Below are positions 1-64,000 of a stretch of DNA of 64,000 nucleotides, in pieces. The stretch spans positions 3,816 to 67,815 of the forward strand of contig SFEH01000005.1 in NCBI GenBank assembly GCA_004557315.1. The letters are read 5' to 3'. The position numbers were made by a program, and so were the translations under genes. The DNA is from Bacteroidales bacterium. Its GTDB lineage: Bacteria; Bacteroidota; Bacteroidia; Bacteroidales; UBA3663. Position 1 is the first letter of the stretch, and every line of letters starts with the position of its first letter. The notes under the pieces are model-generated. The model was not told the origin of the DNA. It was given only the letters and a program-made list of their open reading frames with translations, and did not search any database.

Positions 1-250
1 CCTCGAACACCGTGCGATGGTCTTCGGTCATGAGGTGCTGAGGCAGGTAGCAGATGGTGCAGTCCTTGGGTGCAGAGACTGTGCCTCGGGTGGCTTGCCT
101 TACGCCGGCAAGGATCTTGAGCAAGGTCGATTTGCCAGCACCATTCTTGCCCATCAGTGCGATGCGGTCTTTCTCGTTGATTACAAACGAAATGTCCTTA
201 AACAGAGTCGTTCCTCCAAATTCGACTGTCAGTCCGTCAATACTTACCAT
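1..250 (-). CDS. ABC-F family ATP-binding protein, N-terminal part only (gene runs off window start)
   Basis: Own reverse translation from ATG (complement of 248-250): MVSIDGLTVEFGGTTLFKDISFVINEKDRIALMGKNGAGKSTLLKILAG...; Walker A GKNGAGKST. Not in the ORF track because it has no stop inside the window. Confidence 0.8.
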   Translation of the reverse strand, partial: MVSIDGLTVEFGGTTLFKDISFVINEKDRIALMGKNGAGKSTLLKILAGVRQATRGTVSAPKDCTICYLPQHLMTEDHRTVFE

Positions 251-581
251 TTATGAAATATTTATGTGTTATTTGTCAATAATTTTGTGCGCAAAGGTAA
301 GTATAATTTTTCTCTTTTCCAATTTTCAAAATACTATTCTTTTGGCAAAATTTTGAATGAAAATTGTATATTTTGAGCGAGAGATGGCAAAATCGTGCGA
401 AATTCGACTTTTTTATTGAAGAAAATTTGTCGGAAATAAATAAATTCATAACTTTGTGCGACAATTTGCATGGTTTTATTGTCAATATGCAAGCAAAATA
501 CACCTTTCAGTTGCATATTTTTAAGGTGTTTTTTTATTCAGGTTGAGACGTTATAATTCAGATTTAAAACATATCATTAAA

Positions 582-2150
582 ATGAAAAAGTATTTGTTGA
601 CTGTTTTGGCAATGGCTTGCCTCAACAGCTATGCGCAGAACGCATTGTCCGACGAACTCGCTTTTCGTCTGAAGGACGAGGCTTTCGCCAATTCGAAGAT
701 GGAGGAACTCGCACAGTTTATGACCGATGAACTTGGTTCGCGCCTTGCGGCTTCGCAGCAGAAGCTCCGCTCGGAGAAGCTTGTGGTCGAGAAGCTTGCT
801 GACCTTGGCTTGAGCAATCCTCGCGCTGAAAAGGCAATGGATTTTGCCAAAGGCGGATGGGATAATCAGAAGAATTACGTGGCTATGACTGCTCCTTATT
901 ACTGCAGTTTCGCAGCCAATCCAAAGGCTTGGTCAGGCAGCACCAACGGCTTGGTGAAGGGTGAGGTTGTCTTGATCGACAATCCACAGAGCGAGGAAGA
1001 CATTGAGAACCTTCGTGGCAAGCTCGCTGGCAAGATTATCCTGATGCCTGTGACCCAGCATTATGAGGTATCGTTCGAGCCTCTTGCCTATCGCTATACC
1101 GATGAGGAACTTGCTGCTATGGAGACAGATGCGCGTCCTGGTCGTCACAACTATCGTCGTCAGCAAGGTGGTGGTGCCTATGTGATGCCTTCCCGCGAGC
1201 AGATGATGAAGATGCGCGAGTTGCAGCAGAAACTCTCGAAGATGATCCAGGAAGAAGGTGCACTTGCCATTGTAAATACACGAGGCACATTCAATGTAGT
1301 GAGCGGCACTGGCGTGCAGTATAAGTCGGGCGATCCAGAGCCGACTCCAGAGATCATGGTTCCACTTGAGGATGGCGGACGCATGGCTCGTCTCATCAAG
1401 CGTGGCGAGAAGGTGGAGATGGAGCTTGACATCAAGAACGTCTTTACCGACAATAAGCAGATCAACAACGTATATGCCGAAATCCCGGGCACTGACCCTA
1501 AACTCAAGGATCAGATTGTGCTCATCGGTGCTCACCTCGATTCATGGCATGGCGGAACTGGTGCAGCCGACAACTCATCGGGCTGTGTAGTCATGATGGA
1601 GGCAATGCGCATCATCAAGGCTCTCGGTGTTTCTCCTCGCCGCACTATCCGCATCGCTCTCTGGGGTGGTGAGGAACAGGGTCTCTATGGTTCGCGTGGC
1701 TACCTTGAGAACTACCTCTACGACCGCAAGAACGACAAGAAGCTGCCTGGTTACGACAAGTTCGCTCTCTATCTCAACATGGACAATGGTTCAGGCCGTT
1801 TCCGTGGCATCTATCTTGAGCAGAACGACATGGCTTTCCCATATTTCAAGGAATGGATGAAGGGCATCGAGACTCTTGGTTTCAAGACCCTCTCTCCTCG
1901 TCAGACAGGCAGCACTGACCATGTCACCTTCGACCGTGTGGGTCTTCCTGCTTTCCAGTTCATCCAGGATGAGCTCGAGTATGACCGCACCTACCACACA
2001 ACAATGGATACCTACGAGCGTCTCTCCATTGCCGACCTCAAGCTCGATGCAGCTATGGTGGCATGGATTGCCTTGAGCGCTGCCAACGACAATGGCCGCA
2101 TCCCATTCAAGCCAGGCTATCCAAAGAAGGATCAGGGCCGTCCATTCTGA
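582..2150 (+). CDS. M28 family metallopeptidase (secreted aminopeptidase-like)
   Basis: Signal peptide MKKYLLTVLAMACLNSYAQ. M28 metal-ligand blocks HLDSWHGGTGAADNSSG and ALWGGEEQGLYGSRGY. ATG at 582 preferred over the TTG at 543 used by the track. Confidence 0.9.
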   Translation: MKKYLLTVLAMACLNSYAQNALSDELAFRLKDEAFANSKMEELAQFMTDELGSRLAASQQKLRSEKLVVEKLADLGLSNPRAEKAMDFAKGGWDNQKNYVAMTAPYYCSFAANPKAWSGSTNGLVKGEVVLIDNPQSEEDIENLRGKLAGKIILMPVTQHYEVSFEPLAYRYTDEELAAMETDARPGRHNYRRQQGGGAYVMPSREQMMKMRELQQKLSKMIQEEGALAIVNTRGTFNVVSGTGVQYKSGDPEPTPEIMVPLEDGGRMARLIKRGEKVEMELDIKNVFTDNKQINNVYAEIPGTDPKLKDQIVLIGAHLDSWHGGTGAADNSSGCVVMMEAMRIIKALGVSPRRTIRIALWGGEEQGLYGSRGYLENYLYDRKNDKKLPGYDKFALYLNMDNGSGRFRGIYLEQNDMAFPYFKEWMKGIETLGFKTLSPRQTGSTDHVTFDRVGLPAFQFIQDELEYDRTYHTTMDTYERLSIADLKLDAAMVAWIALSAANDNGRIPFKPGYPKKDQGRPF

Positions 2151-2182
2151 TAAAAGACTCCCAAAAAACTTATTGAATAACG

Positions 2183-2220
2183 ATAAATGCCGGGAAAAAG
2201 AGATTTTTTTCGGCATTTAT
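2183..2220 (+). terminator. Hairpin after the M28 peptidase gene (possible terminator)
   Basis: Perfect 10-bp stem ataaatgccg (2183-2192) / cggcatttat (2211-2220) with an 18-nt loop. The T-run is not immediately adjacent, so this is a weak call. Confidence 0.35.
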
Positions 2221-2265
2221 TATGCCTTTTTTGCCATTCATATTCTATTATTCAAACAAATTTCC

Positions 2266-2273
2266 TATCTTTG
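2266..2273 (+). promoter_or_regulatory. Bacteroidota -7 promoter box TATCTTTG
   Basis: Matches the TAnnTTTG consensus, about 40 nt upstream of the ATG at 2314. Confidence 0.55.
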
Positions 2274-2313
2274 CACCATCCTTATGGACTTTCAATTCGA
2301 GAAACAGAAACAG

Positions 2314-3456
2314 ATGAAAACAATTAAAGCGCTTTTTATATTAATAATCTCACTTTACTCTGTTGCCTCTTGCAGCAAGTCAGATAGTGAAGGAAATGCT
2401 CGGGACGCTTACAACGTCTCTGGTTCGATATTTCAGGATTCTGCATCGGCCGGTGCGGAGCTCCGTCTGTTTGTCGATAAGCATGGCAGCTTCGAAGAGG
2501 TGACTCTGCCTGTGCTCAAGGGAAAGTTTGCCTATAAGGGAAGCACGTTGGGAACCGATGAGCTGTTCCTGGTTGACGATAAAGGAAATGTGGTGAGTTT
2601 CTTTGCCAAGGCGGGCTCACAGATTGACCTGGCCATCGACTCGTTAGGACAAGTCGTGTTCGGTGGTGCGGATTCGCTCAATATGATGTATTCGCAGCTT
2701 GTTGCGCAATTTGAGGAATGTGACGACAGCCAGCGAGGTGACTTCCTCGACTCGGTTTGCTCTACTTATCGCACGTCGATCGTTCCGGCTCTCCTGATTC
2801 GTGACCGTATGCAGCTTCTCAACGACTCTGTGAGACTTCGCCAGTGCCTCGGCAGGATAACCGACGAAGGCAAGCCTCAATGGCTTGTCAATAGCCTCGA
2901 GCAGCGCTTTGACAATGGCGGAAAGAAGATGAAGAGAAACCTCCGCCTCAATCCGTTGCCAAAATTCGGTACTGACAATGATACGGTATTTGTCAATTTC
3001 ACCGAGACAAGGCAGAACTCCATGTATATCTATTTCTGGGCCGACTATAGCCAGGAGTCGGTCGATTCGCTCAAGATGCTCGTGCCTATGGCAAAGTATT
3101 ACGGCTTGCACAAATATCTCGACGAATATGTGAAGAAGGAAAAGAAACGCCGTCCGAAGCGTGTTGACATCATGACAGTGTGCCTTCATGCTGCCGACAG
3201 TGCTGCATGGAAGAAGGCCATCGACAAGCTCCCCGGCTACCATGTGCTGCTGCAGTCGGGCTTCAGCGATCCTACCATGAAGTCGTGGAAGATCACTACA
3301 GTCCCATATAACATCATCACCGACCGATTCAGTAATATTCAAGATAGTTACCTGTGGGGAAAAGACCTGCGCGATGCGCTGGAAAAGACCCCGTCTAATT
3401 TTTCAGTTAAGCTAAATGGTAGTAAAAACAGTGTCAGCCGCACTGCAAGGCATTGA
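2314..3456 (+). CDS. Lipoprotein with TlpA-like thioredoxin fold lacking the CxxC active site
   Basis: Lipobox in MKTIKALFILIISLYSVASC. C-terminal layout resembles TlpA/ResA-type proteins (MYIYFWADYSQES...WKITTVPYNIITD), but the WCxxC position reads DYSQ. Alternative start at 2284. Confidence 0.75.
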   Translation: MKTIKALFILIISLYSVASCSKSDSEGNARDAYNVSGSIFQDSASAGAELRLFVDKHGSFEEVTLPVLKGKFAYKGSTLGTDELFLVDDKGNVVSFFAKAGSQIDLAIDSLGQVVFGGADSLNMMYSQLVAQFEECDDSQRGDFLDSVCSTYRTSIVPALLIRDRMQLLNDSVRLRQCLGRITDEGKPQWLVNSLEQRFDNGGKKMKRNLRLNPLPKFGTDNDTVFVNFTETRQNSMYIYFWADYSQESVDSLKMLVPMAKYYGLHKYLDEYVKKEKKRRPKRVDIMTVCLHAADSAAWKKAIDKLPGYHVLLQSGFSDPTMKSWKITTVPYNIITDRFSNIQDSYLWGKDLRDALEKTPSNFSVKLNGSKNSVSRTARH

Positions 3457-4951
3457 TGCTACTCCTGTTTATTGTGAGACATCAGCCTCTTTAGGCTGCC
3501 GAATAATCATGATCGGGTTACCAGACACGGCAGTAAAAGAGAGCAGAGACAGAATTGAGAGTGCGTTTCGTGAGGCGGGATTGCGTTTCCCGCGTCATCA
3601 GATTACCATCAACCTTGCGCCTGCCGATGTGCGCAAGGAGGGTTCGCTGTATGACGTGCCCATTGCCGTGGCCATAATGGCTGTAGGTCAGATAATCAAG
3701 ACCGACAAGATCAACGACTACATGATGGTCGGCGAATTGTCGCTCGATGGCTGTGTCAAGACCGTGAAGGGTTGCCTCCCCTTTGCAATCCTTGCACGCG
3801 AGATGAAGATGAAAGGCATCATCGTGCCACGCGAAAATGCACGCGAGGCTGCTGTGGTCAATAATCTCGAAGTGCTTGTGGCAGACAACCTTCAAAATAT
3901 TATAGACTTCATGAACGGCAAGTCGGAACTCGAGCGCGTTGAGGTCAATACCCGCCAGCTCTTCTATGCTGCCGAAAACAACTTCACAGCCGACTTTGCC
4001 GATGTCAAGGGGCAGAATGCCGTGAAACGCGCTTTTGCCATTGCTGCCAGTGGCGGACACAACCTCATCATGGTGGGTCCTCCAGGTGCGGGCAAGAGCA
4101 TGATGGCAAAATGCCTGCCTTCCATCCTTCCTCCGCTGTCGCTTTCCGAAGCCCTTGAGACCACCAAGATACATTCGGTAGCCGGATTGAGATCAGCCTC
4201 TGGTCTCATCACCCAGCGCCCTTTCCGATCGCCCCATCACTCGATATCAAGTGCTGCATTGATTGGTGGCGGTCAGAACCCTATGCCAGGAGAAGTGTCG
4301 CTTGCTCACAACGGAACGCTCTATCTTGATGAGCTTCCCGAGTTTTCGAGAAGCGTGCTCGAAGTGCTGCGACAGCCTCTTGAAGACAGACAGATCACTA
4401 TAGCCCGTGCCAAGAACACCGTCGTCTATCCTTCGTCGGTCATGCTAGTCGCAAGCATGAACCCCTGCCCTTGCGGCTATTATACTCATCCCACCAAGCA
4501 GTGTACATGTACGGCTATGCAGGTGCAGAAATATCTTGGCAGGATCTCTGGCCCTTTGCTCGACCGGATAGATCTGCAGATTGAAATAGCGCCACTGTCG
4601 TTTGATGAGATGAGCCAGACGACGGCAAGCGAGCCGAGCACGGCAATCCGTGAACGTGTGGTGAAGGCAAGGCAGAGGCAAGAAGAAAGGTACAGGGATC
4701 ATCCGCTGATTCACTGCAACGCGCAGATGACCTCTGCACAGATCCGCGAATACTGTCAGCTCGATGACAGGTCGATGAGGGTGCTCCGTAACGCAATGTC
4801 CAAGCTCGACCTCTCTGCTCGTGCCTACGACCGCATACTCAAGGTGGCACGCACGATAGCCGACTACGAGGGTCTCGACCAGATAACATCGACACACATA
4901 GCCGAGGCCATCTCCTATCGCAACCTTGATAGGACCAATAGAGGATATTGA
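3416..4951 (+). CDS. yifB: YifB/ComM family Mg-chelatase-like AAA ATPase
   Basis: N-terminus MVVKTVSAALQGIDA..., Walker A GPPGAGKS, MNPCPCGY cysteine block, C-terminal ARAYDRILKVARTIAD. Overlaps the upstream gene by 41 nt. Confidence 0.92.
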   Translation: MVVKTVSAALQGIDATPVYCETSASLGCRIIMIGLPDTAVKESRDRIESAFREAGLRFPRHQITINLAPADVRKEGSLYDVPIAVAIMAVGQIIKTDKINDYMMVGELSLDGCVKTVKGCLPFAILAREMKMKGIIVPRENAREAAVVNNLEVLVADNLQNIIDFMNGKSELERVEVNTRQLFYAAENNFTADFADVKGQNAVKRAFAIAASGGHNLIMVGPPGAGKSMMAKCLPSILPPLSLSEALETTKIHSVAGLRSASGLITQRPFRSPHHSISSAALIGGGQNPMPGEVSLAHNGTLYLDELPEFSRSVLEVLRQPLEDRQITIARAKNTVVYPSSVMLVASMNPCPCGYYTHPTKQCTCTAMQVQKYLGRISGPLLDRIDLQIEIAPLSFDEMSQTTASEPSTAIRERVVKARQRQEERYRDHPLIHCNAQMTSAQIREYCQLDDRSMRVLRNAMSKLDLSARAYDRILKVARTIADYEGLDQITSTHIAEAISYRNLDRTNRGY

Positions 4952-4976
4952 TAAAGAATATCAAAGTGAATGCAAG

Positions 4977-5019
4977 AAGGGCAGTTCTCTGTGAAGAGAG
5001 CTGCCCTTTTTCTTTTTTT
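4977..5019 (+). terminator. Rho-independent terminator after yifB (may also serve the convergent peptidase gene)
   Basis: Stem aagggcagttctct / agagagctgccctt with one mismatch, followed by tttttcttttttt. Confidence 0.7.
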
Positions 5020-5073
5020 GTGAAAGACTGAATGGATAAGGTGATGCTTTTTTTTTTTACCACCCTTGAATCA

Positions 5074-6252
5074 TTATAATCCTAACTTTTTCTTCAATGC
5101 CTTTGGAAGTGCGTCCTTGTGAACCATGACGTAGATGGTCTTGGCGCGAACGAAGCTCTCGGACATGTTGAGATAGCCGCCGTTGCTGTTGCGCTCTGTG
5201 CCCCAAGAGTTCTTGGTGATGTAGTATTTTGTGCCGTTCTGATCCTTCACGATGCCTGTGATGTGCATGAGGTGGTCGTCGGTGGTGACGAATGACTCAT
5301 AGCCCTGCTGACGGATCTCCTGGGTGACGTTGATCTCTGGACATGGAGCTTCGAACTTGAATGCTTCTTCCTTAAGCTGCTGTGGAGTCATGTTCTCGAA
5401 ACGGGCGCGATCGGAGCCTGAATAATCCTCTACCTTCTCGAGCTGTGGATTGATGGCAACGCCATTCTTGTGGCTGAATCCCTTCTCGCTCACATCGCCA
5501 TCCCAGCATACCGAATAGCCATTGTCGATGGCATGGTCGATGACTTCCATCATCTCATCGAGTGGCACGTTATACTGCTGGAAGCCCTCCCAGTTGTCAT
5601 GAACCTCCACCGCGAATGGCTGGTAGAATGGCTTATGGCTGAAGCTTGTGATCTCGACATAGTCGTCCATGTTGAGTCCAAGGCTCTCGGCAAATGTCTT
5701 TGCTGTGTATTCCTTGCCATTGTATTTGAATGTCTCTGGCAGCGGACCTAGATAGATATCGAACACACTGTTGAGAAGCTTGTAATATTCTGGCGAACGC
5801 TTCTTGAGCTTGACCGCTGTCTGTGCGATGGCATTGACATACTGGTTGAACTCTCCGTGGTTGTGATGGTCGGAGTTGTAGTTGATGCCTGTATAGACCT
5901 CCTCTGGCACGATGCCCACCTGCCTATAGGCGTTCATCCATGTGTGAGAAAGACTGCCCTGTCCGACGTTTCCTCGTCCACGACGCAGGTAATTGTCTTC
6001 TGCCTGATTGAAGTACTTCTGGCGCACGATAAACATCTCTGAAAGGTCGTATTCGCCCTTGCCCATGCGGAGCAGCTCTGTCTCCATGAACGATGTTGTG
6101 GCGAAGCACCAGCACGTGCCTGTCGAGGCCTGGTTCTTGACTGGTGTTGTCTTGATGGATTTGACTGTGGTGAACTGATAGCCCGATTCCTGGGCATTCA
6201 TTCCTGCTGCCCCTGCCATGAGGAGTGCAGTAAGCAATAAAGTTTTTTTCAT
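5074..6252 (-). CDS. C1 family cysteine peptidase (PepC/bleomycin-hydrolase-like, with signal peptide)
   Basis: MKKTLLLTALLMAGAAGMNAQ signal. Catalytic Cys block QASTGTCWCFATTSFME. ATG at 6252 chosen over the longer track ORF. Confidence 0.88.
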   Translation of the reverse strand: MKKTLLLTALLMAGAAGMNAQESGYQFTTVKSIKTTPVKNQASTGTCWCFATTSFMETELLRMGKGEYDLSEMFIVRQKYFNQAEDNYLRRGRGNVGQGSLSHTWMNAYRQVGIVPEEVYTGINYNSDHHNHGEFNQYVNAIAQTAVKLKKRSPEYYKLLNSVFDIYLGPLPETFKYNGKEYTAKTFAESLGLNMDDYVEITSFSHKPFYQPFAVEVHDNWEGFQQYNVPLDEMMEVIDHAIDNGYSVCWDGDVSEKGFSHKNGVAINPQLEKVEDYSGSDRARFENMTPQQLKEEAFKFEAPCPEINVTQEIRQQGYESFVTTDDHLMHITGIVKDQNGTKYYITKNSWGTERNSNGGYLNMSESFVRAKTIYVMVHKDALPKALKKKLGL

Positions 6253-6291
6253 TGTGTTGTATTTTAGGATATTATATTCTTGTTTGATCTG

Positions 6292-6299
6292 CAAATTTA
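6292..6299 (-). promoter_or_regulatory. -7 box TAAATTTG (minus strand) for the C1 peptidase gene
   Basis: Reverse complement of caaattta. Lies 40 nt upstream of the ATG at 6252. Confidence 0.5.
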
Positions 6300-6414
6300 G
6301 AGTTTTTTGATCAATATGCAACAATTATCGACTAATATTTGAATTCTTCCATGTTATTTACTCCTTTTCTGCATATTTTTCCATTTTTAATAAATAATAT
6401 TTGAGAAAAATCAT

Positions 6415-6422
6415 TATTTTTG
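6415..6422 (+). promoter_or_regulatory. -7 box TATTTTTG for the GT2 gene
   Basis: TAnnTTTG match 33 nt upstream of the ATG at 6455. Confidence 0.5.
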
Positions 6423-6454
6423 CATCTGCTTATCCTTTAATAATATCTTTCAAT

Positions 6455-7483
6455 ATGCGCGAGGTCATCTCTGTCATTATTCCTGCCTATAATTCTGAAA
6501 GTACGCTCGAATCCTGTGTTGCGAGTGTGCTCGATCAGACATATCGTGAGACGGAGATCGTCATAGTAGATGATGGATCGGTCGATGGCACACTGAAGAT
6601 GGGAAATCGATTGTCCTCTATTTATAATAATGTCAGAGTGGAGAGCATCAAGCACGCTGGCCCATCTGCTGCCCGCAATGCTGGGTTACGATTGGCGCGA
6701 GGAAGATACATTGCATTTGTTGATAGTGACGATAGGATCCATCCTGAATACCTTGCGACACTTCACTCTTTGATGTTGGAACACGGGGCTGATATCTCGG
6801 CAGTCACATATCAGATGGTGGCCGATAACAAGCATTCTGCTTCAAACACGCTTTCTGCTTCAAATAAGCCTTCTGCCTACAAGCAGCTTTGTGCGAATGA
6901 TTCGAAGGCAGATGTCAGGGTTTATTCGTCGGCAGAGGCTGTTGCAGACTTGCTTTATCAGAAGCATCTTGACTCTTCACAGTGCTGCAAGCTGTTTAGA
7001 CGGAAGCTTATTGAGGGACACTATTTCCCTGAAGATTGCCGAGTATATGAGGACTTGCTCTTCGTCTATCAAGCGTTCTGTAGGAGCGAGAAAATTGTTT
7101 GGACTGACAAACAGATGTACTACTATCACAAGACAGCCGATGGACAGATGGATAGCGTTTCGCCTTGCGTCACTGATGCCTTCGAGGTCATGGAGCGTAT
7201 CCGAAAGGACTTGTCAAGCCGCTACCCTACTCTATCTCATGCCATCGACAATCGCACAATCAGCGTGTCGTTCAATATCCTTAAGCTGATGGCTGTTTCA
7301 CATGAAACACGTCACGACGAGGGCATCGAACATCGTTGCTGGGACAATATTCGCTCATTGCGTTTTGCAAATTTCTTTGATCCAAACGTGAGGATTAAAA
7401 ACAAGGTTGGTGTCCTCCTCTCCCTTTTCGGATGTCGCTTCACAATGTCGGTTTTCTCGATAGTTGCCTGTTCTCGCAGATGA
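6455..7483 (+). CDS. Family 2 glycosyltransferase
   Basis: VISVIIPAYNSESTLESCVASVLDQTY..EIVIVDDGSVDGT and the FVDSDD DxD motif. Confidence 0.88.
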   Translation: MREVISVIIPAYNSESTLESCVASVLDQTYRETEIVIVDDGSVDGTLKMGNRLSSIYNNVRVESIKHAGPSAARNAGLRLARGRYIAFVDSDDRIHPEYLATLHSLMLEHGADISAVTYQMVADNKHSASNTLSASNKPSAYKQLCANDSKADVRVYSSAEAVADLLYQKHLDSSQCCKLFRRKLIEGHYFPEDCRVYEDLLFVYQAFCRSEKIVWTDKQMYYYHKTADGQMDSVSPCVTDAFEVMERIRKDLSSRYPTLSHAIDNRTISVSFNILKLMAVSHETRHDEGIEHRCWDNIRSLRFANFFDPNVRIKNKVGVLLSLFGCRFTMSVFSIVACSRR

Positions 7484-7728
7484 GCAGAAGCGAGACAATT
7501 ATTTCGATTACTATCATTGCTGCAGCTACGATATGAGGTGGATAGATAAGTCCGACACAAAGGGATGACAATCGGGATTACGACAGACAGCACTATGTAT
7601 GATTTGTTTCATCGTGCAGTCGAGTTTCAGTTCTTTTAAGTGTTCCGTAATTTTTGATTTGTGAAATATTTCTCCTATAATTGGTGCCTGTTTCACGTGG
7701 AACAATGATATATCCCTCTATATATTCA

Positions 7729-7783
7729 GAATCGTTCAAGAATCGTTCAAGAATCGTTCAAGAATCGTTTAAGAATCGTTTAA
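7729..7783. repeat. Tandem repeat, 11-bp unit x5 (gaatcgttcaa x3, gaatcgtttaa x2)
   Basis: Read directly; the units abut with no spacer. It sits just downstream (minus sense) of the tRNA-Ser terminator. Confidence 0.95.
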
Positions 7784-7822
7784 GAAAAGAAAAAGGCCGA
7801 AGTCGTTTAAGCTTCAGCCTTT
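7784..7822 (-). terminator. Rho-independent terminator of tRNA-Ser
   Basis: On the minus strand, aaaggctgaag / cttcggccttt form an 11-bp stem with one G-U, followed by ttcttttc. The wobble pairs only on the minus-strand RNA. Confidence 0.7.
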
Positions 7823-7845
7823 CCTTTGTGATTGCGTGTTCGAAG

Positions 7846-7932
7846 CGGAAAGAGGGGGATTCGAACCCCCGGTACAGTCACCCGTACACTGCATTTCGAG
7901 TGCAGCGCGTTCGACCACTCCGCCATCTTTCC
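7846..7932 (-). tRNA. tRNA-Ser (anticodon CGA), class II with long variable arm, no encoded CCA
   Basis: Minus strand: GGAAAGA-TG-GCGGAGTGGTCGAACGC-G-CTGCA CTCGAAA TGCAG-TGTACGGGTGACTGTACC-GGGGGTTCGAATCCCCC-TCTTTCC-G. Has acceptor, anticodon and T stems, a GTTCGAATC T-loop, and discriminator G. Confidence 0.93.
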
Positions 7933-8040
7933 TCGTCATATTGTTCGATTCAGCGTGGCAAATTTACTAATTATTTCGATAGGTTGTGCAAAAGTTATTA
8001 AAAATTTTTCAAAAAAAGTTCAGTTATGAAATAAAATGCC

Positions 8041-8048
8041 TAATTTTG
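8041..8048 (+). promoter_or_regulatory. -7 box TAATTTTG
   Basis: TAnnTTTG match upstream of the membrane protein gene at 8118. Confidence 0.45.
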
Positions 8049-8117
8049 CAGTGTCTTTTATAGACAAAGTGGGTGTTAATCGTTATTAGTTTGACAATCT
8101 TTAATATCACAATCACT

Positions 8118-8690
8118 ATGCATCATTTCATCAGTTTCATCCTTCGCATTGCTTATGCGGCAGTGTTCGGTGTCATTCTTCTGTGGCACACAGGCGACAT
8201 CATCAAGTATATTCCACAGTTGCTCGGCGGTCTTTTGTTGTTTGAGTGTGTTGCCCAATTGTTGGAATTGTTTGTCCTGAAGACAAAGACAAAAGTGCAT
8301 GGAGGCTTCTTTATCGTGCCTGCTTCGATCATGCTCTATGGCTTGTTCCTTGTGTTCTTCTGCAACCTTCCGCTCAATATCAACCTGAACGAATTTGCAT
8401 CGAGTCTTGGAACGATGATTGCCCTGAAGATCGAGCTTAAGATTGGCGGGTTCTGCTTCCTTGCTTTCGTGTTGTCTGAACTCGCGATTTCGGCTGTCTT
8501 CTTCAAGCCGCTTTATCAGCCAAAGAAGTTTGCCGAGGAGCAGGCAAAGATACGCGAGGCTCAGCGAGTGCTCGAAGAAGAGCGTACGCGCCAAGCTTAT
8601 GAGGAGGCTGCAAGAGCTGCAGACTTGGCGGAAAAAGAAGCAGCAAAGACAGTTCAAACTGCCAATGCTGCTGATAAGCCAGAGGGATAA
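8118..8690 (+). CDS. Hypothetical multi-pass membrane protein with Ala/Glu-rich C-terminal tail
   Basis: ATG at 8118 (MHHFISFILRIAYAAVFGVILLW). About five hydrophobic segments, then a charged tail KFAEEQAKIREAQRVLEEERTRQAYEEAARAADLAEKEAAK. No family recognised. Confidence 0.65.
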   Translation: MHHFISFILRIAYAAVFGVILLWHTGDIIKYIPQLLGGLLLFECVAQLLELFVLKTKTKVHGGFFIVPASIMLYGLFLVFFCNLPLNINLNEFASSLGTMIALKIELKIGGFCFLAFVLSELAISAVFFKPLYQPKKFAEEQAKIREAQRVLEEERTRQAYEEAARAADLAEKEAAKTVQTANAADKPEG

Positions 8691-8699
8691 AACCCTGCT

Positions 8700-10571
8700 T
8701 TATGTCACTGATGTTTCACGTGAAGCATCGAAGTAATCTCTGATTTTTTGAGCCTTTGAAGAGCCCACAATCGTCGTTAGTTCGTCGGTTGTGGCTTCTT
8801 TTATTCTCTTTACACTCTTCAGTGCCTTGATCAGTTGCTGGCGTGTCTTTGGCCCAATTCCTGAGATGTTGTCGAGCTCCGACTTCACTTGCGACTTGCT
8901 TCTTTTGTCTCGGTGGAAAGAGATGGCAAAGCGGTGAACCTCCTCCTGAATTCGTTCGAGAAGATGGAAAAGATTGGAGCTAGGCTTGACATCGACTTCT
9001 TTTGCGGGGCTGCCGAAGAGAAGATGTCGTGTGCGGTGTTGACCGTCTTTGACCAGACCTCCGACTGGAATCTGCAGTTTCTCGCGGATGTCGTGAAGCG
9101 TTTTCTCGTCAATCTCTCCTCGCATGTGGGTTGCTACGTATTGCGATTCGAGGTCGATGAGGGCTTCGCGAATTACGCCCATCTGCCCTACCCCACCGTC
9201 GGCAATGATGAGGTCGGGAACCTCGAGTTGCTCGTCGATCACGCGTCGGTAGCGTCGAATCACTACCTCGTGCATTGAGGCATAGTCGTCGGCACCGACC
9301 ACTGTTTTGATGTTGAATTTGCGGTACTGTTTCTTGTCGGGTTTGCCCGCAATGAAGACAACGCATGAGGCCACTGCATCTGTTCCCGACACGTTGGAGT
9401 TGTCGAAACTCTCGATGTGCATAGGCAGTTTCGGCAAGCCCAGCTGCTTCTGGATTTCCGAAAGCAAGAGCAAGTTGCGCTGCTCGGGATTGAGCTTTTC
9501 CGCTTGCTTGATCTGGTCGATGCGATACTGCTTGCAGTTCTTGTCGGCAAGCTCGAGCAGCTTGCGCTTGTCGCCTCTCTGCGGAATGGTACACTCCACG
9601 CCCTCGGGCAACATCGACGGAGCAAAAGGCACTATCACCTCCTGTGACATGCTCTCGAAACGCTCTCTCATTTCGCTTATTCCAAGCGCCAGAACGTCCT
9701 CCTTTTCCTCGTCGATATTCTTCTTGTATTCGAAGATGTAGCTCTGGATGATGGCTCCCTGCATGATGTGGAAATAAGCCACAACGGCGTTATTTTCCTC
9801 CTCGTCGTAGGCAAACACATCGACGTTGCTGATAGTCGATGGCACAATGTTGCTGCGGGTCCTGTAGCTCTCTATTAGCTCGCATCGTTCCTTTATGGCA
9901 GCAGCCTCTTCGAACTTCATCTCCTCGGCTTTTGCTGTCATCTGGTCGTGCAGGGTGCGTATCAGTTCGGATGTGCGCCCGCGCAGAATCTGTTTGATTT
10001 CTTCGATTCCCTCCTGGTATGTTTCACGTGAAACGAGGTTGGCGCATGGAGCCTGGCACTTCTCGATGTGGTATTTCAGACACACCTTATAGTTCTTCTC
10101 CTCGATCATGGTCTCTTGCAGATTGAGGCTGCAAGTGCGGATTTTGTACATTCGCTCGAACAGGTCGATGAGGGTTTTGGCGACCATGATGTTGGTGTAG
10201 GGTCCGAAATATGACGAGCCGTCCTTCACCACGTTTCGGGTGAGAAAGACGCGCGGGAAGGCTTCGTTTCTGACGCAGATCCATGGGTAGGTCTTGCCGT
10301 CTTTGAGCAGGACATTGTACTTTGGCTGATGCGCCTTGATCATTCTGTTCTCCAGGTTGAGCGCATCGTTCTCGGTGTTTACTACTATATATTTAAGGTC
10401 GTAGATCTGGCGCACGAGATTGGCAGTGCGACGAGATTCGTGTTCTTTGGTAAAGTAGCTCGACACACGACGTTTTAGGTTCTTCGCCTTGCCCACATAG
10501 ATGATTGTTCCCTCGGCATCATAATAACGATATACGCCTGGGGAATCGGGCATGATGTTGACGATCGACAT
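8700..10571 (-). CDS. uvrC: Excinuclease ABC subunit C
   Basis: GIY-YIG block GVYRYYDAEGTIIYVGKAKNLKRRVSSYF; UvrBC-interaction and HhH-type C-terminus (ISGIGPKTRQQLIKAL). ATG at 10571 chosen because the longest ORF starts at a TTG at 10634. Confidence 0.92.
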   Translation of the reverse strand: MSIVNIMPDSPGVYRYYDAEGTIIYVGKAKNLKRRVSSYFTKEHESRRTANLVRQIYDLKYIVVNTENDALNLENRMIKAHQPKYNVLLKDGKTYPWICVRNEAFPRVFLTRNVVKDGSSYFGPYTNIMVAKTLIDLFERMYKIRTCSLNLQETMIEEKNYKVCLKYHIEKCQAPCANLVSRETYQEGIEEIKQILRGRTSELIRTLHDQMTAKAEEMKFEEAAAIKERCELIESYRTRSNIVPSTISNVDVFAYDEEENNAVVAYFHIMQGAIIQSYIFEYKKNIDEEKEDVLALGISEMRERFESMSQEVIVPFAPSMLPEGVECTIPQRGDKRKLLELADKNCKQYRIDQIKQAEKLNPEQRNLLLLSEIQKQLGLPKLPMHIESFDNSNVSGTDAVASCVVFIAGKPDKKQYRKFNIKTVVGADDYASMHEVVIRRYRRVIDEQLEVPDLIIADGGVGQMGVIREALIDLESQYVATHMRGEIDEKTLHDIREKLQIPVGGLVKDGQHRTRHLLFGSPAKEVDVKPSSNLFHLLERIQEEVHRFAISFHRDKRSKSQVKSELDNISGIGPKTRQQLIKALKSVKRIKEATTDELTTIVGSSKAQKIRDYFDASRETSVT

Positions 10572-10736
10572 CAGGTAGTCGTAGCGAGGATTGTCTTTAG
10601 CTTGAATCACTCTTCTTGGTATTTTAAATAACAATGCCTAGTAGTTTGTAAACTCTAAAAGTTGATTTTGAAAATGCAAATTAAAGCCTATTATTCAACA
10701 CGAACATCAATCGACGTTTGTAAACTTTTAGGCTTA

Positions 10737-10791
10737 CAATGCCTACGTTAGCTTAGTTTTGTTTTTAATTATCTTGGCAACGTAGGCATTG
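10737..10791. repeat. 13-bp perfect inverted repeat between apt and uvrC
   Basis: caatgcctacgtt (10737-10749) and aacgtaggcattg (10779-10791). The word acaatgccta recurs at 10631-10640, and gtttgtaaact occurs twice (10645, 10716). Confidence 0.8.
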
Positions 10792-10813
10792 GTGTTATCG
10801 ACTATTGTTTAGT

Positions 10814-11347
10814 TTATTCTCCTTCGTAGGTTATTGGGCAATAAACTTCCGCATCTTCTGGGAACACTTCCCTACCCTTTAGATCGACGAGTTCGATGAT
10901 GCAGTTGATATAGACCTTCTTTACGCCAAGCTTCTTGCAGAGGTCGTAGGCAGCTTTCATTGTGCCGCCAGTAGCCATGAGGTCATCGTGGATGAGCACG
11001 ATATCATCGGCACAGAGGGCGTCCTTGTGGATCTCGATTTTGTCTGTTCCGTATTCGAGGGCATACTCCTGTGAGATGGTCTCTGCTGGCAGCTTGCCAG
11101 GTTTGCGGATGGTGACAAAGCCTGCGTTGATGTTGTTGGCAATTATCGGTCCAAGGATGAAGCCACGGCTCTCGATGCCGAGCACCTTGGTGATGCCACG
11201 TCCAGTGTAGTAGCCTGTCAGTCCGTTGGCGAGTTCGCGAAGGCAAGCAGGGTTCTTGAGTACGGTGGTGATGTCGCGGAACATGATTCCTGGCTTTGGG
11301 AAGTCTGGGACAGTGCGCAGGTTGGCTTTGATCAATTCGGTGTTCAT
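10814..11347 (-). CDS. apt: Adenine phosphoribosyltransferase
   Basis: 177 aa; VPDFPKPGIMFRDIT and PRTase motif VLIHDDLMATGGT. Confidence 0.93.
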   Translation of the reverse strand: MNTELIKANLRTVPDFPKPGIMFRDITTVLKNPACLRELANGLTGYYTGRGITKVLGIESRGFILGPIIANNINAGFVTIRKPGKLPAETISQEYALEYGTDKIEIHKDALCADDIVLIHDDLMATGGTMKAAYDLCKKLGVKKVYINCIIELVDLKGREVFPEDAEVYCPITYEGE

Positions 11348-11400
11348 AATTTTGATGGGTTAAATAATATGTTTGATTGTTTATGATTCTTTTGTTGCCT

Positions 11401-11435
11401 CGCTCTTCTTCGGTGTCGCGCTCTTCTTCGGTGTC
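11401..11435. repeat. Tandem duplication of a 17-nt word (cgctcttcttcggtgtc x2, period 18)
   Basis: Read directly. Lies immediately 3' of the mnmG stop codon (11438-11440). Confidence 0.9.
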
Positions 11436-11437
11436 TC

Positions 11438-13330
11438 TCACCTGCCCATCAGGACGAGCAGTATGTTGATGTCGGCAGGTGAAATGCCTGGGATTCTCGA
11501 TGCCTGTCCGATGGTCTCTGGGCGAATCTTCGAGAGTTTCTGTCGAGCCTCTATCGTGAGTTGCATAAGCGAATTGTAGTCGATGGTCTTTGGCAATTTG
11601 ATGTTCTCGAGTCGCTGAAGCTTGTCGGCTATCATGCGTTCGCGGTCGATGTAGCCCGCATACTTGATGCGTATCTCTGTTGCCTCGATGATCTCTTCGC
11701 GTCGGTTAGGGATTGAGTCGAGCAGTTCCTTCAACTCTGGAATGTATTCGGCAAGCAGGAGGATTGAGAGCTGTGGGCGATTGACGAGCGAGATGAGTCG
11801 GCAGCCTTCCTTGAGTGGAGTCTCGTTGAGTGCGACAAGAGTGTCGTTGAACGAAAGTTTCACGTGGAACAATTCGCAGAAGCTGATGATCTTCTCGATC
11901 CATTCTTTCTTCTCGACCATCAGGTCGTAGCGTTGCTGGTCGGCAAGTCCGATGGCATAGCCTCGCGGAGTGAGACGCATGTCGGCATCGTCCTGTCGGA
12001 GAAGGATGCGGTATTCGGCACGGCTCGTGAACATGCGGTATGGCTCATCGACACCCTTGGTCACAAGGTCGTCGATAAGGACGCCGATGTACGACTCGTC
12101 GCGACCCAGTGTGAAAGGCTCCTTGCCCTGTACTCGCAGGCAGGCATTGATACCGGCCACCAAGCCTTGTCCGCCTGCTTCCTCATAACCCGTCGTGCCG
12201 TTGATCTGTCCTGCGAAATATAGATTATCGACAAGCTTCGTTTCAAGAGTGTGCAGAAGCTGGGTTGGGTCGAAGAAGTCGTATTCGATGGCATAGCCAG
12301 GGCGGAAAGCCCTGGCATTGGCGAGAGCAGGTATCTTGTGGAGAGCCTCCATCTGAATGTCGATAGGAAGCGATGACGAGAAGCCATTGAGATAATACTC
12401 CTGGGTGTCGTTGCCTTCGGGCTCGAGAAAGAGCAAGTGATGATCCTTGTCGGCAAACGTCACTATCTTGGTCTCGATGCTCGGACAGTAGCGAGGGCCT
12501 ATGCTTTGGATCTGTCCGTTGTAGAGCGGAGAGTCGGGCAAGCCTCTTCGAAGTATGTCATGAACCTCCTCGTTGGTCTGAATTGTCCAGCATGGCATCT
12601 GCTGAAGCGACTTATGTGCTTGATAATCAAGGAAGGAGAACTTATGAAAATCCATTTCTCCATCCTGTCGTTCGGCTTTGCTGAAGTCGATTGTCTTGCC
12701 GTCGATGCGTACGGGTGTCCCTGTTTTCATGCGTGAAGTGCTGAATCCCAGTGCTTTAAGCTGTTCTGTTAGCCCATAGCTGGCAGGTTCGCCCACTCGT
12801 CCGCCCTCAATCATGGTTCGTCCGATGTGCATCAGACCATTGAGGAAGGTGCCGGCTGTGAGCACGACTGTCTTGGCATTGAACTGCACGCCCATCTGCG
12901 TGACAGCACCCGTGACTTTGAGTTTCTGCTCCTCCCCTACCCTCTCGAAGAGGAACTCGCTGACAGTGTCCTGCCAGATTGAGAGGTTGGGGGTATTCTC
13001 GAGCACCTTGCGCCAAGCCCAGATGAACTTGCCGCGGTCGGACTGTGAACGAGGGCTCCACATGGCAGGACCCTTTGAGCGGTTGAGCATGCGGAACTGG
13101 ATGGAGGTCTCATCGGTGATCTCTCCCATCTTTCCGCCAAGGGCATCGATCTCTCGGACGATCTGTCCCTTTGCTATTCCTCCCACTGCGGGATTGCAGC
13201 TCATCTGTCCGATCTTGTTCATGTCCATTGTGATGAGGCAGGTGCTTGCTCCCATGCGGGCAGCAGCATGAGCTGCCTCGCATCCGGCATGTCCTGCGCC
13301 GATCACCAATACGTCATAGTCGAAAGTCAT
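11438..13330 (-). CDS. mnmG: tRNA uridine 5-carboxymethylaminomethyl modification enzyme MnmG (GidA)
   Basis: FAD-binding N-terminus MTFDYDVLVIGAGHAGCEAA; 630 aa; GidA C-terminal region. The track ORF is extended 60 codons upstream of the ATG at 13330. Confidence 0.93.
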   Translation of the reverse strand: MTFDYDVLVIGAGHAGCEAAHAAARMGASTCLITMDMNKIGQMSCNPAVGGIAKGQIVREIDALGGKMGEITDETSIQFRMLNRSKGPAMWSPRSQSDRGKFIWAWRKVLENTPNLSIWQDTVSEFLFERVGEEQKLKVTGAVTQMGVQFNAKTVVLTAGTFLNGLMHIGRTMIEGGRVGEPASYGLTEQLKALGFSTSRMKTGTPVRIDGKTIDFSKAERQDGEMDFHKFSFLDYQAHKSLQQMPCWTIQTNEEVHDILRRGLPDSPLYNGQIQSIGPRYCPSIETKIVTFADKDHHLLFLEPEGNDTQEYYLNGFSSSLPIDIQMEALHKIPALANARAFRPGYAIEYDFFDPTQLLHTLETKLVDNLYFAGQINGTTGYEEAGGQGLVAGINACLRVQGKEPFTLGRDESYIGVLIDDLVTKGVDEPYRMFTSRAEYRILLRQDDADMRLTPRGYAIGLADQQRYDLMVEKKEWIEKIISFCELFHVKLSFNDTLVALNETPLKEGCRLISLVNRPQLSILLLAEYIPELKELLDSIPNRREEIIEATEIRIKYAGYIDRERMIADKLQRLENIKLPKTIDYNSLMQLTIEARQKLSKIRPETIGQASRIPGISPADINILLVLMGR

Positions 13331-13409
13331 TTCTGTAAATCTGTTTTTTTTCTTTAGCCAAAATTGTAAACTGACCTTTTTGTGAGAGAATGTCGTTCCC
13401 GACTTTTGT

Positions 13410-13829
13410 TTATGCAGGCAGAAGTGCCAAAGCCTTTTCCTCTTCGGCTTCCATGATCTCTCTCTCGCCCGGGCCCTTGTCGTTGATGCCGCAAAGGTGG
13501 AGGATGCCATGGATGATCACTCGGTGCAGTTCGCGTTCGTAAGGCTGCTCAAACTGTTCGGCATTGGTGCGCACGGTGTCGAGACTGATGAAGAGGTCGC
13601 CTGATATCTTGTTGCCCTCGGTGTAGTCGAACGTGATGATGTCGGTGTAGTAATCGTGCTGGAGGTACTGACGATTCACCTCAAGTATCTTCTCGTCGTC
13701 GCAGAAGATATAGGCTATGGCACCCACACGCTTGCCGTGCAGCTCTGCCACCTGCTTGACCCAGTTCCTGATGTCGGTCTTGTTGATTGAAGGCATTTCT
13801 GAACCTTCGTTGTAAAATGATACTGCCAT
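13410..13829 (-). CDS. ybeY: rRNA maturation endoribonuclease YbeY
   Basis: 139 aa; metal-binding motif HGILHLCGINDKG. Confidence 0.9.
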   Translation of the reverse strand: MAVSFYNEGSEMPSINKTDIRNWVKQVAELHGKRVGAIAYIFCDDEKILEVNRQYLQHDYYTDIITFDYTEGNKISGDLFISLDTVRTNAEQFEQPYERELHRVIIHGILHLCGINDKGPGEREIMEAEEEKALALLPA

Positions 13830-13858
13830 AAAATGTAGAGTTTCTTAAATTTTTATTG

Positions 13859-13866
13859 CAAAGATA
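13859..13866 (-). promoter_or_regulatory. -7 box TATCTTTG (minus strand) for ybeY-mnmG
   Basis: Reverse complement of caaagata. Lies 30 nt upstream of the ATG at 13829. Confidence 0.55.
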
Positions 13867-13981
13867 AATAATTAATGTATGAATTGAACAATGATTGGCT
13901 AAAAACTCGCACTTATTATTCTTTTTTTCTACAAATAAACAATTTTACGCTCAAAAAGTTTGTTATGAAAAAATTTAAAAC

Positions 13982-13989
13982 TATATTTG
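13982..13989 (+). promoter_or_regulatory. -7 box TATATTTG for the atp operon
   Basis: TAnnTTTG match 88 nt upstream of the atpD ATG at 14077. Confidence 0.5.
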
Positions 13990-13998
13990 CGAAGCTAA

Positions 13999-15597
<1,599 letters not shown>

Positions 15598-15660
15598 TAA
15601 GCTCTCTGCGTGATTGATAATTGATAATAATAATCGGTAACTATTAATTATCTATTAATT

Positions 15661-15900
15661 ATGTTGAAGCTTATTATCTATAGTCCAGAAAAGACCGTGT
15701 TTGAGGGAGAAGTGTCGCTTTGCGAGGTTCCTGGCAAGAAGGGTCGTTTCGTGATTCTTCAGGATCATGACTCGATTATCTCTACGCTACAGCCTGGAAA
15801 TATTCGTTATGTGGTTGACGGAGAGGAAATTCTGCAACCCGTAACATCGGGCTATGTCGAGGTGCACAATAATGTCATCTCTGCTTGCGTACATCTATGA
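15661..15900 (+). CDS. atpC: F1 ATP synthase epsilon subunit (short form)
   Basis: 79 aa beta-sandwich-only epsilon, placed directly after atpD. Confidence 0.85.
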   Translation: MLKLIIYSPEKTVFEGEVSLCEVPGKKGRFVILQDHDSIISTLQPGNIRYVVDGEEILQPVTSGYVEVHNNVISACVHL

Positions 15901-16172
15901 ACTGGATTGTGGTGCTGATTATTGCGACTGTCGTTGTCGAAGCAGCAATAATCTGGTTCTATCGATGGGTGCAGGCTAATGCGCCAGAGCAAGGCCTGTG
16001 GGTGATACTTGGCTCGAAGGTGGTGAAGCTTCTGCTTGCCGTTGTCGCAATAGTGGCAGTATATGCTCTTGCCGATGGCATCGACATCAAGCATTTCAGC
16101 ATCGGCGTAATAGCAGCCTATCTGGTTTCCTTGTTATTTGAAACAGTATTCTTTCTCAAAAAGAAGAAATAA
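15897..16172 (+). CDS. Small membrane protein of the atp operon (AtpI/AtpZ-like position)
   Basis: ATGA start/stop overlap with atpC. Three hydrophobic segments. Function inferred from position only. Confidence 0.65.
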   Translation: MNWIVVLIIATVVVEAAIIWFYRWVQANAPEQGLWVILGSKVVKLLLAVVAIVAVYALADGIDIKHFSIGVIAAYLVSLLFETVFFLKKKK

Positions 16173-16181
16173 CTAACAATT

Positions 16182-17285
16182 ATGAATATTAGAAATAAGG
16201 CCTGGATGTCTTTTCTTTCAATGATGCTGGCTGTGAGCATGCTCCTCTCCCCTACTGCCGCCATGGCTCAGGAGGGAGAAAGTCATGCAGAGCAGGAAGA
16301 GTCGTCAAAGATTGACATGACTTCCCTTATCCTTGACCATATCAGCGACTCATACGAGTGGCATTTCTGCGGTGAAGGTGAGAATGCCGTGGCTATTCCA
16401 TTGCCAGTATTTGTCTATTCGAAGGTGCGTGGCGAGTGGTTCTTCTTCAGCTTCAAGCATATCGAAGAGGCTGAACACCATCACACTACCTATGAGGGCT
16501 TCAAGCTTGCAGAGGAAGGTGAGGCAAATGAAGGCAAGATTGTCGAACTGAACCCAGCAACAGGCGAATGGGAGCGTCCGCTCGACCTCTCGCTCACCAA
16601 GAATGCGGTGGGACTGTTCCTCAACAGCATCATTCTCATCTGTATCGTCATGTATTGTGCCAACTGGTATAAGAAAAAGAAGCCTGAAGATACTGCTCCA
16701 AAGGGCTTTGTCGGCTTGATTGAGATGATGGTGTCGATGGTCTATAACGACATTATCAAGGCAAATATCCCACAGCACGTACAGCGTTATTCGGGTTATC
16801 TGCTTTGCGCCTTCTTCTTCATCTTCCTGACCAATCTCATTGGTTTGATCCCAGGTTCCGCCAATCTCACAGGAAACATCGCTATCACTTGTGTATTAGC
16901 ATGTTGCACCTTCCTTTTTACCAATATCGGTGGTAACAAGGAATACTGGAAAGAGATATTCTGGGCCGACGGAATGCCAACATGGCTGAAGCCAATTATG
17001 GCAGTCATCGAGTTCTTTGGACTCTTCACTAAGCCAGTCGCACTCATGATCCGTCTCTTTGCCAACATCATGGCAGGTCATGCTGCACTCTTGGCGTTGA
17101 TAGGCGTTATCTTCATCACAGCCCAGATTGGAGCTGCGATTAATGGCATCATGACTCCTTTGGCAGTGTTCTTTGCAATCTTCCTTGATTGCCTCGAACT
17201 CCTCGTTGCCTTCATTCAGGCATACGTCTTCACAATGCTTTCGGCAGTGTTCATCGGACTGTCAGTGCCGAAACATCATCATTGA
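16182..17285 (+). CDS. atpB: F0 ATP synthase subunit a
   Basis: 367 aa polytopic protein; conserved LMIRLFANIMAGH arginine block. Confidence 0.93.
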   Translation: MNIRNKAWMSFLSMMLAVSMLLSPTAAMAQEGESHAEQEESSKIDMTSLILDHISDSYEWHFCGEGENAVAIPLPVFVYSKVRGEWFFFSFKHIEEAEHHHTTYEGFKLAEEGEANEGKIVELNPATGEWERPLDLSLTKNAVGLFLNSIILICIVMYCANWYKKKKPEDTAPKGFVGLIEMMVSMVYNDIIKANIPQHVQRYSGYLLCAFFFIFLTNLIGLIPGSANLTGNIAITCVLACCTFLFTNIGGNKEYWKEIFWADGMPTWLKPIMAVIEFFGLFTKPVALMIRLFANIMAGHAALLALIGVIFITAQIGAAINGIMTPLAVFFAIFLDCLELLVAFIQAYVFTMLSAVFIGLSVPKHHH

Positions 17286-17330
17286 TATTAATCAGAAACA
17301 ATAAATAATAACACTTAAAATTTTACAACT

Positions 17331-17561
17331 ATGCTTTTGGAAATTCTTTCTACACAGGGTGCAGCCGCAATTGGCGCAGGTATCGTAGCAATCGGTGCAG
17401 GTCTTGGTCTTGGCAAGATCGGTTCAGCTGCAATGGACGCAATGGCTCGTCAGCCAGAGGCAATCAGCAAGATTCAGACTCCTATGATCATCATCGGCGC
17501 TCTCGTTGAAGGTGTATCACTTATCGGTGTCGTTGCTTGTCTTCTCGGCGTTCTCGCATAA
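17331..17561 (+). CDS. atpE: F0 ATP synthase subunit c
   Basis: 76 aa hairpin proteolipid; GAGLGLGKIG loop, ARQPE, carboxylate in ALVEGV. Confidence 0.93.
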   Translation: MLLEILSTQGAAAIGAGIVAIGAGLGLGKIGSAAMDAMARQPEAISKIQTPMIIIGALVEGVSLIGVVACLLGVLA

Positions 17562-17641
17562 GTATAAACATATCTGCAAGTTGCCGTAACAGTCAAATGG
17601 CTTGTAATTAGCAATTTGCGTTTAATTATCACATAGCATAT

Positions 17642-18136
17642 ATGTCATTGTTAACTCCCGAAATAGGACTTCTTTTCTGGATGATCGTCGCTTTCGGCGT
17701 GGTCTTCTTTGTGCTTGCGAAGTTCGGTTTCCCAATCATCACCCAGATGGTTGACGAACGCAAGAAGTACATTGACGAGTCGCTTGAGGCTGCTCGCGAG
17801 GCCAACGAGAAACTGGCAAAGATTCAGGAAGAGAGTGCCGCAATGCTTAAGCAGGCCCAGGAAAAGCAAAGCCAGATACTGGCCGAGGCAATGGAGATGC
17901 GTAAGCAGATTGTCGAGAAAGCAGAGACAGAAGCGACTGCTGCAGGCCAGAAGATTATATCTGAAGCCCGCCAGCAGATCCAGGCAGAGAAGGAAGATGC
18001 CATCCGCGACATCCGTCGTCAGGTAGGCGAACTCTCTGTGCAGGTTGCCGAGAAGGTGCTTCGTCAGACCCTTTCGACCGACAAGGAACAAATGGCAATG
18101 ATCGACCGTATGCTCGATGAGTTAGAAACCAAATAA
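17642..18136 (+). CDS. atpF: F0 ATP synthase subunit b
   Basis: N-terminal TM segment followed by a long charged helix; position in operon. Confidence 0.9.
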
Positions 18137-18144
18137 TATCAGAC

Positions 18145-18705
18145 ATGGATATTGGAGTAATCGCCAAACGTTATGCCAAGGCACTGTTGCTCTTTGCACA
18201 GGAGCAGAAGGCTGAAGACACTGTCTATCAGGAGGTTCTTCAGTTTATCGACTCGTATGGCAAGGTGGAGCAGTTGGCTACCGTACTGGGAAACCCTCTT
18301 TTGCCAGCTGAGCAGAAAGAGCAGGTTATCTGCCAGGCAGCATCAATCGAGGTGAGCCCAGTCTTCCGGAAATTTGCAACTTTGGTTGTCGCTCATCGTC
18401 GAGAGTCGTTCATGCTCTTCATCGCCTATAGTTATGTTTCTCTCTATCGTGAGCTGAAGCATATCAGCATTGGCAAGCTCATCACTGCCGTACCGGCAAG
18501 CGAAGCTGTTGCCAATCGTCTTGAGAAGCTCATCGAGCAGCGTTCGCAGAACTCTGTAGATGTGGTTCTTGAGACCAAGGTTGATCCAAACATTTTAGGC
18601 GGTTTCATCTTCCAGCTCGACGACTTGCGACTCGATGCAAGTGTGTCGTCGCAGTTTGAGCAGATCAAGAAGCAATTTATTGAAAAGAACAAACGAATCA
18701 TTTGA
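18145..18705 (+). CDS. atpH: F1 ATP synthase delta subunit (OSCP)
   Basis: 186 aa; RYAKALLLFA N-terminus, LGGFIFQLDDLRLDASV C-terminus. Confidence 0.9.
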   Translation: MDIGVIAKRYAKALLLFAQEQKAEDTVYQEVLQFIDSYGKVEQLATVLGNPLLPAEQKEQVICQAASIEVSPVFRKFATLVVAHRRESFMLFIAYSYVSLYRELKHISIGKLITAVPASEAVANRLEKLIEQRSQNSVDVVLETKVDPNILGGFIFQLDDLRLDASVSSQFEQIKKQFIEKNKRII

Positions 18706-18823
18706 CAATTGGACTATTTACGATTTTACAATTGCTTGACTACCAATGAGGTCTTTGTCGGATTGTAAATTGTCAAATGGTAAAATAAGAGAATTGTCAA
18801 ATTGTAAATTGTCAAATTGTAAG
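18703..18823. repeat. Imperfect palindromic element with ATTGTAAA/TTGTCAAA tandem-word arms (element E0), atpH-atpA intergenic
   Basis: The reverse complement of the left arm tgacaattggactatttacgattttacaattgcttgac aligns with gtcggattgtaaattgtcaaatggtaaaataagagaattgtca. The right arm continues as aattgtaaattgtcaaattgtaag. Confidence 0.8.
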
Positions 18824-18831
18824 AAATCAAT

Positions 18832-20412
18832 ATGAGTAATATCAAAGCCAGCGAAGTTAGCGAGGTGCTCCTTGAACAACTCAAGGGCATAGATACAAGC
18901 GCAAAGCTCGACGAGGTGGGCTCGGTGCTCACTGTCGGCGATGGCGTGGCTCGTATCTATGGTCTGCGCAATGCAGAGGCTAACGAATTGTTGGAATTCG
19001 AGAATGGTGTCATGGCCATTGTCATGAACCTCGAAGAGGACAACGTGGGTGCTGTGCTTCTCGGTGGTGCTGAAAAGGTTCGCGAAGGTATGATAGTAAA
19101 ACGTACCAAGCGCATCGCCTCTATTCAGGTCAATGAGAAGATGTTCGGTCGCGTTATCAACCCTCTTGGCGAGCCTCTCGACGGTATGGGTCCTATCGAA
19201 GGCACCAAGTACGAGATGCCACTTGAGCGCAAGGCTCCTGGTGTTGTGTTCCGTCAGCCTGTAAAGCAGCCTCTCCAGACCGGTCTGAAGGCTGTCGATG
19301 CAATGATCCCTATCGGACGTGGACAGCGTGAGCTTATCATCGGTGACCGTCAGACAGGTAAGACTGCCATCGCTATCGACACCATCATCAACCAGAAGGC
19401 CAACTATGAGGCAGGCAAGCCTGTCTATTGTATCTATGTGGCTATAGGTCAGAAGGGTTCGACTGTAGCATCGCTCGTACAGACTCTCCGTGAGAAGGGT
19501 GCAATGCCTTATACTTGCGTCGTGGCTGCTACGGCTGCCGACTCTGCGGCTCTTCAGTATTTCGCTCCTTTTGCAGGTGCAGCTATCGGAGAGTATATCC
19601 GCGACACAGGAGGCCACGCCCTCGTTGTATATGATGACCTTTCAAAGCAGGCCGTTGCCTATCGTGAGGTTTCGTTGATCTTGCGTCGTCCTTCAGGACG
19701 AGAGGCTTACCCAGGCGATGTGTTCTATCTGCACTCTCGTCTCTTGGAGCGTGCGGCAAAGATCATTGAGCAGCAGGAGGTTGCCGAGCAGATGAATGAC
19801 CTTCCAGAGTCGCTCAAGGGTAAGGTAAAGGCTGGTGGTTCGCTCACAGCCCTCCCTATCATCGAGACACAGGCTGGTGACGTTTCTGCTTATATCCCAA
19901 CCAACGTTATCTCAATCACCGATGGACAGATCTTCCTTGAGACCGACCTCTTCAACCAGGGCTTCCGTCCTGCCATCAACGTAGGTATCTCGGTATCTCG
20001 TGTAGGTGGTTCGGCTCAGGTCAAGTCGATGAAGAAGGTGGCAGGTACGCTCAAGATCGACCAGGCACAGTATCGCGAGCTTGAGGCTTTCTCGAAGTTC
20101 TCGAGCGATATGGATGCGGTGACTGCTATGGCTATCGACCGTGGACGCAAGAACAACAAGCTCCTCATCCAGCCACAGTATTGCCCAATGCCTGTAGGTG
20201 AACAGATTGCCATCCTCTATTGCGGTACAAAGGGCTTGATGGCCAAGCTTTCGGTTGATCAGGTTCCAGAGTTCCAGGACAAGTTCCTCTCATTGCTCCG
20301 TGCCGCTCATCAGGAAGACGTCATCGCTCCTCTTGCAGCAGGTAAGATCGACGATAACATCACGGGCATTATCACAGAGATTGCAGCCAACATCTGCACT
20401 GAAATGTTGTAA
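18832..20412 (+). CDS. atpA: F1 ATP synthase alpha subunit
   Basis: Walker [16 protein letters not shown]; 526 aa. Confidence 0.96.
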
Positions 20413-20432
20413 TCAAAATATACATTTGAACA

Positions 20433-21305
20433 ATGGCTTCATTAAAAGAAATCAAAGGACGCATCGGCTCGGTCGAAGGAACGCTCAAGATCACTTCGGC
20501 AATGAAGATGGTGGCTTCGGCAAAGCTTCACAAGGCACAGGGTGCCATAGAAAGCATGCTGCCTTATGACCGCCAGCTACATAAGATCATGGTGAGTCTT
20601 TTGAGCGGTGATGCAAAGGTCACGACACCTCTTTGCCAGCCCCACGACAAGATAAAGCGCGTTGCCATCGTTGCCATAGCCTCAAACAGCTCGCTCTGTG
20701 GCGGTTATAACAGCAATGTGGTGCGTCATGCTACGGCTGTCATCAACGAGTACGGCAAGGATATTCCTGGCGAAGCCATCGACTGTTATGTCATCGGACG
20801 AAAGCTCGACCAGTCGCTCGGTAAGCTCAAGGGCTTCAACCAGATACGCGATTATGTCGAAAAGGGCGATAACCCGACTTTTGCTACAGCACAGGCTCTT
20901 GCTACTCGCCTCATGAACGATTATATCGCAGGAAAGATTGATCGTGTTGAGCTCGTCTATATGCATTTCAAGAATACGGCAAGTCAGATTGCAACCCGAG
21001 AGGTGTTCCTGCCAGTTCCGCTTGAAACTGGTGGCGAGGCTGCTGTCTCGACTTCGGGCTACATCATCGAGCCAACCCCCTCGGAGGTGCTCAATGAACT
21101 CATTCCCGATGCTCTCTGCATGAAGATCTTCACTGTAATGCTCGATGCACAGGCTGCTGAACATGCAGCTCGTACGGTGGCTATGCAGACAGCAACCGAC
21201 AATGCCAACGACCTGCTCGACGAACTCCGTATTCAGTATAACAAGGGTCGTCAGGCTGCTATTACTGCCGAATTGCTCGATATCGTGGGCGGTTCTATGC
21301 ATTAA
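20433..21305 (+). CDS. atpG: F1 ATP synthase gamma subunit
   Basis: MASLKEIKGRIGSVEGTLKITSAMKMVASAKL N-terminus, ITAELLDIVGG C-terminus. Confidence 0.94.
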   Translation: MASLKEIKGRIGSVEGTLKITSAMKMVASAKLHKAQGAIESMLPYDRQLHKIMVSLLSGDAKVTTPLCQPHDKIKRVAIVAIASNSSLCGGYNSNVVRHATAVINEYGKDIPGEAIDCYVIGRKLDQSLGKLKGFNQIRDYVEKGDNPTFATAQALATRLMNDYIAGKIDRVELVYMHFKNTASQIATREVFLPVPLETGGEAAVSTSGYIIEPTPSEVLNELIPDALCMKIFTVMLDAQAAEHAARTVAMQTATDNANDLLDELRIQYNKGRQAAITAELLDIVGGSMH

Positions 21306-21325
21306 TATTTGTTTCAATCAGCATA

Positions 21326-21364
21326 AAAGACAGAATCTGAAAAGATGGATTCTGTCTTTTTTTC
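21326..21364 (+). terminator. Rho-independent terminator of the atp operon
   Basis: Stem aagacagaatc / gattctgtctt (11 bp, perfect) followed by a T7 run. Confidence 0.85.
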
Positions 21365-21378
21365 AACTAATTTTGTCT

Positions 21379-22680
21379 ATGAAGAAGTTTCTATCTGTTT
21401 TGTTTGCGGCAGTTACCTTGAGTTCGGCCTTTGCTCAGCAGCAGCGTTTTGTGGGTGGCGACATCTCGCTCCTCCCCTCTTATGAGGCTGCTGGTGATGT
21501 CTATCTGTCGTATGATGGCTCGAAGATCGACGATCTCATCACCTATCTGCACGAGACTTGTGGCTGGAATGCGGCTCGCGTGCGCCTATTTGTAAATCCA
21601 GATGGCCATTCCAACGATGGCAAAAGCGAAGACCCTGCAGTGTGTCAGGATCTTGAGTATGTGGCTAATTTAGGCAAACGTATCAAGGACGCAGGAATGG
21701 CATTCCTGCTCGATTTCCATTATTCCGACACTTGGGCTGACCCATCATACCAGAAGATTCCTTCACGTTGGACAAAAGACAATGACGAAGTGCTTGCCGA
21801 TTCGGTATATCAATATACCAAGGATTGCCTGAATCAGCTCATTGCACGTGGCGCTACTCCTGATTTCGTGCAGATAGGCAATGAGATCACTTATGGCATG
21901 CTCCTGCGTAACGACAATGACAAGGTTTATCCATCACAGGACAAGTCTGAACGCTCTGCTCAGTGGAAAAGACTATCTACATTGCTCACCAAGGCATCTA
22001 AAGCCGTGCGTGAGGCTTGTTCGGGTGCAAAGATAATAGTTCATACCGAGAGGTCGGGAAAAGCCGCTGAGACGGCAAATTTCTATGCTTATATCAGCGA
22101 TGTGGATTATGACATCATTGGTCTTAGCTACTACCCTTTCTGGCATGGCGACCTCAAGGCGTTGGGTTCTACGCTCGACAAGCTTGCTGAAACACAGTCT
22201 GACAAGCAAGTGCAAATAGTTGAAACAGCCTATTATCATCAGTATTTCCCAAATGATGCCACCTATAATACGACAAGCGTCTGGCCAGCCAATGCCACTG
22301 GTCAGTATAAGTTCGTCAGTGACCTTGTGTCTGCCTTGGCCGACCGCTCACAGGTCGATGGCCTGTACTATTGGTTCCCAGAAGAATGTGGCAACGGCTA
22401 TCAGAAAGAAGTTCTTAAAGGCTGGGTCAACCGTGGCTTGTGGGACGAAGTGTGGCAAGCAAAGGAACATAAGCCAATCACCAAGACCTCGGGCAAGGAC
22501 GATGGTGCATTGTACATCCTTCGCGATTTCGCCAAAGGCAATGGCGCACAGTCGCTCGACCCTACCCTTTCCGATGTTCAAGAAAATTCAGTAAAGTACA
22601 ATATCGCAGGTCAGCCTATCTCACAACCGACCCGAGGAGAATTGTATATCCAGAGAGGAAAGAAACGTATTGTCCGCTAA
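21379..22680 (+). CDS. GH53 arabinogalactan endo-beta-1,4-galactanase
   Basis: Signal peptide [22 protein letters not shown]53 hallmarks [50 protein letters not shown]. Confidence 0.88.
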
Positions 22681-22727
22681 TTTCCGTTATCTCCCATAAA
22701 CTTCCACTAACTCCCTTTTATAAAATA

Positions 22728-23189
22728 ATGGATCGTTCTCAAGAAGAAACTCTCACGCTCCTTGGCAACAAGAAGACAGTGTACCGACAGGATTATGCTC
22801 CAGAAGTGCTGGAGACGTTCATCAACAAGCATCAGGACAACGACTACTGGGTCAAGTTCAACTGCCCAGAGTTCACGAGCCTCTGTCCTATCACTGGTCA
22901 GCCCGATTTTGCCAATATCGTCATCAGTTATATTCCTGATGTCAAGATGGTCGAAAGCAAGAGCCTCAAGCTCTATCTCTTCAGCTTCCGTAATCATGGC
23001 GACTTCCACGAAGACTGTGTCAATATAATAATGAAAGACCTGATTCGTCTTATGGATCCTCGTTACATCGAGGTCACTGGCATCTTCACGCCACGTGGAG
23101 GCATTGCAATTCATCCATACGCCAACTATGGCCGACCAGGAACCAAGTACGAGCAGCTGGCATTCGATCGTCTCAGTCGGCATGAGTAA
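22728..23189 (+). CDS. queF: NADPH-dependent 7-cyano-7-deazaguanine (preQ0) reductase
   Basis: 153 aa; [15 protein letters not shown] catalytic Cys block and [16 protein letters not shown]. Confidence 0.92.
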
Positions 23190-23218
23190 AGAATAATGAG
23201 TATTAAAATACGCGATTT

Positions 23219-23263
23219 ATACATCTGAAAGGCATTTTTTACTTTTCAGATGTATTTTCTTTT
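23219..23263 (+). terminator. Rho-independent terminator after queF
   Basis: 12-bp perfect stem atacatctgaaa / tttcagatgtat followed by tttcttttaaaa. Confidence 0.8.
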
Positions 23264-23300
23264 AAAACCATTTGCATAATATTTTGCCAAAAAATCATCA

Positions 23301-23380
23301 CCATTCGTCACAGAAATTCGCCATTCGTCACAAAAAACGGCCTTTTGTCACAGATTTAATGTCATCCATCACAGAAATTT
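23301..23380 (+). promoter_or_regulatory. Four direct repeats with 20-bp phasing (ccattcGTCACAGAAA-like), candidate activator binding array
   Basis: ccattcgtcacagaaa (23301), ccattcgtcacaaaaa (23321), ccttttgtcacagatt (23341), tccatcacagaaa (23365). A fifth GTCACAAAAA lies at 23500-23509. Confidence 0.6.
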
Positions 23381-23436
23381 GGAACATTGAAAAATAACCA
23401 TCAACTTTGCATCGTCAAACATAAAATGACAAAACA

Positions 23437-23469
23437 TCGAATAGGAGAATCTTATTCGGAATAGGAGAA
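23437..23469 (+). repeat. Two copies of GAATAGGAGAA spaced exactly 20 bp in the leader of the 23521 gene
   Basis: tcgaataggagaa (23437-23449) and tcggaataggagaa (23456-23469). cgaata...tattcg is also a short palindrome. Confidence 0.8.
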
Positions 23470-23520
23470 AAATTATTATTATATTAACAACTGACTTCGG
23501 TCACAAAAACATTATTAATT

Positions 23521-23904
23521 ATGAAAAAGTATTTTATGATGATGGTTGCAACAATGATGATGACAACAGTAAGCGCTAACGCAAAGGTTGGGAATGTGGA
23601 GAAAAGCGATATGCCTGCCAGTTGCGAAATGAATATGGCATCGCTCGCTCGCACGCTCGGTCTTGACGACTCACAGACAAAGGCTCTTGAAGCCGCAAGT
23701 ACCGAGCTGAGTGCAAGCTTGAATGGCGAGGTGGTCTATGATGATTCAACCCGCATGCTTCTCACCCTCACACAGGCTGTAAACCGTAATCTCAAAGTGG
23801 CTCACCGCGTGCTTAATACCAAGCAATACCATAAGTACCAGACAATTATCAACAGCACGCTCGTGAACAAGGGTCTCGACGATGAGTATTACAACGCAAA
23901 GTAA
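23521..23904 (+). CDS. Hypothetical small secreted protein
   Basis: Met-rich signal peptide MKKYFMMMVATMMMTTVSANA followed by a helical-looking 105 aa. No family recognised. Confidence 0.65.
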   Translation: MKKYFMMMVATMMMTTVSANAKVGNVEKSDMPASCEMNMASLARTLGLDDSQTKALEAASTELSASLNGEVVYDDSTRMLLTLTQAVNRNLKVAHRVLNTKQYHKYQTIINSTLVNKGLDDEYYNAK

Positions 23905-23906
23905 AT

Positions 23907-24773
23907 TCAGGGACGAAAAACGTATGTGGAGTTACGATACTCCAATGGCGTTTTGCCAACGATTTTCTTGAAGAGGCGATTGAAGTAAGAGTGATCGTCA
24001 AAGCCGAGAGAATATGCGATGCTCTTGACAGGCATCTCTTCGGTACTCAACATCAGTTCGGCACGCTCTATCTTACGTTGTGTGATGTATTGCACAGGGG
24101 TGCTGCCAGTCTCTTCCTTGAAGATCCTGATGAAATGATCTCTCGATATAAATGCCATATTGGCAAGATTGTCGATGTCTAGACGCTCGTGCAGATTGCG
24201 ACGAATATACAGTAACACCCTCTGTATGCGATCGTCATTTACAAGTGTCTTGGGTGTCGCTTCCTTGAAAAAACGCGACAGCAATACAAGTATGATGCCA
24301 CGACCCTCCACTCGGTCAGAAAACGAACGCACTTTGTTGCGACGGATATTCTCGAGTAGGGACGTGGCATTGTCGTAACTGCTTGGGTTGGATTCGGGCA
24401 GCTTCATGCTCGGATCCATGTCACACAGTCGCTTGAACAGTGCGAGGTCGAGATCGTTGGCCTTTACCTCTTTCGGAAAACTATAGTTCTCAAACATGCT
24501 TGATTCGTTTTCCAGATCCTCATAGAGGTGAACATAGTAATGCTCGAAGTGACCATTGCAGACATCAGAATGAAGTGTATATGAAGGAATGAGGTAAAGA
24601 TTGCCTGGAGTCAGATGTATCATACCATCGGGCAGTATCACATCAGCTTCACCAGCGCTCACGTAATAGAGGCGGGCAAACGGACTCCGCACATTCTTCC
24701 AGTTCCAGTCGGATTCATGAACGGCATAACCGACATTCAAGGCCAGTGGTATTAAATTCTCTGGATTCTCCAT
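23907..24773 (-). CDS. AraC family transcriptional regulator (cupin + HTH)
   Basis: N-terminal cupin-like sensor. C-terminal double HTH (DNLANMAFISRDHFIRIFKEETGSTPVQYI...KSIAYSLGFDDHSYFNRLFKKIVGKTPLEYR). Confidence 0.9.
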   Translation of the reverse strand: MENPENLIPLALNVGYAVHESDWNWKNVRSPFARLYYVSAGEADVILPDGMIHLTPGNLYLIPSYTLHSDVCNGHFEHYYVHLYEDLENESSMFENYSFPKEVKANDLDLALFKRLCDMDPSMKLPESNPSSYDNATSLLENIRRNKVRSFSDRVEGRGIILVLLSRFFKEATPKTLVNDDRIQRVLLYIRRNLHERLDIDNLANMAFISRDHFIRIFKEETGSTPVQYITQRKIERAELMLSTEEMPVKSIAYSLGFDDHSYFNRLFKKIVGKTPLEYRNSTYVFRP

Positions 24774-24895
24774 AATACTCAGATTCTATAGTCAGACATA
24801 GGGCAAATATAGTCATTTTCTTGTAGAAAAAGATGAAATGTCGAAAAAATCTCATCAATTGTCAAAAAAACATACCATAATTGCATAAAATATCC

Positions 24896-24903
24896 TATCT
24901 TTG
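24896..24903 (+). promoter_or_regulatory. -7 box TATCTTTG for the DMT transporter gene
   Basis: TAnnTTTG match 33 nt upstream of the ATG at 24936. Confidence 0.55.
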
Positions 24904-24935
24904 CGTTGAAATTATTGTTATTGACAAGAAAAATA

Positions 24936-25892
24936 ATGAGCGAAAAAGAGAATATCAGCATATTTCAGCGCCCTCTTTGGGTATCAATCTTCGCCCTTAC
25001 AGCAGCCATCGTATGGGGTTGGGCATATCCTCTCATCAAGTTGGGATTTGCCGAATTTGGCATCACCCAAACGATGACGGGTAGCAAGATGCTTTTTGCT
25101 GGAATACGCTTCGCCTTTTCTGGCATCATCATCCTCCTGATAGCGTTGTGCACAGGCAAGAGCTTCGCCTTCAAGCAGAGCCAGAAACCGACCACTTTAG
25201 CTTCTTCTCATTTCGTCACAGTCTTGTATATCCTTGCTTTCTCGCTGATCAATACGACATTGCATTACACCTTTTTCTATATCGGACTGTCGTATAGTCA
25301 GGGAGCAAGAGCCGCCATACTCAACTCGATGAGTGTCTTTGCAGTGGTCATTCTCGCCTGCATCTTCTTCAAGAGCGACAAGATGACGATGCGCAAGGTT
25401 GTGGGTTGTGTGATAGGTATCTGCGGAATCTTGGCACTCAATCTTGGTGCTGCAGAAAGCGGTTCGTTCACGCTCATGGGCGACGGAATGATCATTCTCA
25501 ATGCTCTGTGTGGTGCCACTGCCGCACTCATGACACGAGGCTTGAACAAGAGGGTGGAAGTGTTTGTAGGCACAGGATACAGCCTTGCGGTGGGAGGGGC
25601 GTTGCTCGTCATTCCTGGGCTTCTGATGGGTGGCACATTGCCCAATATCACGCCTTGGGGTTGTGCTATCTTGCTGATGCTCATTGGAATATCGACCTTG
25701 GGCTTTAGTCTCTACAATAAACTGCTGACATGCAATCCTGTAGGTAAGGTGGCTATATACAACTCGCTCATTCCAGTGGTCGGAGCAGTCACTTCGTGCC
25801 TCTGCCTTGGTGAGCCATTCTACTGGAAATATGTCGTTGCCGGCACATTGGCGACAGCAGGAATCTACATTATCAACAAAGGAAAGAAATAG
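24936..25892 (+). CDS. DMT superfamily (EamA-type) transporter
   Basis: About ten hydrophobic segments in a two-EamA-repeat architecture. ATG at 24936 preferred to the TTG at 24906. Confidence 0.85.
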   Translation: MSEKENISIFQRPLWVSIFALTAAIVWGWAYPLIKLGFAEFGITQTMTGSKMLFAGIRFAFSGIIILLIALCTGKSFAFKQSQKPTTLASSHFVTVLYILAFSLINTTLHYTFFYIGLSYSQGARAAILNSMSVFAVVILACIFFKSDKMTMRKVVGCVIGICGILALNLGAAESGSFTLMGDGMIILNALCGATAALMTRGLNKRVEVFVGTGYSLAVGGALLVIPGLLMGGTLPNITPWGCAILLMLIGISTLGFSLYNKLLTCNPVGKVAIYNSLIPVVGAVTSCLCLGEPFYWKYVVAGTLATAGIYIINKGKK

Positions 25893-25965
25893 ATTCTGCC
25901 TACTGGCAAAACCATACAGTTACATTTGCGACTTAATTACATTTACCAACTAATACACAAAAAAA

Positions 25966-27327
25966 ATGAAGAAAAGACATCTACTTTCAGCTCTGATGCT
26001 TACAGCAGTTGCCTCTGCTTCGGCACAGAACCCCGCTATCAGTGCGATTTACACTCCCGATCCTGCACCTTACGTCCATGGCGACAAGGTCTATCTCTTT
26101 GTCGATCATGACGAAGATGACGCCTTATATTTCAAGATGAAAGACTGGCTTGTCTTCGAGACTGAAGACATGGTCAACTGGACTTACCTTGGAGCACAGG
26201 TATCGACCTCTACCTTCGAATGGGCAAAGCAGGGTGACCGTGCATGGGCTGCACAGGCTGTGGAGCGCAATGGCAAATGGTACTGGTATCTGTGCTGCAA
26301 CACTGCCGAGGGCAAGGATGCTCTTGCCGTAGCGGTGGCCGACAAACCTACAGGTCCATGGGTCGATGCCATTGGCGGGCCTCTTGCCGTAGGTCACGGC
26401 TTCATCGATCCGACAATCTTCATCGACGACGATGGCACTCCTTATCTCTTCTGGGGCAACAAGGGTTTCTGGTATGGCGAGCTCAACGACGACATGATAT
26501 CGTTCAAGAACGGCTATGCTGAGGTTACTGGCTATACTGATCCGAAGAGTTTCGGTGAACTTCAGTCGAAGATGGACTGGAGCATAGGCAAGGAGCGCAT
26601 GATGACTCAGTATGAGGAGGGCCCATGGGTGACCAAGCGAGGCGACATCTATTATGCGGTCTATCCTGCTGGTGGCGTTCCTGAATACATGGCTTATTCA
26701 ACAGCACCTTCAGTACATGGACCATGGACTTTCCGCGGACGCATCATGGACGAAGCTGAGAACAGCTTCACCATCCATGGAGGCAACATCCATTTCAAGG
26801 GTCACAACTATATGTTCTATCACAATGGTCAGCTTCCAAATGGCGGAGGCTTCCGTCGTTCGACTGCCATCGAGGAGTTCTCTTTTAATGCCGACGGCAC
26901 CATTCCGTTCATCCCATTCACCAAGGAGGGTGTGAAGCCTCTCGGCACCATCAATCCTTATGACGTGGTTCAGGCAGAGACGATGTCTTCAAGCTGGGGC
27001 GTGAAGCTGGATCGCCTGCCAGGAGAGAAGCACTTCGTCACATCGATCCATAATGGCGACTGGATCAAGGTGCGCAATGTCGATTTTGGCTCTGAAGCTC
27101 CGACTCTTGCCACAATGGAGATGCTCAATTTCAAGAGCGAAGGTGTCGTAGAGCTTTATGTCGATCAGCTTGGTGGAAGCCCATTTGCCACCTTTACGGT
27201 CAACAATGGAGACAAAGAGATCAAGACACCAGTCGCCAAAGGTCCGACAGGCGTTCACGATGTCTATCTCTTCTTCCGAGGTGGAGATGGCGAACTGTTC
27301 GACATCGACTGGTGGAAAATTCAATAA
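25966..27327 (+). CDS. GH43 glycoside hydrolase with C-terminal CBM6-like module
   Basis: Signal peptide. GH43 N-terminus IYTPDPAPYVHGDKVYLFVDHDED and WAAQAVERNGKWYWY. C-terminus GDWIKVRNVDFG...FDIDWWKI is typical of CBM6. Confidence 0.87.
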   Translation: MKKRHLLSALMLTAVASASAQNPAISAIYTPDPAPYVHGDKVYLFVDHDEDDALYFKMKDWLVFETEDMVNWTYLGAQVSTSTFEWAKQGDRAWAAQAVERNGKWYWYLCCNTAEGKDALAVAVADKPTGPWVDAIGGPLAVGHGFIDPTIFIDDDGTPYLFWGNKGFWYGELNDDMISFKNGYAEVTGYTDPKSFGELQSKMDWSIGKERMMTQYEEGPWVTKRGDIYYAVYPAGGVPEYMAYSTAPSVHGPWTFRGRIMDEAENSFTIHGGNIHFKGHNYMFYHNGQLPNGGGFRRSTAIEEFSFNADGTIPFIPFTKEGVKPLGTINPYDVVQAETMSSSWGVKLDRLPGEKHFVTSIHNGDWIKVRNVDFGSEAPTLATMEMLNFKSEGVVELYVDQLGGSPFATFTVNNGDKEIKTPVAKGPTGVHDVYLFFRGGDGELFDIDWWKIQ

Positions 27328-27340
27328 AGAAATACTTGCA

Positions 27341-27380
27341 GACAGGGTAGGAGTTAGCGCTTCTATCCTGTCATTTTGTA
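27341..27380 (+). terminator. Probable terminator after the GH43-CBM6 gene
   Basis: Stem gacagggtag / ctatcctgtc (one G-U) followed by attttgtatt. Confidence 0.55.
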
Positions 27381-27473
27381 TTATGAAGTTATAAAAAATG
27401 AATAAAATTTATATAATTTTGCATATATTCTCTATATATTTAACTATGATTTGGAAGAAATCGAAATAAACGT

Positions 27474-27481
27474 TAATTTTG
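27474..27481 (+). promoter_or_regulatory. -7 box TAATTTTG for uraA
   Basis: TAnnTTTG match 47 nt upstream of the ATG at 27528. Confidence 0.5.
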
Positions 27482-27527
27482 TATCGTCAAAAACGATTTT
27501 TTTCATATCGCCAGAAATTTATTGATA

Positions 27528-28853
27528 ATGGAAATCAAAACTCGACAAGGCATCAACGATGCACGCCAGCTTGGTTATGGCAAGTTTGCTATCCTTGGTA
27601 TTCAGCATTTGTTCGCAATGTTTGGCGCAACGATCCTCGTTCCCGCATTGACAGGTCTTCCAGTATCCACGACTCTGCTTTTCGCGGGTTTGGGCACATT
27701 AGTCTTCCACGCTATTTCTAAAGGTATTGTTCCAGCTTTCCTTGGTTCCAGCTTTGCCTTCATCGGTGGCTATCTGTCGGTCAAGCAGATGGGCATGGAG
27801 CTTGGCATGAGCGAGACTCTTGCCTTGGGCTATGCTTGCCTGGGTGTATGCTGTGCAGGTCTGTGCTACTTCGTCATGGCGGCATTGATCAAATGGTTCG
27901 GTTCGAAGAGAGTCCTCACGTTCTTTCCTCCTGTGGTGACTGGCCCTATGGTCATTGCCATCGGTCTTACGCTCTCGGGCTCTGCCATCACCAACTGTAC
28001 GAGCAACTGGCTGCTTGCCATCGTTGCCATTATAGGAGTGATAGTCAGTAGTATATGGGGTAGGGGCATTGTCAAGATCATCCCTATTCTTCTTGGCGTA
28101 GTCGTCTCTTATGTCTTGGCAGCAGTCATGGGTGAAGTCGATTTCAGCAGTGTCTCGGATGCTGCGTGGTTTGGCTTGCCTTTCAGCCGCGAAACCAGTG
28201 TGCTTGCCGTTTTCGACAATCTTGACAGCACTCTTCTCGTGAGCAGCATCATCGCTATTGTACCTATTGCCTTTGCCACTATAATGGAGCATATTGGCGA
28301 TATGTGCGCCATCTCATCGACCGTAGGCAAGGACTTCCTTGACAAGCCGGGACTTCATCGCACCCTGGTGGGCGATGGTCTTGCCACTTCACTTGCAAGC
28401 CTCTTTGGAGCACCAGCCAATACTACATACGGAGAGAATACAGGAGTCCTGAACCTCACCAAGGTTTTCGATCCTGCTGTCATACGTCTGGCAGCCTGCT
28501 TGAGCATAGTGCTCAGCTTCTGTCCGAAGTTCGCATGTCTCATCGGACTCATGCCAGCAGCCACTATCGGTGGAGTGAGTCTCATCCTCTATGGAATGAT
28601 CTCGGCTGTGGGTGTCCGCAACCTCGTGGAGTCGGCTGTCGATTTCTCAAATTCGCGCAATGTCTTTGTTGCAGCCCTCATCCTTGTGCTCGCTATAGGT
28701 GTGAAGTACGGAGCAGGCGACAGTGTTGCCATCGGCAGCATCCATCTCTCGGGTCTCGCCATAGCAGCTATCGTTGGCATCGTGCTCAATGCTATCCTTC
28801 CTGACAAGCTTGGCATGAAAGTCAAGAGTTTCCATGGAAAGGAGAAGAATTAA
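27528..28853 (+). CDS. uraA: NCS2 family uracil/xanthine permease
   Basis: LGIQHLFAMFGATILVP N-terminal signature; 12-14 TM segments; NTTYGENTGV motif. Confidence 0.88.
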   Translation: MEIKTRQGINDARQLGYGKFAILGIQHLFAMFGATILVPALTGLPVSTTLLFAGLGTLVFHAISKGIVPAFLGSSFAFIGGYLSVKQMGMELGMSETLALGYACLGVCCAGLCYFVMAALIKWFGSKRVLTFFPPVVTGPMVIAIGLTLSGSAITNCTSNWLLAIVAIIGVIVSSIWGRGIVKIIPILLGVVVSYVLAAVMGEVDFSSVSDAAWFGLPFSRETSVLAVFDNLDSTLLVSSIIAIVPIAFATIMEHIGDMCAISSTVGKDFLDKPGLHRTLVGDGLATSLASLFGAPANTTYGENTGVLNLTKVFDPAVIRLAACLSIVLSFCPKFACLIGLMPAATIGGVSLILYGMISAVGVRNLVESAVDFSNSRNVFVAALILVLAIGVKYGAGDSVAIGSIHLSGLAIAAIVGIVLNAILPDKLGMKVKSFHGKEKN

Positions 28854-28922
28854 GCAAGGCTATTGCCTTTTTCAATTATGTACATAATCAACATTTTTAT
28901 ATTCAAACAAATCTTTTTTTTT

Positions 28923-29651
28923 ATGAAGAAACTATTTCTTTTGAGCATTATGCTCGTATCTGCTTTTGTTGCAAATGCACAGAATCTCCAGGTTCACTAC
29001 GACTTCGGACGTGCAATCTATTCAGATGAAGAAGCTACTCGTCAGCGTGTTACATTGACATTCGAGCAGTTCAAGGCCGACAAGCTCGGTTCTTGGTTCT
29101 GGTTCATCGATCTCGATATGTATCACGATGGCATGAAGGGCGCATATACAGAGATCTCTCGTGAGTTTACTGCCAAGAACCTCACCGACAATCTCTCACT
29201 TGCTGCACACGTTGAGTATGATGGAGGTATGACTACCTTCAAGCCTGCTGGTGGCACACGTTTCCAGAATGCTGCCCTCGTTGGTCCTGCCCTCAATGGT
29301 CACAGTGCAGATTATTCAAAGACTTGGTCGATCCAGGCTATGTATAAGCAGTTCTTCAAGGGTGCAGGTGGCGATGCCTATGCTTCATTCCAGCTCACGG
29401 GTGTCTGGGGCATCAACTTCGCTGGAGGCAAGGGAACATTCTCTGGCTTCATCGATTTCTGGCGTGCTGAAACGGCCAATCACCATGGTCAGCTTCAGAT
29501 TATCTCTGAGCCACAGCTCTGGTACAATGTCAACAGTCATCTCTCGCTCGGTGGTGAGGTTGAGATCAGCAACAACTTCATCATTCCTGAGTGCGAAACT
29601 GACAAGACATTCTATGTCAACCCAACTTTGGGCGTTAAGTACGTATTCTAA
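28923..29651 (+). CDS. Small outer-membrane beta-barrel, DUF5020/Tsx-like (family recalled from memory)
   Basis: Signal peptide MKKLFLLSIMLVSAFVANAQ. Alternating beta-strand pattern, aromatic-rich, ends in ...LGVKYVF. Sandwiched between two nucleobase permeases. Confidence 0.7.
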   Translation: MKKLFLLSIMLVSAFVANAQNLQVHYDFGRAIYSDEEATRQRVTLTFEQFKADKLGSWFWFIDLDMYHDGMKGAYTEISREFTAKNLTDNLSLAAHVEYDGGMTTFKPAGGTRFQNAALVGPALNGHSADYSKTWSIQAMYKQFFKGAGGDAYASFQLTGVWGINFAGGKGTFSGFIDFWRAETANHHGQLQIISEPQLWYNVNSHLSLGGEVEISNNFIIPECETDKTFYVNPTLGVKYVF

Positions 29652-29683
29652 TCATTGATAATCAATAGAAAAAGGTTGATACC

Positions 29684-30973
29684 ATGTTGCAGAAATTATT
29701 CGGGTACGACCCACGAACCATGACACTTCAGAAGGAGGTTATGGGAGGAATCACCACTTTCCTCACAATGGCTTATATCCTCGCTGTCAATCCAAGCATC
29801 CTTGGCGATGCTGGCATGGACAGTGGAGCAGTTTTCACCGCAACCGTCGTTTCATCGATCGTTGCCACACTTGTGATGGCCATCTATGCCAAGCTGCCAT
29901 TCTCATTGGCACCAGGCATGGGACTGAATGCCTTCTTTGCCTACACCATTGTGCTCACAATGGGCTACACATGGCAGTTTGCATTGACTGCTGTCCTTAT
30001 CGAAGGTCTCATCTTTATCCTCTTGACCCTTACAGGTTTGCGCCAAAGGATAGTCGATTGTATGCCATTGCTTCTGCGTCGTTCCATTTCTCCTGGTATC
30101 GGCCTTTTCATTGCCTTCATCGGTCTCAAGAATGCAGGCATCGTCGCAGACAATGCCTCTACACTTGTTTCTCTTGGCAATCTTCATGACCCAGCAGTGC
30201 TGTTGGCGTGCTTCGGCATTATGCTCAGTGCTGTTCTCTTGGTGCGCAATGTCACAGGAGCCTTGCTTATTGGCATTATTGTCACAGCCCTTGTCGGCAT
30301 TCCTTTAGGTATAACCAATTTATCATCGGTAGTCGATGTGCCACCAAGTCTTGCACCTATCTTCTGCCAGTTTGAGTGGACGAGCCTTTTGAGCATTGAT
30401 ATGCTGGTATGCGTGTTTACCTTCCTCTTCATCGATATGTTCGATACTATAGGTACACTCATTGGTGTCAGCAACCGTGCTGGTATGGTCGATGATCAGG
30501 GCAATATCCCTCGTCTCAAACAGGCATTTATGGCAGATGCCCTTGGAACGGCTGTTGGAGCGATACTTGGAACATCGACAGTCACAACCTATGTTGAGAG
30601 TGCTTCGGGTGTCAATGTCGGCGGTCGCAGTGGCCTCACCTCATTTACTACGGTCATCTGCTTCGTCCTTGCCCTGTTCCTCGCTCCATTGTTCCTCTCT
30701 ATCCCTGCACAGGCCACAGCTCCTGCATTGATATTGGTGGGCGTGATGATGATGCACGACATCCGCAAGATCAATTTCCAGGATTATATCACAGCCATTC
30801 CATGCTTTGTCTGCATCGCCTTCATGCCACTCACATATTCAATCAGCGATGGTATTCTCATGGGTCTTATCTCATGGGTTCTTATCCATCTCTTCTGTGG
30901 TAAGGCCAAGGAACTCAATGTGGGCATGATTATCCTAGCAGGATTGTTCATTCTCAAATACGCGTTCCTTTGA
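29684..30973 (+). CDS. NCS2/AzgA family purine (adenine/guanine/hypoxanthine) permease
   Basis: EVMGGITTFLTMAYILAVNPSILG N-terminal signature; 429 aa polytopic. Confidence 0.88.
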   Translation: MLQKLFGYDPRTMTLQKEVMGGITTFLTMAYILAVNPSILGDAGMDSGAVFTATVVSSIVATLVMAIYAKLPFSLAPGMGLNAFFAYTIVLTMGYTWQFALTAVLIEGLIFILLTLTGLRQRIVDCMPLLLRRSISPGIGLFIAFIGLKNAGIVADNASTLVSLGNLHDPAVLLACFGIMLSAVLLVRNVTGALLIGIIVTALVGIPLGITNLSSVVDVPPSLAPIFCQFEWTSLLSIDMLVCVFTFLFIDMFDTIGTLIGVSNRAGMVDDQGNIPRLKQAFMADALGTAVGAILGTSTVTTYVESASGVNVGGRSGLTSFTTVICFVLALFLAPLFLSIPAQATAPALILVGVMMMHDIRKINFQDYITAIPCFVCIAFMPLTYSISDGILMGLISWVLIHLFCGKAKELNVGMIILAGLFILKYAFL

Positions 30974-31015
30974 TAAAGGTGCAGTTAATATGAGTTAGTG
31001 AGAGATAGTAATCCT

Positions 31016-33217
31016 TTACATTCTTGCCTTGATTTCGTTTCCTGCACCAGTGCCGCGATACTTGTTCTTGGTTGTGTTGAACTTATATCTCACTGTGAGC
31101 GAGACGGTCTGTGGGTCATAGATCGAACGCTCTACGCCATTGATGTGAGTCTGGCTCATGACATAGTTTCCGAGGTCAATGCGAACATTGTGATGAGCCT
31201 TTCCGAAGATGTCGTTGACGGCGAGACGCACCGAGAGGGCATCGTTTTCGAGCCATGATTTCTGGATGGCGCACGAGAGATTCCAATAGCAGTTGGCCAC
31301 TTCGGCATTTCCCCAATGGAAATCCGACAAAAACTCCGAGTTGAGTTCAAACTGCCAAGCCCCGAAGCCGTCGTCGCGTCGTGAAGGCAAGCGCCATGCG
31401 TTGTAGGCATTGACGATATACATAGGCCTGTTGTACTTCACCGTACGCTTGCCGCTCGTCTCGCGTGGGTCATCAAGGTTGAAGCTGAGCCACTGCTTCT
31501 GCAAGCCCACTGTATAGCTTGGAGTCCAGTGTCCCCAGGTGTTGGTGACATTGACAAAGGTGCCGAGGCTGTGGATAGGCTTGTCGAAATTCACCCAGTC
31601 GAACATCACTGTTCCGTCTTCACCGTAAGGGTGCGTCCAGTCGTAGATGCCGTTCTGCTGGTTCTGGTAGTTGACCGACATCGAAAGGAAGCGCCAGCGC
31701 ATGTTGATGGCAGCCTGATTGTTGATTTCGTTCTTCAGCTTCGGATTGCCTGTCGAGAGCGTGTAGCGGTTGTTGTACTCGATGTTGCTTCTCAGTAAGC
31801 GATAGTTCGGACGACGGGTCTTGACCGAATACGAGAGCGAAGCCTGCACCTCTTTGATCTGTGTGCCGAAGCTCACGGTAGGGTAGAGGTGGTCTTGTCC
31901 ACGGTTGATGTTCTGCGATGCGTCAAAGAGATTCTTGAACTCGAAATCGACGTGCTCATATCTCAAGCCGAGGTTGAGCATTCCATAGGGAGTCATAGTG
32001 CCATATTCGACAAAGACTGCATAGGTGTTCTCGTTGACTTTCGACTTGTCGTCGGCAATCTCCTTCTGGTCGATGGTGTATTCGTTGTCGCGTTTCACTA
32101 TATCGACTTCCGCACCAGCCTGCAGCTTGCCTTTGCCCAACGGATAGGAGAATACCACCTTTCCGGCATAGAGATCATTGCTCGACGTTCCCTTTGAATC
32201 GACTGTCCGATTGCCTGTCTTCGCCTTTTCTGTTGTCATGGCATGGTTCTCGTCATCGGTGTGATAATAATCGATGTTGAGGTTCATCTCCATCTTGCCT
32301 ATCTGTCCCTGATAGTAGGCATTGGTTGACCAGCTGTCAACGCCATCTTCCATAGTCAGAGTGTGCGACGAGAGCTGTTCGATCAGAGTGCGCGTACGGC
32401 TATATATATCGGCATCCATCTGATATGAAGTGCGTCCGTGCAGATTGTCATTGCGCTCGACCCTGAATCCTGCCGAATGGTTGTCGGCAATCTGCCAGTC
32501 GGCACCGAGGCTGTATTGTAAGCCTTTGTAGTGCTGGCCGAGGTCGGTCTTGCCGATCTGCTCGATATTAGCCTTGCTGAATGTGCTTTGGTTGAAGTCA
32601 GTCTTGTAATGCTCAAGACGGTGGTCGTTCAATGTCAAGCCGCCGAACAGTTCTACGCTCTTCTGTCGATAGTTGAGGTTGAGTGTGCCGTTGAGGCGGT
32701 TGTCACCGAAGCGCAATCCGTAGTAGTCGTTGGCATCAAGGCTGCCGCCAAGACCCTTTCCGCGACGTTTCACAGTCTTGATCCTCACCACGGCATTGAC
32801 CTGGGCATCATATTGAGCTCCAGGAGTGTTGATCACTTCCACCTCCTTGATTTCCTGACTCGAAAGACGCTGGAGTTCGCTGATGTCATTGACCTTCCTT
32901 CCATTGATATAATATATAGGAGAGCCCTTTCCAATCACCTCAATACTGCCATTTCGACGCATGAGCCCGGGCATACGTGCAAGAGCATCGGCTGCCGAGC
33001 CTGCGTTAGCGAGCGGAGTGCCCACCAGTCGGGTCACGAGCACGTCGCCATTCATCTTTGTCTTCTCCACTCTGGTCACCACCTCCACATTGTCGAGAGC
33101 CTGAGCCACCTTGGTCATGCTCTGTGTTGTGTCTTTTACTACTTTCAGCTTGCCATCCTGTGCAGCTGCTGTTGCAGCACTCGCAAGCATCATCATTCCA
33201 AAAATCAGCTTTTTCAT
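31016..33217 (-). CDS. Plug-containing outer-membrane beta-barrel protein (TonB-dependent-receptor-like, OMP_b-brl_3 type), paralog 1
   Basis: Signal peptide. Plug-like LARMPGLMRRNGSIEVIGKGSPIYYINGRKV...IKEVEVINTPGAQYDAQVNAVVRIKT. C-terminus KYRGTGAGNEIKARM. Paralogous to 58387-60534. Confidence 0.85.
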   Translation of the reverse strand: MKKLIFGMMMLASAATAAAQDGKLKVVKDTTQSMTKVAQALDNVEVVTRVEKTKMNGDVLVTRLVGTPLANAGSAADALARMPGLMRRNGSIEVIGKGSPIYYINGRKVNDISELQRLSSQEIKEVEVINTPGAQYDAQVNAVVRIKTVKRRGKGLGGSLDANDYYGLRFGDNRLNGTLNLNYRQKSVELFGGLTLNDHRLEHYKTDFNQSTFSKANIEQIGKTDLGQHYKGLQYSLGADWQIADNHSAGFRVERNDNLHGRTSYQMDADIYSRTRTLIEQLSSHTLTMEDGVDSWSTNAYYQGQIGKMEMNLNIDYYHTDDENHAMTTEKAKTGNRTVDSKGTSSNDLYAGKVVFSYPLGKGKLQAGAEVDIVKRDNEYTIDQKEIADDKSKVNENTYAVFVEYGTMTPYGMLNLGLRYEHVDFEFKNLFDASQNINRGQDHLYPTVSFGTQIKEVQASLSYSVKTRRPNYRLLRSNIEYNNRYTLSTGNPKLKNEINNQAAINMRWRFLSMSVNYQNQQNGIYDWTHPYGEDGTVMFDWVNFDKPIHSLGTFVNVTNTWGHWTPSYTVGLQKQWLSFNLDDPRETSGKRTVKYNRPMYIVNAYNAWRLPSRRDDGFGAWQFELNSEFLSDFHWGNAEVANCYWNLSCAIQKSWLENDALSVRLAVNDIFGKAHHNVRIDLGNYVMSQTHINGVERSIYDPQTVSLTVRYKFNTTKNKYRGTGAGNEIKARM

Positions 33218-33281
33218 TTTTCTCTTTGTTATTTATTATTGTTAATTTGTTTTCTCTAGCCCATATCGGTTTTGTCTGCTG

Positions 33282-33289
33282 CAAAGTTA
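33282..33289 (-). promoter_or_regulatory. -7 box TAACTTTG (minus strand) for the OM barrel gene
   Basis: Reverse complement of caaagtta. The same tgcaaagttat...tacataa string recurs at the GH26 promoter (52075-52090). Confidence 0.5.
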
Positions 33290-33426
33290 TTATACATAAC
33301 AAAATTATGCAATACTGAGTGACAGACAACCTTCTTTTAGGTACCGAATCCAAGGTTTAGGGATGTTTGTGGTCTTTGTAGGGACGAATAACAATAGAAA
33401 ATCTTGCAAAACTCAATATGTCTGCT

Positions 33427-33434
33427 TACCTTTG
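33427..33434 (+). promoter_or_regulatory. -7 box TACCTTTG for the LytTR gene
   Basis: TAnnTTTG match 19 nt upstream of the ATG at 33453. Confidence 0.55.
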
Positions 33435-33452
33435 CGCATCAATTAATGGTCT

Positions 33453-34382
33453 ATGAAGCAAATCCTTTATTCTCCTGTGTATGGCAGCATTGGTTCGATG
33501 ATTATCCTTGCCTTGCTCCAGCCTTTCGGCATTGACCAACTCGGATCCCAGCGCATACCATTCATCCTTGGTGAGTGCGCTTGTGTCTTTGTGTGCCTGT
33601 TCCTGTCGGAATGCTTTTTCCTATGGGTGTGTCCACGCCTCAGTTCAACAGGCAATGCCAAAAGGAAAGAGTCATCGAGCATCTGGCGTTTAGCCGTAGC
33701 CCTTGCACCTTCCTGCATCATCAATACGTGTCTGGTATCAGCATCTTTGCTGTGTTTCTGCGGCTGGTTTTATTTCGACGATATCTTCAATGGTTGGATC
33801 GGTCCAGAAGGTTTCACGCTTCGACCTTATCTCAATATGACTGCTCAGGTGATGTTTGTTGGTTTTTTTATCTATATCTGGGCAATCTACAGAGCGAGTA
33901 ATGTACAACTAAAGGATGAACTCAGTGAGCTACGTGCGCTCAACAAGCTGCTTGAAGAGCGTCAGGAGGCGGTGGCAACAATGAATGAAGAAAAACAGGA
34001 AGAACCTTGCCCCACAGCCGTTTGCCGCATCGAGGGCAATTACCATAACGACATTCTCGAGATTGATCCTCAGAACATTGTCTATGTCGAGTCAATGTCC
34101 AACTATGCCGACATCTGCTATATGCAGGAAGGCACGATGGAGCATAAGACAATGCGCATCACTCTCAAGCAGCTTCGCGAATCACTTTCGGAAGTCGAAT
34201 GCCTGATGTCGTGCCACCGAGCCTTCATCGTCAACCTCAATTTCGTGGTCTCAATCTCTCCGCGAGTTTCAGGTGGCTACCAGCTCGATGTCTTTGGCTG
34301 CGACAAGCAGATTCCTGTGTCGCGCACTTACATTGATGAGATTAAACAGCGAATGAAAAAAGAAGTAAAAAACAATAAATGA
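33453..34382 (+). CDS. Membrane-anchored LytTR-domain DNA-binding protein, paralog 1
   Basis: About four N-terminal TM segments, a coiled-coil linker (LKDELSELRALNKLLEERQ), and a C-terminal LytTR domain (IVYVESMSNYADICY...CHRAFIVNLNFV...IPVSRTY). No receiver domain. Confidence 0.85.
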   Translation: MKQILYSPVYGSIGSMIILALLQPFGIDQLGSQRIPFILGECACVFVCLFLSECFFLWVCPRLSSTGNAKRKESSSIWRLAVALAPSCIINTCLVSASLLCFCGWFYFDDIFNGWIGPEGFTLRPYLNMTAQVMFVGFFIYIWAIYRASNVQLKDELSELRALNKLLEERQEAVATMNEEKQEEPCPTAVCRIEGNYHNDILEIDPQNIVYVESMSNYADICYMQEGTMEHKTMRITLKQLRESLSEVECLMSCHRAFIVNLNFVVSISPRVSGGYQLDVFGCDKQIPVSRTYIDEIKQRMKKEVKNNK

Positions 34383-34390
34383 GAATAATT

Positions 34391-35185
34391 ATGGCAGAAG
34401 AAACCAAGCTTGTGGCAGTTGTCATTCCGATTTATAAATCGCACTTGTCTGATCAGGACAGAATCTCCCTAGACCAGACCTATAAGGTTCTTGCCCGATA
34501 CCCAATGATAGTGGTACATCCTGAAGGCTTGGATCTGAGCGAATTTCGACGCGACTATCCTGCCTTGCAGTACCAGTCGTTCGACAAGTCCTACTTCAGC
34601 AGTATTGTCGGCTACAACAAGCTGATGCTCGCTGAGGAGTTCTATTTGGCTTTTTCCGACTATCAATACATTCTGATCGACCAGCTCGATGTGTTTATCT
34701 TCAAGGACGAGCTTGAACAGTGGTGTCTCAAAGGCTACGACTATATTGGTGCCCCATGGATTCAGAATAAGATCGGCAGATTGCCGGTCGTCAGGCATTT
34801 CTCAAAGCTCATCGCTTATACTAAGCGACTTTTTGGCAAGAAGAGCAAGTATTACCGTTATGGCAAGGTCGGCAACGGAGGGCTGTCGCTTCGTAAGGTT
34901 CAGAGCCATATCAACGTGATCAGGACTCAGCCGGCACAGGTGCGCCTGTATGCCGAAATCAAAAACCGCCAGCATCTCTACAACGAAGATACGTTCTGGG
35001 CTATGGAGCCTATCGGATTCAAGTATCCAAGCGCCCAGGAGGCAATGCTCTTCTCCTACAACAAATACCCCGAGCAGAGCTACAAGCTCACAAAAGGCGC
35101 AACTCCCTTTGGCTGCCATGGATGGACGAAGCCCAAATACCGAAAGTTCTGGTGCACAAAGGGAGAAGTGCCAACAATGCCATGA
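34391..35185 (+). CDS. DUF5672-like protein (putative glycosyltransferase-like; family recalled from memory)
   Basis: VAVVIPIYKSHLS...YDYIGAPW. The upstream in-frame ATG at 34379 overlaps the LytTR stop (ATGA), so translational coupling is possible. Confidence 0.7.
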   Translation: MAEETKLVAVVIPIYKSHLSDQDRISLDQTYKVLARYPMIVVHPEGLDLSEFRRDYPALQYQSFDKSYFSSIVGYNKLMLAEEFYLAFSDYQYILIDQLDVFIFKDELEQWCLKGYDYIGAPWIQNKIGRLPVVRHFSKLIAYTKRLFGKKSKYYRYGKVGNGGLSLRKVQSHINVIRTQPAQVRLYAEIKNRQHLYNEDTFWAMEPIGFKYPSAQEAMLFSYNKYPEQSYKLTKGATPFGCHGWTKPKYRKFWCTKGEVPTMP

Positions 35186-35309
35186 GGTGTTAAGGTGTTA
35201 AGGCGCTGCGCTTGTTAAGATGTGAAGGTGTTCATTGCCTTTAGAAGAGGCTGTCTGCGCTGTCAAAACAACACCTTAACACCTTCACATCTTCACATCT
35301 TCACACCTT
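35186..35309. repeat. Octamer-armed palindromic element E1, wedged between two convergent stop codons
   Basis: Left arm ggtgttaaggtgttaaggcgctgcgcttgttaagatgtgaaggtgtt. Right arm aacaccttaacaccttcacatcttcacatcttcacacctt. Bounded by TGA at 35183-35185 and the complement TGA at 35310-35312. Confidence 0.9.
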
Positions 35310-37028
35310 TCACATCTCCACGTGGAACCAATCCACATCAACCCATCCGCCAGTCTTCTTGGTTGCATAGTTGAAGATAGCGAACTTACTGCCCATGAAG
35401 TGACGGCGGTAGTCGAAGATCATCTTGATGTCGCGTCCGATGTTCTTCCAGTTGGTGCCGTCGGTGCTGTAGGCAAACGAAGCGAGGTCGCGTCCGTCGT
35501 TGAAGTCAGCATGCAGCCTGAGATAGATGAGCTGCTGGGGCTTCTTGGTGTCAGGAGCCTTGGTCTTCTTTAGGTTGAGTGCAACCTCCTCAATCACTGT
35601 TTCATCGACTTTCTCCACCACCTTATTGTCGTTGAGCACCACATTCTCTTCGGTGAGCTGCAGATAGAGCTTGTTGCCACGCTTCACTACACGGAGCACG
35701 CCACTGTCGCCATTGTATGCAGCCAGACCGCAACGGTCGCCATCTTTCATGTTGGCAACATCGATGCAGACACTGCCTGTGCTCTGAGGTCCGCCAATGC
35801 GCTGAGTGATGGTGTTTGGAGCGACATTGATGTTATCGACTACGCGGGCTGTCTTAAGGCGCAAATATCCTGGGCGGTCAAGCAGACTCCATGCTTCGTC
35901 GATAGGGTTGTGGTTCCATTGCCAGTATAGCTTCAGTCCCTTGTCCTCATGATAGCCCGATTTGCGCATACGGTTGAGTGCCTGAGTTGGGAAATCAAAC
36001 TCGTCGCTGTTGATGATGCCGCGAAGCGAAGGATGCTGCTTTGTGAGGTCGTTAGGAATATGGTAGTTTTTTGGATTCAGGCAAGCCTCGGTGTCGCTTG
36101 GATTCACTCCTTCGTTCAGCTCACCGCACATTGGCCAGCCATCGACCCATGTTACTCGCATCGCACAAGGCACACGGCCTATGCCGCCACGATCCTGGAA
36201 GATGAGTGCCCACCAGTTAAGATCGCTCTGGTCATCACCTACCAGACAGCCTTGGCCTACACCACCATACACCTCGAACGGAGTTTCGAGAATGACGTGC
36301 TTCTCATATGGGCCAGTGATATTGTCGGCACGATAGCAGACCTCACGGCGAACGCGTCCAGGCACATCCCATTTCATCGAGATCATGCAGAGGTAATACT
36401 TGCCATTGTGCTTGATTACGCTGCTTCCTTCGAGCAATGCGCCTCGTTCCTCTGGATCGTCGGCACTATCGACAATCTTCTTGTTCACGCCACCTTCCTT
36501 TGGCTCAAAGTTGTTGTCGAGTTCAACCAGTGTGCAGCCTCCCGAACCAGTAAACATATAGATCTTGCCGTCTTCGTCAAAGAAGAGCGAGCCGTCGTGC
36601 ATGTGAGGCGGACGAGCCACGAGCGTCCAAGGTCCTTCAGCCCTGTCGGCCGAGAAGACAAAGCCTTTGCCAGGAGCGCCATTGGCAGTAAACCACACAT
36701 AGAACTTGCCCATGTGATAGCGGATGCTCGAAGCCCACTGACCTTGTCCATAGACAGTCTTGTTGTCGGTGAGGTTGTAGCGGTCGCCATCGTCGATGCG
36801 GTCAAACACATAGCTGATCGTCTCCCAGTTGACCATGTCCTTCGAACGCATGATAGGTCCTCCAGGCATGAGGTGCATTGTCGTACTGATCATGTAATAG
36901 GTATCGGCAACCTTGCACACGCTGATGTCAGGAACATCGGCATTAATAACTGGATTGCGGAAAGTCTCTTGCGCCTTGATGCTCATTGCAAATACCACAA
37001 CAAGGCATAACATTAAAATTTTTTTCAT
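35310..37028 (-). CDS. GH43 glycoside hydrolase with C-terminal ConA-like beta-sandwich domain
   Basis: Signal peptide. NPVINADVPDISVCKVADTYYMISTTMHLMPGGPIMRSKDMVNWE, GQWASSIRYHMGKFYVWF, LLEGSSVIKHNGKYYL. 572 aa. Confidence 0.85.
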   Translation of the reverse strand: MKKILMLCLVVVFAMSIKAQETFRNPVINADVPDISVCKVADTYYMISTTMHLMPGGPIMRSKDMVNWETISYVFDRIDDGDRYNLTDNKTVYGQGQWASSIRYHMGKFYVWFTANGAPGKGFVFSADRAEGPWTLVARPPHMHDGSLFFDEDGKIYMFTGSGGCTLVELDNNFEPKEGGVNKKIVDSADDPEERGALLEGSSVIKHNGKYYLCMISMKWDVPGRVRREVCYRADNITGPYEKHVILETPFEVYGGVGQGCLVGDDQSDLNWWALIFQDRGGIGRVPCAMRVTWVDGWPMCGELNEGVNPSDTEACLNPKNYHIPNDLTKQHPSLRGIINSDEFDFPTQALNRMRKSGYHEDKGLKLYWQWNHNPIDEAWSLLDRPGYLRLKTARVVDNINVAPNTITQRIGGPQSTGSVCIDVANMKDGDRCGLAAYNGDSGVLRVVKRGNKLYLQLTEENVVLNDNKVVEKVDETVIEEVALNLKKTKAPDTKKPQQLIYLRLHADFNDGRDLASFAYSTDGTNWKNIGRDIKMIFDYRRHFMGSKFAIFNYATKKTGGWVDVDWFHVEM

Positions 37029-37051
37029 AAAAAAAGGTAATGTATTAATAA

Positions 37052-37222
37052 TTAGGTTGTGAGGTTTTGAGGTTATGAGGTTGTGAGGTTGTGAGGTTGT
37101 GAGGTTGCAAGATTCAGTATCTATGAGGATAATTGTCTGCGCGGAGCTACCTTAAAACCTCAAAACCTTAAAACCTCAAAACCTTATAACCTTATAACCT
37201 TATAACCTTATAACCTTATAAA
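37052..37222. repeat. Octamer-armed palindromic element E2 (TGAGGTT / AACCT[CT]A words), intercistronic GH130-GH43
   Basis: Left arm is seven TGAGGTTN-type octamers (37052-37110). Right arm is about nine AACCT(C/T)A(A/T)A octamers (37148-37222), which overlap the GH130 stop at 37216-37218. Confidence 0.9.
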
Positions 37223-38181
37223 GAATTATTCTTAGTCCACTCAATAATCTCATCGATATAACCACAGGCGATGCAGACAGTGGTGTCGGCAGCTCCATAA
37301 TAAAGTGTCACGCGGTTGCCATCGCGCAATGTTGCGCAAGGGAACACGACATTCGGCACATCGCCCGTCATCTCATACATCTCGGCAGGAGCAAGGAGGT
37401 AAGGGCTTGAGCGATACAGCACTTTCGACGGATCGTCCTTGTCGAGAATAGCTGTGCCGAGCGAATAGCGATAGCCGTTGCAGGTGTGGATAACGCCATG
37501 ATAGAACAGCAGCCATCCGTCGTCGGTCAGCATAGGCACCGCGCCTGCGCCAATCTTCAAGCATTGCCATGCGCTCTGTTCGAAAGGAGTGGGCTTCATC
37601 ACAACACGGTGTTTGCCCCAGAAGATCATGTCTGGAGAGTAGCTGATGTAGATGTCACCAAATGGAGTGTGACCATTGTCCGACGGACGGCTCAACATAG
37701 CATACATGCCATTGATCTTCTGTGGGAAGAGCACACCATTGCGGTTGAAAGGCAAGAACGCGTTCTCACACTGGAAGAAATCCTTGAAGTCGAAAGTATA
37801 GCCGATGCCGATGGTCGGACCGTTGTAGCCATTGCACCAAGTGATCCAGTAGCGGTCTTCGATCCAAGTCACACGCGGGTCATATTTGTAGTCGGAATGG
37901 ATGAAGTCAGTATTGCCGCACTTGAACTTGATCGGTTCGTGAGCGATGTCCCAGTTGATGCCATCCTTGCTGAATCCCGCAAAGATGTTCATCTGCACCG
38001 AACGGTTGTCGCAACGGAAGACACCGGCATAGCCGCCATTGAAAGGCACCACCGCACTGTTGAAAATGCTGTTGGCACATGGAATATGATAGCGTCCGAT
38101 AATAGGATTGGCAGAATATCTCCACATAGGTTCGGAGCACTGCTCCGGCCTGTTTTCCCATGGAAAAGAAAGTTCGTTCAT
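37216..38181 (-). CDS. GH130 family beta-mannoside phosphorylase/hydrolase-like protein
   Basis: No signal peptide. [35 protein letters not shown]..., [17 protein letters not shown] at 38181 preferred to the TTG at 38223. Confidence 0.85.
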
Positions 38182-38220
38182 TTCTATGTAGTTTTTGTGT
38201 TTATGACTCAAAAATTGCTG

Positions 38221-38228
38221 CAAATATA
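38221..38228 (-). promoter_or_regulatory. -7 box TATATTTG (minus strand) for the GH130-GH43 pair
   Basis: Reverse complement of caaatata. Lies 40 nt upstream of the ATG at 38181. Confidence 0.5.
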
Positions 38229-38312
38229 TTGTTTATTTGCGCATCTTCAAAAAAATATAACAATATTTATAAAAATATTGCCCGATTCGCTCAATTTGCA
38301 AAAAATATAGCT

Positions 38313-38320
38313 TATCTTTG
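38313..38320 (+). promoter_or_regulatory. -7 box TATCTTTG for the HD-GYP gene
   Basis: TAnnTTTG match 30 nt upstream of the ATG at 38350. Confidence 0.55.
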
Positions 38321-38349
38321 CGCAATCAGTCATGTAAATTAAGTGCTAT

Positions 38350-40392
38350 ATGAATTTTAAGGGAATCGCAGTTTGTCTTTTTTTCTTTGTGCTTGGTTCT
38401 TGCCTGAAAGCTCAGGACTATGTCTATCCGGCCTTGCCTTCAGAGATGTGGGGCATCGAGATATTCAAGGAGCAGGAACAGCAGATGGTCATCGACGAGA
38501 GTTCCTTCATGCCACAGGGCGCTCCTTCGATCGGTGACACCTATGCCAGATATGAGCAGAATCTTGACTTGTTCAATCTGTACAACGACAGTATATATAT
38601 TGATTTGCCTACCGAGGATTGGGTTCAGATGTTCCGCCGCCGAGCCCGCACTCATGCTGCCATCTACAAGGAGAACAACAAGAACCTTACAGCAGTCAAC
38701 AAGTTCTTTGCAGCGGGCAACGTGCCCGACCAAGCTTATGATTTAGTCTATCACTGGTGTGCACACATGCTGTACAACAAGGTTTACGACATCTTCCTGT
38801 GCGAGGAGATGGTGAATCTCATCATGCCTCATTACAGCGAGATCCCCGACGACGAACATCTTGTCCTATGCTATCTTATGCAGGGAATATGCTTCTATCA
38901 GTGTTATCGAATGGGAGAGAGCGGTTCGGAAAAGAAGTCGCTCGACTATTTCAGGAAGGCACTCGAGTTTTCCAACGATTTCGCTCGTTTCGAAAACCCG
39001 CTCAACCGCTATTACCTGTTGTTGGCTTATTTCAACATTATTGTGCTCCACACCCAGCGAGGAACAATCTCGATGGAAGAGAGTCTGGAACTGGCAGAGA
39101 AGATGCGGTCGATTCTCGATAAGCCCGAGAGCCGCAAGATTCTGAATCAGGACAAGAAATTGGCAGAACTGGCCGACTGGGTCACAGCGATGTACAGTTT
39201 CCGTGCCATTACCGCCTATATCAGCCGAGGCGAAGAAAATCCGGCTTTGCGCGACCAGCTCTATGCCTTGTATTGCGATGCAAAGAAGGAGATCGGACTG
39301 AAACCAGCCGATCCGACTCGCTACTACACCAATCTTGAGTACGACGATTGCGTCATCGAGGCATATATGGGACATATCACCTGGGATGAAGCATACGACA
39401 AATTCATGCGTCTTTCCGAACATGACCCCTTCATTGAGACAAAGAAAGGAGAGCTCATAGTCAAGGTTCACTATGTGTACAACATCTATTCTTGTTTCAC
39501 CGAGCTTCTCGACAAGACAAGCCTGACATTTGAGCAGAAGAGCCAGATACTGAAGGAGCATATCGAATTGGCATACGACATGCTGCCAATGCTCGACTAT
39601 AAGGTCTATCCTTATGAGATAGGTCAGATCCTGTCCAACATCATCTGCGACGAGAAGGCACATCGCTATATCGACGAATCGGAGCTTGTCGATTTCATGT
39701 TCCGTCCGTTCGTCATGGAGCAGCCTACCACCTTCGTCCATGTCTCGATGGTGGCCGACTTGTCGCGCATCCTTGCCACGGCACTTGTCGAATACCGCCC
39801 AGGCTTCTTCATCGGAGTGCCTGGATATGAGACTACCAAGGACGTGAAGGCAAAGAAAGACGAGCTCATCGAGTTCATCTATCAGGCTGCACTCTATCAC
39901 GATTTCGGCAAGATCAACATGCCTACCATCATTGGCAACAGCTATCGCCGCATCAACGACCATGAGTATGGAATCATCAAGATCCATCCTGTCCTTTCTG
40001 CTCGCATCCTCGACTCCAATCCAGTGTTGAAGCCATATAGCGATGTGGCGCAAGGACATCATAAGTGGTACAATGGCAAGGGCTATCCATATTCGTTCAA
40101 CAACCGTCAGTCGCCTTATTTCTCCATCATCTGTCTTGTCACTATGTGCGACTGTATGGATGCAGCCACCGAGAATATCAGCCGAAACTACCATTCGACC
40201 AAGACTTTCGAGCGACTGATGCGCGAATACGACGATGCCGCTGCTGCCCAGTACCATCAGGCACTCCTGAAGTTCCTGAACACTCATCCCGAGACCTATC
40301 GCCAGATGAAAGCCTGCATCACCGAGGGCCGCTATTCACAGTACATCGAACTGTATAAGAAATATATCGAGAAGCATTTCCTCACGGATTGA
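38350..40392 (+). CDS. HD-GYP-type HD domain protein with N-terminal signal/lipobox and ~470-aa helical (TPR-like) region
   Basis: MNFKGIAVCLFFFVLGSCLKAQ. C-terminal HVSMVADLS...AALYHDFGKINMP...HPVLSARIL...GHHKWYNGKGYPYSF...MCDCMDAAT matches the HD...HHExxDGxGYP layout with substitutions. Confidence 0.8.
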   Translation: MNFKGIAVCLFFFVLGSCLKAQDYVYPALPSEMWGIEIFKEQEQQMVIDESSFMPQGAPSIGDTYARYEQNLDLFNLYNDSIYIDLPTEDWVQMFRRRARTHAAIYKENNKNLTAVNKFFAAGNVPDQAYDLVYHWCAHMLYNKVYDIFLCEEMVNLIMPHYSEIPDDEHLVLCYLMQGICFYQCYRMGESGSEKKSLDYFRKALEFSNDFARFENPLNRYYLLLAYFNIIVLHTQRGTISMEESLELAEKMRSILDKPESRKILNQDKKLAELADWVTAMYSFRAITAYISRGEENPALRDQLYALYCDAKKEIGLKPADPTRYYTNLEYDDCVIEAYMGHITWDEAYDKFMRLSEHDPFIETKKGELIVKVHYVYNIYSCFTELLDKTSLTFEQKSQILKEHIELAYDMLPMLDYKVYPYEIGQILSNIICDEKAHRYIDESELVDFMFRPFVMEQPTTFVHVSMVADLSRILATALVEYRPGFFIGVPGYETTKDVKAKKDELIEFIYQAALYHDFGKINMPTIIGNSYRRINDHEYGIIKIHPVLSARILDSNPVLKPYSDVAQGHHKWYNGKGYPYSFNNRQSPYFSIICLVTMCDCMDAATENISRNYHSTKTFERLMREYDDAAAAQYHQALLKFLNTHPETYRQMKACITEGRYSQYIELYKKYIEKHFLTD

Positions 40393-40517
40393 GAAGGCAA
40401 AAAATATGCAAAAATATGTATATGATTGGATTTCATGATGGATTGCTATTGTTGTCACCCATTCACAGCATCAATGATATTAATACCGCATCTTCTCGAC
40501 ATGCAAAACGTTTTTTT

Positions 40518-40549
40518 AAAATCGCATCGAGTTAACAGTTAACGTTAAC
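40518..40549. repeat. GTTAAC-rich repeat copy A (aaaatcgcatcgagttaacagttaacgttaac)
   Basis: 32 nt identical to copy C (40976-41007). Its last 28 nt are the inverted complement of copy B, with 1 mismatch. Confidence 0.95.
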
Positions 40550-40612
40550 ACCCTTTTTCATGGTGATGGACAGGCATGAGAAGCGGGTGATGTGCGGTTG
40601 TCGGGGAGTTAA

Positions 40613-40637
40613 TTTTTTTCCCTCGCGAGGAAAAAAA
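40613..40637. repeat. Near-perfect 25-bp palindrome T7-CCCTCGCGAGG-A7
   Basis: tttttttccctcgcgaggaaaaaaa, read directly. Lies inside the A-B segment; a second tcgcgag follows at 40643. Confidence 0.9.
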
Positions 40638-40687
40638 TCTTGTCGCGAGAAGTACCTTGAGAGGTGTTGGTTGAAGAGAGCTGGAGC

Positions 40688-40715
40688 GTTAACGTTAACT
40701 GTTAACTCAATGCGA
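40688..40715. repeat. GTTAAC-rich repeat copy B (inverted orientation)
   Basis: The reverse complement of gttaacgttaactgttaactcaatgcga is tcgcattgagttaacagttaacgttaac, against tcgcatcgag... in copy A. Confidence 0.95.
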
Positions 40716-40975
40716 ATGTGAATTACATCAAGACTCATCTTCGACAGCAAAGCACCATCGCCAGCAAAGCACCTTCAAACATCCACACCCCAACATCTTC
40801 ACTCCTTCATCTCTCAAGGTATTTCTTTTCTGTAATGCTACTAAAAATATTTCTGCTAAAATTGTTTCTGCTATATAAATATATAATAATATAATTTTAA
40901 ACTATTAATATGCGCGCGAGCGCGATATATAATGTATAAAATAACGTTAACCCTCTCGCAATCATTGAAATAAAC

Positions 40976-41007
40976 AAAATCGCATCGAGTTAACAGTTAA
41001 CGTTAAC
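40976..41007. repeat. GTTAAC-rich repeat copy C (direct with A)
   Basis: Exact 32-nt match to 40518-40549. Confidence 0.95.
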
Positions 41008-41196
41008 GCCTTTCGGGTCAGCTTGAATTATTTGATGAGAGCAGTAGTGTTCTCGCGTTTTCAGTTTATAGTTAGCGCAGCCCAAAAGAACTTTAATATC
41101 TATACCAGTTACGAACGTTTGGAACAATTGACTGTTCTCAACCTTCAGTTCTGGTTGTCAAAATTAATTTGCTGACTTTTGATTTCTATAAAGCAT

Positions 41197-41250
41197 AAAA
41201 CAATGCACCGGCTGTCTTTGCATCTGCAAGGCAGTTGGTGCATTGTTTTT
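41197..41250 (+). terminator. Strong hairpin plus U-tract in a gene-free region (orphan or bidirectional terminator)
   Basis: acaatgcaccggctg / cagttggtgcattgt form a 15-bp stem. Its two G-U pairs form only in the plus-strand RNA. Flanked by A4 upstream and T5 downstream. Confidence 0.65.
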
Positions 41251-41345
41251 CAGCAATGAAGATTTTGGTATTAAAAAAGAAATAATGTGACTTATTTCAA
41301 TTCCTCTTCTATCTGCATATATATGCAAAATATCAATACGTCATC

Positions 41346-41378
41346 AACTCGAAGGGAACTCGAAGGAAACTCGAACAA
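41346..41378. repeat. Tandem repeat, 11-bp unit x3 (aactcgaaggg, aactcgaagga, aactcgaacaa)
   Basis: Read directly. A 14-bp palindrome tgcatatatatgca lies about 30 bp upstream. Confidence 0.85.
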
Positions 41379-41481
41379 ACTTGATGTGTTTGAAGCGTGA
41401 GACTTTTGCATATATTACGTAAATCTACCAAAATAGTGATGCTCAAAATATCCAATACAAGATAGTTGCGATATGGATCCT

Positions 41482-43326
41482 TCAGCGCTTGGCAGGCTTT
41501 GCGTCAAACTCGGCCTTCTTCTGCTCGTAGTAGCGTTGCATGACGTAGAAGGCGAGTTTCCTCTGGCCGGTGTTGGATACAAGCCCCTTGCGATTGAACC
41601 AGTCCTGGACATCAGACAATGGTCGGCGAGGAGAGAGGAAGTCCTTGAGGATCCATGGCGAGAGGCCAGAGAGGCCGTCGATCTTGTCCATCATCTTTAG
41701 GCCTTCGATATAGAGATCCTCTTGGAACTCTTCGCTGAAGCGGACGTTCTTGTTGGCATGCCAGCCAGCGACTGCACCACCGCCGAATTCGCTCACGATG
41801 ACAGGCTTGTCGTATGGCACCTCCCATGTCATCTTGGCTGCATCCTGGGTGTCGCGATACCAGCCGACATACTGGTTGAATGCCACCACATCGACATATT
41901 CGTTCATGTTGTCCTGCAGGCGGTTGTGATAGTTGGTGGCAGAAGTCACCTCCATCGCCATGCTGATGAGACGAGTGTCGTCGAGCGAACGGGCGAACTT
42001 GGCAAGCGAAGAGAGGAAGCGGTCGCGAGGCTCACTATGAGGAGTCTCGTTGGCTATGCTCCAGATGATGACGTTGGCACGGTTTTTGTCGCGGCGTATC
42101 ATGTCGCCAAGCTGACGTTCGGCATTCTTATATGTGTCGGGATTCTCCCAGGCGATGGTCCAGTAGCAAGGAATCTCGCTCCACACCATGATGCCCATAC
42201 GCTCGGCTTCGCGCACAGCATGTTCGTTGTGAGGGTAGTGAGCCAGACGCACGTAGTTGCAGCCCAGCTCCTTTGCCCAGTTGAGCAATGTGCGAGCATC
42301 CTCGGCTGAATGAGCACGACCTTGGCTGAAGGCTTTTTCTTCGTGGATGCTGACACCGCGTAGGAAGATGTGCTTGCCGTTGAGGAGAATCTTCTTTCCT
42401 TGGGTCTCAATGCAGCGGAAGCCTATCTCGTCGGTGAGCACCTCATTGCCCTTGGCAATCTCAACATCGTAGAGCTTCGGGTTTTCAGGACACCATAGCA
42501 CAGGCTTTGCCTTGAATGAGATGCTGGCGCGTCCGTCGGCATCGGTCACAACCTTCTGGGCAATCTTGAGTTCAGGGATGCGAACTTCGATCTCAACGCC
42601 TTCCTGTGGCTTGTTGAGACTGATCCAGCCATAGATATGCTGCCAGTTCTTCTTGTCGAGCTGGATGCTGTAGTCCTGGATGAAAGTCGTCTCGACAGGC
42701 ACGAGGAGCACATCGCGAGTGATGCCGCCGTAGTTCCACCAGTCGAAGATATTGGTAGGAATGGCTTCTGGATGGCGCTTGTTATCGACCTTCACAATCA
42801 CATTGTTCTGTCCTTCTTTCAGAGCATCGGTGATGTCGAAGTTGAAAGGCGTGAAGCCACCGAAGTGAGTGCCCTGCTTCTTGCCGTTGACATAGACCAC
42901 AGCTTCGTAGTTGACAGCGCCGAAATAGAGCAGCATGCGCTTGTCGGCTTGTGGCTTATAGTCGAAGGTGCGACGGAACCATACAGTGCCCTCGTAGAAG
43001 AAGAGACGTTCGTCCTGAATGTTCCAGTCGCCAGGGATGTCCATCTGGTCGGTGGTGTCGAAATTGTATTCTACCAGTTCGAGCGGAGATTTCTGATGAG
43101 CATCGAGGAAGAAGCCCCAAGGAGATTCTTTCATTCGGTAGTCGTAGAAGCCGATTTCCTGCTGGTCGATGATGTAACGCCATTTTCCGTTGAGCGAAGT
43201 CACGTCCTGACGGCCATAGATGTTGCCGACGAGAGGAATCTCGGTCGATGCTTGAGGTTGCTGTGCATGAAGCCCCGCAAGGGAAACGACAGCAAGCAGA
43301 GCGGAGAGAATGTAGCGAATTTTCAT
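41482..43326 (-). CDS. GH2 family glycoside hydrolase
   Basis: Signal peptide MKIRYILSALLAVVSLAGLHAQ. GH2 sugar-binding, Ig-like and TIM layout. NYVRLAHYPHNEH, NRANVIIWSIANE, WSEIPCYW. Confidence 0.87.
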   Translation of the reverse strand: MKIRYILSALLAVVSLAGLHAQQPQASTEIPLVGNIYGRQDVTSLNGKWRYIIDQQEIGFYDYRMKESPWGFFLDAHQKSPLELVEYNFDTTDQMDIPGDWNIQDERLFFYEGTVWFRRTFDYKPQADKRMLLYFGAVNYEAVVYVNGKKQGTHFGGFTPFNFDITDALKEGQNNVIVKVDNKRHPEAIPTNIFDWWNYGGITRDVLLVPVETTFIQDYSIQLDKKNWQHIYGWISLNKPQEGVEIEVRIPELKIAQKVVTDADGRASISFKAKPVLWCPENPKLYDVEIAKGNEVLTDEIGFRCIETQGKKILLNGKHIFLRGVSIHEEKAFSQGRAHSAEDARTLLNWAKELGCNYVRLAHYPHNEHAVREAERMGIMVWSEIPCYWTIAWENPDTYKNAERQLGDMIRRDKNRANVIIWSIANETPHSEPRDRFLSSLAKFARSLDDTRLISMAMEVTSATNYHNRLQDNMNEYVDVVAFNQYVGWYRDTQDAAKMTWEVPYDKPVIVSEFGGGAVAGWHANKNVRFSEEFQEDLYIEGLKMMDKIDGLSGLSPWILKDFLSPRRPLSDVQDWFNRKGLVSNTGQRKLAFYVMQRYYEQKKAEFDAKPAKR

Positions 43327-43359
43327 AGCGATAAAAATTATGTTTGTGTGTATTTTCTG

Positions 43360-43367
43360 CAAAAATA
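43360..43367 (-). promoter_or_regulatory. -7 box TATTTTTG (minus strand) upstream of GH2
   Basis: Reverse complement of caaaaata. Lies 34 nt upstream of the ATG at 43326. Confidence 0.45.
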
Positions 43368-43420
43368 ATCATTTCCTGAATAATATCTGCAATTTATTTG
43401 CAAATATTTTTATTTTACCT

Positions 43421-43428
43421 TATTTTTG
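43421..43428 (+). promoter_or_regulatory. -7 box TATTTTTG for the small ORF at 43453
   Basis: TAnnTTTG match 25 nt upstream of the ATG. Confidence 0.5.
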
Positions 43429-43452
43429 CCGCAAAATATAGAATATTACAAT

Positions 43453-43584
43453 ATGGCAGACAACTTTTTGGAAAGACAATATGCAGCTTATGAGGAACGA
43501 AAGGCTGCAATGAAGTCGGGGAAAAAGGCAAGCGCGTCGAAGACGAAGTTCTATACCCGACCAGGAAAGAAAGTGGAGAAGTAA
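43453..43584 (+). CDS. Small basic protein, 43 aa (MADNFLERQYAAYEERKAAMKSGKKASASKTKFYTRPGKKVEK)
   Basis: Own translation; too short for the ORF track. It has its own -7 box and terminator. The N-terminal MADN(F/Y)LE resembles small conserved Bacteroidales ORFs, recalled from memory and unverified. Confidence 0.5.
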   Translation: MADNFLERQYAAYEERKAAMKSGKKASASKTKFYTRPGKKVEK

Positions 43585-43594
43585 CAAGACAGAA

Positions 43595-43626
43595 AGAGCC
43601 GGCAAGTAAATGCCAGCTCTTTTTTA
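43595..43626 (+). terminator. Terminator after the small ORF
   Basis: Stem agagccggca / tgccagctct (one mismatch) followed by T5. Confidence 0.6.
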
Positions 43627-43683
43627 TTACATATATGACTTTCTTTTTACATAAAAGACTTTAGGAAAAAGCCATGACATGAC

Positions 43684-45909
43684 TTACTCTGCAACGAGAT
43701 GGAGCACACGTGAGCTCCAGTCATTCTGCTTGTGATATTCTACAGTATGGCTCTTTGGGATCTCGAGTCCGACGTTCATGAGATAGGCACCGCTGAAGCT
43801 CTTGCCCTCGAAGTCGAGAGGACGGGTGTCGATGCGATTGAGCTCATGGATGGTGTATGTCTTGTTAGGGTCAAGTCCTGCCATCTTAACGCGAGGGAAG
43901 TGCTGGTTCATGAATGTCTCGAGCTTCCACCAGTAGAACACTGCCTGATTCTTGTCTTCGCCCACATACATCACCGATGCGAGGTCCTGACCAGCATAAG
44001 GAGAGAGGAGACGGTAGAGGTCGCCAAACTGCACGATAGGACGGATCTTCTTGTAGTCGGCAATAGCCTTGCGGCACAGATCCTTCTCTTCGTCGGTCAT
44101 GTGCTTTGGCTGGATCTCCATTCCGAGGCGTCCGCTCATGGCAACGTCGATGCGGAACTTGAGAGGTGTGGTGCGGAAAGTCTGATGGTTTGGTGCAGCC
44201 GAGATGTGACTTGCCATGGCAATGGCAGGGTAGAAGTAAGATGTTCCCCACTGCATGCGCACACGCTGCAAAGCATCGGTATTGTCGCTCACCCAGAACT
44301 CATCGAAGTAAGGGAGCAAGCCGTAGTTGACACGTCCGCCACCAGAAGCACAGTCCTGAATGACCACATCAGGATACTTCTCACGTATGCGCTGGCAGGT
44401 CTTGATCAAGCCTTCGTGGTATTTGATGTAGAGGTGTGACTGATCTTCCATTGGAAGATACTGCGAACCATGGTTCATCACTGGAGCATTGGCATCCCAC
44501 TTGATATATGCAATCTCTGGATAGTTGGTGAGGAGGGTGTCAACGAGGTTGAACACGAAGTCCTGAACCTTTGGATTTGCCATATCGAGAACCACCTGTG
44601 TGCCGCCACGTCCCAAGACTGGCTCGCGACCTGGAGCCTTGATAATCCAGTCAGGATGAGCCTCATAGAGTTCAGATACGGTATTTGACATCTCTGGCTC
44701 GATCCAGATGCCGAACTTCACGCCATTCTTCTTGGCATCGCGCAACAGACCGTTGATGCCATCAGGGAGTTTGCGGGTATCCACTACCCAGTCACCGAGC
44801 GATGAGTTATCGACATTGCGAGGATATTTGTCGCCAAACCATCCGTCGTCCATCACGAAGAGTTCGCCACCCATTGATGCGATGTCCTTCATCATCTGAT
44901 CCATCTCTGGAGCCTTGATGTCGAGATATACGCCTTCCCAAGAGTTGAGCAGGATCATGCGTTCCTGATTGCCGTGGCGAAGCTGATAGCGACGAGCCCA
45001 GCGGTGGAAAGCCTGACTCACGCCATTGGTACCCTTGGTTGAATAGGTGATGGCAGAATGTGGAGTGGTGAAGGTCTCGCCCTTCTTGAGGTGGTATTCC
45101 GAATTGTCGGGATTGATGCCTGCGAAGTAATAGTGATAGTCGGTATCGTCGGTGTCGATTGTGACGCGATAAGGACCGCTGTAGAGCAAAGACGCACCGA
45201 TCACAGCACCTTCGTTCTCCTGTGCCTTGCCGTCGAGCGAGAGCATGACCTCATTGCGGCTGATGAACGCATTGCGGATGCCGTCTTTCTCCTTGAGCAC
45301 GATGGTTCCGTTGGTCAATGGCTCATCGTAGAGCTGTGCCTCGGCAGCCCATGTGCCATGGAAGTGAGAGCACCATACATTGCCTCGGCGCACAGGCAGG
45401 AGAGGGTTGTAGAACTGTGTGAGAGTGACAGTCTTCTTCTCGCCATTGGTGATGTCGCTCCAGTATTCAATCATATCCACATCGTCGTAGCTCTGATAGT
45501 AGAGACGCACGGTGGTAGGATAGAGAGGGTCGGTGAGAGTGATGGTGAGCAATTCTCCGGAACGGTCAGCACCGTTTGGAGCCTTGTCCTTGATCGAAGA
45601 AACCTTATAGTCTGAAATCAGCATCTGTGTTGACATGTTGCCATCTGCATGACGCATGGCAAGACATGTCTCGGTAGTAGTATGTGTTGCACCGTAGGCA
45701 GGATAGAGTTCGGCACGTCCGCCAGAGAGCGATGGCAGCTGTGCAATGTCCTGTGACTTGAGGGCGGGACCATAATAGACAAATAGAGGCTCTGCACCCT
45801 TGTTCAGCTCGAGCACGAGGCTGTTGTTAGGTGTGCGGAGCTCAATCTTTTCAGCCATGGCAGTGCTTGCTGCAAATAATGCCGAAAGGAATATGAGACT
45901 CTTTTTCAT
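43684..45909 (-). CDS. GH36 alpha-galactosidase
   Basis: Signal peptide. FVMDDGWFGDKYPRNVDNSSLGDW, KFGIWIEPEM, YIKWDAN, CASGGGR. 741 aa. Confidence 0.92.
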   Translation of the reverse strand: MKKSLIFLSALFAASTAMAEKIELRTPNNSLVLELNKGAEPLFVYYGPALKSQDIAQLPSLSGGRAELYPAYGATHTTTETCLAMRHADGNMSTQMLISDYKVSSIKDKAPNGADRSGELLTITLTDPLYPTTVRLYYQSYDDVDMIEYWSDITNGEKKTVTLTQFYNPLLPVRRGNVWCSHFHGTWAAEAQLYDEPLTNGTIVLKEKDGIRNAFISRNEVMLSLDGKAQENEGAVIGASLLYSGPYRVTIDTDDTDYHYYFAGINPDNSEYHLKKGETFTTPHSAITYSTKGTNGVSQAFHRWARRYQLRHGNQERMILLNSWEGVYLDIKAPEMDQMMKDIASMGGELFVMDDGWFGDKYPRNVDNSSLGDWVVDTRKLPDGINGLLRDAKKNGVKFGIWIEPEMSNTVSELYEAHPDWIIKAPGREPVLGRGGTQVVLDMANPKVQDFVFNLVDTLLTNYPEIAYIKWDANAPVMNHGSQYLPMEDQSHLYIKYHEGLIKTCQRIREKYPDVVIQDCASGGGRVNYGLLPYFDEFWVSDNTDALQRVRMQWGTSYFYPAIAMASHISAAPNHQTFRTTPLKFRIDVAMSGRLGMEIQPKHMTDEEKDLCRKAIADYKKIRPIVQFGDLYRLLSPYAGQDLASVMYVGEDKNQAVFYWWKLETFMNQHFPRVKMAGLDPNKTYTIHELNRIDTRPLDFEGKSFSGAYLMNVGLEIPKSHTVEYHKQNDWSSRVLHLVAE

Positions 45910-46019
45910 AATTAATGATGTTTGTAGATTGAATAAAGTGTGCTATAATATAACATTATAGTGTAAAACCGCTCTGGCAGAACAACTTGTCCTGTCAGAG
46001 CAGGTAAGTATTGATATTA

Positions 46020-46994
46020 TTAGTGGATTGTAGCTGTCAAGAATGTGGCATTGCCAAAGATGTTAAGCACGTTTTCTGACGCAGGTACAAGCAGAGTCTC
46101 GCCTTGATGCACCTTCACGCCATTGATGTTTGCATCACCATGCAGGCACACTACTATGACAAACGAGTCGGTGTGGAGATCTACTTGCTGAGCATGCTGA
46201 ACCACTACGCGGCTTACAGAGAAATAAGGACATTCGACGAGAGGTGCTACTGGCAGAGTGCTGTCGTATGACGAGCGATATTCTGGATAGACCTTATAGT
46301 CGATGGCATCCTTTGCCAATTCGGTGTGAAGCTCGCGGGTGTTGCCATTGGCATCTCGGCGGCCAAAGTCATAGACGCGGTAGGTGATGTCGCTGGTCTG
46401 CTGAATCTCAGCAAGGAAGTTGCCTGCACCGATGGCATGCATGCGTCCTGCAGGGAGGAAGAAGAGGTCGCCTTGATGAGATTCGTGAGTAGCGATGATG
46501 TCAGCCATAGGGTTCACGCCCTCCACCTCATTGGTCAGCAGGTTCTCATATTCGTCGGGAGTGATAGACTTCTTCATGCCTGCATAGATCTTTGCACCAG
46601 GGTCGCTCTTGATGATATACCACATCTCAGTCTTGCCGGCACAGCGATGGCGCTTGCCTGCCAGTTCATCATCAGGGTGAACCTGAATGCTGAGATCTTG
46701 ACGTGAGTCGATGAACTTGACCAACAGAGGAAAGTTGTTGCCAAAACGCTCAAAGACCTTGTCGCCCACGAGAAGACCTTTGTATTTGTCGATGAGGGCA
46801 GGAAGAGTCATGTCGAGATCAACATCATTGACCAGTCCACGGTCGGCAGTGATGCTTTCGTGACCTGGAACGCCACTGATTTCCCACGATTCACCGATAT
46901 TGGTTTCGTCGGTATGGATACACTTGAATGGAGCAATCTGCTCGCCTCCCCAGATAGTGCTCTTGAGGAAAGGTACAAACTTATACGGTTTCAT
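46020..46994 (-). CDS. manA: Class I mannose-6-phosphate isomerase
   Basis: STIWGGEQI, ESWEISGVPGHES, FPLLVKFIDSRQDLSIQVHPDD, KTEMWYII, GDLFFLPAGRMHAIG. Confidence 0.9.
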   Translation of the reverse strand: MKPYKFVPFLKSTIWGGEQIAPFKCIHTDETNIGESWEISGVPGHESITADRGLVNDVDLDMTLPALIDKYKGLLVGDKVFERFGNNFPLLVKFIDSRQDLSIQVHPDDELAGKRHRCAGKTEMWYIIKSDPGAKIYAGMKKSITPDEYENLLTNEVEGVNPMADIIATHESHQGDLFFLPAGRMHAIGAGNFLAEIQQTSDITYRVYDFGRRDANGNTRELHTELAKDAIDYKVYPEYRSSYDSTLPVAPLVECPYFSVSRVVVQHAQQVDLHTDSFVIVVCLHGDANINGVKVHQGETLLVPASENVLNIFGNATFLTATIH

Positions 46995-47013
46995 GTTTTT
47001 GGTAGATTTTGGA

Positions 47014-48255
47014 TTAGAATTCTCGTTCGATTATCTCAAGACACATGCGGCTGTTGTGGTATGGGCATTTCCAGAACCCAGCCTTGTCGTCCTTGCGATT
47101 GATGTTGCGCTTGCTGTCGCGACTCCAGAACCACTCACCTCCTTCGTAGTCGATGAGGTTGTCCTTGATATATTGCCAGCATTTTACACCCTTGTCGAGT
47201 GCGTCGGTATCTCCGAAGTACTGGTAGAGATTGAGGAAACCGACCACAGCCTCGGCCTGAACCCACCAGTGACGGTCATCGTCGATGTGGCCTGTGTCGA
47301 GGTTTGCCTCATGAGTCATCGAGCCATCGGCATTAAGACCCTTCTCGCTTGCTTTGGCAACAAGCTTGACTATAGGCTCAACCTTTGCCAATACCTCCTT
47401 GTCACCAAGAACCAGAGCAGCCTCGTGCATCAGCCACGAACATTCGATGTCGTGACCATAGCTCTCTAACCAGCCTGCTCCTCGTTTCCAGTCCATGTCG
47501 AAGAAGAGGTCGAGGTGATGAGTCTCTGGATTGAGTATCTTGTCGGTGAAGATGTAGATGAGGTTGCGCAAAGCTTTCTCAACCTCTAAAGTCACTTCCT
47601 TGTATTCGTCCTTGTACTTGTCGCAACTAGCCACGCTCTGCAATACACGATAGAGATTGGTGTAAGGCTCAATGATGTGCAGGTGGGTGTTCTGCGACTT
47701 CGGATAGTTGGCATCGAAGTCAGACAGACGCATGTCGGCAATCTCGCCCCATTCACGGGTGCAAGCTTCGATATAGCCGTTGTTGGCATGATCGAACGAA
47801 TGTTGCTCGATGCAGTGGAACAGCTCGATCGACTTGTCGAGAGCCTCCTTGTCGTGGGTGGCGCGTGCATATTCAGACAATCCGTAGATGGCGAAGCCTA
47901 TTGCATAGAACTGCTTCTTGGTGTCGATAGGGTTGCCATCAGCATCCAGCTCCCAGAAGATTCCGCCATATTCCTTGTCGATGAAGTGCGATAGTAGATA
48001 GTCCTTGGCGTGAGTTGCAGCCTCAAGATACTCAGGACGTTGCAAGACACGGTAAGCAGCAGAGAAAGCCCAGAGGATTCGAGCATTGAGGATTCCTCCT
48101 TTGCTGGCATCTTTCACGAGAGTGCCATCGCCTCGCATCTGACCATAGAAGCCTCCACGTTCAGTGTCCTGCATCTTAAGCCAAAACGAGAGGATGTTGT
48201 TCTCAACAACATCCTTCATTTCGGTTTTTAATAAGTTGATAGGTGTATTGTTCAT
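47014..48255 (-). CDS. AGE-family epimerase, cellobiose 2-epimerase-like
   Basis: 413 aa (alpha/alpha)6-type repeat pattern, with RGGFYGQ, WAFSAAY, HLHIIEPYTNLY, WWVQAEAVVG, FWKCPYHNSR. Sits directly after the symporter, as in the known mannan pathway. Confidence 0.85.
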   Translation of the reverse strand: MNNTPINLLKTEMKDVVENNILSFWLKMQDTERGGFYGQMRGDGTLVKDASKGGILNARILWAFSAAYRVLQRPEYLEAATHAKDYLLSHFIDKEYGGIFWELDADGNPIDTKKQFYAIGFAIYGLSEYARATHDKEALDKSIELFHCIEQHSFDHANNGYIEACTREWGEIADMRLSDFDANYPKSQNTHLHIIEPYTNLYRVLQSVASCDKYKDEYKEVTLEVEKALRNLIYIFTDKILNPETHHLDLFFDMDWKRGAGWLESYGHDIECSWLMHEAALVLGDKEVLAKVEPIVKLVAKASEKGLNADGSMTHEANLDTGHIDDDRHWWVQAEAVVGFLNLYQYFGDTDALDKGVKCWQYIKDNLIDYEGGEWFWSRDSKRNINRKDDKAGFWKCPYHNSRMCLEIIEREF

Positions 48256-48257
48256 TA

Positions 48258-49601
48258 TTACTTTTTCAAAGGGAATTTATAAGCCAAGAATCCCATAAGG
48301 GCAGCAATGGCTGCTGGGAACAGAGAGAAGAGTGACCATACCATAGTCTTGACTGATTCTGGGTCGGTAATAGTTACAACTGTCTCGCCAGTGTTTGGGT
48401 CGGTGGTAGAGATGAGTCCAGCCATGCCAAGAAGGAGAGCGATGAGCGAACCAGAAATAGCGCTTCCGAACTTTTGTGCCATTGTTCCTGATGAGAAGAT
48501 CAAGCCGGTAGATGATGCACCATAGGTCTCAGTCGCATAGTCAGATACATCGGCATACATCGACCAAAGGAGTGGAGAGTAGAAACCTACTCCGATTGAT
48601 GTGATGATAGAGACTGCCACCATTACCCAAATGTAGGCAGGATCCATTGGGATGAAGAAATATGCCACCGAAGAGACAGTGCACAGAATAGCCGACCAGA
48701 TGAAAGCCCTGCGCTTTGAGCCTACCCAACGGGTGAAGGCTGGAGAGAGTCCACCAAAGATCATGCAGGTCACCTCGCCAAATGCCATGAAGACTGTGTA
48801 GTTGATGATGAGTGCACCAATGGTAACATCGCCTCCAAGGCAGTAGGTCATCATGTAGCCAGCAGCAGCATAGCGGAACCCGTTGAAGAAGTTGGTGCTG
48901 ATCGCCACCAGGGTCATATAGATCCACGGCTTGTTGGCGATGAGGTCGGAATACTGCTTGGTTGAGAATTTTTCGGCACGCTTAGGCTTGATGCGCTCCT
49001 TGGTGAGCAAGCCACATGCCAAAGTCATTACTGCGGCAACAACACCGAAGCCTGCACCAAGCACAGAATACTGGTGTGCCTCGGAACCTCCGACCCACTT
49101 CTGGAGATATGGGAAAGAGATCAAGGTCACGAAGCCCATAGCATAGGCACCGACCATGCGGTATGACGAGAACTGGTTTTTTTCGTCATCGTCTTCGGTC
49201 ATCACTCCGAGCAAAGAGCCGTAAGGCACATTGACCAAGGTATAGACCGCCATCATGAGCAGGTAGAAGGTATAAGCCCACACACGCTTACCGCCAGGAC
49301 CGAGTTCAGGTGTGAAGAGAAGACATGCGAAGATGATGCCGAATGGGATAGATCCCCAGATGAGCCACGGACGATAAGTGCCCCAGCGGCTCTGTGTTCG
49401 GTCGGCGATTGAACCCATCAGTGGGTCGGTGACCACATCGAACATGCGGGCGATGAGCATCAGGAGTCCGGCATCGGCAAATGATAGTCCGAACACGTTG
49501 GTGAAGAACAGAGGGAAGGCTGTTGACATGATTTTCCAAGTGATACCTCCCGAAGCTGCATCACCCAAGGCATAGCCGATTTTTTCTTTTAATGTTGCCA
49601 T
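48258..49601 (-). CDS. GPH family glycoside-pentoside-hexuronide:cation symporter
   Basis: MATLKEKIGYALGDAASGG N-terminus, DVVTDPLMGSIADRT motif, 12 TM segments. Confidence 0.9.
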   Translation of the reverse strand: MATLKEKIGYALGDAASGGITWKIMSTAFPLFFTNVFGLSFADAGLLMLIARMFDVVTDPLMGSIADRTQSRWGTYRPWLIWGSIPFGIIFACLLFTPELGPGGKRVWAYTFYLLMMAVYTLVNVPYGSLLGVMTEDDDEKNQFSSYRMVGAYAMGFVTLISFPYLQKWVGGSEAHQYSVLGAGFGVVAAVMTLACGLLTKERIKPKRAEKFSTKQYSDLIANKPWIYMTLVAISTNFFNGFRYAAAGYMMTYCLGGDVTIGALIINYTVFMAFGEVTCMIFGGLSPAFTRWVGSKRRAFIWSAILCTVSSVAYFFIPMDPAYIWVMVAVSIITSIGVGFYSPLLWSMYADVSDYATETYGASSTGLIFSSGTMAQKFGSAISGSLIALLLGMAGLISTTDPNTGETVVTITDPESVKTMVWSLFSLFPAAIAALMGFLAYKFPLKK

Positions 49602-49614
49602 AGTATTGGTTTTA

Positions 49615-49665
49615 ATTATTATATTTGCAGGTTTTAGATTTTAAAATCGCTGCAAATATAATAAT
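49615..49665. promoter_or_regulatory. Perfect 16-bp inverted repeat carrying mirrored TATATTTG boxes, between GH130 and symporter genes
   Basis: attattatatttgcag (49615-49630) and ctgcaaatataataat (49650-49665), separated by a 19-nt spacer. The minus-strand copy faces the symporter ATG at 49601. Confidence 0.6.
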
Positions 49666-49674
49666 TTTTTTTAT

Positions 49675-50895
49675 TTATCGGTTAAGAAAAGCAATATTTT
49701 TATCAATAAGTGCATTTCTGGTCTTAACTGAAGCACCAGTTGTGAGTCCGTCGCTTGGTGTATTCATGCAATAATCGACGAGTTGTCCGATGGTTGATGT
49801 TGCCACATGCATGCGGGTGTCGCTTGCTGCATAGTAGATAAACACCTTGTCGTCCATCGAGTGCATGTCAGCACCTGTGCCGCCTTCTGCAATCCAGCCG
49901 TTGGTGAACAATACGTTCATCACGTCGCCGATATATTCGCCTCCCTGTGGCACCATCAGTGCGCCGCCAGGAGTGGCAATCTCGCGCCAAGGCTCGTCGA
50001 GGGCAGTCATATACATATATAATACATAACGCAGACCGCTAGCGCAACCACGCACGCCATGAGCAAGGTGGAGCCAGCCCTTTGGTGTCTTGAAAGGATG
50101 AGGACCTTCGCCATTCTTCACTTCCTTGATGGTATGATAATAGCGCTGATCGATGATCTTCTCTTCGTTCACTACGGCATTGGTGATATCGTCAACGAGA
50201 GCCCAGCCGATGCCTCCGCCGCTGCCTGCGTCGATGAATCCGTCCTGTGGACGAGTATAGAGAGCATACTTGCCATCGACAAATTCAGGGTGGAGCACCA
50301 CATTGCGCTGCTGAGACTTGCTCTTGAGGTCAGGCAGACGCTCCCAGTTCACAAGATCCTTGGTGCGTGCAATGCCGCAGGTGGCAGTAGCTGCGCTGAG
50401 GTCTCCAGGGCGGCTGTCATCATGACGCTCTACGCAGAAGAGTCCGTAGATCCAGCCATCTTCATGCTGTGTCAGACGCATGTCATAGACGTTGGTGGCA
50501 GGAGCATCGAGTCCTGCAGCACATGTTCCTTCCGGTGCTTCAGGCATTGTGATAGGATGCTCCCAGAAACGGAAGTTATCGACACCATTTGGCGATTCGG
50601 CAACGGCAAAGAACGACTTGCGGTCGGCTCCCTCTACACGAACCACCAGCACATACTTGTCGCCCCACTTGATTGCTCCAGAGTTGAGAGTGGCATTGAC
50701 GCCTATTCTCTCCATGAAGTATGGATTGGTCTCTGGATTGAAGTCGTAGCGCCATGCCAATGGTACTGTCTCAGCTTCGATGATTGGGTTCTCCCAGCGT
50801 GTATATACGCCATTGCCCTCAATTGGGCTATTCTTTTTTGTTACAAATGCCTCATGTTGAGCTTCAACAAAGGCTTTTCTTTCTTCGAATGTCAT
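49675..50895 (-). CDS. GH130 phosphorylase, 4-O-beta-D-mannosyl-D-glucose phosphorylase-like
   Basis: MTFEERKAFVEAQHEAFV..., NSGAIKWGDKYVLVVRVEGADRKSFFAVAES, GWLHLAHGVR, FIYYAASDTRMHVA. ATG at 50895; the track ORF is over-extended. Confidence 0.88.
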   Translation of the reverse strand: MTFEERKAFVEAQHEAFVTKKNSPIEGNGVYTRWENPIIEAETVPLAWRYDFNPETNPYFMERIGVNATLNSGAIKWGDKYVLVVRVEGADRKSFFAVAESPNGVDNFRFWEHPITMPEAPEGTCAAGLDAPATNVYDMRLTQHEDGWIYGLFCVERHDDSRPGDLSAATATCGIARTKDLVNWERLPDLKSKSQQRNVVLHPEFVDGKYALYTRPQDGFIDAGSGGGIGWALVDDITNAVVNEEKIIDQRYYHTIKEVKNGEGPHPFKTPKGWLHLAHGVRGCASGLRYVLYMYMTALDEPWREIATPGGALMVPQGGEYIGDVMNVLFTNGWIAEGGTGADMHSMDDKVFIYYAASDTRMHVATSTIGQLVDYCMNTPSDGLTTGASVKTRNALIDKNIAFLNR

Positions 50896-50902
50896 TTTTT
50901 TA

Positions 50903-52036
50903 TTATTTAATGTCCTTGATGTCGTTGAGGAATAATGTGTTAGGTAACTCGTAGAACTTCTTGAAGTCTTCGGCTGTAGGAGTCTCCTTCGAAGGGCCGA
51001 AGTGCTCCTTTGGATAGTTGCGCCAAGGGAGGCAATAGCAGATAGGGAAGTCCTTGACCGAAGCATCGAAGATGCGTGTCCACCAGTCAGGGATTACGGA
51101 GTTGGTCTTGCCACATTCTGTCACGGCTACAAGGATGTTGCGCTCCTTGGCATAGTCGCACATCATGGTGAGCAAACGGTCGAGCTGTGCCATGTAATCC
51201 TCGTCCGAGCCATACTGATAAGCATCGGTGCCAAGAAGCTGCACGCGGTCATCGCCTGGCCAACGCTCAAGGAAATGCTCAAGCGAACGAGGTCCTGGGG
51301 AATAGCTCCACACGAGCTGTCCTTCAAGACGCTCATCCATATAGTCCTGTGTCATGTTCCACAATGCCTTGTATTCTTCAGCCGAGCAGTTTGCCTCGCC
51401 CCACCAGAACCAGTTGCCTGTATTCTCGTGCCAAGGACGGAAGATCACCGGCACGACCTCACCATCGGAAGTCTTGAGTGAGCCAATGAACTCTGTCACC
51501 TTATCGAGCCAGCCGATGAATTTCTCGTGCACCTCGCCTCCTTCGAGGGTTGCTGCTACGGTGTGCTTTGGGTCGATGAGCTCGTCAGCGCTCTTGCCAT
51601 CGGCAAGTGCTTGCTCATATTCCTTTATGTCTTCGTCAATCCATGCTGTCTTGCCGTTCAGCGGGTTGCGCAGATGCCATGAGATAGTGATGATGCCACC
51701 ACGCTCATGATGTGCGATGATTTCCTCGCGCATAAGGTTGAATGGCACAGAGTCGAGATTCTTCAGGTCGCCCATTTCTATACCGCCGATGTCAAAACCC
51801 ATAACGGCAGGATAGTCGCCAACAAGTTCCTTGGTGTCCGAACGACCGTCCTCATATTCCCAGGTGAGTCCATAGAATGGGTCATCCTGGTGTCCGAACA
51901 TGTAGCCCTTCTGGCTGATTTTAGAAAGACGTGAACAGAGAGCATCAGCAGGTGTTGTTTCTGTTACTGGTTGTTGTGGCTTGCACGCAATCAATGCGAT
52001 GGCAAGAATTGCAGATAGAAAAATAGTCTTTTTCAT
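50903..52036 (-). CDS. GH26 endo-beta-1,4-mannanase (lipoprotein)
   Basis: MKKTIFLSAILAIALIAC lipobox. GYMFGHQDDPFYG, ISWHLRNP, FRPWHENTGNWFWWG, WSYSPG. Confidence 0.9.
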   Translation of the reverse strand: MKKTIFLSAILAIALIACKPQQPVTETTPADALCSRLSKISQKGYMFGHQDDPFYGLTWEYEDGRSDTKELVGDYPAVMGFDIGGIEMGDLKNLDSVPFNLMREEIIAHHERGGIITISWHLRNPLNGKTAWIDEDIKEYEQALADGKSADELIDPKHTVAATLEGGEVHEKFIGWLDKVTEFIGSLKTSDGEVVPVIFRPWHENTGNWFWWGEANCSAEEYKALWNMTQDYMDERLEGQLVWSYSPGPRSLEHFLERWPGDDRVQLLGTDAYQYGSDEDYMAQLDRLLTMMCDYAKERNILVAVTECGKTNSVIPDWWTRIFDASVKDFPICYCLPWRNYPKEHFGPSKETPTAEDFKKFYELPNTLFLNDIKDIK

Positions 52037-52076
52037 TTTGATAAGTTGTTTGTTCACAATATTAATTTTCACGGTG

Positions 52077-52084
52077 CAAAGTTA
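52077..52084 (-). promoter_or_regulatory. -7 box TAACTTTG (minus strand), likely promoter of the mannan operon
   Basis: Reverse complement of caaagtta. Lies 41 nt upstream of the GH26 ATG at 52036. Confidence 0.55.
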
Positions 52085-52251
52085 TACATAATATAAAATA
52101 CATAAAAATACTATTTTATCATTATGTAATCTTTTTTTGTCTATTGGTGCAAAATTAAGTATTTTTCTACAATTATTGCCCGATTTTGGAAATAATTCCA
52201 CCAATTCATCAGAAATATTTTACGTTTGTTGGGGATTTGAAATTTATTGCC

Positions 52252-52259
52252 TATATTTG
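52252..52259 (+). promoter_or_regulatory. -7 box TATATTTG for the lipoprotein gene
   Basis: TAnnTTTG match 80 nt upstream of the ATG at 52339. Confidence 0.45.
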
Positions 52260-52338
52260 CAGCAGAATCATTCGGTGTCCATAATAGGATCACTTATTTT
52301 ATCAACAAGGCTATAAACCATTTTTTTAATATTATATA

Positions 52339-53553
52339 ATGTGTAAGTTCATTCAATCGTTCAAGTCGTTACCATCAGTGGTATCCTTGATCACAGGTTT
52401 GAGTCTGACTGGATGCTATCAGGAAGCTCCAGTGGAAGACGTCGTTTCGGGCAGTGGCACAAAGCTCAATGTCATCACGCGCAGCGCCACGAGCAATGCT
52501 GTCATCTATCCGCTTTCTATCTATGCTTTCGGGGCTGATGGGTCGTGCAAAGCCCAGCAAGTCATTGAGGATGAGAGTGAGTCGGTGAGTCTGAAACTCG
52601 GCAAGGGCAATTATCGCATCACGGCAATATCGGGCTTCGGAGACTTCGTCTTTCCCCAGACCCCCAAAAAGAATGCCCTGATAACTACTAACGTGGGAAA
52701 CTATTCCGTCACGCCCCTCTCTGTCGGTCAAGCCGATGTCGCGCTCTCTGGTTCTTCGTCCGTCACCGTTCAGATGTCGCTTCAGGTGGCAAGTGTCGAG
52801 TTTGCACTCCATGGCCTGCCCGATGATGTGACCGAAGTCTCGGTGACGATTGCCGATGTGTACAGTGCCATCACGTTCGGTGGCGAATGTCAGTCTCCCG
52901 AGCCGGCTGTGTTGGAATGTAGTAAGGTCGGTGGCGTGTGGACCACCGGCAAGGTCTATCTCTTGCCCCTATCTTCTTCGTCAATGGTGGTCTCAATCAT
53001 TGTGGCCGATGATACAGGAAGCAATACCTACGGCTATACCTATAACACACCTGTCAGGGCTGGCGTGCCTTATCAGCTCAACGGTACTTTCTCTGCGGGC
53101 ATTGTCTTGAATGGCACGGTTGAAGCCATCGGATGGGATGAGGATGTGGTGCTCGACTTTGATTTTGGCACGAATGTGAGCGATAGCGGAGGGGATGAAG
53201 GTGAAGAACCCTCTGCATCGGAGGAGGTCACTGTTGCCGAAATTCCTGAAGCATGTTCGCTGTGGCAAGGTCATGTAGTGGCTATGGTCGGCAATGTCAC
53301 ATCGTCCGAAGCCGATCTGCTGCTCTTGGCTTTGCCTGAAGAGGTCAATGTGATGTCGAAGGTGTCGGACGAACCTGATGCTGCTGCTCAAATAGCACAG
53401 GCATATTCAGAATATGGGCTGACGGGATGGCGTATTCCTACTAAAGAAGAGGCAACGGCATTGCGAAACTGCTATTATGGCGACAAAGTATCGAAGACGC
53501 GCTCTACACCTATTCGTTTGCAACGTCGAGTGATGGCGATGCGTTGCAAATAA
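52339..53553 (+). CDS. Surface lipoprotein with fimbrillin-like beta-sandwich repeats, acidic linker and GWRIPTKEE (DUF1566/FISUMP-like) C-terminal module; 3' end probably frameshifted
   Basis: Lipobox SLTGC. GDEGEEPSASEE linker. GWRIPTKEEATALRN. An alternative frame continues as ...IEDALYTYSFATSSDGDALQITKAGATVKYRLRLVKTIHVKKQ to 53621. Confidence 0.7.
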   Translation: MCKFIQSFKSLPSVVSLITGLSLTGCYQEAPVEDVVSGSGTKLNVITRSATSNAVIYPLSIYAFGADGSCKAQQVIEDESESVSLKLGKGNYRITAISGFGDFVFPQTPKKNALITTNVGNYSVTPLSVGQADVALSGSSSVTVQMSLQVASVEFALHGLPDDVTEVSVTIADVYSAITFGGECQSPEPAVLECSKVGGVWTTGKVYLLPLSSSSMVVSIIVADDTGSNTYGYTYNTPVRAGVPYQLNGTFSAGIVLNGTVEAIGWDEDVVLDFDFGTNVSDSGGDEGEEPSASEEVTVAEIPEACSLWQGHVVAMVGNVTSSEADLLLLALPEEVNVMSKVSDEPDAAAQIAQAYSEYGLTGWRIPTKEEATALRNCYYGDKVSKTRSTPIRLQRRVMAMRCK

Positions 53554-53598
53554 CAAAGGCGGGTGCAACGGTAAAGTACCGGCTCCGCCTTGTTAAGA

Positions 53599-56500
53599 CT
53601 ATTCACGTGAAAAAGCAGTAGCGTGCCCACCTTGCAAGATCACGCCCTCGCGATGTGCGCCATCGACCTTAATGGTCATTGGCTGTGGCAGGTGAACGTG
53701 ACGTAGGTGTTCGGTCTCTTCGACAGCATGAAGGGTGTCGAGGATGTCTTCGCGATAGACGCCATCGTTGCGGAAGGCATTGATGGTGAAATAGCAGACT
53801 CCTAGACTCGTGAGATTCTGGAAGAAGTGCGTGCCCTGGCTTGGATCTACCTGAAAGTTCTTGAGTCCTGCCTCTACGATGACACGTGCCGCCGATATAT
53901 GTGGCCACTTGACAGGAATACCTAGCCAGGGGTCGCTGCTTCCCCAGCGTCCAGGACCGATGAGCAGATACTTCTTGTCGTGCTCAAGGAACTTGCGGTT
54001 CATCCTGTCGCACTCTTCTGCAATGACAGGATTGAAGCTTGGCGAATAACTGTTGTCGAGAGTCTTGACATAGACGATATCCGAGATGTCGGATATGATG
54101 CCGTGGCCAATGGCGCTATGTGAGCGGAGCAGGCAATCTTCGTCGGGCACTTCTGCAAGGTTCTCATCGAGCATCATGCGATTATCCACCATCGGACGTA
54201 TCTGCAGCAGATAGAACTCGCCCGTACGGTCATCGTGAAGATTGACGGCAAACTCTATCTCTACTGGGCGTTGCATCTCTTTCTCTCCGTAAGCCAATAC
54301 CTTCTGCATGAGTTCTGGCAGAGGAAAGACACCATTCTGCAATACACCAGCAAAGGAGATGATCTTGCGGTTGCGTCCTTCGTAATAGCCGTCGCGGATG
54401 ATCTGGTCTTCCGGATCGTAGGTCGAGCAGATGTATTTCAGCGTTCCGTCGCCATCGGCTTTCCTCACTGGTACCTTGACAAGGTCGAAGCCATCGTCAA
54501 CGCAGAACTTGTGAGGATCGGTCGATTTGAGGTCGAGGGCAAGGAAGGCCGTCTGTGTGTCGCGCAAAGCAGTCTCCATTTCGCTCATCTGCAGCACCTT
54601 GTCGGGATGATATGGATTGACACGCAGGCTCTGTCCACCATCGACGATGTATTTGCCAAGACCCATTGCCAACGACACCGTTCCTTCTTCCGCCTTCTCG
54701 TCACCGATAGGATAGTAGTTGACACTTCGTGCCACACCCGAGATCACAGGATAGAATCGGTCGCCGTGAGCCTCTCCCACAACCTCCTGCAGGATGACAG
54801 CCATCTTCTCCTGGTCAATCACATTGCTTGTGGCTGTCATGTAGTCCTTCGAGCTCTGGTAATAGACACTCGCATATACAGCCTTGACAGCATAGGCAAG
54901 CAGCTCGATGCGCTTGTACTTGTCGGTGACGTAAGGTATCATATAGGTCGAATAGACTCCGGCAAACGGCTGATAGTGTGAGTCTTCGAGCAAAGAAGAA
55001 CTGCGCACTGCAAGCGGACCGTTCACGACCTCCATGAAGGCTTCAAGATCGACTAGTAGTCGCTGTGGCAGATGGGCATGAAGGAAGGCTTCGAGTATCT
55101 CTTCGTCCGTGCGGTTGCTCAAAGCGATAGGATAGAGCTGGTTGGTGTCCATAAACTCGTCGAAGATGTCGGTACACAGCACCACCGTTTTCGGGATCAT
55201 GGTCGGTGCAGGGAGGTCTTCGTGTCGGGTGAGCATTCGGTCGATGAAGGCAAGGCCACGTCCTTTGCCTCCCAACGATCCGTCGCCGATGCGGGCGAAG
55301 TTGCTGTATTGGTCGAAGCGTTCGCGCTGGAACACAGCCACTACGCCGTGGTTCTTCATCTTTCGGTATGCCACAATGGCATCGAAGGTGATCTGGCGAT
55401 GGGCATCGACGTCCTGGAGCGAGTCCCAAGTGATGTGCTTCAGGAACTGTGAGATTGGGAACAAGGCGCGTGAGCCTAACCAGCGTGAGATGTTGTTGTG
55501 GGTGATGTGGTTGAGCAACGACTCGCGAGGCAGCGTGAAGATGTTGTTCTGCAGCTCCTTGAGGTTGTGGATGCGGGCAATTTCCTCGCCAGTATCAGGG
55601 TCGGTGAATACGAAGTCGCCAAAGCCGAAATACTGTCGCACCATGTCGCGCAGATCCACATCCATCTTCTTCGAGTTCTTGTCGATGAAGTGGTAGCCGC
55701 AGCTCTCGGCACGTTCGGCATTCTCGGTCTCGGCACTGTCCATGATGAGCGGAATGTATGGGTCGTTGTCGCGGATGGCACCAAGGAGCTTGAAGCCGGC
55801 AAGCTGGTCTTTCTCCTCTTCCGTAGGGCGAGCACCCTTGATAGGAGTCATTGGAAAACGGCAGTCGCTGATCACGCCGAGCGTGTTCTCGCTGTAGCGG
55901 CTATACAGGCTCCATGCTTCTTCGTAGTTGCGGGCAAGCACGATCTTCGGGCGGCCACGCATGCGGAGTGTCTCAAGGGTGGCATTGAGCGCCTCGGTCG
56001 CAAATTCGAGACTCTGCTGGAGCACGAACTTATAGAGGTTGGGCAGAATGGAGCTGTAGAAGCGGATATTGTCCTCCACCAAGAGAATCATCTGCACGCC
56101 TGCTTCCACGTCATGCTCAAGGTTCATCTTGTCCTCGACCAGCTTGATGATGGTCAGGAGCAAGTCGGTATTGCCGAGCCAGCAGAACACATATTCAAAG
56201 ATTGAGAGGTCAGTGTCCTGCATTCGGGTCCTGATACCGTGGCTGAAAGGCGTGAGCACCACGATTGGAATGTTCTCGTGGCGTTCTTTCAGTGTGCGGG
56301 CAATGTCAAATACGTCGTTGTTGTCGGTTCCTGGCATACAGATGATGAGGTCGATACCTATTTCTGACATCGACTTCTCGGCCATCTCAAGCGAAGAGAC
56401 CTGGATGAAGCGTGGAGGGAAGCGGAGTCCCAGGCGGGCATATTCAAAGAAGATCTTCTCATCGACACGTCCATCGTCTTCGAGCATGAAGGCATCGTAG

Positions 56501-56610
56501 GGGTTTGCAAGAATCAGGATGTTGCAGATACGACGTTTCATCAGATCAACGAAATCTGTGTCGCGGAGTCGCGGAATTTGCTTGGTTTGCATATTGCTTG
56601 TCGAAAACAT
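53599..56610 (-). CDS. Receiver-like N-terminal region fused to a PEP/pyruvate-binding (PPDK_N, PpsA ATP-grasp) domain, 1003 aa
   Basis: REC-like stretches ILILANPYDAFMLEDD and VQMILLVEDNIRFYSS. The C-terminal half has GGKGRGLAFI and LAVRSSSLLEDS, typical of the PEP synthase/PPDK nucleotide-binding domain. No obvious phospho-His swivel or TIM domain was recognised. Confidence 0.8.
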   Translation of the reverse strand: MFSTSNMQTKQIPRLRDTDFVDLMKRRICNILILANPYDAFMLEDDGRVDEKIFFEYARLGLRFPPRFIQVSSLEMAEKSMSEIGIDLIICMPGTDNNDVFDIARTLKERHENIPIVVLTPFSHGIRTRMQDTDLSIFEYVFCWLGNTDLLLTIIKLVEDKMNLEHDVEAGVQMILLVEDNIRFYSSILPNLYKFVLQQSLEFATEALNATLETLRMRGRPKIVLARNYEEAWSLYSRYSENTLGVISDCRFPMTPIKGARPTEEEKDQLAGFKLLGAIRDNDPYIPLIMDSAETENAERAESCGYHFIDKNSKKMDVDLRDMVRQYFGFGDFVFTDPDTGEEIARIHNLKELQNNIFTLPRESLLNHITHNNISRWLGSRALFPISQFLKHITWDSLQDVDAHRQITFDAIVAYRKMKNHGVVAVFQRERFDQYSNFARIGDGSLGGKGRGLAFIDRMLTRHEDLPAPTMIPKTVVLCTDIFDEFMDTNQLYPIALSNRTDEEILEAFLHAHLPQRLLVDLEAFMEVVNGPLAVRSSSLLEDSHYQPFAGVYSTYMIPYVTDKYKRIELLAYAVKAVYASVYYQSSKDYMTATSNVIDQEKMAVILQEVVGEAHGDRFYPVISGVARSVNYYPIGDEKAEEGTVSLAMGLGKYIVDGGQSLRVNPYHPDKVLQMSEMETALRDTQTAFLALDLKSTDPHKFCVDDGFDLVKVPVRKADGDGTLKYICSTYDPEDQIIRDGYYEGRNRKIISFAGVLQNGVFPLPELMQKVLAYGEKEMQRPVEIEFAVNLHDDRTGEFYLLQIRPMVDNRMMLDENLAEVPDEDCLLRSHSAIGHGIISDISDIVYVKTLDNSYSPSFNPVIAEECDRMNRKFLEHDKKYLLIGPGRWGSSDPWLGIPVKWPHISAARVIVEAGLKNFQVDPSQGTHFFQNLTSLGVCYFTINAFRNDGVYREDILDTLHAVEETEHLRHVHLPQPMTIKVDGAHREGVILQGGHATAFSRE

Positions 56611-56650
56611 CGTGCGGTTTTGTATTGGGTTTCTGTTTGTTTTAATCTCG

Positions 56651-56658
56651 CAAATATA
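56651..56658 (-). promoter_or_regulatory. -7 box TATATTTG (minus strand) for the REC-PPDK_N gene
   Basis: Reverse complement of caaatata. Lies 41 nt upstream of the ATG at 56610. Confidence 0.5.
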
Positions 56659-56686
56659 TTATCTTTTCAATAAATAAACAAAAAAT

Positions 56687-57061
56687 ATGGAAGAAAGTTA
56701 TAAGCTTGGTCTGAAAGGAGAGGAGATTGCTGTCGATTATCTCCGAAAACATGGGTATCAGATTCTTGAACAACGCTGGAAGGATCATCATCTTGAAATC
56801 GACATCATCGCCTTTGACCCCTCGACCACTGAACTTGTTTCGATTGAGGTGAAGACCCGCTCGACCAACGTATGGGGCTCACCAGAGAATGCAGTGGATT
56901 ATAGGAAAATCCGACGTTCGGTCTATGCCACCGACTTCTATATGAAGCTCAACCATATCACCTACCCCGTCCGCTTTGACATATTCGCCATTGTCATCCC
57001 TCCGAAAGGAGAGGTGCAGCTTAACCATATCAAAGACGCTTTCTATCCTCCTTTAGGGTGA
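56687..57061 (+). CDS. yraN: YraN family (UPF0102) endonuclease-like protein
   Basis: 124 aa; GEEIAVDYLRKHGYQILEQRW...EIDIIAFD...LVSIEVKTR. Confidence 0.85.
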   Translation: MEESYKLGLKGEEIAVDYLRKHGYQILEQRWKDHHLEIDIIAFDPSTTELVSIEVKTRSTNVWGSPENAVDYRKIRRSVYATDFYMKLNHITYPVRFDIFAIVIPPKGEVQLNHIKDAFYPPLG

Positions 57062-57104
57062 AATGTTCATACTGGATGTGTTAAGTCATTATGGTCATTA
57101 GTCA

Positions 57105-58064
57105 TTAAGATTTCAGGGATTCTTTGCTATTGCGTTGGGAGCTTGCACATATAGCCTCTTTGATTGCAGCTCTGTTGGGGCGTGACAAAGGAATCTTTTT
57201 GTCTAAGCTGAACAGATTGATGAAGAAGCGGTTGTTGGCTCCTTCAAGCGACTCGACATACATGAGATTGACGAGGAAGGCACGATGGCACTGAACAATA
57301 AATGAATAATCACGCAGTTCTTCCTTCAGCTGTTTTATCGTGGAGCGCAAAGTGCGACTGCTGATTTGTTCGTTATCTATAAAATAGACATTGCTGTAAT
57401 TGCCTACCGATTCGACATAGATGATCTTGCTTGGGATGATGGTGAAGTCTTGAGACGTATTGTCGGTATGCAGAATGACAGGGCATTCTTCTTTATCCTG
57501 TTTGCCATCATGTTTATCATCATCTTCATCTGCTTCTTTTTCAACTTCTTTACCAACTTCCTCTCCATGTTCATTTTCGTCATTTTCATGCTTGCTCTCC
57601 TCTTTCCATCCATTGGCTGCATTCTGGCGTTCGCGAATCATCTTGTTGATGTCCTTGACCTCGTTTAGTTCCTTACGAATATTCCTTATCCAAATGTATA
57701 GCAGTTGAAAGGCGAAGATGATGAGCGAGACAATAAAGATGGTAGGCATGGTAATGAAGAAATAGGCTATTCCGCATACCACACCATAGGTGACACCAAA
57801 TGCAAAGGCACTAATGCACCATACAATGCTAAGGTCTCGGGCACTGTCTCTCGTCGTTCCGCTGTGGCGGAGTAGGTTGAAGCAGACAGCGATGGAGGCA
57901 GACATCAGGAATACGCCTGCCATACAACCAATAATATTCAGGTTGGAGCAGAATTCTCGTTCCATGCTCAACTTCACTTCAAAGGGCTTGAGGATCACCA
58001 GAACAAAAATCGAGCTTACAAACATGAATAGCGTGAGTTTAAGAATTCTTTTAATCTTACACAT
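57105..58064 (-). CDS. Membrane-anchored LytTR-domain DNA-binding protein, paralog 2
   Basis: Four TM segments, an acidic low-complexity linker (HENDENEHGEEVGKEVEKEADEDDDKHDGKQDKEE), and a LytTR domain (IIYVESVGNYSNVYF...CHRAFLVNLMYV...IPLSRPN). Confidence 0.85.
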   Translation of the reverse strand: MCKIKRILKLTLFMFVSSIFVLVILKPFEVKLSMEREFCSNLNIIGCMAGVFLMSASIAVCFNLLRHSGTTRDSARDLSIVWCISAFAFGVTYGVVCGIAYFFITMPTIFIVSLIIFAFQLLYIWIRNIRKELNEVKDINKMIRERQNAANGWKEESKHENDENEHGEEVGKEVEKEADEDDDKHDGKQDKEECPVILHTDNTSQDFTIIPSKIIYVESVGNYSNVYFIDNEQISSRTLRSTIKQLKEELRDYSFIVQCHRAFLVNLMYVESLEGANNRFFINLFSLDKKIPLSRPNRAAIKEAICASSQRNSKESLKS

Positions 58065-58096
58065 TGTAGTTTCGAGTTTTGAGATTTTTCATTTCG

Positions 58097-58104
58097 CAAA
58101 AATA
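58097..58104 (-). promoter_or_regulatory. -7 box TATTTTTG (minus strand) for LytTR paralog 2
   Basis: Reverse complement of caaaaata. Lies 33 nt upstream of the ATG at 58064. Confidence 0.5.
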
Positions 58105-58159
58105 ATGATAATTTCTGATATGTAGATAAATATGGGATAAAATGTATAGATTTGGGATG

Positions 58160-58284
58160 GAAAGATGTGAAGGTGTGAAGGTGTTAAGGCGCTGCGCTTG
58201 TGAAGATGTTCAATGTCTTCAGTAGTGTTTTGTCTTGTGTAGAGTCAATGAACACCTTAACATCTTCACACCTTCACATCTTTC
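58160..58284. repeat. Octamer-armed palindromic element E3 in the LytTR/OM-barrel divergent region
   Basis: gaaagatgtgaaggtgtgaag (58160-58180) is the exact reverse complement of cttcacaccttcacatctttc (58264-58284). The core at 58206-58274 matches 61475-61543 with 3 substitutions. Confidence 0.95.
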
Positions 58285-58340
58285 TGTCCCAAATTGGCTA
58301 ACGTCTATCCCAACCTATTGCCCGAATGAAAAGATTGCTA

Positions 58341-58348
58341 TACCTTTG
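58341..58348 (+). promoter_or_regulatory. -7 box TACCTTTG for OM barrel paralog 2
   Basis: TAnnTTTG match 39 nt upstream of the ATG at 58387. Confidence 0.55.
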
Positions 58349-58386
58349 CACCGCATACAATTACATTTTAAATTAATTATAAACAG

Positions 58387-60534
58387 ATGAGAAGAATAGG
58401 TTTTTTGTTTTTGCTCCATTCGCTGTGCTTTATGGCGGTCGATGGGCAAAACGTTAACTCGACTGATTCGACAGTCTTTCTTAATGAAGTTGAGGTGCAG
58501 TCATTTGTGCCAAAGACAAAGTTGCGTGGCGACGCGATCGTGACCAAGATTCAAGGCTCGGTGCTTGAGAAATCGGGCTCGCTGCACGAGATGCTGGGCA
58601 AGGTGCCAGGGATGATGATGGAGGGTGAAGAACTCAAGGTGATCGGCAAAGGTGTGCCTGTGTTCTATGTCAATGGCCGCAAGCTATATGACACAGAGGA
58701 ACTGAAGCGCATGAGAAGCGAGGAGATCATGGAGGTGGAGGTGATCAACAACCCCGGTGCGCAGTATGACGCGACGGTGAGCGCGGTGGTCAAGATCCGC
58801 ACCCGTCGCCCACAAGGCGAGGGCTTCGGCTTTAACCTGACAGCAGGACATAGCCAGGACTTGCGCCGAGCAGATTTTGCCGACCCCTCAGCAACGATCA
58901 ACTTCAACTATCGCAACAAGGGTTTGGATGTCTTTGGCATGGTCAATCACTGGAATTCGCACACATTACAGGAAGCCACTACCGATCAGCATATCTATGC
59001 CAACGTTGGCAATCAGGTCAATGACAACTGGCAGAAGGGAAAGATAGTTACAAGCACTGCTGGCTATGGAATGAATTATGCGCTGGGTGTCAATCAGGTG
59101 ATAAGCGAAAATCACAGCATGGGCGCACGTCTTCAGATCGACCATCTGTTGAACAACGAGAGTCCGCTGACTCTCGATCAGGATATCTTTAACAATGATG
59201 TCTTCTATAAATCGCTTTTCTCGGAAACTCACACTATCTACGATCATCCAATCGGCTATAATCTCAACTCATACTACAATGGCCGATGGGGAAAGATCGG
59301 CATCGACTGGAACTTCGATTGGGGCAAGAAAGGGGCTGAAGAAAAGATGGACAGCAAGAGCGACGATGTACATTCGCTGAGCGAGGCTTCGAGCAATCTG
59401 TTTGCAACGAAGCTCGTGGTGTCGTATCCTGTGTGGAAAGGAACGGTCAATGCAGGAACGGAAATGACATGGGTGAGGCGTGACATCGATTATGTTATCA
59501 ATCAGGACTATATCTCAGATTCTCATTCCAAGACTAATGAAGACAGTTATTCCGTGTTCGTTGAGTATCTTGCCAATTTCGACAAGTATGGAACGGCAAG
59601 GATTGGTGCTCGCTATGAATGTGTGAACTTTGATTATGTCAATCTTGCAGATGCTGCTGCCAATGTGCGCGACACTCGCCGAGGCATTTACCCATCGATA
59701 TCGTATTCGGTAGGGTTTGGCAGGGTGAATCTTTCGTTGAGCTACAACACCAAGACCGTCCGCCCAAACTTCTATCGTCTGACCGATGCCACTACCTATG
59801 TGAGTCACTCGATGCTGATGCAGGGCAACTCGCAGCTGCGCAATCAGATCAACCATGAGTTGGGGCTCAATGCCCGATGGAGCTGGATCATAGCTTCAGT
59901 CAGCTACACAAAAAACAACCACATGATGACACAATGGTCTTATCCATACATTGGAGAGCAGGTGCCTGTGGAGGAGGGTGTGCAGGTCGTGAGGGTGATC
60001 AACCTCGCCAAGCCTGTAAAGACTCTTGTCAGCTTCGTCAATGCTTCGCCCACTATAGGTATCTACTCTATGAATACAACGGTGGGTTGTCAGAAGCAGT
60101 TTTTCACTGTGGAAGTGGATGACCCTCGTGAGGCTTCGGGCAAACGAACCAAGTCGTATAACGACCCTGTGCTTTTCATCAATTCCAACAATACGTTGCG
60201 ACTGCCTCACAATTGGCAAGTGGAATGTAGCTTGAATGTCAATTCAAAGGGTAATCTGCAAAACTATCGACTGATGAGGTGGAATACAGGCTTGTCCGCT
60301 GCTATTCAGAAGACTCTGCTGCGCAACAAAGCTCTCACCTTGCGGCTTTCAGCCAATGACATTCTGTATCGCACGGGACAGGATATTCTGCTTGACAGCG
60401 GCGACAACGTGATGTATCAATGCAACCGATACTCGTCGCAACGCTTGGTGTTTTCAATTCGCTATGCATTCAATCAAACCAAGAGCAAGTATAAAGGTAC
60501 CGGAGCTGGTGGGGATGCGAAGAACAGAATGTAG
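58387..60534 (+). CDS. Plug-containing outer-membrane beta-barrel protein (TonB-dependent-receptor-like), paralog 2
   Basis: LGKVPGMMMEGEELKVIGKGVPVFYVNGRKL...IMEVEVINNPGAQYDATVSAVVKIRT. C-terminus KYKGTGAGGDAKNRM. Collinear with 31016-33217. Confidence 0.85.
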   Translation: MRRIGFLFLLHSLCFMAVDGQNVNSTDSTVFLNEVEVQSFVPKTKLRGDAIVTKIQGSVLEKSGSLHEMLGKVPGMMMEGEELKVIGKGVPVFYVNGRKLYDTEELKRMRSEEIMEVEVINNPGAQYDATVSAVVKIRTRRPQGEGFGFNLTAGHSQDLRRADFADPSATINFNYRNKGLDVFGMVNHWNSHTLQEATTDQHIYANVGNQVNDNWQKGKIVTSTAGYGMNYALGVNQVISENHSMGARLQIDHLLNNESPLTLDQDIFNNDVFYKSLFSETHTIYDHPIGYNLNSYYNGRWGKIGIDWNFDWGKKGAEEKMDSKSDDVHSLSEASSNLFATKLVVSYPVWKGTVNAGTEMTWVRRDIDYVINQDYISDSHSKTNEDSYSVFVEYLANFDKYGTARIGARYECVNFDYVNLADAAANVRDTRRGIYPSISYSVGFGRVNLSLSYNTKTVRPNFYRLTDATTYVSHSMLMQGNSQLRNQINHELGLNARWSWIIASVSYTKNNHMMTQWSYPYIGEQVPVEEGVQVVRVINLAKPVKTLVSFVNASPTIGIYSMNTTVGCQKQFFTVEVDDPREASGKRTKSYNDPVLFINSNNTLRLPHNWQVECSLNVNSKGNLQNYRLMRWNTGLSAAIQKTLLRNKALTLRLSANDILYRTGQDILLDSGDNVMYQCNRYSSQRLVFSIRYAFNQTKSKYKGTGAGGDAKNRM

Positions 60535-60743
60535 TGTTGATATGCTTTGCCCTTACAGGGTGTAAACATATATAATTAGTTATTGGTAGCCATTCATCTG
60601 TCGTGAGACAAGTGGGTGGCGTTTAAAATGTTGGACAGATAATGCTATCTGTATATTGCAAAATATAAGGCTTTGCGAATTGTATTTATGCTTGGAGGTC
60701 TGAAATATGGTGCGGAAATTTGGAAGATGACATGAAAATATAA

Positions 60744-60751
60744 TACCTTTG
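60744..60751 (+). promoter_or_regulatory. -7 box TACCTTTG with no gene for about 300 nt downstream
   Basis: Good TAnnTTTG match. The next plus-strand ORF starts at 61055/61067. Confidence 0.45.
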
Positions 60752-61054
60752 CACTGCAATAGCGCAAAAATTGTTATTGCTCAAACTATAAACAACAAAG
60801 TATCAAGATGTTGTAGATTGCTGAAAAATCATTATTGAACGTACCAAACAATCAAACATTTGTAATTGACTGATGTTTGTTTGCCCAATCTCCGCTTGAG
60901 GAGGGAGGACAGCATAAGGTACGTTCTTTGACATATTGATACAACACTTTTTCCCCTGCTTTTTGTGTTTTTATTTTTCAAGATGGAAGCTTCGCAGCGT
61001 CTGTCTTGAGGGTTATTAACCGTCTGTCAATGCGTTTTGTGTTGGCAGACATAA

Positions 61055-61432
61055 ATGTTTATAGTTATGAGATACCGTTTATTACTTACCAATACAGTGA
61101 ATGGAGAGGAAGCGGAAATCGTTGTCCCCTCGTATTTGCCACTCGAAGAGCTTAGCCATAAGATTAAGCTTGAACTTGACTTGCCATTATGCGATAACGG
61201 ATGGCATCGGTTCCAGTCGCTTGGAACTGTCTATGTTATCGACGAGCATCTTTTTGCCGAAACTGAATGGCTGACAAAGTGCAACCTCTATGTCGGCCGA
61301 TACCGCAGCAGCGAAAGAATACGTCTGAAGCACGTGTTCACAGGTATAGGTTCGGCTATTACTTATATTCAGGATGATGAGAATTTCTTCTATATCTTTA
61401 AGATCCGTGTCACTCTGGTGAAAAGGTGTTAA
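61055..61432 (+). CDS. Small protein resembling the pRiA4b ORF-3-like (PRiA4_ORF3) domain (from memory); alternative start 61067
   Basis: YRLLLTNTVNGEEAEIVVPSYLPLEELSHKIKLELDLPLCDNGWHRF... fits the family pattern (YxFKVxL...IWRRIxVP...LxxLHxxIQ...GWxxxHLHxF) only loosely. The last four codons and the stop lie inside element E4. Confidence 0.55.
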   Translation: MFIVMRYRLLLTNTVNGEEAEIVVPSYLPLEELSHKIKLELDLPLCDNGWHRFQSLGTVYVIDEHLFAETEWLTKCNLYVGRYRSSERIRLKHVFTGIGSAITYIQDDENFFYIFKIRVTLVKRC

Positions 61433-61549
61433 GGCGCTTCGCTTGTGAAGGTGTTAAGGTGTTAAGGTGTGAAGATGTTCAATGTCTTCAGTAGTCTGTT
61501 GACTTGTGTAGAGTCAATGAACACCTTAACATCTTCACACCTTAACAAC
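61420..61549. repeat. Octamer-armed palindromic element E4 between convergent genes
   Basis: aaaaggtgttaaggcgcttcgcttgtgaaggtgttaaggtgttaaggtgtgaag...aacaccttaacatcttcacaccttaac. Relative to E3 it carries a 24-nt octamer-repeat insertion in the left arm. Confidence 0.95.
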
Positions 61550-61551
61550 TA

Positions 61552-62595
61552 TCAATCGATTCCTTCGATTGTCTTGATCTTGCCATTCTCGTCCCATTCG
61601 ATCTCGCAAACCTTGAGCGAGCGGAGCCAAGACTTGCCACCAGAAGGCACAGAGTCGTGGTGGAAGAGATACCACTTGCCCTGGAACTCGATTATGGCAT
61701 GGTGGGTTGTCCAGCCAACGACAGGGGTAAGGATCTCGCCCTGATAGGTGAATGGACCATAAGGATTGTCACCTACTGCATAGCAGAGGAGGTGAGAGTC
61801 GCCTGTAGAGTATGAGAAATAGTACTTGCCATCCTTCTTGAATGTCCAAGAAGCCTCGAAGAAGCGATGTGGGTCGTCAGCCTTGAGAGGCTCGCCATTC
61901 TCATCGACAACTACGATAGGACGTGGAGCCTCGGCATAGTTGAGTCCGTCTTTAGTGAGACGCACGCAACGGCTTGGGAGAGCATCGACATGACCTTCTG
62001 GCAGGTATGGAGTCTCGAGATGGATATTGTCCTTATAGCGTTGGAGCTGACCTCCCCAGAGACCACCGAAATAAACATAAACCTCATCGTCGGCATCGTC
62101 GCGGAAAGCGCACATGTCGATGCTGTAGCTGCCAGGTACTGGTGCTGGCTGAGGGATGAATGGTCCTGCAGGATTGTCGGCAATGGCTGTGCCCCAATGG
62201 AACACGTCGTTGCGGTCCTTGAGAGGGAAGTACATGATATACTTCTTCACCTTCTTGCTGAAGCCCAAGCCTGCTGCCTGTTCCTCGGCATTGGTTGGCA
62301 CTTCAACCACATATTCCTGCACGTCGCAATCCCAGAGCTGACGACCTGCCCAAGGGATGTCTTCCTGACGGAGCACACAGCCGTGGTCGGTGACAGTACC
62401 GGTCATTGGGTCACCATCGATCGAAAGGACATGATAGTCCTTCATGATGTACTGGTCACCATTGTCGTTCTCAACATTCGAAGCCTCCCAGTCGTGACTA
62501 GGATAGATATAGATCTTGCCATCGAACACGTGTACCGATGGATCTGCCATATAGTCGGCAGGGAAAAGATAACGCTTTGTTGCCTTTGTAGCCAT
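61552..62595 (-). CDS. GH43 beta-xylosidase/alpha-L-arabinofuranosidase-type enzyme (cytoplasmic)
   Basis: FPADYMADPSVHVFDGKIYIYPSHD, FFEASWTFKKDGKYYFSYSTGD, WTTHHAIIEFQGKWYLFHH. No signal peptide. Confidence 0.88.
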   Translation of the reverse strand: MATKATKRYLFPADYMADPSVHVFDGKIYIYPSHDWEASNVENDNGDQYIMKDYHVLSIDGDPMTGTVTDHGCVLRQEDIPWAGRQLWDCDVQEYVVEVPTNAEEQAAGLGFSKKVKKYIMYFPLKDRNDVFHWGTAIADNPAGPFIPQPAPVPGSYSIDMCAFRDDADDEVYVYFGGLWGGQLQRYKDNIHLETPYLPEGHVDALPSRCVRLTKDGLNYAEAPRPIVVVDENGEPLKADDPHRFFEASWTFKKDGKYYFSYSTGDSHLLCYAVGDNPYGPFTYQGEILTPVVGWTTHHAIIEFQGKWYLFHHDSVPSGGKSWLRSLKVCEIEWDENGKIKTIEGID

Positions 62596-62603
62596 AGTAT
62601 TGT

Positions 62604-63713
62604 TTATTTTTTATTGATAATGTCTTTGAGGAAAGGTTTCATCTCGTAGTTGCGGTCGAAGAGGAGAGGGTAGTTGGTACGACCCTTCATTGGCCAGTCG
62701 TTCTTCCATGAGTCACCGTCCTGAACACCCCATGCCGTCACGCGGCAGATGTGATCCTGATATTTCTCATAGATACTGAATACCTGCGTCATGCGGTCGT
62801 TCCATATCTGGCTCACGCTGTCGGGCAATGCTTCAGGATAAGGGTTCATCTGTGCGGAATATGCAGCTTCATCCTCGACCGATGCTCCGAACGACACAGT
62901 AGGAATGGCATCCATGTCGAGCTCAGTGATTGCCACCTTGACGCCAGCATCGATGAGTGCCTGTATGGTTTTCTCATACTCAGCAAAGTCTGGATGTTCC
63001 ATGCCCATGTGGCTCTGCATTCCCACGGCATCGATGCGCAAGCCTTGCGCCTTGAGGCTCTTGACGAGCTTCACGACACCCTCGCGCTTGCCAGGAAGAG
63101 CCATCGAGTAGTCGTTGTAGTAAAGCTCGGCATCGGGGTCAGCTTCGTGGGCGCACTTGAATGCCCAAGGGATGAACTCCTCGCCTAGAATCTCGTAGAA
63201 CTTGCTGTTGCGGTAATCTCCATTGTCGAGGATTGCCTCGTTGACTACATCATAGCCCTTGATGCGTCCGCGGTAGCGAGTCACGATGGCTGTGATATGG
63301 TCGCGCATACGAGTCTTGAGCTCCTCTGCCGATACCTGCTTGCCGTTTTCGTCGGTGAAGAACCATGGCGAGCACTGTGAGTGCCAGATGAGGCAATGAC
63401 CGATGACTGTCATACCATTTTCTTCGCCAAACTTCACAAACTGGTCGGCATCGTCCCAGTTCCATGTGAAAGGTGTAGGGTGAATCTCTTCGCTCTTCAT
63501 GCAGTTTTCGGCAACTACACTATTGAAGTGCTTCTTGACGATGGCTGCACCCAAGGTGTCACGTTCCCACGACTGATCGACATTGACTGCCACACCAATG
63601 AGGAATTTGTCACCGAAATAGTCTTTGAGAGTTACTTCTGCTTCTGGGGCCTTCTGTGTGCAGCTCAAGAGAGAAGCTGCACAGAAAGCACCGATAAATA
63701 ATCTTTTGATCAT
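62604..63713 (-). CDS. GH10 endo-1,4-beta-xylanase (lipoprotein)
   Basis: Lipobox ASLLSC. FNSVVAENCMK, GHCLIWHSQ, YDVVNEA, VAITELDM catalytic blocks. Confidence 0.92.
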   Translation of the reverse strand: MIKRLFIGAFCAASLLSCTQKAPEAEVTLKDYFGDKFLIGVAVNVDQSWERDTLGAAIVKKHFNSVVAENCMKSEEIHPTPFTWNWDDADQFVKFGEENGMTVIGHCLIWHSQCSPWFFTDENGKQVSAEELKTRMRDHITAIVTRYRGRIKGYDVVNEAILDNGDYRNSKFYEILGEEFIPWAFKCAHEADPDAELYYNDYSMALPGKREGVVKLVKSLKAQGLRIDAVGMQSHMGMEHPDFAEYEKTIQALIDAGVKVAITELDMDAIPTVSFGASVEDEAAYSAQMNPYPEALPDSVSQIWNDRMTQVFSIYEKYQDHICRVTAWGVQDGDSWKNDWPMKGRTNYPLLFDRNYEMKPFLKDIINKK

Positions 63714-63775
63714 TTTTTCGTGATAGATAAATGAAATATGTTAAGTGTCAGAGTTGTTTCGCACGAGTCTTGAGA

Positions 63776-64000
63776 TTATTTTGCACGTGCCTCGATCTCC
63801 TTGTTGATGGCATCGATCTTGTCGTCGGTCAGTTCATACTTTGAAATGATGAACATAGCGAGAGCAAGGAGAGCAGCAGGAATCACACATACGAGCCAGA
63901 GGATACCTTCTTCAGCCAAAGGAGACTGGTCGATGGTTTCGCTGTTGTAAGCGACATAGGCGAGAACGGCAGGGGTGACGATACCACCGAGGGTCATACC
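63776..64000 (-). CDS. C-terminal end of a GPH/MFS-type sugar (xyloside-like) symporter; gene continues beyond window end
   Basis: The last two TM segments plus the ...KYELTDDKIDAINKEIEARAK tail typical of GPH symporters. Sits directly upstream of GH10-GH43. Confidence 0.7.
   Translation of the reverse strand, partial: GMTLGGIVTPAVLAYVAYNSETIDQSPLAEEGILWLVCVIPAALLALAMFIISKYELTDDKIDAINKEIEARAK

Follow-up and report, generated by a model that had tools for sequence, protein, structure and literature searches.

A Conserved Cassette of a LytTR Regulator Gene and an Outer-Membrane Barrel Gene in Bacteroidales of Gut and Rumen

In Bacteroidales of the gut and rumen, the genes for a LytTR regulator and an outer-membrane barrel make up a conserved cassette, and two copies of it are present in the window, the 64-kb stretch of DNA that was analyzed. 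The pairing is not due to chance. The new element described here is the cis-element of the intergenic regions that the LytTR and barrel genes share. We consider it reasonably probable that the LytTR protein is a one-component, membrane-embedded activator of a TonB-dependent-transporter-like gene, often autoregulated, with activation itself read from the arrangement of the promoter region. The first-pass annotation of this DNA had held that such pairs have no characterized function in Bacteroidota, and our literature searches agree, finding no characterized pair of a one-component membrane LytTR protein and an outer-membrane barrel in that phylum. Zou et al. had pointed to multi-TM LytTR regulators in Bacteroides in 2018 (PMC6193735), and HigX, a 4-TM LytTR regulator of Caulobacter, is now characterized (PMC13384398).

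The two modules in the window

LytTR 1 had been described from its sequence as a LytTR domain fused to about four TM helices, with neither a receiver domain nor a partner kinase, and Pfam, hydropathy, the structural model, and a scan of the neighboring genes bore this out. The LytTR domain comprises residues 201 to 301 (Pfam PF04397, E = 1.2e-13; E = 1.3e-13 for that of module 2), and the fold of the model (pLDDT 84.7) matches AgrA, ComE, and 3d6w LytTR domains in Foldseek. Hydropathy gave four hydrophobic segments and the model four helices, the last of which runs on into a long helix (residues 124 to 182). The periplasmic loops predicted by both are about 10 and 22 residues long, and a conserved QPFGID turn and a GxFTL loop fall on the predicted periplasmic side. 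LytTR 1 has no periplasmic domain; its four TM helices are fused to a LytTR domain at the C terminus. Neither hallmark of a two-component response regulator is there: no Response_reg match was found in LytTR 1, and no kinase gene was found among the neighbors scanned. The NCBIfam BtsR/LytR models match the C-terminal part alone, far under their cutoffs. A LytTR regulatory system (LRS, HdrRM type) would have a soluble LytTR regulator and, within its operon, a separate membrane inhibitor gene; here the regulator carries its own TM segments, and no conserved small membrane-protein gene was found 3' of the LytTR gene. The 4-TM domain of the LytTR regulators matches no Pfam family, and when used alone as a query it returned only 20 representative clusters, most of them of 290 to 320 aa.

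The open reading frames, Pfam, and Foldseek likewise upheld the claim that LytTR 1 is divergent from a 733-aa TonB-dependent-receptor-like barrel that has no SusD partner. Barrel 1 matches Pfam OMP_b-brl_3 (E = 1.7e-45), and its AlphaFold model (pLDDT 81.2) matches whole TonB-dependent transporters, namely, Cir, PfeA, ChuA, and PhuR, over 700+ columns (Foldseek, E about 4e-19), with an N-terminal plug inside a large beta-barrel. Of the family assignments that the first-pass annotation had wanted fixed by HMM searches, LytTR, OMP_b-brl_3, and DUF5672 were matched, and the Plug match is sub-threshold in barrel 1 (E = 0.005, 17.7 bits versus a 23.9 cutoff) and significant in its relatives. At the N terminus, a signal peptide is followed by about 20 residues and a TonB-box-like LDNVEVV motif, which precede a small plug; an LxEVxV motif in this disordered N-terminal part is conserved. 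The barrel is a plug-containing transporter that probably depends on TonB, a dependence read only from the fold and a motif. Of the two marks of a TonB-dependent transducer, an STN domain was not found on the barrel, and an anti-sigma/ECF-sigma partner was not found among the neighbors scanned. The profile search gave no STN match, and there is no room for such a domain in residues 1 to 50, which by profile search and model are a signal peptide and a short disordered stretch. The marks of a SusC/SusD locus are missing as well, in that no SusD gene lies beside barrel 1 and the profile search found no CarbopepD_reg domain on it; that domain was seen only in relatives at ≤39% identity. The barrel gene is monocistronic, with no conserved operon partner, and the 3' neighbor of barrel 1 is a convergent xanthine/uracil permease gene. 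No riboswitch was found in the leader of barrel 1 or barrel 2.

Module 2 (57105-60534) is a diverged paralogous copy of module 1, the LytTR proteins being 26% identical and the barrels 37% identical, and no LytTR or barrel genes were found in the window beyond these two modules. The first-pass annotation had reported the pairing as duplicated; the copy comprises LytTR and barrel, and the DUF5672 gene is absent from module 2. That gene had been regarded as coupled to LytTR 1 through an ATGA overlap. The overlap exists (...aaATGAgaataattATGgca...), but the overlapping start is doubtful because the gene call in a 93%-identical strain begins at the second ATG, which corresponds to window position 34391 and lies 9 nt past the LytTR stop. 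The coupling is not supported: no DUF5672 homolog was found in 80 related loci, and none is present in a 66%-identical ortholog, where GH43 directly follows the regulator. Outside module 1, the gene was seen only in the 93%-identical strain. It is a lineage-specific passenger, outside the conserved module.

TABLE 1 Features of the two modules and of associated sites (positions in the window)
Feature	Coordinates	Strand	Details	Basis
Possible extra regulon member	23303..23904	+	Four phased boxes, cores 23307, 23327, 23347, 23368 (CCATTCGTCACA type); TTTG 23378-23381; CAACTTTG 23402-23409; 127-aa ORF 23521-23904	
Barrel 1	31016..33217	-	TonB-dependent-transporter-like, 733 aa	ORF, Pfam, AlphaFold model, Foldseek
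Putative barrel-1 promoter	33282..33312	-	-7 box TAACTTTG 33289->33282; -33 TTGC 33312->33309; 19-nt spacer	Sequence
Candidate operator array, module 1	33319..33389	+	Four direct repeats phased at 20-21 bp: GTGACAGAC (33319), GGTACCGAA (33340), GGGATGTTT (33360), GGGACGAAT (33381)	Sequence, cross-locus geometry
Putative LytTR-1 promoter	33404..33434	+	-33 TTGC 33404-33407; 19-nt spacer; -7 TACCTTTG 33427-33434	Sequence
LytTR 1	33453..34382	+	One-component membrane regulator, 309 aa	Pfam, hydropathy, model
DUF5672 gene	34379..35185	+	3' of LytTR 1; likely start 34391	Pfam E = 4.8e-52
LytTR 2	57105..58064	-	319-aa paralog; four TM helices, acidic linker, LytTR domain	Pfam, hydropathy
LytTR-2 promoter side	58097..58162		-7 box TATTTTTG 58104->58097 (-); phased boxes GGGATAAAA (58134), GGGATGGAA (58154) (+)	
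REP-like palindrome	58150..58294		40-nt arms (93% complementary), 65-nt loop	
Barrel-2 side	58282..58348		Phased boxes GGGATAGAC 58311->58303, GGGACAGAA 58290->58282 (-); promoter -33 TTGC 58318-58321, -7 TACCTTTG 58341-58348 (+)	Sequence (promoter)
Barrel 2	58387..60534	+	Paralog of barrel 1, 715 aa	ORF, Pfam, alignment

Conservation of the pair and of its promoter region

In 56 of 80 related loci from Bacteroidales (GTDB species genomes), the LytTR gene lies within 1 kb of a plug/barrel gene, 43 of these barrels being divergent from the regulator, 11 co-directional downstream, and 2 convergent. Among 569 non-adjacent genes, which serve as background, 9 encode barrels (binomial P about 4e-26), and the enriched co-occurrence that the first-pass annotation had asked about was thus found. 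At 13 of the 80 LytTR loci, both flanks are visible and a barrel is not nearby. Viewed from the barrel side, three of three barrels at ≥44% identity have an adjacent LytTR gene; among five at 45 to 64% identity, the LytTR gene is directly adjacent in three, stands at the end of a divergent operon in one, and is absent within 3.5 kb in one; and about 12 of 77 more distant barrels have it adjacent.

The shared intergenic regions contain putative Bacteroidetes-type promoters, with TTTG/TTGC at -33 and TAnnTTTG at -7 (consensus from PMC6193735, Table 3, and established knowledge), together with direct repeats of G[GT]GAY spaced 20 to 21 bp apart, and the distance from the first box to the -7 box is fixed at 36 to 37 nt across loci. 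The layout of the barrel-1 promoter recurs in about 34 orthologous intergenic regions, and most orthologous regions have a TAnnTTTG box at the place equivalent to the LytTR-1 promoter. The loci are kin to one another, and independence is overstated both by the mirror-tree correlation between pairwise identities of the regulators and those of their barrels (Spearman 0.74, Mantel 0 of 999) and by the shuffle statistics for 40 intergenic regions, which hold 168 GGGAY/RTCCC boxes versus 28 ± 5.6 in shuffles and 57 same-strand box pairs at 20 to 22 bp versus 0.12 expected. Known LytTR operators have 9- to 11-bp repeats with 11- to 13-bp spacers just upstream of -35 (PMC6193735). The repeats found here have this classic geometry, from which we infer that the LytTR protein binds them. 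Enriched adjacency, co-divergence, and a conserved promoter/operator region support a functional coupling of the LytTR and barrel genes.

The boxes follow the barrel promoter when gene order differs; in a co-directional Bacteroides clade, CATTCGTCACA repeats at 20 to 21 bp lie in the LytTR-to-barrel spacer. At loci whose divergent gene encodes something other than a barrel, they are still present upstream of LytTR, and they also precede DUF2141 genes adjoining LytTR; the non-barrel partners with boxes are these genes, a protein of roughly 240 aa, and an ORF of roughly 70 aa. Barrel-centered loci have boxes in 7 of 12 cases with an adjacent LytTR gene versus 4 of 58 without one (Fisher P = 1.6e-4). 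Boxes also stand just upstream of the LytTR gene's own promoter at LytTR-2, where 37 nt separate the first box from the -7 box, and in most relatives. Many relatives have a GGGATAAA box 13 nt upstream of the LytTR-promoter -7, inside the -33/-7 spacer, a position that would fit autorepression rather than activation.

Within the window, the exact phased box pair occurs twice, once in each module's intergenic region. In module 1, degenerate sequences (GTGACA, GGTACC) make up the two repeats closest to the -33 of the barrel, and the LytTR-1 promoter lacks mirrored boxes. A further box array, with no adjoining LytTR gene, precedes a 127-aa ORF whose N terminus is by eye hydrophobic and signal-peptide-like, and the distance from its last box to the -7 box fits the canonical geometry. 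The REP-like palindrome between the two box pairs of module 2 has other copies at 35186-35310 and 61425-61550.

Proposed mechanism and its alternatives

Each module would be a self-contained regulator-target cassette. The LytTR protein would remain in the inner membrane as a one-component transcription factor, with a predicted topology of a cytoplasmic N terminus, four TM helices, the long helix continuing TM4, and a LytTR domain facing the cytoplasm, and its active form is probably a dimer or oligomer. Its binding sites would be direct repeats of G[GT]GAY(R)AA, 20 to 21 bp apart and abutting the -33 of the divergent barrel promoter, and from these it would activate transcription of the barrel gene; in module 2 and most relatives, its own promoter would be a target too. 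Most likely, the 4-TM bundle senses the cue, either inside the inner membrane or at its periplasmic face; the cue may be the transported compound, the putative substrate of the barrel, or a membrane or envelope state linked to that compound.

The first-pass annotation had suggested a trans-envelope sensing or import circuit. An import circuit in which the barrel gene is under the regulator's control is the best reading; sensing of the FecA/FecR type is not supported, and we hold it to be quite improbable. There, the barrel would report ligand occupancy across the periplasm to the membrane regulator, much as in FecA/FecR or SusC-transducer/anti-sigma systems, and the regulator would then switch on transcription. 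Such signaling would be in keeping with the conservation of an outer-membrane plug-barrel and an inner-membrane regulator as a pair and with the location of the most conserved TM-domain residues (P24, F25, G120) in predicted periplasm-facing turns. It is unsupported because the barrel has no signaling domain, whether STN or another N-terminal extension, and the predicted periplasmic loops of the regulator could not reach across the periplasm. Moreover, the regulator family and its boxes are also paired with non-barrel genes, and a scan of the neighbors gave no gene for an ECF sigma or anti-sigma factor.

It is unlikely, if somewhat easier to entertain, that the regulator works chiefly by repression or autorepression, or is sequestered at the membrane until proteolysis as a "fused LRS," rather than as an activator working from the membrane. 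The box inside the -33/-7 spacer of many LytTR promoters speaks for repression, and LRS membrane proteins do inhibit their LytTR partners (PMC6193735). However, the barrel-promoter boxes lie upstream of -33, which is an activator position; the TM domain of HigX is required for activity, not inhibitory (PMC13384398); and no protease gene linked to the module was found among the neighbors scanned. That the adjacency is incidental or historical, for example, through co-inheritance in a variable genomic island, with the repeats serving another factor or having no regulatory role, is highly improbable. Flanking genes do differ from locus to locus, and sequence kinship does inflate the statistics, but the LytTR/barrel pair is retained, in two gene orders, while all flanks change. 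In addition, boxes lie at a fixed distance from the promoter, their enrichment is limited to loci with an adjacent LytTR gene, and the exact phased pair is confined in the window to the two module regions. We retain the membrane-embedded activator as the preferred reading.

Comparison with known systems

Among the closest known systems is HigX of Caulobacter crescentus (PMC13384398), which has four N-terminal TM helices, a linker, and a C-terminal LytTR domain and lacks periplasmic and receiver domains. HigX acts from the membrane on envelope and transport genes, and one of its binding sites is near a TonB-dependent receptor gene. It belongs to a different phylum, however, it recognizes a spacerless 8-bp inverted repeat rather than direct repeats phased at 20 to 21 bp, and it has many scattered targets and SOS control instead of a dedicated neighboring target (PMC13384398). 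The LRS of Streptococcus mutans (HdrRM/BrsRM) also link a receiver-less LytTR regulator to a small multi-TM module, and both they and the "LRS-like" operons of Bacteroides have direct repeats just upstream of -35/-33, implying autoregulation (PMC6193735). Among the Bacteroides examples are LytTR proteins that have TM segments, and their repeats of 11 bp are set apart by spacers of 11 bp. In LRS, though, the membrane protein is a separate inhibitor from the same operon, whereas here it is fused to the regulator, and the partner in the Bacteroides LRS-like operons is an NfeD/DUF2154 membrane protein rather than an outer-membrane barrel (PMC6193735); the box sequences differ as well.

Regulators of the AgrA/ComE/AlgR type have the same DNA-binding fold as LytTR 1 (Foldseek 3bs1, 4xqn, 4cbv) and an operator of at least two direct repeats about two helical turns apart beside the promoter, but they are soluble, with a receiver phosphorylated by a partner kinase; here, no receiver was found on the regulator and no kinase gene among the neighbors scanned. 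BcrR of Enterococcus faecalis and the MHYT-LytTR protein CoxC (PMC11347149) combine a membrane sensor and a DNA-binding domain in one polypeptide, as here, and control nearby genes that handle the sensed compound. BcrR likewise has four TM helices (as cited in PMC13384398) but differs in its helix-turn-helix domain and its target, an ABC exporter, while CoxC differs in its six-TM MHYT gas-sensor domain (PMC11347149). The FecA-FecR-FecI and Bacteroides SusC-like transducer systems tie a plug-barrel gene to an inner-membrane regulatory protein and, as here, occur as several paralogous sets per genome. In contrast to these, the modules have no barrel signaling domain, no anti-sigma/sigma pair, and no SusD, and the membrane protein contains the DNA-binding domain. 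The evenly spaced repeat boxes in the promoter region that the two genes share suggest that these bacteria have a previously undescribed mode of switching on uptake channels.

Composition and distribution of the regulator/barrel cassette

The open reading frames (ORFs) of module 1, in which a plug-containing outer-membrane barrel (barrel 1) stands divergent from a one-component membrane LytTR regulator (LytTR 1), lay where the first-pass annotation had placed them, and their families were fixed by Pfam profile search. The annotation had also described a regulator with about four transmembrane (TM) helices and a LytTR domain lacking a receiver, and hydropathy, Pfam/NCBIfam, and a structural model all agreed with this. 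The LytTR domain occupies residues 201 to 301 (Pfam, E = 1.2e-13). No receiver domain was found in LytTR 1 by the Pfam/NCBIfam profile search, and the NCBIfam response-regulator models matched its C-terminal third alone, far under their cut-offs. Hydropathy indicated four TM segments in LytTR 1 and likewise in LytTR 2, its counterpart in module 2. The AlphaFold model of LytTR 1 (mean pLDDT, 84.7; 22-sequence alignment as input) has helices at residues 2 to 21, 27 to 59, and 77 to 108, then a very long helix at 124 to 182, consisting of TM4 and a linker, and finally a beta-rich domain similar to the LytTR domains of AgrA, ComE, and 3d6w in a fold search of the PDB. That search matched the LytTR domain alone and returned no PDB structure for the membrane part. 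Both termini are predicted to be cytoplasmic, because of the positive-inside rule and the even helix number, and thus only about 10 and 22 residues would be periplasmic. Invariant positions in the membrane part (P24 and F25, both within a QPFGID motif, plus G120) fall in the two predicted periplasmic turns. The 4-TM domain matched no Pfam family, even at E <= 10, and among 1.84 billion representative proteins no more than 20 were related to it at E <= 0.001, mostly 290 to 320 amino acids in length and matched at the N-terminal end.

Barrel 1 belongs to Pfam family OMP_b-brl_3 (E = 1.7e-45), with a sub-threshold Plug match (E = 0.005). Its model (pLDDT, 81.2) is disordered over residues 1 to 50, forms a small plug-like domain at 53 to 148, and continues as a large barrel. 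The fold resembles many TonB-dependent transporters over their full length (Cir, PfeA, ChuA, PhuR, and HasR; E about 4e-19) and favors no single substrate class; on this modeled similarity the protein appears TonB-dependent-transporter-like. An LxEVxV motif, LDNVEVV in barrel 1, is kept ahead of the plug and may represent a TonB box. Sequence searches found no solved relative at E <= 1, and profile searches found neither an STN nor a CarbopepD_reg domain in barrel 1. The neighbor scan bore out the claim that the barrel has no SusD partner. Rfam revealed no riboswitch in the barrel leaders, its sole match in the window being a tRNA.

The pairing was followed across relatives in a GTDB scan in which each species was represented by one genome. 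Among the best 80 of 553 regulator relatives, 56 had a plug/barrel gene within 1 kb (43 divergent upstream, 11 co-directional downstream, and 2 convergent), while 13 had no barrel although both flanks were visible and 11 were only partly informative. Barrels made up 9 of the 569 genes standing two or more positions from a regulator, and against this background the binomial P for the stricter count of 25/45 is about 4e-26. The co-occurrence anticipated by the first-pass annotation is therefore borne out. Barrels of the co-directional Bacteroides clade are more divergent, yet they are still Plug/OMP_b-brl_3/TonB_dep_Rec proteins. Viewed from the barrel side, in 80 metagenome loci with 31 to 49% barrel identity, a LytTR gene was present in only 15, but in 3/3 at >=44% identity. 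Five more barrels on long contigs (45 to 64% identity) had a directly divergent regulator in three cases, a regulator ending a divergent four-gene operon in one, and none within 3.5 kb in the last. Barrel relatives at <=39% identity carry CarbopepD_reg and are mostly unlinked to LytTR. This identity-dependent linkage indicated that the LytTR link is specific to a subfamily of barrels of about 715 to 745 amino acids without CarbopepD_reg. Across 41 modules, regulators that are more alike tend to have barrels that are more alike (pairwise identities: Spearman, 0.74; Mantel, 0 of 999), a correlation part of which must reflect shared species history.

Module 2, the only other place in the window with LytTR or barrel genes, is a diverged paralogous copy of module 1 (26% identity between regulators, 37% between barrels), so the duplication noted earlier stands. 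The closest relative in the scan, a Bacteroidales metagenome-assembled genome (MAG; locus L001), has a regulator 94% identical to LytTR 1, and the named relatives are gut and rumen Prevotellaceae and Bacteroidaceae. Bacteroides cellulosilyticus DSM 14838 (L066) is among the relatives with a module. Two module-bearing loci labeled Lachnospiraceae (L040 and L042) are probably mis-binned Bacteroidales contigs. Tandem modules occur in L043, L051, and L168, and also in L035, L041, L055, L060, and L063; in these a second LytTR paralog is convergent with the barrel, and L043 and L168 also have a second barrel. Duplication appears to involve the cassette as a whole.

No conserved operon partner of the barrel was found, the second LytTR paralog of tandem modules being the only recurrent downstream gene, and the genes that recurred after the regulator were barrels and DUF2141 genes alone. 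The first-pass annotation had counted the DUF5672 gene after LytTR 1 as coupled to the module. It is a clear member of its family (E = 4.8e-52), but no homologue was present in any of the 80 loci, and in a 66%-identical ortholog a GH43 gene comes directly after the regulator. Only a 93%-identical strain has DUF5672 after the regulator, called there from the second ATG (window position 34391). In this lineage gene and regulator probably share a transcript, but the gene is outside the conserved system. Other flanking genes vary between loci, with nucleobase permeases and GH43 enzymes in the window (48% G+C). Adjoining module 1, a DUF5020 gene lies between two xanthine/uracil-family permease genes in what looks like a nucleobase uptake cluster, which is not kept next to the module in other loci.

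Coordinates of the cassette genes, candidate operators, and associated features. Window positions count from the window start; L numbers are fetched loci bearing regulator or barrel homologues, in which ORF starts were placed by a simple rule.
Feature	Source	Position	Strand	Remarks
Barrel 1	window	31016-33217	-	733 aa
LytTR 1	window	33453-34382	+	309 aa
DUF5672 gene	window	34379-35185
LytTR 2	window	57105-58064	-
Barrel 2	window	58387-60534	+
Module 1 boxes	window	33319, 33340, 33360, 33381		one orientation; two nearest barrel promoter degenerate
GGGAY-N16-GGGAY	window	33360-33385; 58286-58311
Orphan operator	window	23303-23904		four CCATTCGTCACA-type boxes, phased 20-21 bp
127-aa ORF	window	start 23521
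Nucleobase uptake cluster (apparent)	window	27522-30973
REP-like palindromes	window	35186-35310; 61425-61550		between convergent genes
REP-like palindrome	window	58150-58294		arms about 40 nt, loop 65 nt; module 2 divergent promoter region, between box pairs
Tandem modules	L043; L168	2304-8924; 2375-8969
Module with four-gene operon	L164	827-5699
Divergent gene, about 240 aa	L008	7073-7795		no barrel; weak DUF2271 match
Divergent gene, about 240 aa	L006/L009	609-1334		no barrel
Divergent gene, about 240 aa	L012	1927-2652		no barrel
Divergent gene, about 240 aa	L013	3056-3745		no barrel
Divergent ORF, about 70 aa	L026-L030	about 7360-7704		no barrel; same promoter/box layout
DUF2141 gene, about 139 aa	L025	8829-9366		beside regulator
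DUF2141 gene, about 139 aa	L044	710-1247		beside regulator
DUF2141 gene, about 139 aa	L047	8799-9337		beside regulator
DUF2141 gene, about 139 aa	L065 and relatives	11112-11525 (L065)		beside regulator

The shared control region

The main new result is the control region shared by the two genes. When aligned on the barrel side, the intergenic regions have one architecture, in the order TGCAAAGtTA, 19 nt, TGCAATAG, 3 nt, GGGAYAnAYGG, about 10 nt, and GGGAYAtt. Bacteroidetes promoters deviate from the sigma-70 consensus, and here TGCAAAGtTA is the reverse complement of the Bacteroidetes -7 box TAnnTTTG and TGCAATAG that of the -33 TTGC. Forty intergenic regions contained 168 GGGAY/RTCCC boxes versus 28 +/- 5.6 in shuffles, and 57 same-strand box pairs at 20 to 22 bp versus 0.12 expected, with the shuffle-based numbers overstating independence because the loci are phylogenetically related. 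The first box begins 36 to 37 nt from the -7 box wherever both could be located. Many relatives have a mirror-image pair, CCATTCGTCAC and CCATTTGTCCC separated by 10 nt, ahead of the regulator's own promoter, and many have an extra box within the spacer of that promoter. In the 64-kb window, GGGAY-N16-GGGAY occurs twice (expected, 0.31), each time inside the intergenic region of one module. In module 2 each promoter has a box pair of its own, and both pairs keep the canonical distance of 37 nt. A family of REP-like palindromes built from 8-nt GTGAAGGT/GTTAAGGT units is also present in the window.

The boxes follow the regulator gene, which makes the regulator the candidate factor that would bind them. 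In an independent barrel-centered set, phased boxes stood upstream of 7/12 barrels with an adjacent regulator versus 4/58 without (Fisher P = 1.6e-4). The promoter-plus-box layout is unchanged in loci that have, in place of the barrel, a divergent gene for a protein of about 240 amino acids or a divergent ORF of about 70. L025, L044, and L047 have a DUF2141 gene downstream of the regulator, with a box pair between the two whose orientation toward the target is likewise unchanged, and the co-directional Bacteroides clade has two or three CATTCGTCACA repeats (the same box family on the opposite strand), 20 to 21 bp apart, in the regulator-to-barrel spacer. In a Bacteroides LytTR-barrel-DUF2141 row the DUF2141 gene is third; elsewhere some are directly downstream, behind their own phased pair.

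A further operator in the window has no adjacent LytTR gene, its neighbors being QueF and an AraC-type regulator. Its distance from a TTTG/CAACTTTG promoter is the canonical one, and a 127-aa ORF follows whose hydrophobic N terminus looks signal-peptide-like by eye. This ORF has no Pfam family and no homologues among the fetched loci; it may belong to the regulon and be controlled in trans.

Proposed mechanism and alternatives

The sequence comparisons point to a most likely mechanism in which the membrane-resident regulator would bind the phased boxes and turn on the neighboring transporter gene, often acting on its own gene too, while the 4-TM bundle would read a signal within the membrane or at the periplasmic face. 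A box position upstream of -33 appears to fit activation; the regulator may instead be a repressor or be released by proteolysis. The first-pass annotation had proposed a trans-envelope sensing or import circuit. Control of an import gene is the part we retain; FecA/FecR-like signaling, in which the barrel would pass a signal to the regulator across the envelope, is unlikely because the barrel has no signaling domain, the regulator's loops on the periplasmic side are short, and its family also has non-barrel targets.

The varying genomic context suggests neither a signal nor a substrate, and the barrel fold indicates no ligand class. In L164 a divergent four-gene operon facing the barrel ends with the regulator (a GyrI-like/Cass2 protein, two unknown proteins, LytTR), and BlaI-like and Peptidase_M56/TonB_C genes follow the barrel; in L167, MerR-GyrI-like and chloramphenicol acetyltransferase genes lie close by. 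These neighbors are weak hints of small-molecule or xenobiotic sensing.

A wider reading, possible if somewhat unlikely, is that gut and rumen Bacteroidales have a separate, hitherto unrecognized control of TonB-dependent transporters, in which paralogous 4-TM LytTR sensors would each respond to a compound within the inner membrane, probably lipophilic or membrane-active, and induce their own importer via a common phased-repeat operator. Small secreted proteins (the DUF2141 proteins or the 127-aa ORF) would also belong to the regulon in this scheme.

Relation to known LytTR systems and significance

The 4-TM plus LytTR architecture was already in the original LytTR survey, as that survey is cited in PMC10269533 and PMC13384398, and multi-TM LytTR regulators have been noted in Bacteroides (PMC6193735). 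Known LytTR operators, including LRS and the "LRS-like" operons of Bacteroides, consist of 9- to 11-bp repeats with 11- to 13-bp spacers beside the -35 (PMC6193735), and the candidate boxes share this layout of phased repeats beside a promoter. Among characterized membrane regulators are the MHYT-LytTR protein CoxC (PMC11347149) and the single 4-TM LytTR protein characterized so far, HigX of Caulobacter, which binds envelope and transport promoters (PMC13384398). The HigX site is an inverted repeat (PMC13384398), whereas the boxes here are phased direct repeats. An incomplete literature search found no published account of a LytTR/outer-membrane-barrel pairing or its operator. Novelty therefore lies in the dedicated cassette, its distribution, and its operator rather than in the components, which are familiar.

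Bacteroidota take up nutrients mainly through TonB-dependent transporters, whose known control, by hybrid two-component systems, ECF-sigma/anti-sigma pairs, SusR, and riboswitches, is central to substrate choice in gut and rumen species. A conserved cassette built on another type of regulator would lengthen this list, and the wider reading may set its control apart from all of them. Because the operator is defined (G[GT]GAY, 20- to 21-bp phase, 36 to 37 nt from the -7 box), the regulon can be predicted by computation, and identification of the signal would make the promoters usable as inducible parts. The cassette would also offer an entry point to an uncharacterized barrel subfamily (PF14905 without CarbopepD_reg) and, beside HigX, a second, independent case for how a membrane-fixed transcription factor works.

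Follow-up and report, generated by a model that had tools for sequence, protein, structure and literature searches.

The closest precedent for the element studied here (E2) is the hairpin of 7-nt STRR units which lies between hupS and hupL, and which has a proposed but unproven role in transcript stability or translational coupling (PMC2670836). Like E2, the STRR heptamers of cyanobacteria are short tandem units in intergenic spacers, sometimes facing complementary arrays to give an intra-operon hairpin. The class to which E2 belongs differs from them in its unit length (8 nt instead of 7), its phylum (Bacteroidota) and its words, GAGGTT, AAGGTGT and TTGACAAT. To our knowledge, neither a strand rule at start codons nor a strain-level allele series, both of which are described below, has been reported for STRRs.

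Several other repeat families share some of the properties of E2. TAACTGA heptamers form direct repeats in Beggiatoaceae, cyanobacteria and five Bacteroidetes (PMC4679880). As with E2, these arrays lie a few nt upstream of starts in a preferred orientation, their length changes from strain to strain by whole single units, and a post-transcriptional action has been proposed for them (PMC4679880); however, they have another word and period and, being direct repeats, mostly have no facing complementary array, whereas E2 is two-armed around an invariant centre. The GGGAATC heptamers of Xanthomonas and the GGGGAYT heptamers of Nostoc are also intergenic, over-represented and variable in length and sequence between close relatives (PMC4692102). 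Some of them occur as inverted arrays which could form stem-loops, and polymerase slippage has been invoked (PMC4692102), but they are G-rich and capable of forming quadruplexes, whereas the words of E2 contain no runs of G and have a period of 8. REP and BIME sequences are imperfect palindromes in intergenic or intercistronic DNA, as is E2, and can stabilise upstream mRNA. REPs, however, are 20–40 nt long, carry a GTAG or CGTC tag, have a conserved sequence in high copy number and are linked to RAYT transposases (PMC3733652), whereas E2 is 171 nt long, is made of tandem units and has a centre which is single-copy in the DNA examined. The BrickBuilt element of Porphyromonas gingivalis, a MITE with an internal minisatellite, resembles E2 as a repeat-bearing non-coding element of the Bacteroidota (PMC4596501). 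E2 showed none of the features of a MITE, which are fixed terminal inverted repeats, duplicated target sites and numerous near-identical copies.

Our best reading is that E2 is of a kind already known, the intergenic long-unit simple sequence repeats of STRR type, and would be their octamer counterpart in the Bacteroidota. Searches of the open-access literature on Prevotella, Flavobacterium and Bacteroidetes found neither the strand rule nor palindromes built of octamer repeats described for Bacteroidota.

Structure and genomic context of E2

E2 occupies positions 37051-37221 of the window, by which we mean the whole 64-kb stretch of DNA that was analysed, and lies between a GH130 gene and a GH43 gene which are both on the minus strand. 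The host is a Prevotella-like gut bacterium. E2 comprises two facing octamer arrays around a centre. Read on the plus strand, the left arm (37051-37106) has seven octamers of the form NTGAGGTT, which in register are ATTAGGTT, GTGAGGTT, TTGAGGTT and ATGAGGTT followed by three copies of GTGAGGTT. The centre (37107-37148) is 42 nt long and reads GCAAGATTCAGTATCTATGAGGATAATTGTCTGCGCGGAGCT. The right arm (37149-37221) has nine octamers of the form ACCTYAWA, in register (37149-37220) ACCTTAAA, ACCTCAAA, ACCTTAAA and ACCTCAAA followed by five copies of ACCTTATA. TRF placed 6.8 copies of AGGTTGTG at 37054-37107 (93% match) and 9.1 copies of ACCTTATA at 37149-37221 (92% match). As an inverted repeat, the arms measure 61 nt, lie 39 nt apart and are 80% complementary. 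The arm-centre-arm architecture with complementary core words, seven octamers facing nine, which a preliminary description had read from the sequence, was confirmed by TRF and by the in-register reading, and the other factual statements of that description were also verified; its interpretations fared less well, as set out below. When one mismatch was allowed, the doubled word GAGGTTNTGAGGTT had nine matches in the 64-kb window, all nine within E2 (shuffle expectation 0.06), and the GAGGTT word was found in the window only in E2. With a period of 8, the element consists of head-to-tail copies of a unit in the 5–11 nt range of intergenic long-unit simple sequence repeats.

The GH130 gene (37216-38181, minus strand, ATG at 38181) encodes 321 aa and was identified by Pfam with an E-value of 3e-67. 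Its TAA stop codon (37216-37218) is inside the last octamer of the right arm, and the C-termini of its homologues end in NNSL or a few residues beyond. The GH43 gene (35310-37028, minus strand) encodes 572 aa with the Pfam domains GH43 and GH43_C2 and the signal peptide MKKILMLCL; its final codons and stop (VEM and stop) are inside an arm of another palindrome, E1, and relatives terminate in WFHYDEE/K and stop. Both gene identities and the overlap of the GH130 stop with the right arm had been given correctly in the preliminary description. On the mRNA (minus) strand the right arm becomes the 5' arm, (TATAAGGT)5 (TTTGAGGT/TTTAAGGT)x2, which begins at the GH130 stop codon, and the left arm becomes the 3' arm, (AACCTCAN)7, which is free of G and ends 22 nt upstream of the GH43 ATG. 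The order in the mRNA is then the GH130 stop, (UAUAAGGU)5 and four further units, the centre, (AACCUCAN)7, 22 nt and the AUG. UAA occurs in all three frames of this strand within 24 nt of the GH130 stop. The spacer from the array to the GH43 ATG (37029-37050) is A/T-rich and contains a homopolymer (37029-37035) which is U7 in the mRNA. There is a possible A-U hairpin about the GH43 start codon (37010-37043).

On the minus strand, 39 nt before the GH130 ATG (38221-38251), there is a promoter motif of the canonical Bacteroidota form, TTTG-19 nt-TATATTTG. Neither a TAnnTTTG nor a TTTG promoter motif was found on either strand in or beside E2 (36950-37330) or between GH130 and GH43, and a scan for sigma-70 promoters and terminators gave no match in or beside E2. 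The scan likewise found no intrinsic terminator, meaning a G+C-rich hairpin with a U tract directly after it; the U7 run of the mRNA strand is 15 nt past the array and ~20 nt past the last predicted pair of the stem. GH130 and GH43 are likely to be co-transcribed, given the promoter motif before GH130, the lack of one in the spacer and the conserved synteny. The nearest homologues of GH130 (80% identity) are in an unrelated GH92 operon, and those of GH43 (83% and 77% identity) are in GH3 and GH31 operons. In these related operons the GH43 homologues have no array and are preceded by A-rich spacers of 13–102 nt.

RNA folding gave −81.1 kcal/mol (z −11.7) for the plus strand of E2 and −56.0 kcal/mol (z −6.4) for the minus (mRNA) strand, both far below shuffles, with 7 and 2 G-U pairs respectively. 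The asymmetry which had been expected from G-U pairs on one strand and A-C mismatches on the other is thus real, and it is the plus strand which folds better. However, it comes from two C-to-T differences in one unit, later amplified five-fold, and not from many independent compensations. The preliminary description pointed to G-U pairs in the plus-strand RNA, antisense to the operon. If that were the relevant strand, E2 would encode a structured regulatory RNA, stabilised by its G-U pairs, opposite the operon, and the same direction of asymmetry in three other palindromes of the window (E3, E4 and E5) is in line with this. We consider such an RNA hardly probable, as the asymmetry hangs on the amplification of a single unit variant, the two arms are free to differ in length, the scans found no promoter or terminator motif on the plus strand, and the rule followed by the class as a whole, described below, is set by the mRNA strand. 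At the gathering threshold, the Rfam covariance models placed E2 in no family, the sole match in the window being a tRNA elsewhere; by E-value threshold E2 matched just plant and animal miRNA hairpin models, at 45.5 bits against a cut-off of 90.8, and no bacterial family. The best explanation is that E2 is a simple-sequence-repeat palindrome and neither a conserved folded RNA gene nor a transposon copy.

Strain variation of the arms and constraint on the centre

We compared E2 between strains using 22 contigs from pig gut, human gut and other metagenomes, reached via proteins identical or 98% identical to GH130, and one MAG (GCA_036309205.1). The gene order HD - GH130 - E2 - GH43 was common to all strain loci. 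The left arm, on the GH43 side, had 3, 5, 6, 7, 8 or 9 units, with the order of the unit variants (A-, G- and T-TGAGGTT) differing by strain, and the right arm, on the GH130 side, had 5, 6 or 9. At least 10 distinct alleles were found in 13 haplotypes whose GH130 genes diverge by 0.5–3%, and the alleles differ by whole units of 8 nt, with no change in the centre or the flanks. Collapse during assembly does not explain these alleles, since the first three were each found in at least two independent assemblies and co-vary with flanking SNPs; the nine-unit arm of the window was also reproduced by an independent contig (L001), up to that contig's end. Contigs L001, L003 and L007 terminate within the arrays and L294 has a gap there. 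The arrays of E2 therefore expand and contract in 8-nt steps, each arm independently and fast relative to point mutation, which is the signature of replication slippage. These changes leave both proteins unaltered, as the array is outside both reading frames save for the GH130 stop codon.

The unit counts of the two arms were uncorrelated among the 22 strain contigs and the unit variants were unmatched between arms, indicating that a long stem is not maintained. Co-varying paired positions of the kind expected from compensatory change were not found in E2, and most members of the family also lack a second arm. This speaks against the earlier proposal that the arms are under selection for structure rather than sequence, as does the finding that about three quarters of arrays in the wider class are one-armed.

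The centre behaves differently from the arms. It was identical in the window and in 19 of the 19 strain loci which contain that segment. Third codon positions of GH130 are polymorphic at 16.5% in the 13 haplotypes, and at that rate the probability of seeing no variable site in 42 nt is P ~5e-4. It should be noted that the adjoining promoter-bearing spacer upstream of GH130 is nearly as conserved, with 12 of 171 columns variable and half of these at alignment ends, which tempers a reading of strong constraint. The constraint on the centre is about that of regulatory intergenic DNA, and a model of E2 as purely a spacer and stem leaves its invariance unexplained.

The GAGGTT class, its orientation and a possible role for E2

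A scan for runs of three GAGGTT octamers, with each species represented by a single genome, found at least 119 loci, of which 96 among the matches listed (~80%) were Bacteroidota or unnamed. The taxa among the matches listed included Prevotellaceae, Alloprevotella, Bacteroidaceae, Flavobacterium, Saprospiraceae and Hymenobacter, and several MAGs had four to six loci each among these matches. The same word is thus arrayed in many genomes and at loci unrelated to one another. Of the arrays listed, about three quarters were one-armed and the others had a complementary AACCTYA arm. Judged from these matches, E2 belongs to the commonest word class, and it is the GAGGTT/AACCTCA word itself which is conserved, not a private change of E2. 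As GAGGTT is a word shared by a class of at least 119 loci, E2 need not have switched from the word used by E1, E3 and E4, and the earlier suggestion that both of its arms had changed word together is not supported.

A TRF census of arrays with at least 3 copies in the window and the listed GAGGTT loci (917 kb) gave 2 arrays of period 6, 30 of period 7, 136 of period 8 (47 of them lacking the search word), 9 of period 9 and 5 of period 10. Further array words in these 917 kb were AGTTGACA, CAATTCAC, CTAACTCC, AATGTCA, GTTGACC and ATTTGACA, the last being the word of E5. As read from these genomes, array elements like E2, with units of 7 and 8 nt, fill short intergenic spacers in many Bacteroidota. 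AC-rich arms were often interspersed with a AGCGAAGC or AGCGCAGC octamer, producing a 24-nt super-repeat (L122, L123); the arms of E1, E3 and E4 contain its reverse complement as a unit. At one locus (L106) arrays were nested within one another, and a viral scan for the GAGGTT array gave five matches.

The arrays are not oriented at random near start codons. With gene boundaries taken from a simple and crude ORF finder, one-armed Bacteroidota arrays within 15, 30 and 50 nt of a start codon had the G-free AACCTCA strand in the sense direction at 20, 21 and 27 loci, versus 2, 2 and 3 loci for the GT-rich strand (p ≤ 1e-4, among the matches listed). Most start-adjacent arrays (17/21) lie between co-directional genes, usually occupying the entire spacer, and 13 of these 17 are ≤ 59 nt from the upstream stop. 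The anchor of a one-armed array is the 5' end of its GT-rich strand, which is a median of 10 nt from a same-strand upstream stop, often sharing its TGA, and a median of 28 nt from an opposite-strand start codon which it faces; the far end of the array is a median of 86–178 nt from the next gene. The GT-rich strand contains TGA or TAA in every frame and begins at, or a few bases from, the upstream stop. Two-armed elements follow the order stop, 3–9 nt, hairpin, ~17 nt and ATG. Among stop-adjacent arrays there was a weak preference for the GT-rich strand in sense (16–21 vs 7–15), which was not significant. E2 obeys the strand rule, with its G-free AACCTCA strand in the mRNA sense before GH43.

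This rule may be due to the way in which translation starts in these bacteria. Bacteroidetes have no SD sites; mRNA structure and upstream adenines tune their initiation, and AUG is rarer than expected close to their start codons (PMC6847099). This would be a direct reason for keeping GT-rich arrays, with their many NUG triplets, off the sense strand ahead of starts. In the 188-nt spacer containing E2 the sense strand has 3 NTG triplets, all of them TTG and all more than 80 nt from the ATG, compared to 14 on the plus strand; the combined count of AUG and GUG is 0 on the sense strand and six on the plus strand. Across 15 two-armed elements, the sense strand was not significantly poorer in AUG and GUG (9 lower, 4 higher, p = 0.27). 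The sense strand was the weaker-folding strand in 11 of 14 comparable loci, although which strand is stronger in the survey is partly dictated by how the loci were found. This implies that strong pairing of the sense strand is not the preserved feature, and the bias in the choice of loci also weakens any support from the survey for an antisense RNA. Taken from sequence comparison, the weaker folding of the mRNA strand, the AUG/GUG depletion which is not class-wide and the array-free GH43 homologues would all argue against a strong structural role.

Variation of this type could also act on DNA. The repeats would then set the spacing or occupancy of a GH43 promoter or operator, or form a cruciform, with unit changes switching transcription as at a contingency locus. 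Unit-number polymorphism is typical of phase-variable repeats, the homopolymer adjoining the GH43 ATG also varies (6–9 nt depending on strain), and related arms have GCGAAGC or GCGCAGC units, GCGNAGC being an ultra-stable DNA mini-hairpin (PMC13037366). However, E2 itself has no GCGNAGC unit, its 8-nt period does not correspond to the DNA helical repeat, no TAnnTTTG or TTTG motif is in or beside it on either strand and the class rule is set relative to the mRNA strand, and we therefore hold a DNA-level switch or protein-binding array to be very improbable.

Another alternative is that E2 has no function of its own. The arrays would be a neutral by-product of slippage in tolerant intergenic DNA, and the strand rule would reflect the purging of harmful orientations which place AUG or GUG near starts. 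Unconstrained copy number and the unequal arms of E2 would be expected if this were so, as would the predominance of one-armed arrays, the diversity of words, the arrays which run into gene ends and provide the last codons, and the related operons in which GH43 homologues manage with A-rich spacers alone. It is harder to reconcile with the occurrence of the same word in different Bacteroidota families and orders, the precise placement of arrays at stop and start codons, the invariance of the centre in 13 haplotypes at odds with the third-codon-position rate, and the array E5 of the window, which is in the essential atp operon and is unaltered in 10 strains. We consider a wholly neutral E2 possible, though on the unlikely side.

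On balance we favour, with some reserve, the reading that E2 is a slippage-prone intercistronic spacer and hairpin which probably shapes the processing or translation of the GH130/GH43 mRNA. E2 would be transcribed inside a single GH130-GH43 mRNA, in which its 5' arm may serve as a trailer with stops in all frames, ending the progress of read-through or frameshifted ribosomes, and its 3' arm as a 56-nt G-poor leader without AUG or GUG for initiation of GH43 without a Shine-Dalgarno sequence. The arms are predicted to pair into an imperfect stem of 24–56 bp, its length set by the shorter arm. The base of this stem would be flanked by the GH130 stop and the region where ribosomes bind for GH43, so placed that it borders the upstream edge of the GH43 initiation region and can be reached by a ribosome finishing GH130. 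The stem would most likely be either a processing or stability barrier (a target for a double-stranded RNase or a block to 3'-exonucleases) or a translational-coupling element. Strains with different unit numbers might then differ in their GH43:GH130 expression ratio.

A more general and rather doubtful extension of this idea is that Bacteroidota use slippage-prone arrays of 7–8 nt as evolvable intercistronic controllers. A G-free array without start codons, placed before a downstream gene, would offer ribosomes a landing pad or be a C-rich tract on which Rho loads, and a complementary GU-rich array starting from the upstream stop would mask it unless the upstream gene was translated; unit changes would retune, strain by strain, the enzyme ratios of polysaccharide-utilisation operons, and the centre would be a recognition site for a protein or RNase.

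If the arrays do act on mRNA, they would be a simple and mutable means of setting how strongly adjacent genes are expressed relative to each other, in a phylum which has no Shine-Dalgarno-based coupling and which dominates polysaccharide breakdown in the gut. Should a mechanism of translation or processing lie behind the class-wide rule, the interest would be higher than that of a single locus. The arrays also have practical consequences: they break short-read assemblies, provide the last codons and stops of real genes and mark strain-level rearrangement points, and these effects bear on gene calling, strain typing and the quality of MAGs.

Other palindromes in the window

E1 (35185-35321), E3 (58150-58294) and E4 (61426-61550) use words of the GAAGGTGT/ACACCTTC type, in agreement with the preliminary description. 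E1 lies between convergent genes and has both flanking stops within its arms. E3 lies between divergent genes and is a close paralogue of E4 (~93% identity across ~75 nt); an exact-protein look-up for the LytTR gene adjoining E3 returned no record. E5 (18700-18825), which is new relative to the earlier list of E1 to E4, has the same architecture with a third word, TTTGACAAT/ATTGTAAA, which is TTG-rich on both strands, a point against the reading favoured for E2. It fills the atpH-atpA spacer, the atpH stop codon being in its first unit. E1, E3 and E4 each have the 16-nt unit AAGGCGCT(G/T)CGCTTGT in one arm. A metagenome scan with the query AAGGCGCTNCGCTTGT gave 120 matches, one of which (L171) was a genuine element of the E1 type, the rest being chance matches in coding DNA. 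By their sequences, E1, E3, E4 and the element on metagenome contig L171 are best placed in a subfamily separate from the GAGGTT class. We also considered a shared orientation of the five elements of the window, with the GT-rich arm first, and rejected it: a palindrome reads GT-arm-first on either strand, and therefore the direction of an element can be told only from its centre and from the GCGNAGC units.

The centre of E2 shares TGTCTGCGC with E1, TTCAGTA with E3 and E4, and ATGAGG..TTGTC with E5; the strings ttcagta and ttgtctg which had previously been pointed out are present in the centres as stated. We aligned the E2 centre locally to the centres of E1, E3, E4 and E5 and compared the scores to 2000 dinucleotide shuffles. 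The summed score exceeded the shuffled controls in the same orientation (p = 0.007) and not in the reverse orientation (p = 0.72), with values for single elements of p = 0.015 for E1, 0.08 for E4, 0.09 for E5 and 0.13 for E3. The homology proposed in the preliminary description thus does better than shuffled controls, and the resemblance appears to be real but weak.

This bears on whether E2 could be a MITE-like element, that is, a diverged copy of the mobile palindrome seen as E1, E3 and E4 with arms later homogenised to another word. The similarity of E3 and E4, the related copy in the unrelated contig L171, the short strings shared collinearly and in one orientation by the centres, and the position of elements at synteny breakpoints (L005; L267-L276) could all be taken in this way, and E3, E4 and L171 do resemble dispersed copies of another subfamily. 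For E2, however, a search of the ~1.7 Mb of DNA examined gave no further copy of its centre, no direct repeat is evident at its ends, and neither a target-site duplication, a fixed terminal inverted repeat nor an empty site was seen. The GH130-GH43 junction is confined to this lineage, which leaves no empty site for comparison. One-armed and stop-anchored arrays would also be hard to obtain by transposition. We regard a MITE origin as unlikely for E2, giving it little weight, and as possible for the E3/E4 subfamily.

The other palindromes differ in how much they vary. E5, the more irregular element, was unchanged in 10 strain loci. The unit numbers of E1 and E4 differ between strains, and the E4 junction exists in two diverged versions in different strains.

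Gene ends inside arrays and a synteny break

The GH43 gene was found to end inside the array of E1, an arm-centre-arm element at window 35185-35321, with its last three codons and stop (…WFH-VEM*) lying within the repeat units (window 35300-35321; L255, L257 and L259). Relatives have the C-terminal end …WFHYDEE* or similar. The native 3' end of GH43 appears to have been replaced by the E1 array, which would have provided the new stop. The final codons of a 125-aa ORF (61055..61432) adjoining E4 were also array-derived. In one strain contig (L005:5448-5629, compared with window 35185-35321), unrelated sequence directly follows the GH43 stop; E1 and the DUF5672 gene are missing and the breakpoint is inside the first array unit. 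Synteny breaks seem to coincide with arrays. At its other end, GH43 has its start codon in the loop of an A/U-only inverted repeat of 15 bp (window 37010-37043; ACATTAAAATTTTTT / AAAAAAAGGTAATGT), one arm of which contains a homopolymer run varying from 6 to 9 nt among strains.

Variable and constant elements among strains

Two clearly diverged element versions were found at a single stop-codon junction, that of E4 (window 61426-61550; L267-L276:3540-3800), next to a GH43-like protein (61552..62595) which is 100% identical between the same strains. In one of the versions, both arms carry the GGCGCTTCGCTTG unit. The number of units is variable inside each version too, and which version a strain has goes with whether a ~650-nt cassette with an ORF of 121-125 aa is present. 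In the ATP synthase operon, the spacer between atpH and atpA is filled by a fifth arm-centre-arm element, E5 (window 18700-18825). Its word, TTTGACAAT / ATTGTAAA, is the third among the window elements, and its first unit contains the atpH stop codon TGA. In contrast to the variable E2, the octamer-repeat spacer between GH130 and GH43, E5 was constant across 10 strain contigs except for one SNP.

Contig ends within the arrays

The ends of three short-read contigs (L001, L003 and L007) fall within E1 or E2 arrays; L007 terminates in E2 and has a foreign left flank. One scaffold (L294) has an N gap within an E2 arm. Repeats of the E1/E2 type break up assemblies of metagenomes, and MAGs probably under-represent them.

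Nested arrays and other repeats

At another locus (L106:2454-2943), a GAGGTT/AACCTTAT element is enclosed by an outer heptamer palindrome, TCACAAA…TTTGTGA. L122 (4300-4420) and L123 contain 24-nt super-repeats, AACCTGAC-AGCGAAGC-GACCTCAA, with the GCGAAGC mini-hairpin as one of their octamers.

Within the window, a 30-mer made of GTTAAC repeats (AAATCGCATCGAGTTAACAGTTAACGTTAAC) occurs downstream of an HD-domain gene, within 500 nt, as two direct copies and one inverted copy (40520-40549, 40688-40722 and 40978-41007); the copies resemble termini or operator sites belonging to something else. A degenerate AC-rich tract (…AGCAAAGCACCATCGCCAGCAAAGCACCTTCAAACATCCACACCCCAACATCTTCACTCCTTCATCTC…) at 40740-40810 resembles a decayed, one-armed array of the E1 type. 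About 60 nt separate an 11-nt tandem array (AGAATCGTTCA, 5.4 copies, 97% match; 7728-7786) from a minus-strand tRNA gene of 87 nt (7846-7932).

Follow-up and report, generated by a model that had tools for sequence, protein, structure and literature searches.

The stretch of Bacteroidales DNA analysed here, 64 kb long and hereafter called the window, contains an intergenic gap of 1.09 kb between two convergent genes, one encoding an HD-domain protein (38350-40392, forward strand) and the other a GH2 family glycosidase (41482-43362, reverse strand). This gap hosts a short repeat, which we call R, in three copies arranged in direct-inverted-direct order (Table 1). Copies A and C are identical at 32 of 32 nt, and copy B is the reverse complement of the 3'-most 28 nt of A with a single mismatch (CATCGA versus CATTGA); 138 bp separate A from B and 260 bp separate B from C. 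Similarity extends somewhat further, with the direct repeat A/C reaching 38 nt at 95% identity, the complementarity of B to A and C covering positions 40686-40722, and the inverted pairs measuring 35 nt at 89% (A/B) and 35 nt at 91% (B/C). An exact 19-mer core, GTTAACAGTTAACGTTAAC, is common to the three copies and found at no other site within the 64 kb; with up to three mismatches allowed, the window contained three sites, as compared with none in 100 dinucleotide-preserving shuffles. Each copy holds three GTTAAC hexamers, and 10 of the 12 GTTAAC sites of the window fall within the triple-repeat unit. The two sites outside compare with 3-3.5 expected under higher-order Markov models, a depletion that mostly reflects a general depletion of TTAA, so that we make no claim of restriction avoidance for this hexamer. 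A sequence-only reading of this region had already described the three repeats, their spacing, their GTTAAC content and the convergent flanking genes, and all these measurements were reproduced here; its interpretation of the arrangement as a candidate invertible segment or two-segment shufflon, with a MITE as the fallback, fared differently, as detailed below.

Table 1 Sequence features of the triple-repeat unit and its margins in the window.
Feature	Position	Strand	Basis or remark
Bases CAAAACG adjoining the left edge of the unit (7 nt)	40505..40511	+	Allele comparison
Whole tripartite unit: R(+), linker 1, R(-), linker 2, R(+)	40512..41007	+	Block recurring elsewhere
Repeat copy A, AAAATCGCATCGA + GTTAACAGTTAACGTTAAC	40518..40549	+	Repeat and core search
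Linker 1 (seg1), conserved block ...GTGAAAATTTTG.T.CC.CGCGAGGAAAAAAA	40550..40687	+	Unit alignments, 6 lineages
Palindrome T7-CCCTCGCGAGG-A7	40613..40637		Repeat search and lineage alignment
IR2 left arm, second inverted repeat bracketing copy B	40648..40666	+	19 nt, 89%
Repeat copy B, inverted	40688..40715	-	Repeat and core search
Linker 2 (seg2), AT-rich	40716..40975	+	Sequence and lineage/strain alignments
IR2 right arm	40808..40826	-	Inverted-repeat search and folding of the unit
Repeat copy C, direct relative to A	40976..41007	+	Repeat and core search
Right extension GCCTTTCGGGTCAGCTTG	41008..41025	+	Absent from repeat-less alleles (L038 and L042 resume at 41026)

The two linkers delimited by the repeats have features of their own. 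Linker 1 carries the sole occurrence in the window of the motif TTYCCWCGCGAGGAAA, as well as the T7-CCCTCGCGAGG-A7 palindrome, whose presence between A and B had been pointed out before. Alignment with other lineages showed that this palindrome is a lineage-specific form of a conserved block, CC.CGCGAGGAAA, which is non-palindromic in two relatives of the unit (L017 and L006). Its T-run lies upstream and its A-run downstream whichever strand is read, so that it does not qualify as a canonical intrinsic terminator. In linker 2, a (TATAA)n-like tract that varies in length among strains surrounds a conserved GC-rich core, GCGCGCGAGCGCG (40912-40924), and there is one additional GTTAAC at 40946. 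The right extension GCCTTTCGGGTCAGCTTG, next to copy C, is also present in single-repeat copies found elsewhere (L024 and L027 match positions 40970-41024 at 94.5%) and is not common to the unit at the second locus described below.

The 496-bp block is a discrete unit, sharply delimited by the outer edges of A and C. When a 22-kb metagenomic contig (L064) was compared with the 64-kb window, the sole high-identity match linked its positions 12020-12529 to 41007-40512 of the window, with 94.1% identity over 510 nt, and this copy of the unit was flanked by genes encoding an OPT transporter and a xanthine/uracil permease. Identity to the window ends where the core of copy C ends. Two further contigs match parts of the block, one matching 40512-40776 at 96% (L028) and the other 40821-41007 at 98% (L025). 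At this OPT locus we found the full unit in 17 contigs from different samples. At the locus of the window itself, for which relatives were picked by proteins 99% identical to the HD-domain protein, 11 contigs carry the unit and are colinear with the window.

These contigs bear directly on the proposal that the region is an invertible switch, in which recombination between A and B or between B and C would flip a segment and turn some output on or off. The geometry fits, since inverted repeats of 28-35 bp surround segments of 138 and 260 bp. Nevertheless, both segments lie in the orientation of the window in 11 of 11 contigs of the window locus and in 17 of 17 contigs of the OPT locus, and the internal order and orientation are also fixed in at least five other Prevotella lineages, as far as can be read from assemblies, which represent majority states in which rare flipping could go unreported. 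Contig ends are frequent inside the unit or at its margin and orientation heterogeneity can produce such breaks, but they are accounted for by the presence of several copies of the unit and by its AT-rich tract of variable length. As the sequence-only reading had itself conceded, there is no TAnnTTTG box on either strand inside the unit (40512-41007), and Pfam searches of 35 window ORFs, 10 further ones lying outside that scan, brought up neither a recombinase nor a transposase domain. The two TAnnTTTG boxes of the intergenic gap (40409-40416 and 41159-41166) are both outside the unit and on the minus strand, and because the flanking genes converge, no gene is placed for switching. The inverton or shufflon interpretation consequently finds no support in the comparison, and we consider an invertible switch highly improbable.

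The search for other copies of the repeat that the sequence-only reading had proposed was fruitful, with the 32-mer being found at further loci. When one genome per species was scanned, the exact core turned up in four Prevotella or Bacteroidales MAGs, with no fewer than 1-4 loci in each, counts that are lower bounds because MAGs are incomplete; a few single matches in unrelated phyla are probably due to chance. A metagenome scan yielded nine more contigs, from pig gut. In five lineages (L001, L006, L015, L017 and L021) the core is again present three times in alternating orientation, and their alignment with the window revealed the same succession R+, seg1, R-, seg2, R+ with matching conserved linker blocks, including ...TACGCGCGCGATATATAAT... 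at the centre of linker 2. R is ~32 nt long and its 21-23-nt core (GA-GTTAAC-A-GTTAAC-GTTAAC) is almost invariant: across lineages, the cores of A and B are 98-100% identical, as compared with 49% for seg1, 33% for seg2 and 33-35% for the flanks, and the core of copy C is exact in every unit but one. Since the search for loci demanded just one exact core per locus, the conservation of the remaining two copies, which are exact in most units, is informative. Judging from these alignments, such near-invariance suggests that the core may be recognised by a protein. The alignment of whole units needs many indels, which speaks against a conserved ORF.

All repeat copies are intergenic, typically lying from a few to ~125 bases beyond a stop codon, and their neighbours are ordinary housekeeping genes that are functionally unrelated from locus to locus. 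In other species, two unrelated AraC-family genes adjoin full units. L006 and L017 have a common right (C-side) flank, with AraC orthologues that exhibit 78% amino-acid identity, and a different left (A-side) flank. We also considered whether a 690-aa neighbour of the L017 unit might be an orthologue of the HD-domain protein of the window, since this would make the element an ancient, syntenic one; comparison of the two ruled this out.

Taken as a whole, we judge the triple-repeat unit to represent a new family of non-autonomous interspersed repeats, low in copy number and present in a few Prevotella lineages, with a BIME/MITE-like layout that is unusual in having three repeats. The core GTTAACAGTTAAC had no match in the literature searched. 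Tens of thousands of MITEs have been catalogued in Bacteroidota (PMC11602168), and the family may already be an unnamed entry among them. The MITE fallback of the sequence-only reading was thus upheld in part, by the occurrence of the 32-mer at other loci, by the presence or absence of the element depending on the strain, and by the recurrence of the 496-bp block between unrelated genes. The specific form given to it, a small A-B MITE accompanied by a solo repeat at C, did not hold, since the conserved mobile unit is the entire A-seg1-B-seg2-C.

The conservation of the core and of several linker blocks, together with the position of the copies directly past stop codons, might also be explained if the unit were an element serving the host in cis, either an operator array for a dimeric GTTAAC-binding protein or a 3'-end element (a terminator, an RNA-stability element or a nucleoid-protein site), that had been spread passively. 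The AraC-family genes beside full units in other species are consistent with this, as are some structural data. The IR2 helix, which comprises 16 pairs, is present in six of six lineages, with pairing preserved through changes on both sides in 6 of these pairs; in addition, the folding of the whole unit exceeds that of shuffled versions (z = -4.0). At the window locus, a fourth allele (L041, L043, L075 and L079) departs immediately past the stop codon of the HD-domain gene. Also in favour of a host role, an alternative allele has a block homologous to the conserved core of seg1 directly past that stop. Against such a role, same-species strains manage without the unit at both loci, the neighbouring genes have no functional relationship among loci, the seg1 palindrome lacks the form of a canonical terminator, and scans of the region with Rfam (at the gathering threshold and with E values up to 10) and for tRNA and tmRNA gave no match. 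We therefore find a host cis-element improbable; the unit between these two convergent genes is probably selfish or neutral rather than their regulator.

The same conserved linker blocks and covarying IR2 helix could be read as traces of one or more small non-coding RNA genes inside the unit, for which a sigma-70-like sequence (TTAATA-17-TATAAT, 40905-40933) would provide a candidate promoter. Yet sigma-70-like matches are less numerous than in shuffled sequences, a promoter box of the Bacteroidetes type is absent from the interior of the unit, nothing in it matches Rfam, and apart from the stem formed by R with R we detected no conserved RNA structure in seg1. More generally, the counts of matches in our promoter and terminator scan did not exceed those of shuffles, and the single terminator-like match (41036-41055) lies outside the unit. 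There is, in our opinion, only a very slim chance that the unit encodes RNA genes.

Allelic variation occurs at both loci. At the window locus, three contigs lack R altogether (L038, L042 and L076): the segment from CAAAACG, at the left edge of the unit, through 41025 is swapped for an 8-nt filler, ACAAGACA, with 40504 joined to 41026. Read as its reverse complement, this filler corresponds to the first, terminal 8 nt of an IS3-like DNA that, in another contig (L030), begins directly after 40510. As the filler matches this IS3-like terminus, we read the R-less alleles as likely deletion scars, perhaps IS-associated, and not as virgin targets. No target-site duplication is visible at the unit, the sole R-less alleles being those that carry the 8-nt filler resembling an IS scar. 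The window locus thus has R-less alleles, and no solo-R allele was seen in its contigs. The unit is dispensable, as there are same-species strains without the full unit at both loci.

The OPT locus showed a different kind of variation. In three contigs (L052, L060 and L061), one clean copy of R lies between the sequences that flank A on the left and C on the right. This solo-R allele is either the product of recombination between A and C or a pre-integration site, and it has the structure of the A-C deletion product that the sequence-only reading had suggested looking for. The outer edge of copy A is variable as well, with three different left flanks abutting it: the permease side described above; an island carrying T5orf172-ResIII (helicase) and Eco57I/MmeI-like restriction-modification genes; and an AbiE toxin-antitoxin island, for which the joint lies within the left part of R, as seen in L059 and L026. 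No second R was found in the visible part of the islands beside copy A. The DUF6577 gene of the AbiE island was also traced in longer contigs from other bacteria, where it adjoins a tRNA gene without R, which made this island uninformative as a route to an integrase and a second R.

The coexistence of clean solo and full alleles at the OPT locus is what one would expect if an unlinked recombinase, of the tyrosine or serine type, used R as its core site. Together with one R, the segment seg1-B-seg2 would be excised as a circle and re-integrate at a solo R, and larger islands would use R sites as well, a logic comparable to that of integron cassettes or of the dif modules of Acinetobacter. The ends of the unit coincide with the outer edges of the direct R pair, three DNAs, two of them with defence genes, meet at the outer edge of A, and the core is almost invariant. 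R itself can be read as an asymmetric 7-nt spacer, AGTTAAC, with an inverted arm on either side (GAGTTAAC and GTTAACGC), a layout that would suit a recombinase core site, and a host recombinase acting in trans would make a linked enzyme unnecessary. However, active sites predict inversions between A and B and between B and C about as commonly as deletions between A and C, and there were none in 28 contigs and six lineages. Nor did we see tandem arrays, the visible island parts have no second R, the window locus has R-less alleles without a solo-R counterpart, and the ORFs scanned yielded no recombinase candidates. The A x C deletion is equally well explained by ordinary homologous recombination over 32-38 bp. 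We accordingly regard site-specific excision and re-integration as unlikely. Its most developed form, with R as the site of an unlinked host-encoded recombinase, a gene-less integrative cassette of 0.5 kb circling between solo R copies and defence islands docking at R too, appears to us quite doubtful.

We favour instead, with a probability of roughly 0.65, the interpretation of the unit as a non-autonomous, gene-less mobile repeat moved by an unnamed enzyme. R would be recognised by a DNA-binding transposase or recombinase whose gene lies at another place in the genome, and this trans-acting enzyme would move or copy the entire block. Solo R copies would mostly be remnants of A x C deletions, as happens with solo LTRs. 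Dispersed R copies could in turn act as breakpoints at which the genome is rearranged and foreign islands become attached to the outer edge of A, a role suggested by the three left flanks meeting A at the OPT locus and by the fact that L006 and L017 have only their C-side flank in common.

Several observations fit less easily with such a mobile repeat. Neither the scanned window ORFs nor the surroundings of the other copies yielded an enzyme candidate: Pfam searches of ~45 neighbour ORFs at ~15 R loci revealed no recombinase or transposase domain, and no Y1 transposase or RAYT gene adjoined any copy. The fetched loci contained no coding element bounded by R, and R had no match in plasmid, phage and viral-contig collections (BLAST searches and three pattern scans of viral contigs). 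Likewise, the fetched loci and the plasmid, phage and viral-contig collections contained neither an autonomous parent with the same terminal repeats nor an IS with R-like ends. The unit terminates in direct and not in inverted repeats, which is unusual in derivatives of DDE transposons, and its copy number is low (1-4 loci per genome). Folded as single-stranded DNA, R reached -3.0 to -3.8 kcal/mol, no better than shuffles (z = -0.03 and -0.57), so that a REP-like hairpin was rejected; this lack of a stable hairpin argues against recognition of the REP/RAYT or IS200 type. Finally, horizontal transfer together with homologous recombination could spread the unit without any dedicated enzyme.

Comparison of contigs thus removed a false inverton candidate and defined a compact, easily recognised repeat family for gut Prevotella, a group for which, to our knowledge, few small mobile elements have been described. 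The family marks strain-level structural variation, with full, solo and absent alleles, different DNA attached to one edge of the unit and adjoining defence genes. It also breaks metagenome assemblies and is, for this reason, useful to know for assembly and strain typing. Its near-invariant 21-23-nt core points to a sequence-specific DNA-binding enzyme, the identity of which would reveal how the unit moves.

Among known systems, invertons and plasmid shufflons resemble the unit in geometry only, through inverted repeats of similar length around segments of 100-300 bp; unlike them, it has no orientation variants, internal promoter, adjacent invertase or switchable gene. The solo allele of the OPT locus matches the loss of an interior between direct terminal repeats that is known from solo-LTR formation, a likeness limited to the deletion step, as there is no hint of reverse transcription. 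In the dif modules of Acinetobacter, pdif sites (XerC/XerD) in alternating orientation flank discrete modules, which recur in varied contexts without a linked recombinase or target duplication. The triple-repeat unit would share with them a logic only: it is chromosomal, non-coding and tiny, and R does not appear to resemble the dif consensus. If true, the recombinase-cassette interpretation would make it a chromosomal counterpart, in Bacteroidota, of the dif-module system. The unit is closer to MITEs such as the Correia elements of Neisseria and those of Porphyromonas gingivalis, being small, non-coding and intergenic, occurring at several loci with presence/absence differences between strains, possessing, in its A/B and B/C pairs, inverted repeats that measure 28-35 bp, and being presumably mobilised in trans. 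It differs from them in having three repeats, with outer ends A and C that are direct although A/B and B/C are inverted, and no visible target-site duplication; nor did the sequences searched contain a parent IS with R-like ends.

In layout, the unit is closest to BIMEs, the REP clusters of enterobacteria and pseudomonads, described in PMC2817692 as regularly spaced REPs in alternating orientations. Several differences set the two apart. A REP is an imperfect palindrome of 20-40 bp with a stem-loop, whereas R forms no stable palindromic hairpin; the sequence of R is also devoid of the GTAG or CGTC tetranucleotide tag that, according to PMC3733652, REPs carry at one end. REPs exceed 100 copies per genome, as compared with at least 1-4 loci per MAG for R; the linkers of our unit are long (138 and 260 bp), and no RAYT/Y1 transposase was found beside the copies. 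Even so, the unit consists, like BIMEs, of short extragenic repeats that alternate in orientation and are separated by conserved linker motifs, and in both cases these non-coding elements are sited at the 3' ends of genes, occur also as singles and are polymorphic among strains.

At the window locus, one strain (contig L030) carried IS3-like DNA, consisting of an HTH ORF and a split rve ORF, that began at the equivalent of window 40510/40511, the exact left edge of the tripartite unit; no right end of this element was found in L030. Its first bases are TGTCTTGTCC, and all three repeat-less alleles of the locus contained an 8-nt filler, ACAAGACA, which is the reverse complement of this start. 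This correspondence suggests that the repeat-less alleles originated by IS-associated deletion.

The units also varied internally. In linker 2, the (TATAA)n-like tract differed in length among strains (the gene-to-gene gap ranged from 1004 to 1066 bp across the variants) and, in one contig (L036), unrelated DNA joined within this tract. Among the units from other Prevotella lineages, one had an extra partial repeat within linker 1 in which the heptamer GTTAACA was expanded (GTTAACAGTTAACAGTTAACAGTTAACGTTATC), pointing to a hexamer array that can grow via slippage or duplication. Another (L017) contained, nested within its AT-rich linker 2, a long hairpin (GTAGGGGCAGACCGATGTGTCTGCCCG...CGGGCAGACACATCGGTCTGCCCCTAC) that is nearly perfect, spans about 120 nt and is probably another small repeat element. 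In one strain (L029), a 356-bp stretch present in L021 was missing; it takes in the greater part of linker 2, copy C and some 100 nt of flanking DNA, and runs to the stop codon of the neighbouring gene. This loss is an imprecise deletion that left an A-linker 1-B remnant.

Coordinates of the features observed in and around the units
Feature	Contig	Positions	Strand or orientation
IS3-like DNA	L030	5751 onward	
8-nt filler of repeat-less alleles	L038; L042; L076	5656-5663; 2264-2271; about 4193-4200	
(TATAA)n-like tract of linker 2	window (equivalents in L044-L063)	40827-40975	
Tract with joined unrelated DNA	L036	6046-6109	
Extra partial repeat in linker 1	L006	2181-2213	
Long hairpin in linker 2	L017	2618-2735	
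356-bp deletion	L029 vs L021	2317-2320 vs 620-975	L021 as reverse complement
Defence-type DNA beside copy A	L066; L059; L026	12832-17870; 5276-7282; 2-1469	
AraC-family genes abutting units	L001; L015; L006; L017	5201-6097; 1715-2611; 838-1749; 3020-3919	
Hairpin followed by T-run	window	41197-41249	minus
Related copy of this hairpin	L030	7270-7371	reverse
TAnnTTTG boxes	window	40409-40416; 41159-41166	both minus
Fourth-allele DNA	L041; L075	5548-5799; 5048-6035	

In some strains, the OPT locus, which is the second site of the unit, had defence-type genes immediately next to the outer edge of copy A. These were a T5orf172/ResIII helicase, Eco57I- and MmeI-like methyltransferase/restriction genes and an AbiEi(DUF6577)/AbiEii pair. 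In other Prevotella species, full tripartite units were adjoined by the 3' ends of two unrelated AraC-family regulator genes (41% identity, in the HTH domain only); since this family is abundant, their adjacency may be due to chance.

Several 6-bp palindromes were missing or almost missing from the whole window relative to a 4th-order Markov expectation: GTCGAC (0 observed vs 34 expected), CATATG (1 vs 14), GGCGCC (0 vs 6) and GTATAC (0 vs 5). Their scarcity looks like restriction-site avoidance. We set apart from this pattern the scarcity of GTTAAC beyond the unit (2 sites), a count accounted for by general TTAA depletion.

In the window gap, a hairpin with a 22-bp stem is followed by a T-run and most likely serves as the GH2 gene's terminator; a related copy (82%) occurs in L030. 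The only two Bacteroidetes-type TAnnTTTG boxes of this intergenic gap fall outside the unit; the one nearer the GH2 gene would, if active, send transcripts into the unit from its right side.

A fourth allele of the window locus departs from the window after 40396, with wholly different DNA directly 3' of the HD stop codon and no copy of the repeat R. This DNA opens with a perfect 36-nt palindrome, GAAAAATTTGTTTCCTCGCGAGGAAACAAATTTTTC, whose reversed form shows homology with the conserved linker 1 block of the unit. Its order of A-run, hairpin and T-run resembles that of a bidirectional terminator.

Follow-up and report, generated by a model that had tools for sequence, protein, structure and literature searches.

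The window, by which we mean the whole 64,000-nt stretch of DNA that was analysed, contains at positions 58160-58284 a hairpin-forming intergenic element, hereafter the type copy, whose neighbours are a LytTR-domain gene on the minus strand (57105-58064) and an OMP_b-brl_3 gene on the plus strand (58387-60534). An earlier note had placed this element between the -7 boxes of the LytTR and outer-membrane barrel genes, and had described its outer 21-nt arms as exact reverse complements composed of tandem 8-mers; each of these points holds. The two divergent -7 boxes are found at 58097 (minus strand, LytTR) and 58341 (plus strand, OMP_b-brl_3), with the element upstream of both. Read directly, GAAAGATGTGAAGGTGTGAAG at 58160-58180 is the exact reverse complement of 58264-58284. 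The arms are built from the octamer TGTKAAGR on the left and YCTTMACA on the right, and TRF reports a period of 8 in both of them. Past a 9-nt insert the left arm continues with a further unit, TGTGAAGA, at 58199-206, and the family-specific part of the type copy runs from GAAAGATG through CATCTTTC.

The octamers are far too frequent in this DNA to be a matter of chance: a two-unit pattern with up to three mismatches allowed is found 20 times in the window, where 0.6 would be expected, and no shuffle reached that count. As RNA, the type copy has a predicted fold of -84 kcal/mol, compared with -34 +/- 4 kcal/mol for its shuffles (z = -12.4). Since a TGA or a TAA occurs in each octamer and the units repeat every 8 nt, three consecutive units stop all three reading frames, and they do so from either side.

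An inverted-repeat search stretches the arms to 40 nt (58150-58189 and 58255-58294, 93% complementary, with 65 nt between them), and we considered and rejected this as the true extent of the element. The outer 10-18 nt are conserved TGGGAT boxes of the host spacer, which are mirrored on the two sides and so give the inverted repeat its 40-nt look. This flank is kept in two related loci (numbered L here and below), L133 and L164, though the interior of the element differs there, and the spacer of a paralogous LytTR/OMP pair, also in the window, contains TAGGGAT and TAGGGAC 21 nt apart and no hairpin. The modules of the type copy and the other elements of the window are collected in Table 1.

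Table 1. Hairpin elements of the window and modules of the type copy (positions in the 64,000-nt window).
Feature	Position	Strand	Basis or remark
Type copy of the hairpin repeat	58160..58284	+	Exact 21-nt terminal inverted repeat, fold, nhmmer profile 84 bits
Left-arm tandem octamers: TGTGAAGG (58166-73), TGTGAAGG (58174-81), TGTTAAGG (58182-89)	58166..58189	+	
Right-arm tandem octamers: CCTTAACA (58255-62), TCTTCACA (58263-70), CCTTCACA (58271-78)	58255..58278	+	
GC-rich small palindrome module AAGGCGCTGCGCTT, 9-nt bulge in left arm	58186..58199	+	In 3/3 homologous window copies
Asymmetric loop/core	58207..58254	+	Motif GTGTAGAGTCAA at 58237-58248; 12-17-nt internal repeats
Host flank, two TGGGAT boxes 20 nt apart	58126..58158	+	Outside the element; mirrored at 58283-58313
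Homologous copy between convergent DUF5672 and GH43 (572 aa) genes	35182..35315	+	nhmmer 76.7 bits; edges from the empty-site allele
Homologous copy between 125-aa ORF and GH43 (347 aa), form-A allele	61417..61548	+	Alignment, nhmmer profile
Analogue with octamers GGTTGTGA / AACCTTAW	37051..37221	.	Same architecture, not a sequence homologue
Weak analogue with AATTGTMA units, atpH-atpA spacer	18700..18822	.	Architecture only

Copies in the window and in related genomes

Five related copies had been counted in the window, of which three, the type copy and those at 35182-35315 and 61417-61548, prove to be homologous, while the elements at 37051 and 18700 drop out of the family. The family profile, built with nhmmer from 12 copies, finds exactly three matches in the window, all on the plus strand, and gives no match to either 37051-37221 or 18700-18822. 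Aligned to one another, the three homologous copies have in common the octamer, a 14-nt GC-rich palindrome, AAGGCGCTKCGCTT, that breaks the left arm as a bulge in each of them, and an asymmetric loop. In the alignment of these three and in that of the 12 copies the loop begins with GTTCAWKGYC and ends with GTGTAGnGTCAAnnAACA; its conserved columns in the 12-copy alignment are TAGnGTCAA..AACA, and it holds 2 to 4 units depending on the copy. Copies within one contig have so far had the same orientation, both in the window (3/3) and in L120 (3/3), which for these two contigs amounts to about p = 0.06.

The two remaining elements are not alike. The one at 37051-37221 has a strong predicted fold (-71.9 kcal/mol, z = -11.3) on octamers of its own. 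The one at 18700-18822 forms a weak hairpin (z = -3.3) and has a single SNP over ten strains, so that it behaves unlike the other elements and is probably a different kind of feature.

Beyond the window, a metagenome scan with the GC-rich module as bait returned 17 stretches, 13 of them true copies, and blastn and nhmmer located further copies adjoining the ones that the bait had recovered. The 13 copies represent about nine independent loci outside the window, on Prevotella contigs from the gut metagenomes of pigs and humans. Source records give the name Prevotella sp. to homologues of the flanking proteins. The locus of the window is also present in the MAG GCA_036309205.1 (contig JAXJUG010000149.1). 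Metagenome contigs that carry the OMP gene stop inside the right arm of the element, as is expected at a multicopy repeat. Genomes of gut Prevotella and Segatella are hard to assemble, and this hairpin family, in whose arms contigs end, is one concrete cause.

The host range appears to be narrow. Three sister species, with syntenic GH43 proteins that are 91%, 84% and 80% identical, yielded neither a family copy nor a period-8 array in about 155 kb of sequence; two of them (L153 and L154-157) have classical hairpin-plus-T-run terminators at the equivalent GH43 3′ end. Scans of viral contigs and BLAST against plasmids and phages likewise returned no match to the element. With sister species lacking copies and the viral, plasmid and phage collections empty, the family is best regarded as chromosomal and confined to a narrow lineage. 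A degenerate two-unit pattern was also run against a genome collection of 596 Gb, where the matches listed were scattered among Bacteroidota and others and did not include the source genome; as estimated from the length of the pattern, roughly 70 single matches per 596 Gb are to be expected by chance. Other Prevotellaceae have paired TGTTAAGG arrays with AT-rich centres; a kinship of these centres with the window at 40.4-41.5 kb was examined and rejected, the octamers alone being what matches.

Variation among strains and the ends of neighbouring genes

The site of the type copy is filled in all seven versions recovered (L119, L133, L135, L137, L141, L142 and L164), with no empty allele among them down to a LytTR identity of 81%. 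Two of these versions, L133 and L164, have a shorter interior that is about 70% identical, set in a flanking spacer that is nearly identical. At the site past the stop codon of the 347-aa GH43 gene, ten strains in which this protein is 100% identical all have the element and fall into two alleles, which differ in their loops, in their distal flanks and in whether the GC-rich module is present in one arm or in both. Within one allele the number of octamers varies from strain to strain, independently in the two arms. Thus the arms quickly gain and lose octamers, as replication slippage would give. The element changes even where two strains have identical proteins on either side of it, and could therefore be useful for typing strains at a fine scale.

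The second allele, form B (L122, L129 and L135), has the GC-rich palindrome in both arms, inverted. Form-B strains are without the segment 60803-61420 of the window, which carries the 125-aa ORF, and this 620-bp indel adjoins the copy at 61417-61548. In L120 and L125 a 169-aa gene is enclosed by a pair of direct copies; in L130 the gene is missing and the element is single. The sequence that the window shares with L161 breaks off at 37053, right on the border of the GGTTGTGA analogue. Copies are thus located at deletion and rearrangement junctions, and the element marks breaks of synteny as well as the gain and loss of small genes. The picture that we draw from these alleles is one of birth, fast slippage, recombination between copies and decay. 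One decayed copy was seen.

One locus, that of the copy at 35182, was recovered in an empty state, in L161. The two sequences are close relatives here, the 572-aa GH43 protein being 98% identical and the flanking DNA 94-96% identical. At this site L161 reads CACGTGGAG, then TTTTAA, then GGCATCG, and in the window a 134-nt element replaces those 6 nt. In the empty allele the convergent genes overlap at TTAA, and the TTTTAA consists of their two overlapping stop codons; in the filled allele the element provides the stops of both genes (35183-35185 and, on the minus strand, 35310-35312), keeping the C-terminus VPTMP of the DUF5672 protein and changing the end of the GH43 protein from HVEF to HVEM. 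No target-site duplication is present at 35182/35315 in this single pair of an empty and a filled site, whose direction may be gain or precise loss. The empty site resembles a single octamer (TTTTAAGG compared with TGTTAAGG). To land on two overlapping stops and rebuild both gene ends without a duplication hints at a mobility that does not depend on a DDE transposase, and elements of this kind are barely described in the phylum.

This locus is not an isolated case. The stop codons of the DUF5672, 572-aa GH43, 125-aa ORF, GH130 and atpH genes all lie inside the first unit of the hairpin that adjoins them, the TAA of the 125-aa ORF (61430-61432) being in the first unit of the copy at 61417-61548, while the stop of the 347-aa GH43 gene is 4 nt from the last unit of that same copy. 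Two of the three homologous copies in the window occupy the entire gap between convergent genes, and other copies are found 3-25 nt upstream of start codons. The element lands at or on stop codons and provides new ones.

Nature of the repeat and its rivals

Taken together, the 58160-58284 element is probably a lineage-specific, modular, non-coding, hairpin-forming dispersed DNA repeat of the REPIN/BOX/MITE kind, and a selfish one. The earlier suggestion of a REP/BOX/MITE-like dispersed family is strengthened by the copies at other loci, by the contig breaks inside the element and by the filled and empty pair; what defines such a family, homologous copies at unlinked loci with presence and absence among relatives, is what we find. 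The modules would be inverted TGTKAAGR arrays that make up the stem, one or two GC-rich palindromes, and an asymmetric loop with the motif GTGTAGnGTCAA. Judging from the L161 comparison, the repeat may be copied as one discrete block of about 130 nt into further intergenic sites, leaving no duplication, or, if the pair is read in the other direction, be lost just as cleanly.

Mobility would then be supplied in trans, by an enzyme whose substrate is the folded single strand. The ends of the element are fuzzy and fade into degenerate units in all copies, and this, together with the hairpin itself and the missing duplication, favours such an enzyme over a DDE transposase. The inverted palindromes of form B, the conserved loop motif and the uniform orientation of copies favour it as well. 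The best candidate for the mobiliser, put forward tentatively, is a Bacteroidetes-specific class of REP-associated tyrosine transposases (RAYTs), for which, as a class that is uncharacterised, the hairpin repeat is in turn a candidate substrate. The window is free of transposase, integrase and HUH genes, and no RAYT-like ORF was found in 1.2 Mb of related loci with a motif regular expression or with phmmer, for which the query was an approximate E. coli RayT sequence. RAYT subclass 2.6 is composed mostly of Bacteroidetes members and has at its flanks "atypical secondary structures", further copies of which occur elsewhere in the genome; its REPs are reported without the GTAG foot (PMC6006769).

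Any effects on neighbouring genes would be by-products of the repeat, which may place a hairpin in the RNA of leaders or 3′ ends, put stops in every frame and, at the LytTR/OMP divergent promoter, add spacing. Its main importance would be as a driver of strain variation and of broken assemblies.

REPINs (PMC3116915, PMC6006769) are similar to the element in being extragenic hairpins of 100-200 nt with two inverted palindromes around a spacer, multicopy and restricted to a single lineage, inserted without target-site duplication and often placed between convergent genes. The stem of a REPIN, however, is unique sequence, whereas that of our element is mostly an 8-nt tandem array of variable number. 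An inverted pair of REP-like palindromes is present in the form-B alleles, with AAGGCGCTTCGCTT in each arm, and the type copy has one. Insertion without duplication agrees with the one empty and filled pair, L161 and the window. The cognate single-copy RAYT gene that REPINs have, with the repeats on its flanks, was seen neither in the window nor in the 1.2 Mb of related loci. The GT[AG]G expected at the 5′ foot of the stem is missing, GTAG occurring solely in the loop motif; as the REPs of subclass 2.6 also have none, the missing foot is no argument against that subclass.

BOX elements of Streptococcus pneumoniae have the structure boxA-boxB(n)-boxC, with modules of about 45-60 nt and no known transposase. 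They resemble our element in being modular and intergenic, in having variable internal tandem modules and a stable fold, and in being useful for strain typing; they differ in that the variable modules of our element are 8 nt long and themselves form the stem, and in their unrelated sequence and different phylum. The Correia or NEMIS elements of Neisseria are abundant intergenic inverted repeats of 100-150 nt that are co-transcribed with their neighbours and can alter gene ends and expression. Unlike ours, they have defined termini and a TA duplication, and are not known to have tandem-unit arms.

Nearer to the host is a MITE-like, nearly palindromic repeat of about 159 bp in Segatella copri, found by SPLASH, whose target is often of an "additional palindromic nature" (10.1101/2024.01.18.576133). 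It shares with our element the same or a close host group, a nearly palindromic form, many variable copies and no evident target-site duplication. It was considered as the same repeat and rejected, since it belongs to a different sequence family and its anchor CTCCTAGCCCAGGGCAACACCCTGGGT does not occur in the window; nor do the octamers occur in the accessible part of the supplements of that preprint. PINSR, a 188-bp high-copy intergenic repeat of Prevotella intermedia and P. nigrescens (PMC4755523), is likewise specific to one Prevotella lineage, and it too was rejected as identical, being without terminal inverted repeats and stated not to be MITE-like (PMC4755523), and unrelated in sequence to our element. 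The 7-nt TAACTGA arrays of Beggiatoaceae, Cyanobacteria and some Bacteroidetes (PMC4679880) are intergenic, have a unit longer than 6 nt and differ in copy number between relatives, but in contrast to our element they are one-sided, mostly upstream of start codons, and have neither a shared loop or core nor a hairpin partner. We found no published description of a TGTKAAGR hairpin family, the S. copri repeat being the nearest, and a dispersed repeat of this form, with a hairpin stem made of tandem octamers in variable number, therefore appears to be new.

Among the other explanations, the one that survives best, and which we still consider unlikely, is a classical MITE, that is, an internally deleted insertion sequence (IS) whose DDE transposase bound the octamers as subterminal sites. 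Terminal inverted repeats, small size and an intergenic setting all suit a MITE. In L130, moreover, a truncated DDE_Tnp_1 remnant is bracketed by inverted TGTCATTA arrays and a 37-nt inverted repeat, which implies that IS ends and octamer arrays can adjoin in this lineage; the same arrangement, however, can equally be read as an IS that was inserted into the loop of a hairpin element. A MITE is expected to have a target-site duplication flanking defined terminal inverted repeats, and what is seen is a single empty and filled pair (35182/35315) with no duplication, degenerate termini and no copy with sharp ends. No IS with TGTKAAGR ends was found in 1.2 Mb.

A broader reading, which we regard as improbable at present, is that Bacteroidales harbour a general class of mobile or self-expanding DNA that has gone undescribed, made up of hairpins with stems of 7-8-nt tandem units, and that an enzyme which recognises hairpins moves them. 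Units that share the hairpin architecture include TGTKAAGR, GGTTGTGA, TGTCATTA and GGAGAGT. The mobiliser of such a class could again be the Bacteroidetes RAYT subclass 2.6, and its targets would be palindromic gene ends, such as overlapping stops or terminators, which would thereby be converted into an all-frame stop plus a hairpin. If true, this would make the class a portable gene-end module that also seeds the cassette-like gain and loss of small genes.

A third possibility is that nothing has moved, and that a terminator or mRNA-stabilising hairpin has grown in place by slippage and template switching, with gene conversion responsible for the similarity between loci. Two of the three copies in the window do fill convergent gaps, canonical terminators stand at the corresponding end of GH43 in two of the three sister species, and hairpins of other tandem units (at 37051 and in L153), as well as paired inverted arrays in other Bacteroidales, are what growth in place would give. 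An intrinsic terminator, though, requires a GC-rich stem followed by a T-run, as in those at 41197-41249 of the window and in L153 and L154, and no copy is followed by one: the sequence 3′ of the hairpins is instead CTGTCCCAAA (58285), CAACTATC (61546) and CTCCACG (35316). The type copy lies on the upstream side of the two divergent promoters and others shortly precede start codons, so the earlier view that a simple terminator does not account for the family stands. Growth in place also fails to explain a non-repetitive loop of about 60 nt that is common to unlinked loci, and the empty allele has no precursor hairpin, its genes simply overlapping. We judge it to be decidedly improbable as an origin for the dispersed hairpin repeat.

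The earlier note had also offered a structured RNA family, and that the hairpin is the functional product of a small RNA or cis-regulatory RNA is very unlikely. In its favour are the very stable predicted folds, the better folding of the G/T-rich strand in most copies and, at the type copy, a TAnnTTTG box 5 nt away from the hairpin foot. The arms, however, do not evolve as paired RNA. A consensus fold of 12 copies has 11 pairs that are nearly all invariant, without compensatory change (covariation term +0.42). A mirrored order of octamer variants between the two arms was tried and rejected: the order is not mirrored in 10 of 13 copies, and in a permutation test shuffled orders fold equally well or better than the real one, again in 10/13. 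T.C and G.A oppositions are common in the arms, and the stem exists because six of the eight positions of the unit never vary. The advantage of the G/T-rich strand, which arises because arm mismatches are often G.T, was likewise rejected as evidence for RNA, being largely compositional and inconsistent among copies.

At gathering thresholds, Rfam recognises a tRNA alone in the whole window, and a permissive search adds only miRNA-precursor models, that is, generic long hairpins, at 20-42 bits where the thresholds are 100-211. Inward-facing -7 boxes, as a dedicated promoter would have, occur at 3 of 22 copy flanks against 3.1 expected, which is background, and copies are found in transcribed and untranscribed contexts alike. 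For annotation, the hairpin is best masked as a repeat, avoiding calls of small RNAs, terminators or short ORFs.

The least probable explanation is an attC-like site of a tyrosine recombinase that marks small gene cassettes outside an integron: the bulge is asymmetric, the unit GTTAAGG / CCTTAAC agrees at 6/7 positions with the attC core, GTTRRRY / RYYYAAC, and both the 169-aa gene between direct copies and the 620-bp ORF-bearing segment are present or absent between strains, but the copies are dispersed and not arrayed as cassettes near an intI, the window has no integrase, tandem multi-unit arms are not a known feature of attC, the inserted block at 35182 is the element alone without a gene, and homologous recombination between copies accounts for the indels.

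Gene-bearing indels beside copies of the element

In two of the related contigs, two direct copies of the element, the dispersed hairpin repeat with TGTKAAGR octamer arms, bracket a gene for a 169-aa product (L120 1597-2404 and L125 8914-9705), whereas a third contig carries one copy of the element without this gene (L130 5269-5389). The presence or absence of the gene between these contigs is a gain or loss of the cassette type. The C-terminus of the 169-aa product is rich in Gly and Ser.

Within the window, a segment of about 620 bp (60803-61420) is missing in the strains with form B (L122, L133, L135-137 and L142), the other allele of the hairpin copy at 61417-61548, for which the window carries form A. 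The segment contains a 125-aa ORF, for which no match was found in Pfam. This indel adjoins the hairpin copy, and at its far junction, near 60803-60815, lies a single octamer-like remnant, ACATCTTG.

Hairpins and arrays built from other units

The window also holds a large analogue hairpin, not homologous to the TGTKAAGR family, and a gene-free stretch of 1.1 kb (40393-41481) with three copies of AAATCGCATCGAGTTAACAGTTAACGTTAAC, whose parts are listed in the table.

Repeat features of the analogue hairpin and the gene-free stretch of the window
Feature	Position	Details
Large hairpin	37051-37221	octamer arms GGTTGTGA / AACCTTAW; -72 kcal/mol
AAATCGCATCGAGTTAACAGTTAACGTTAAC copies	40519-40549, 40977-41008	direct
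AAATCGCATCGAGTTAACAGTTAACGTTAAC copy	40688-40722	inverted
Decayed octamer-like arms	40648-40687, 40770-40826	
AT-rich stretch	about 40905-40935	centre GCGCGC

When L161 is compared with the window, homology stops at the edge of the analogue hairpin (breakpoint 37053), where L161 has another upstream gene with a promoter of its own. The arms of this hairpin include five identical units of CCTTATAA, and the GH130 stop codon lies within it. The gene-free stretch has no match in Rfam.

In a sister species (L153 1797-1894), a hairpin of -50.6 kcal/mol separates GH43 from the gene for an MFS transporter, and its arms are tandem heptamers, GGAGAGT and GGAGTGA; it shares the architecture of the octamer element, with a unit that is unrelated. 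Among the other Prevotellaceae MAGs, L022 (80-340) and L020, L061 and L114 (each at about 6200-6600) show two related patterns: runs of differing 6-8-nt tandem arrays with GCTGGCGCGCCAGC palindromes between them, and AT-rich centres of about 200 nt bounded by inverted TGTTAAGG arrays. Compared with one another, these loci match in their octamers only.

At L130 3388-4399, and at the corresponding locus of L121, the ORF of a truncated DDE_Tnp_1 transposase (3750-4301) has 37-nt inverted repeats on both sides, and outside these stand arrays of another octamer, TGTCATTA, in inverted orientation. Two readings fit this arrangement: an IS that was inserted into the loop of a further octamer hairpin, or an IS that itself ends in octamer arrays.

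Boxes and small repeats in the window

LytTR regulators bind operators composed of direct repeats. The type copy, the hairpin between the divergent LytTR and OMP_b-brl_3 genes, is flanked on either side by a pair of TGGGAT boxes, 20-21 nt apart and in mirrored arrangement (58126-58158 and 58283-58313). A second, paralogous divergent pair of these genes occupies 31016-33217 (minus strand) and 33453-34382 (plus strand); its spacer has no hairpin but contains TAGGGAT and TAGGGAC at a spacing of 21 nt (33358-33385). Because the spacing at both places agrees with that of LytTR operators, the boxes may be autoregulatory sites.

At 58147-58154, TAGATTTG matches the Bacteroidetes -7 promoter box and faces into the type-copy hairpin, whose foot is 5 nt away; over the set of copies, boxes of this kind occur at a frequency no higher than elsewhere in intergenic DNA.

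Directly 3′ of the OMP gene stop codon lies CACCCTGTAAGGGCAAAGC (60545-60575, minus strand), which is similar to the end motif GCCCTGWAAGGGCAAAAGC of a Segatella copri palindromic repeat distinct from the element (SPLASH preprint, 10.1101/2024.01.18.576133); the remainder of that repeat was not found in the window. Elsewhere, about 60 nt from a tRNA gene (7846-7932), the 11-nt unit AGAATCGTTCA occurs in 5.4 repeats with 97% identity (7728-7786).
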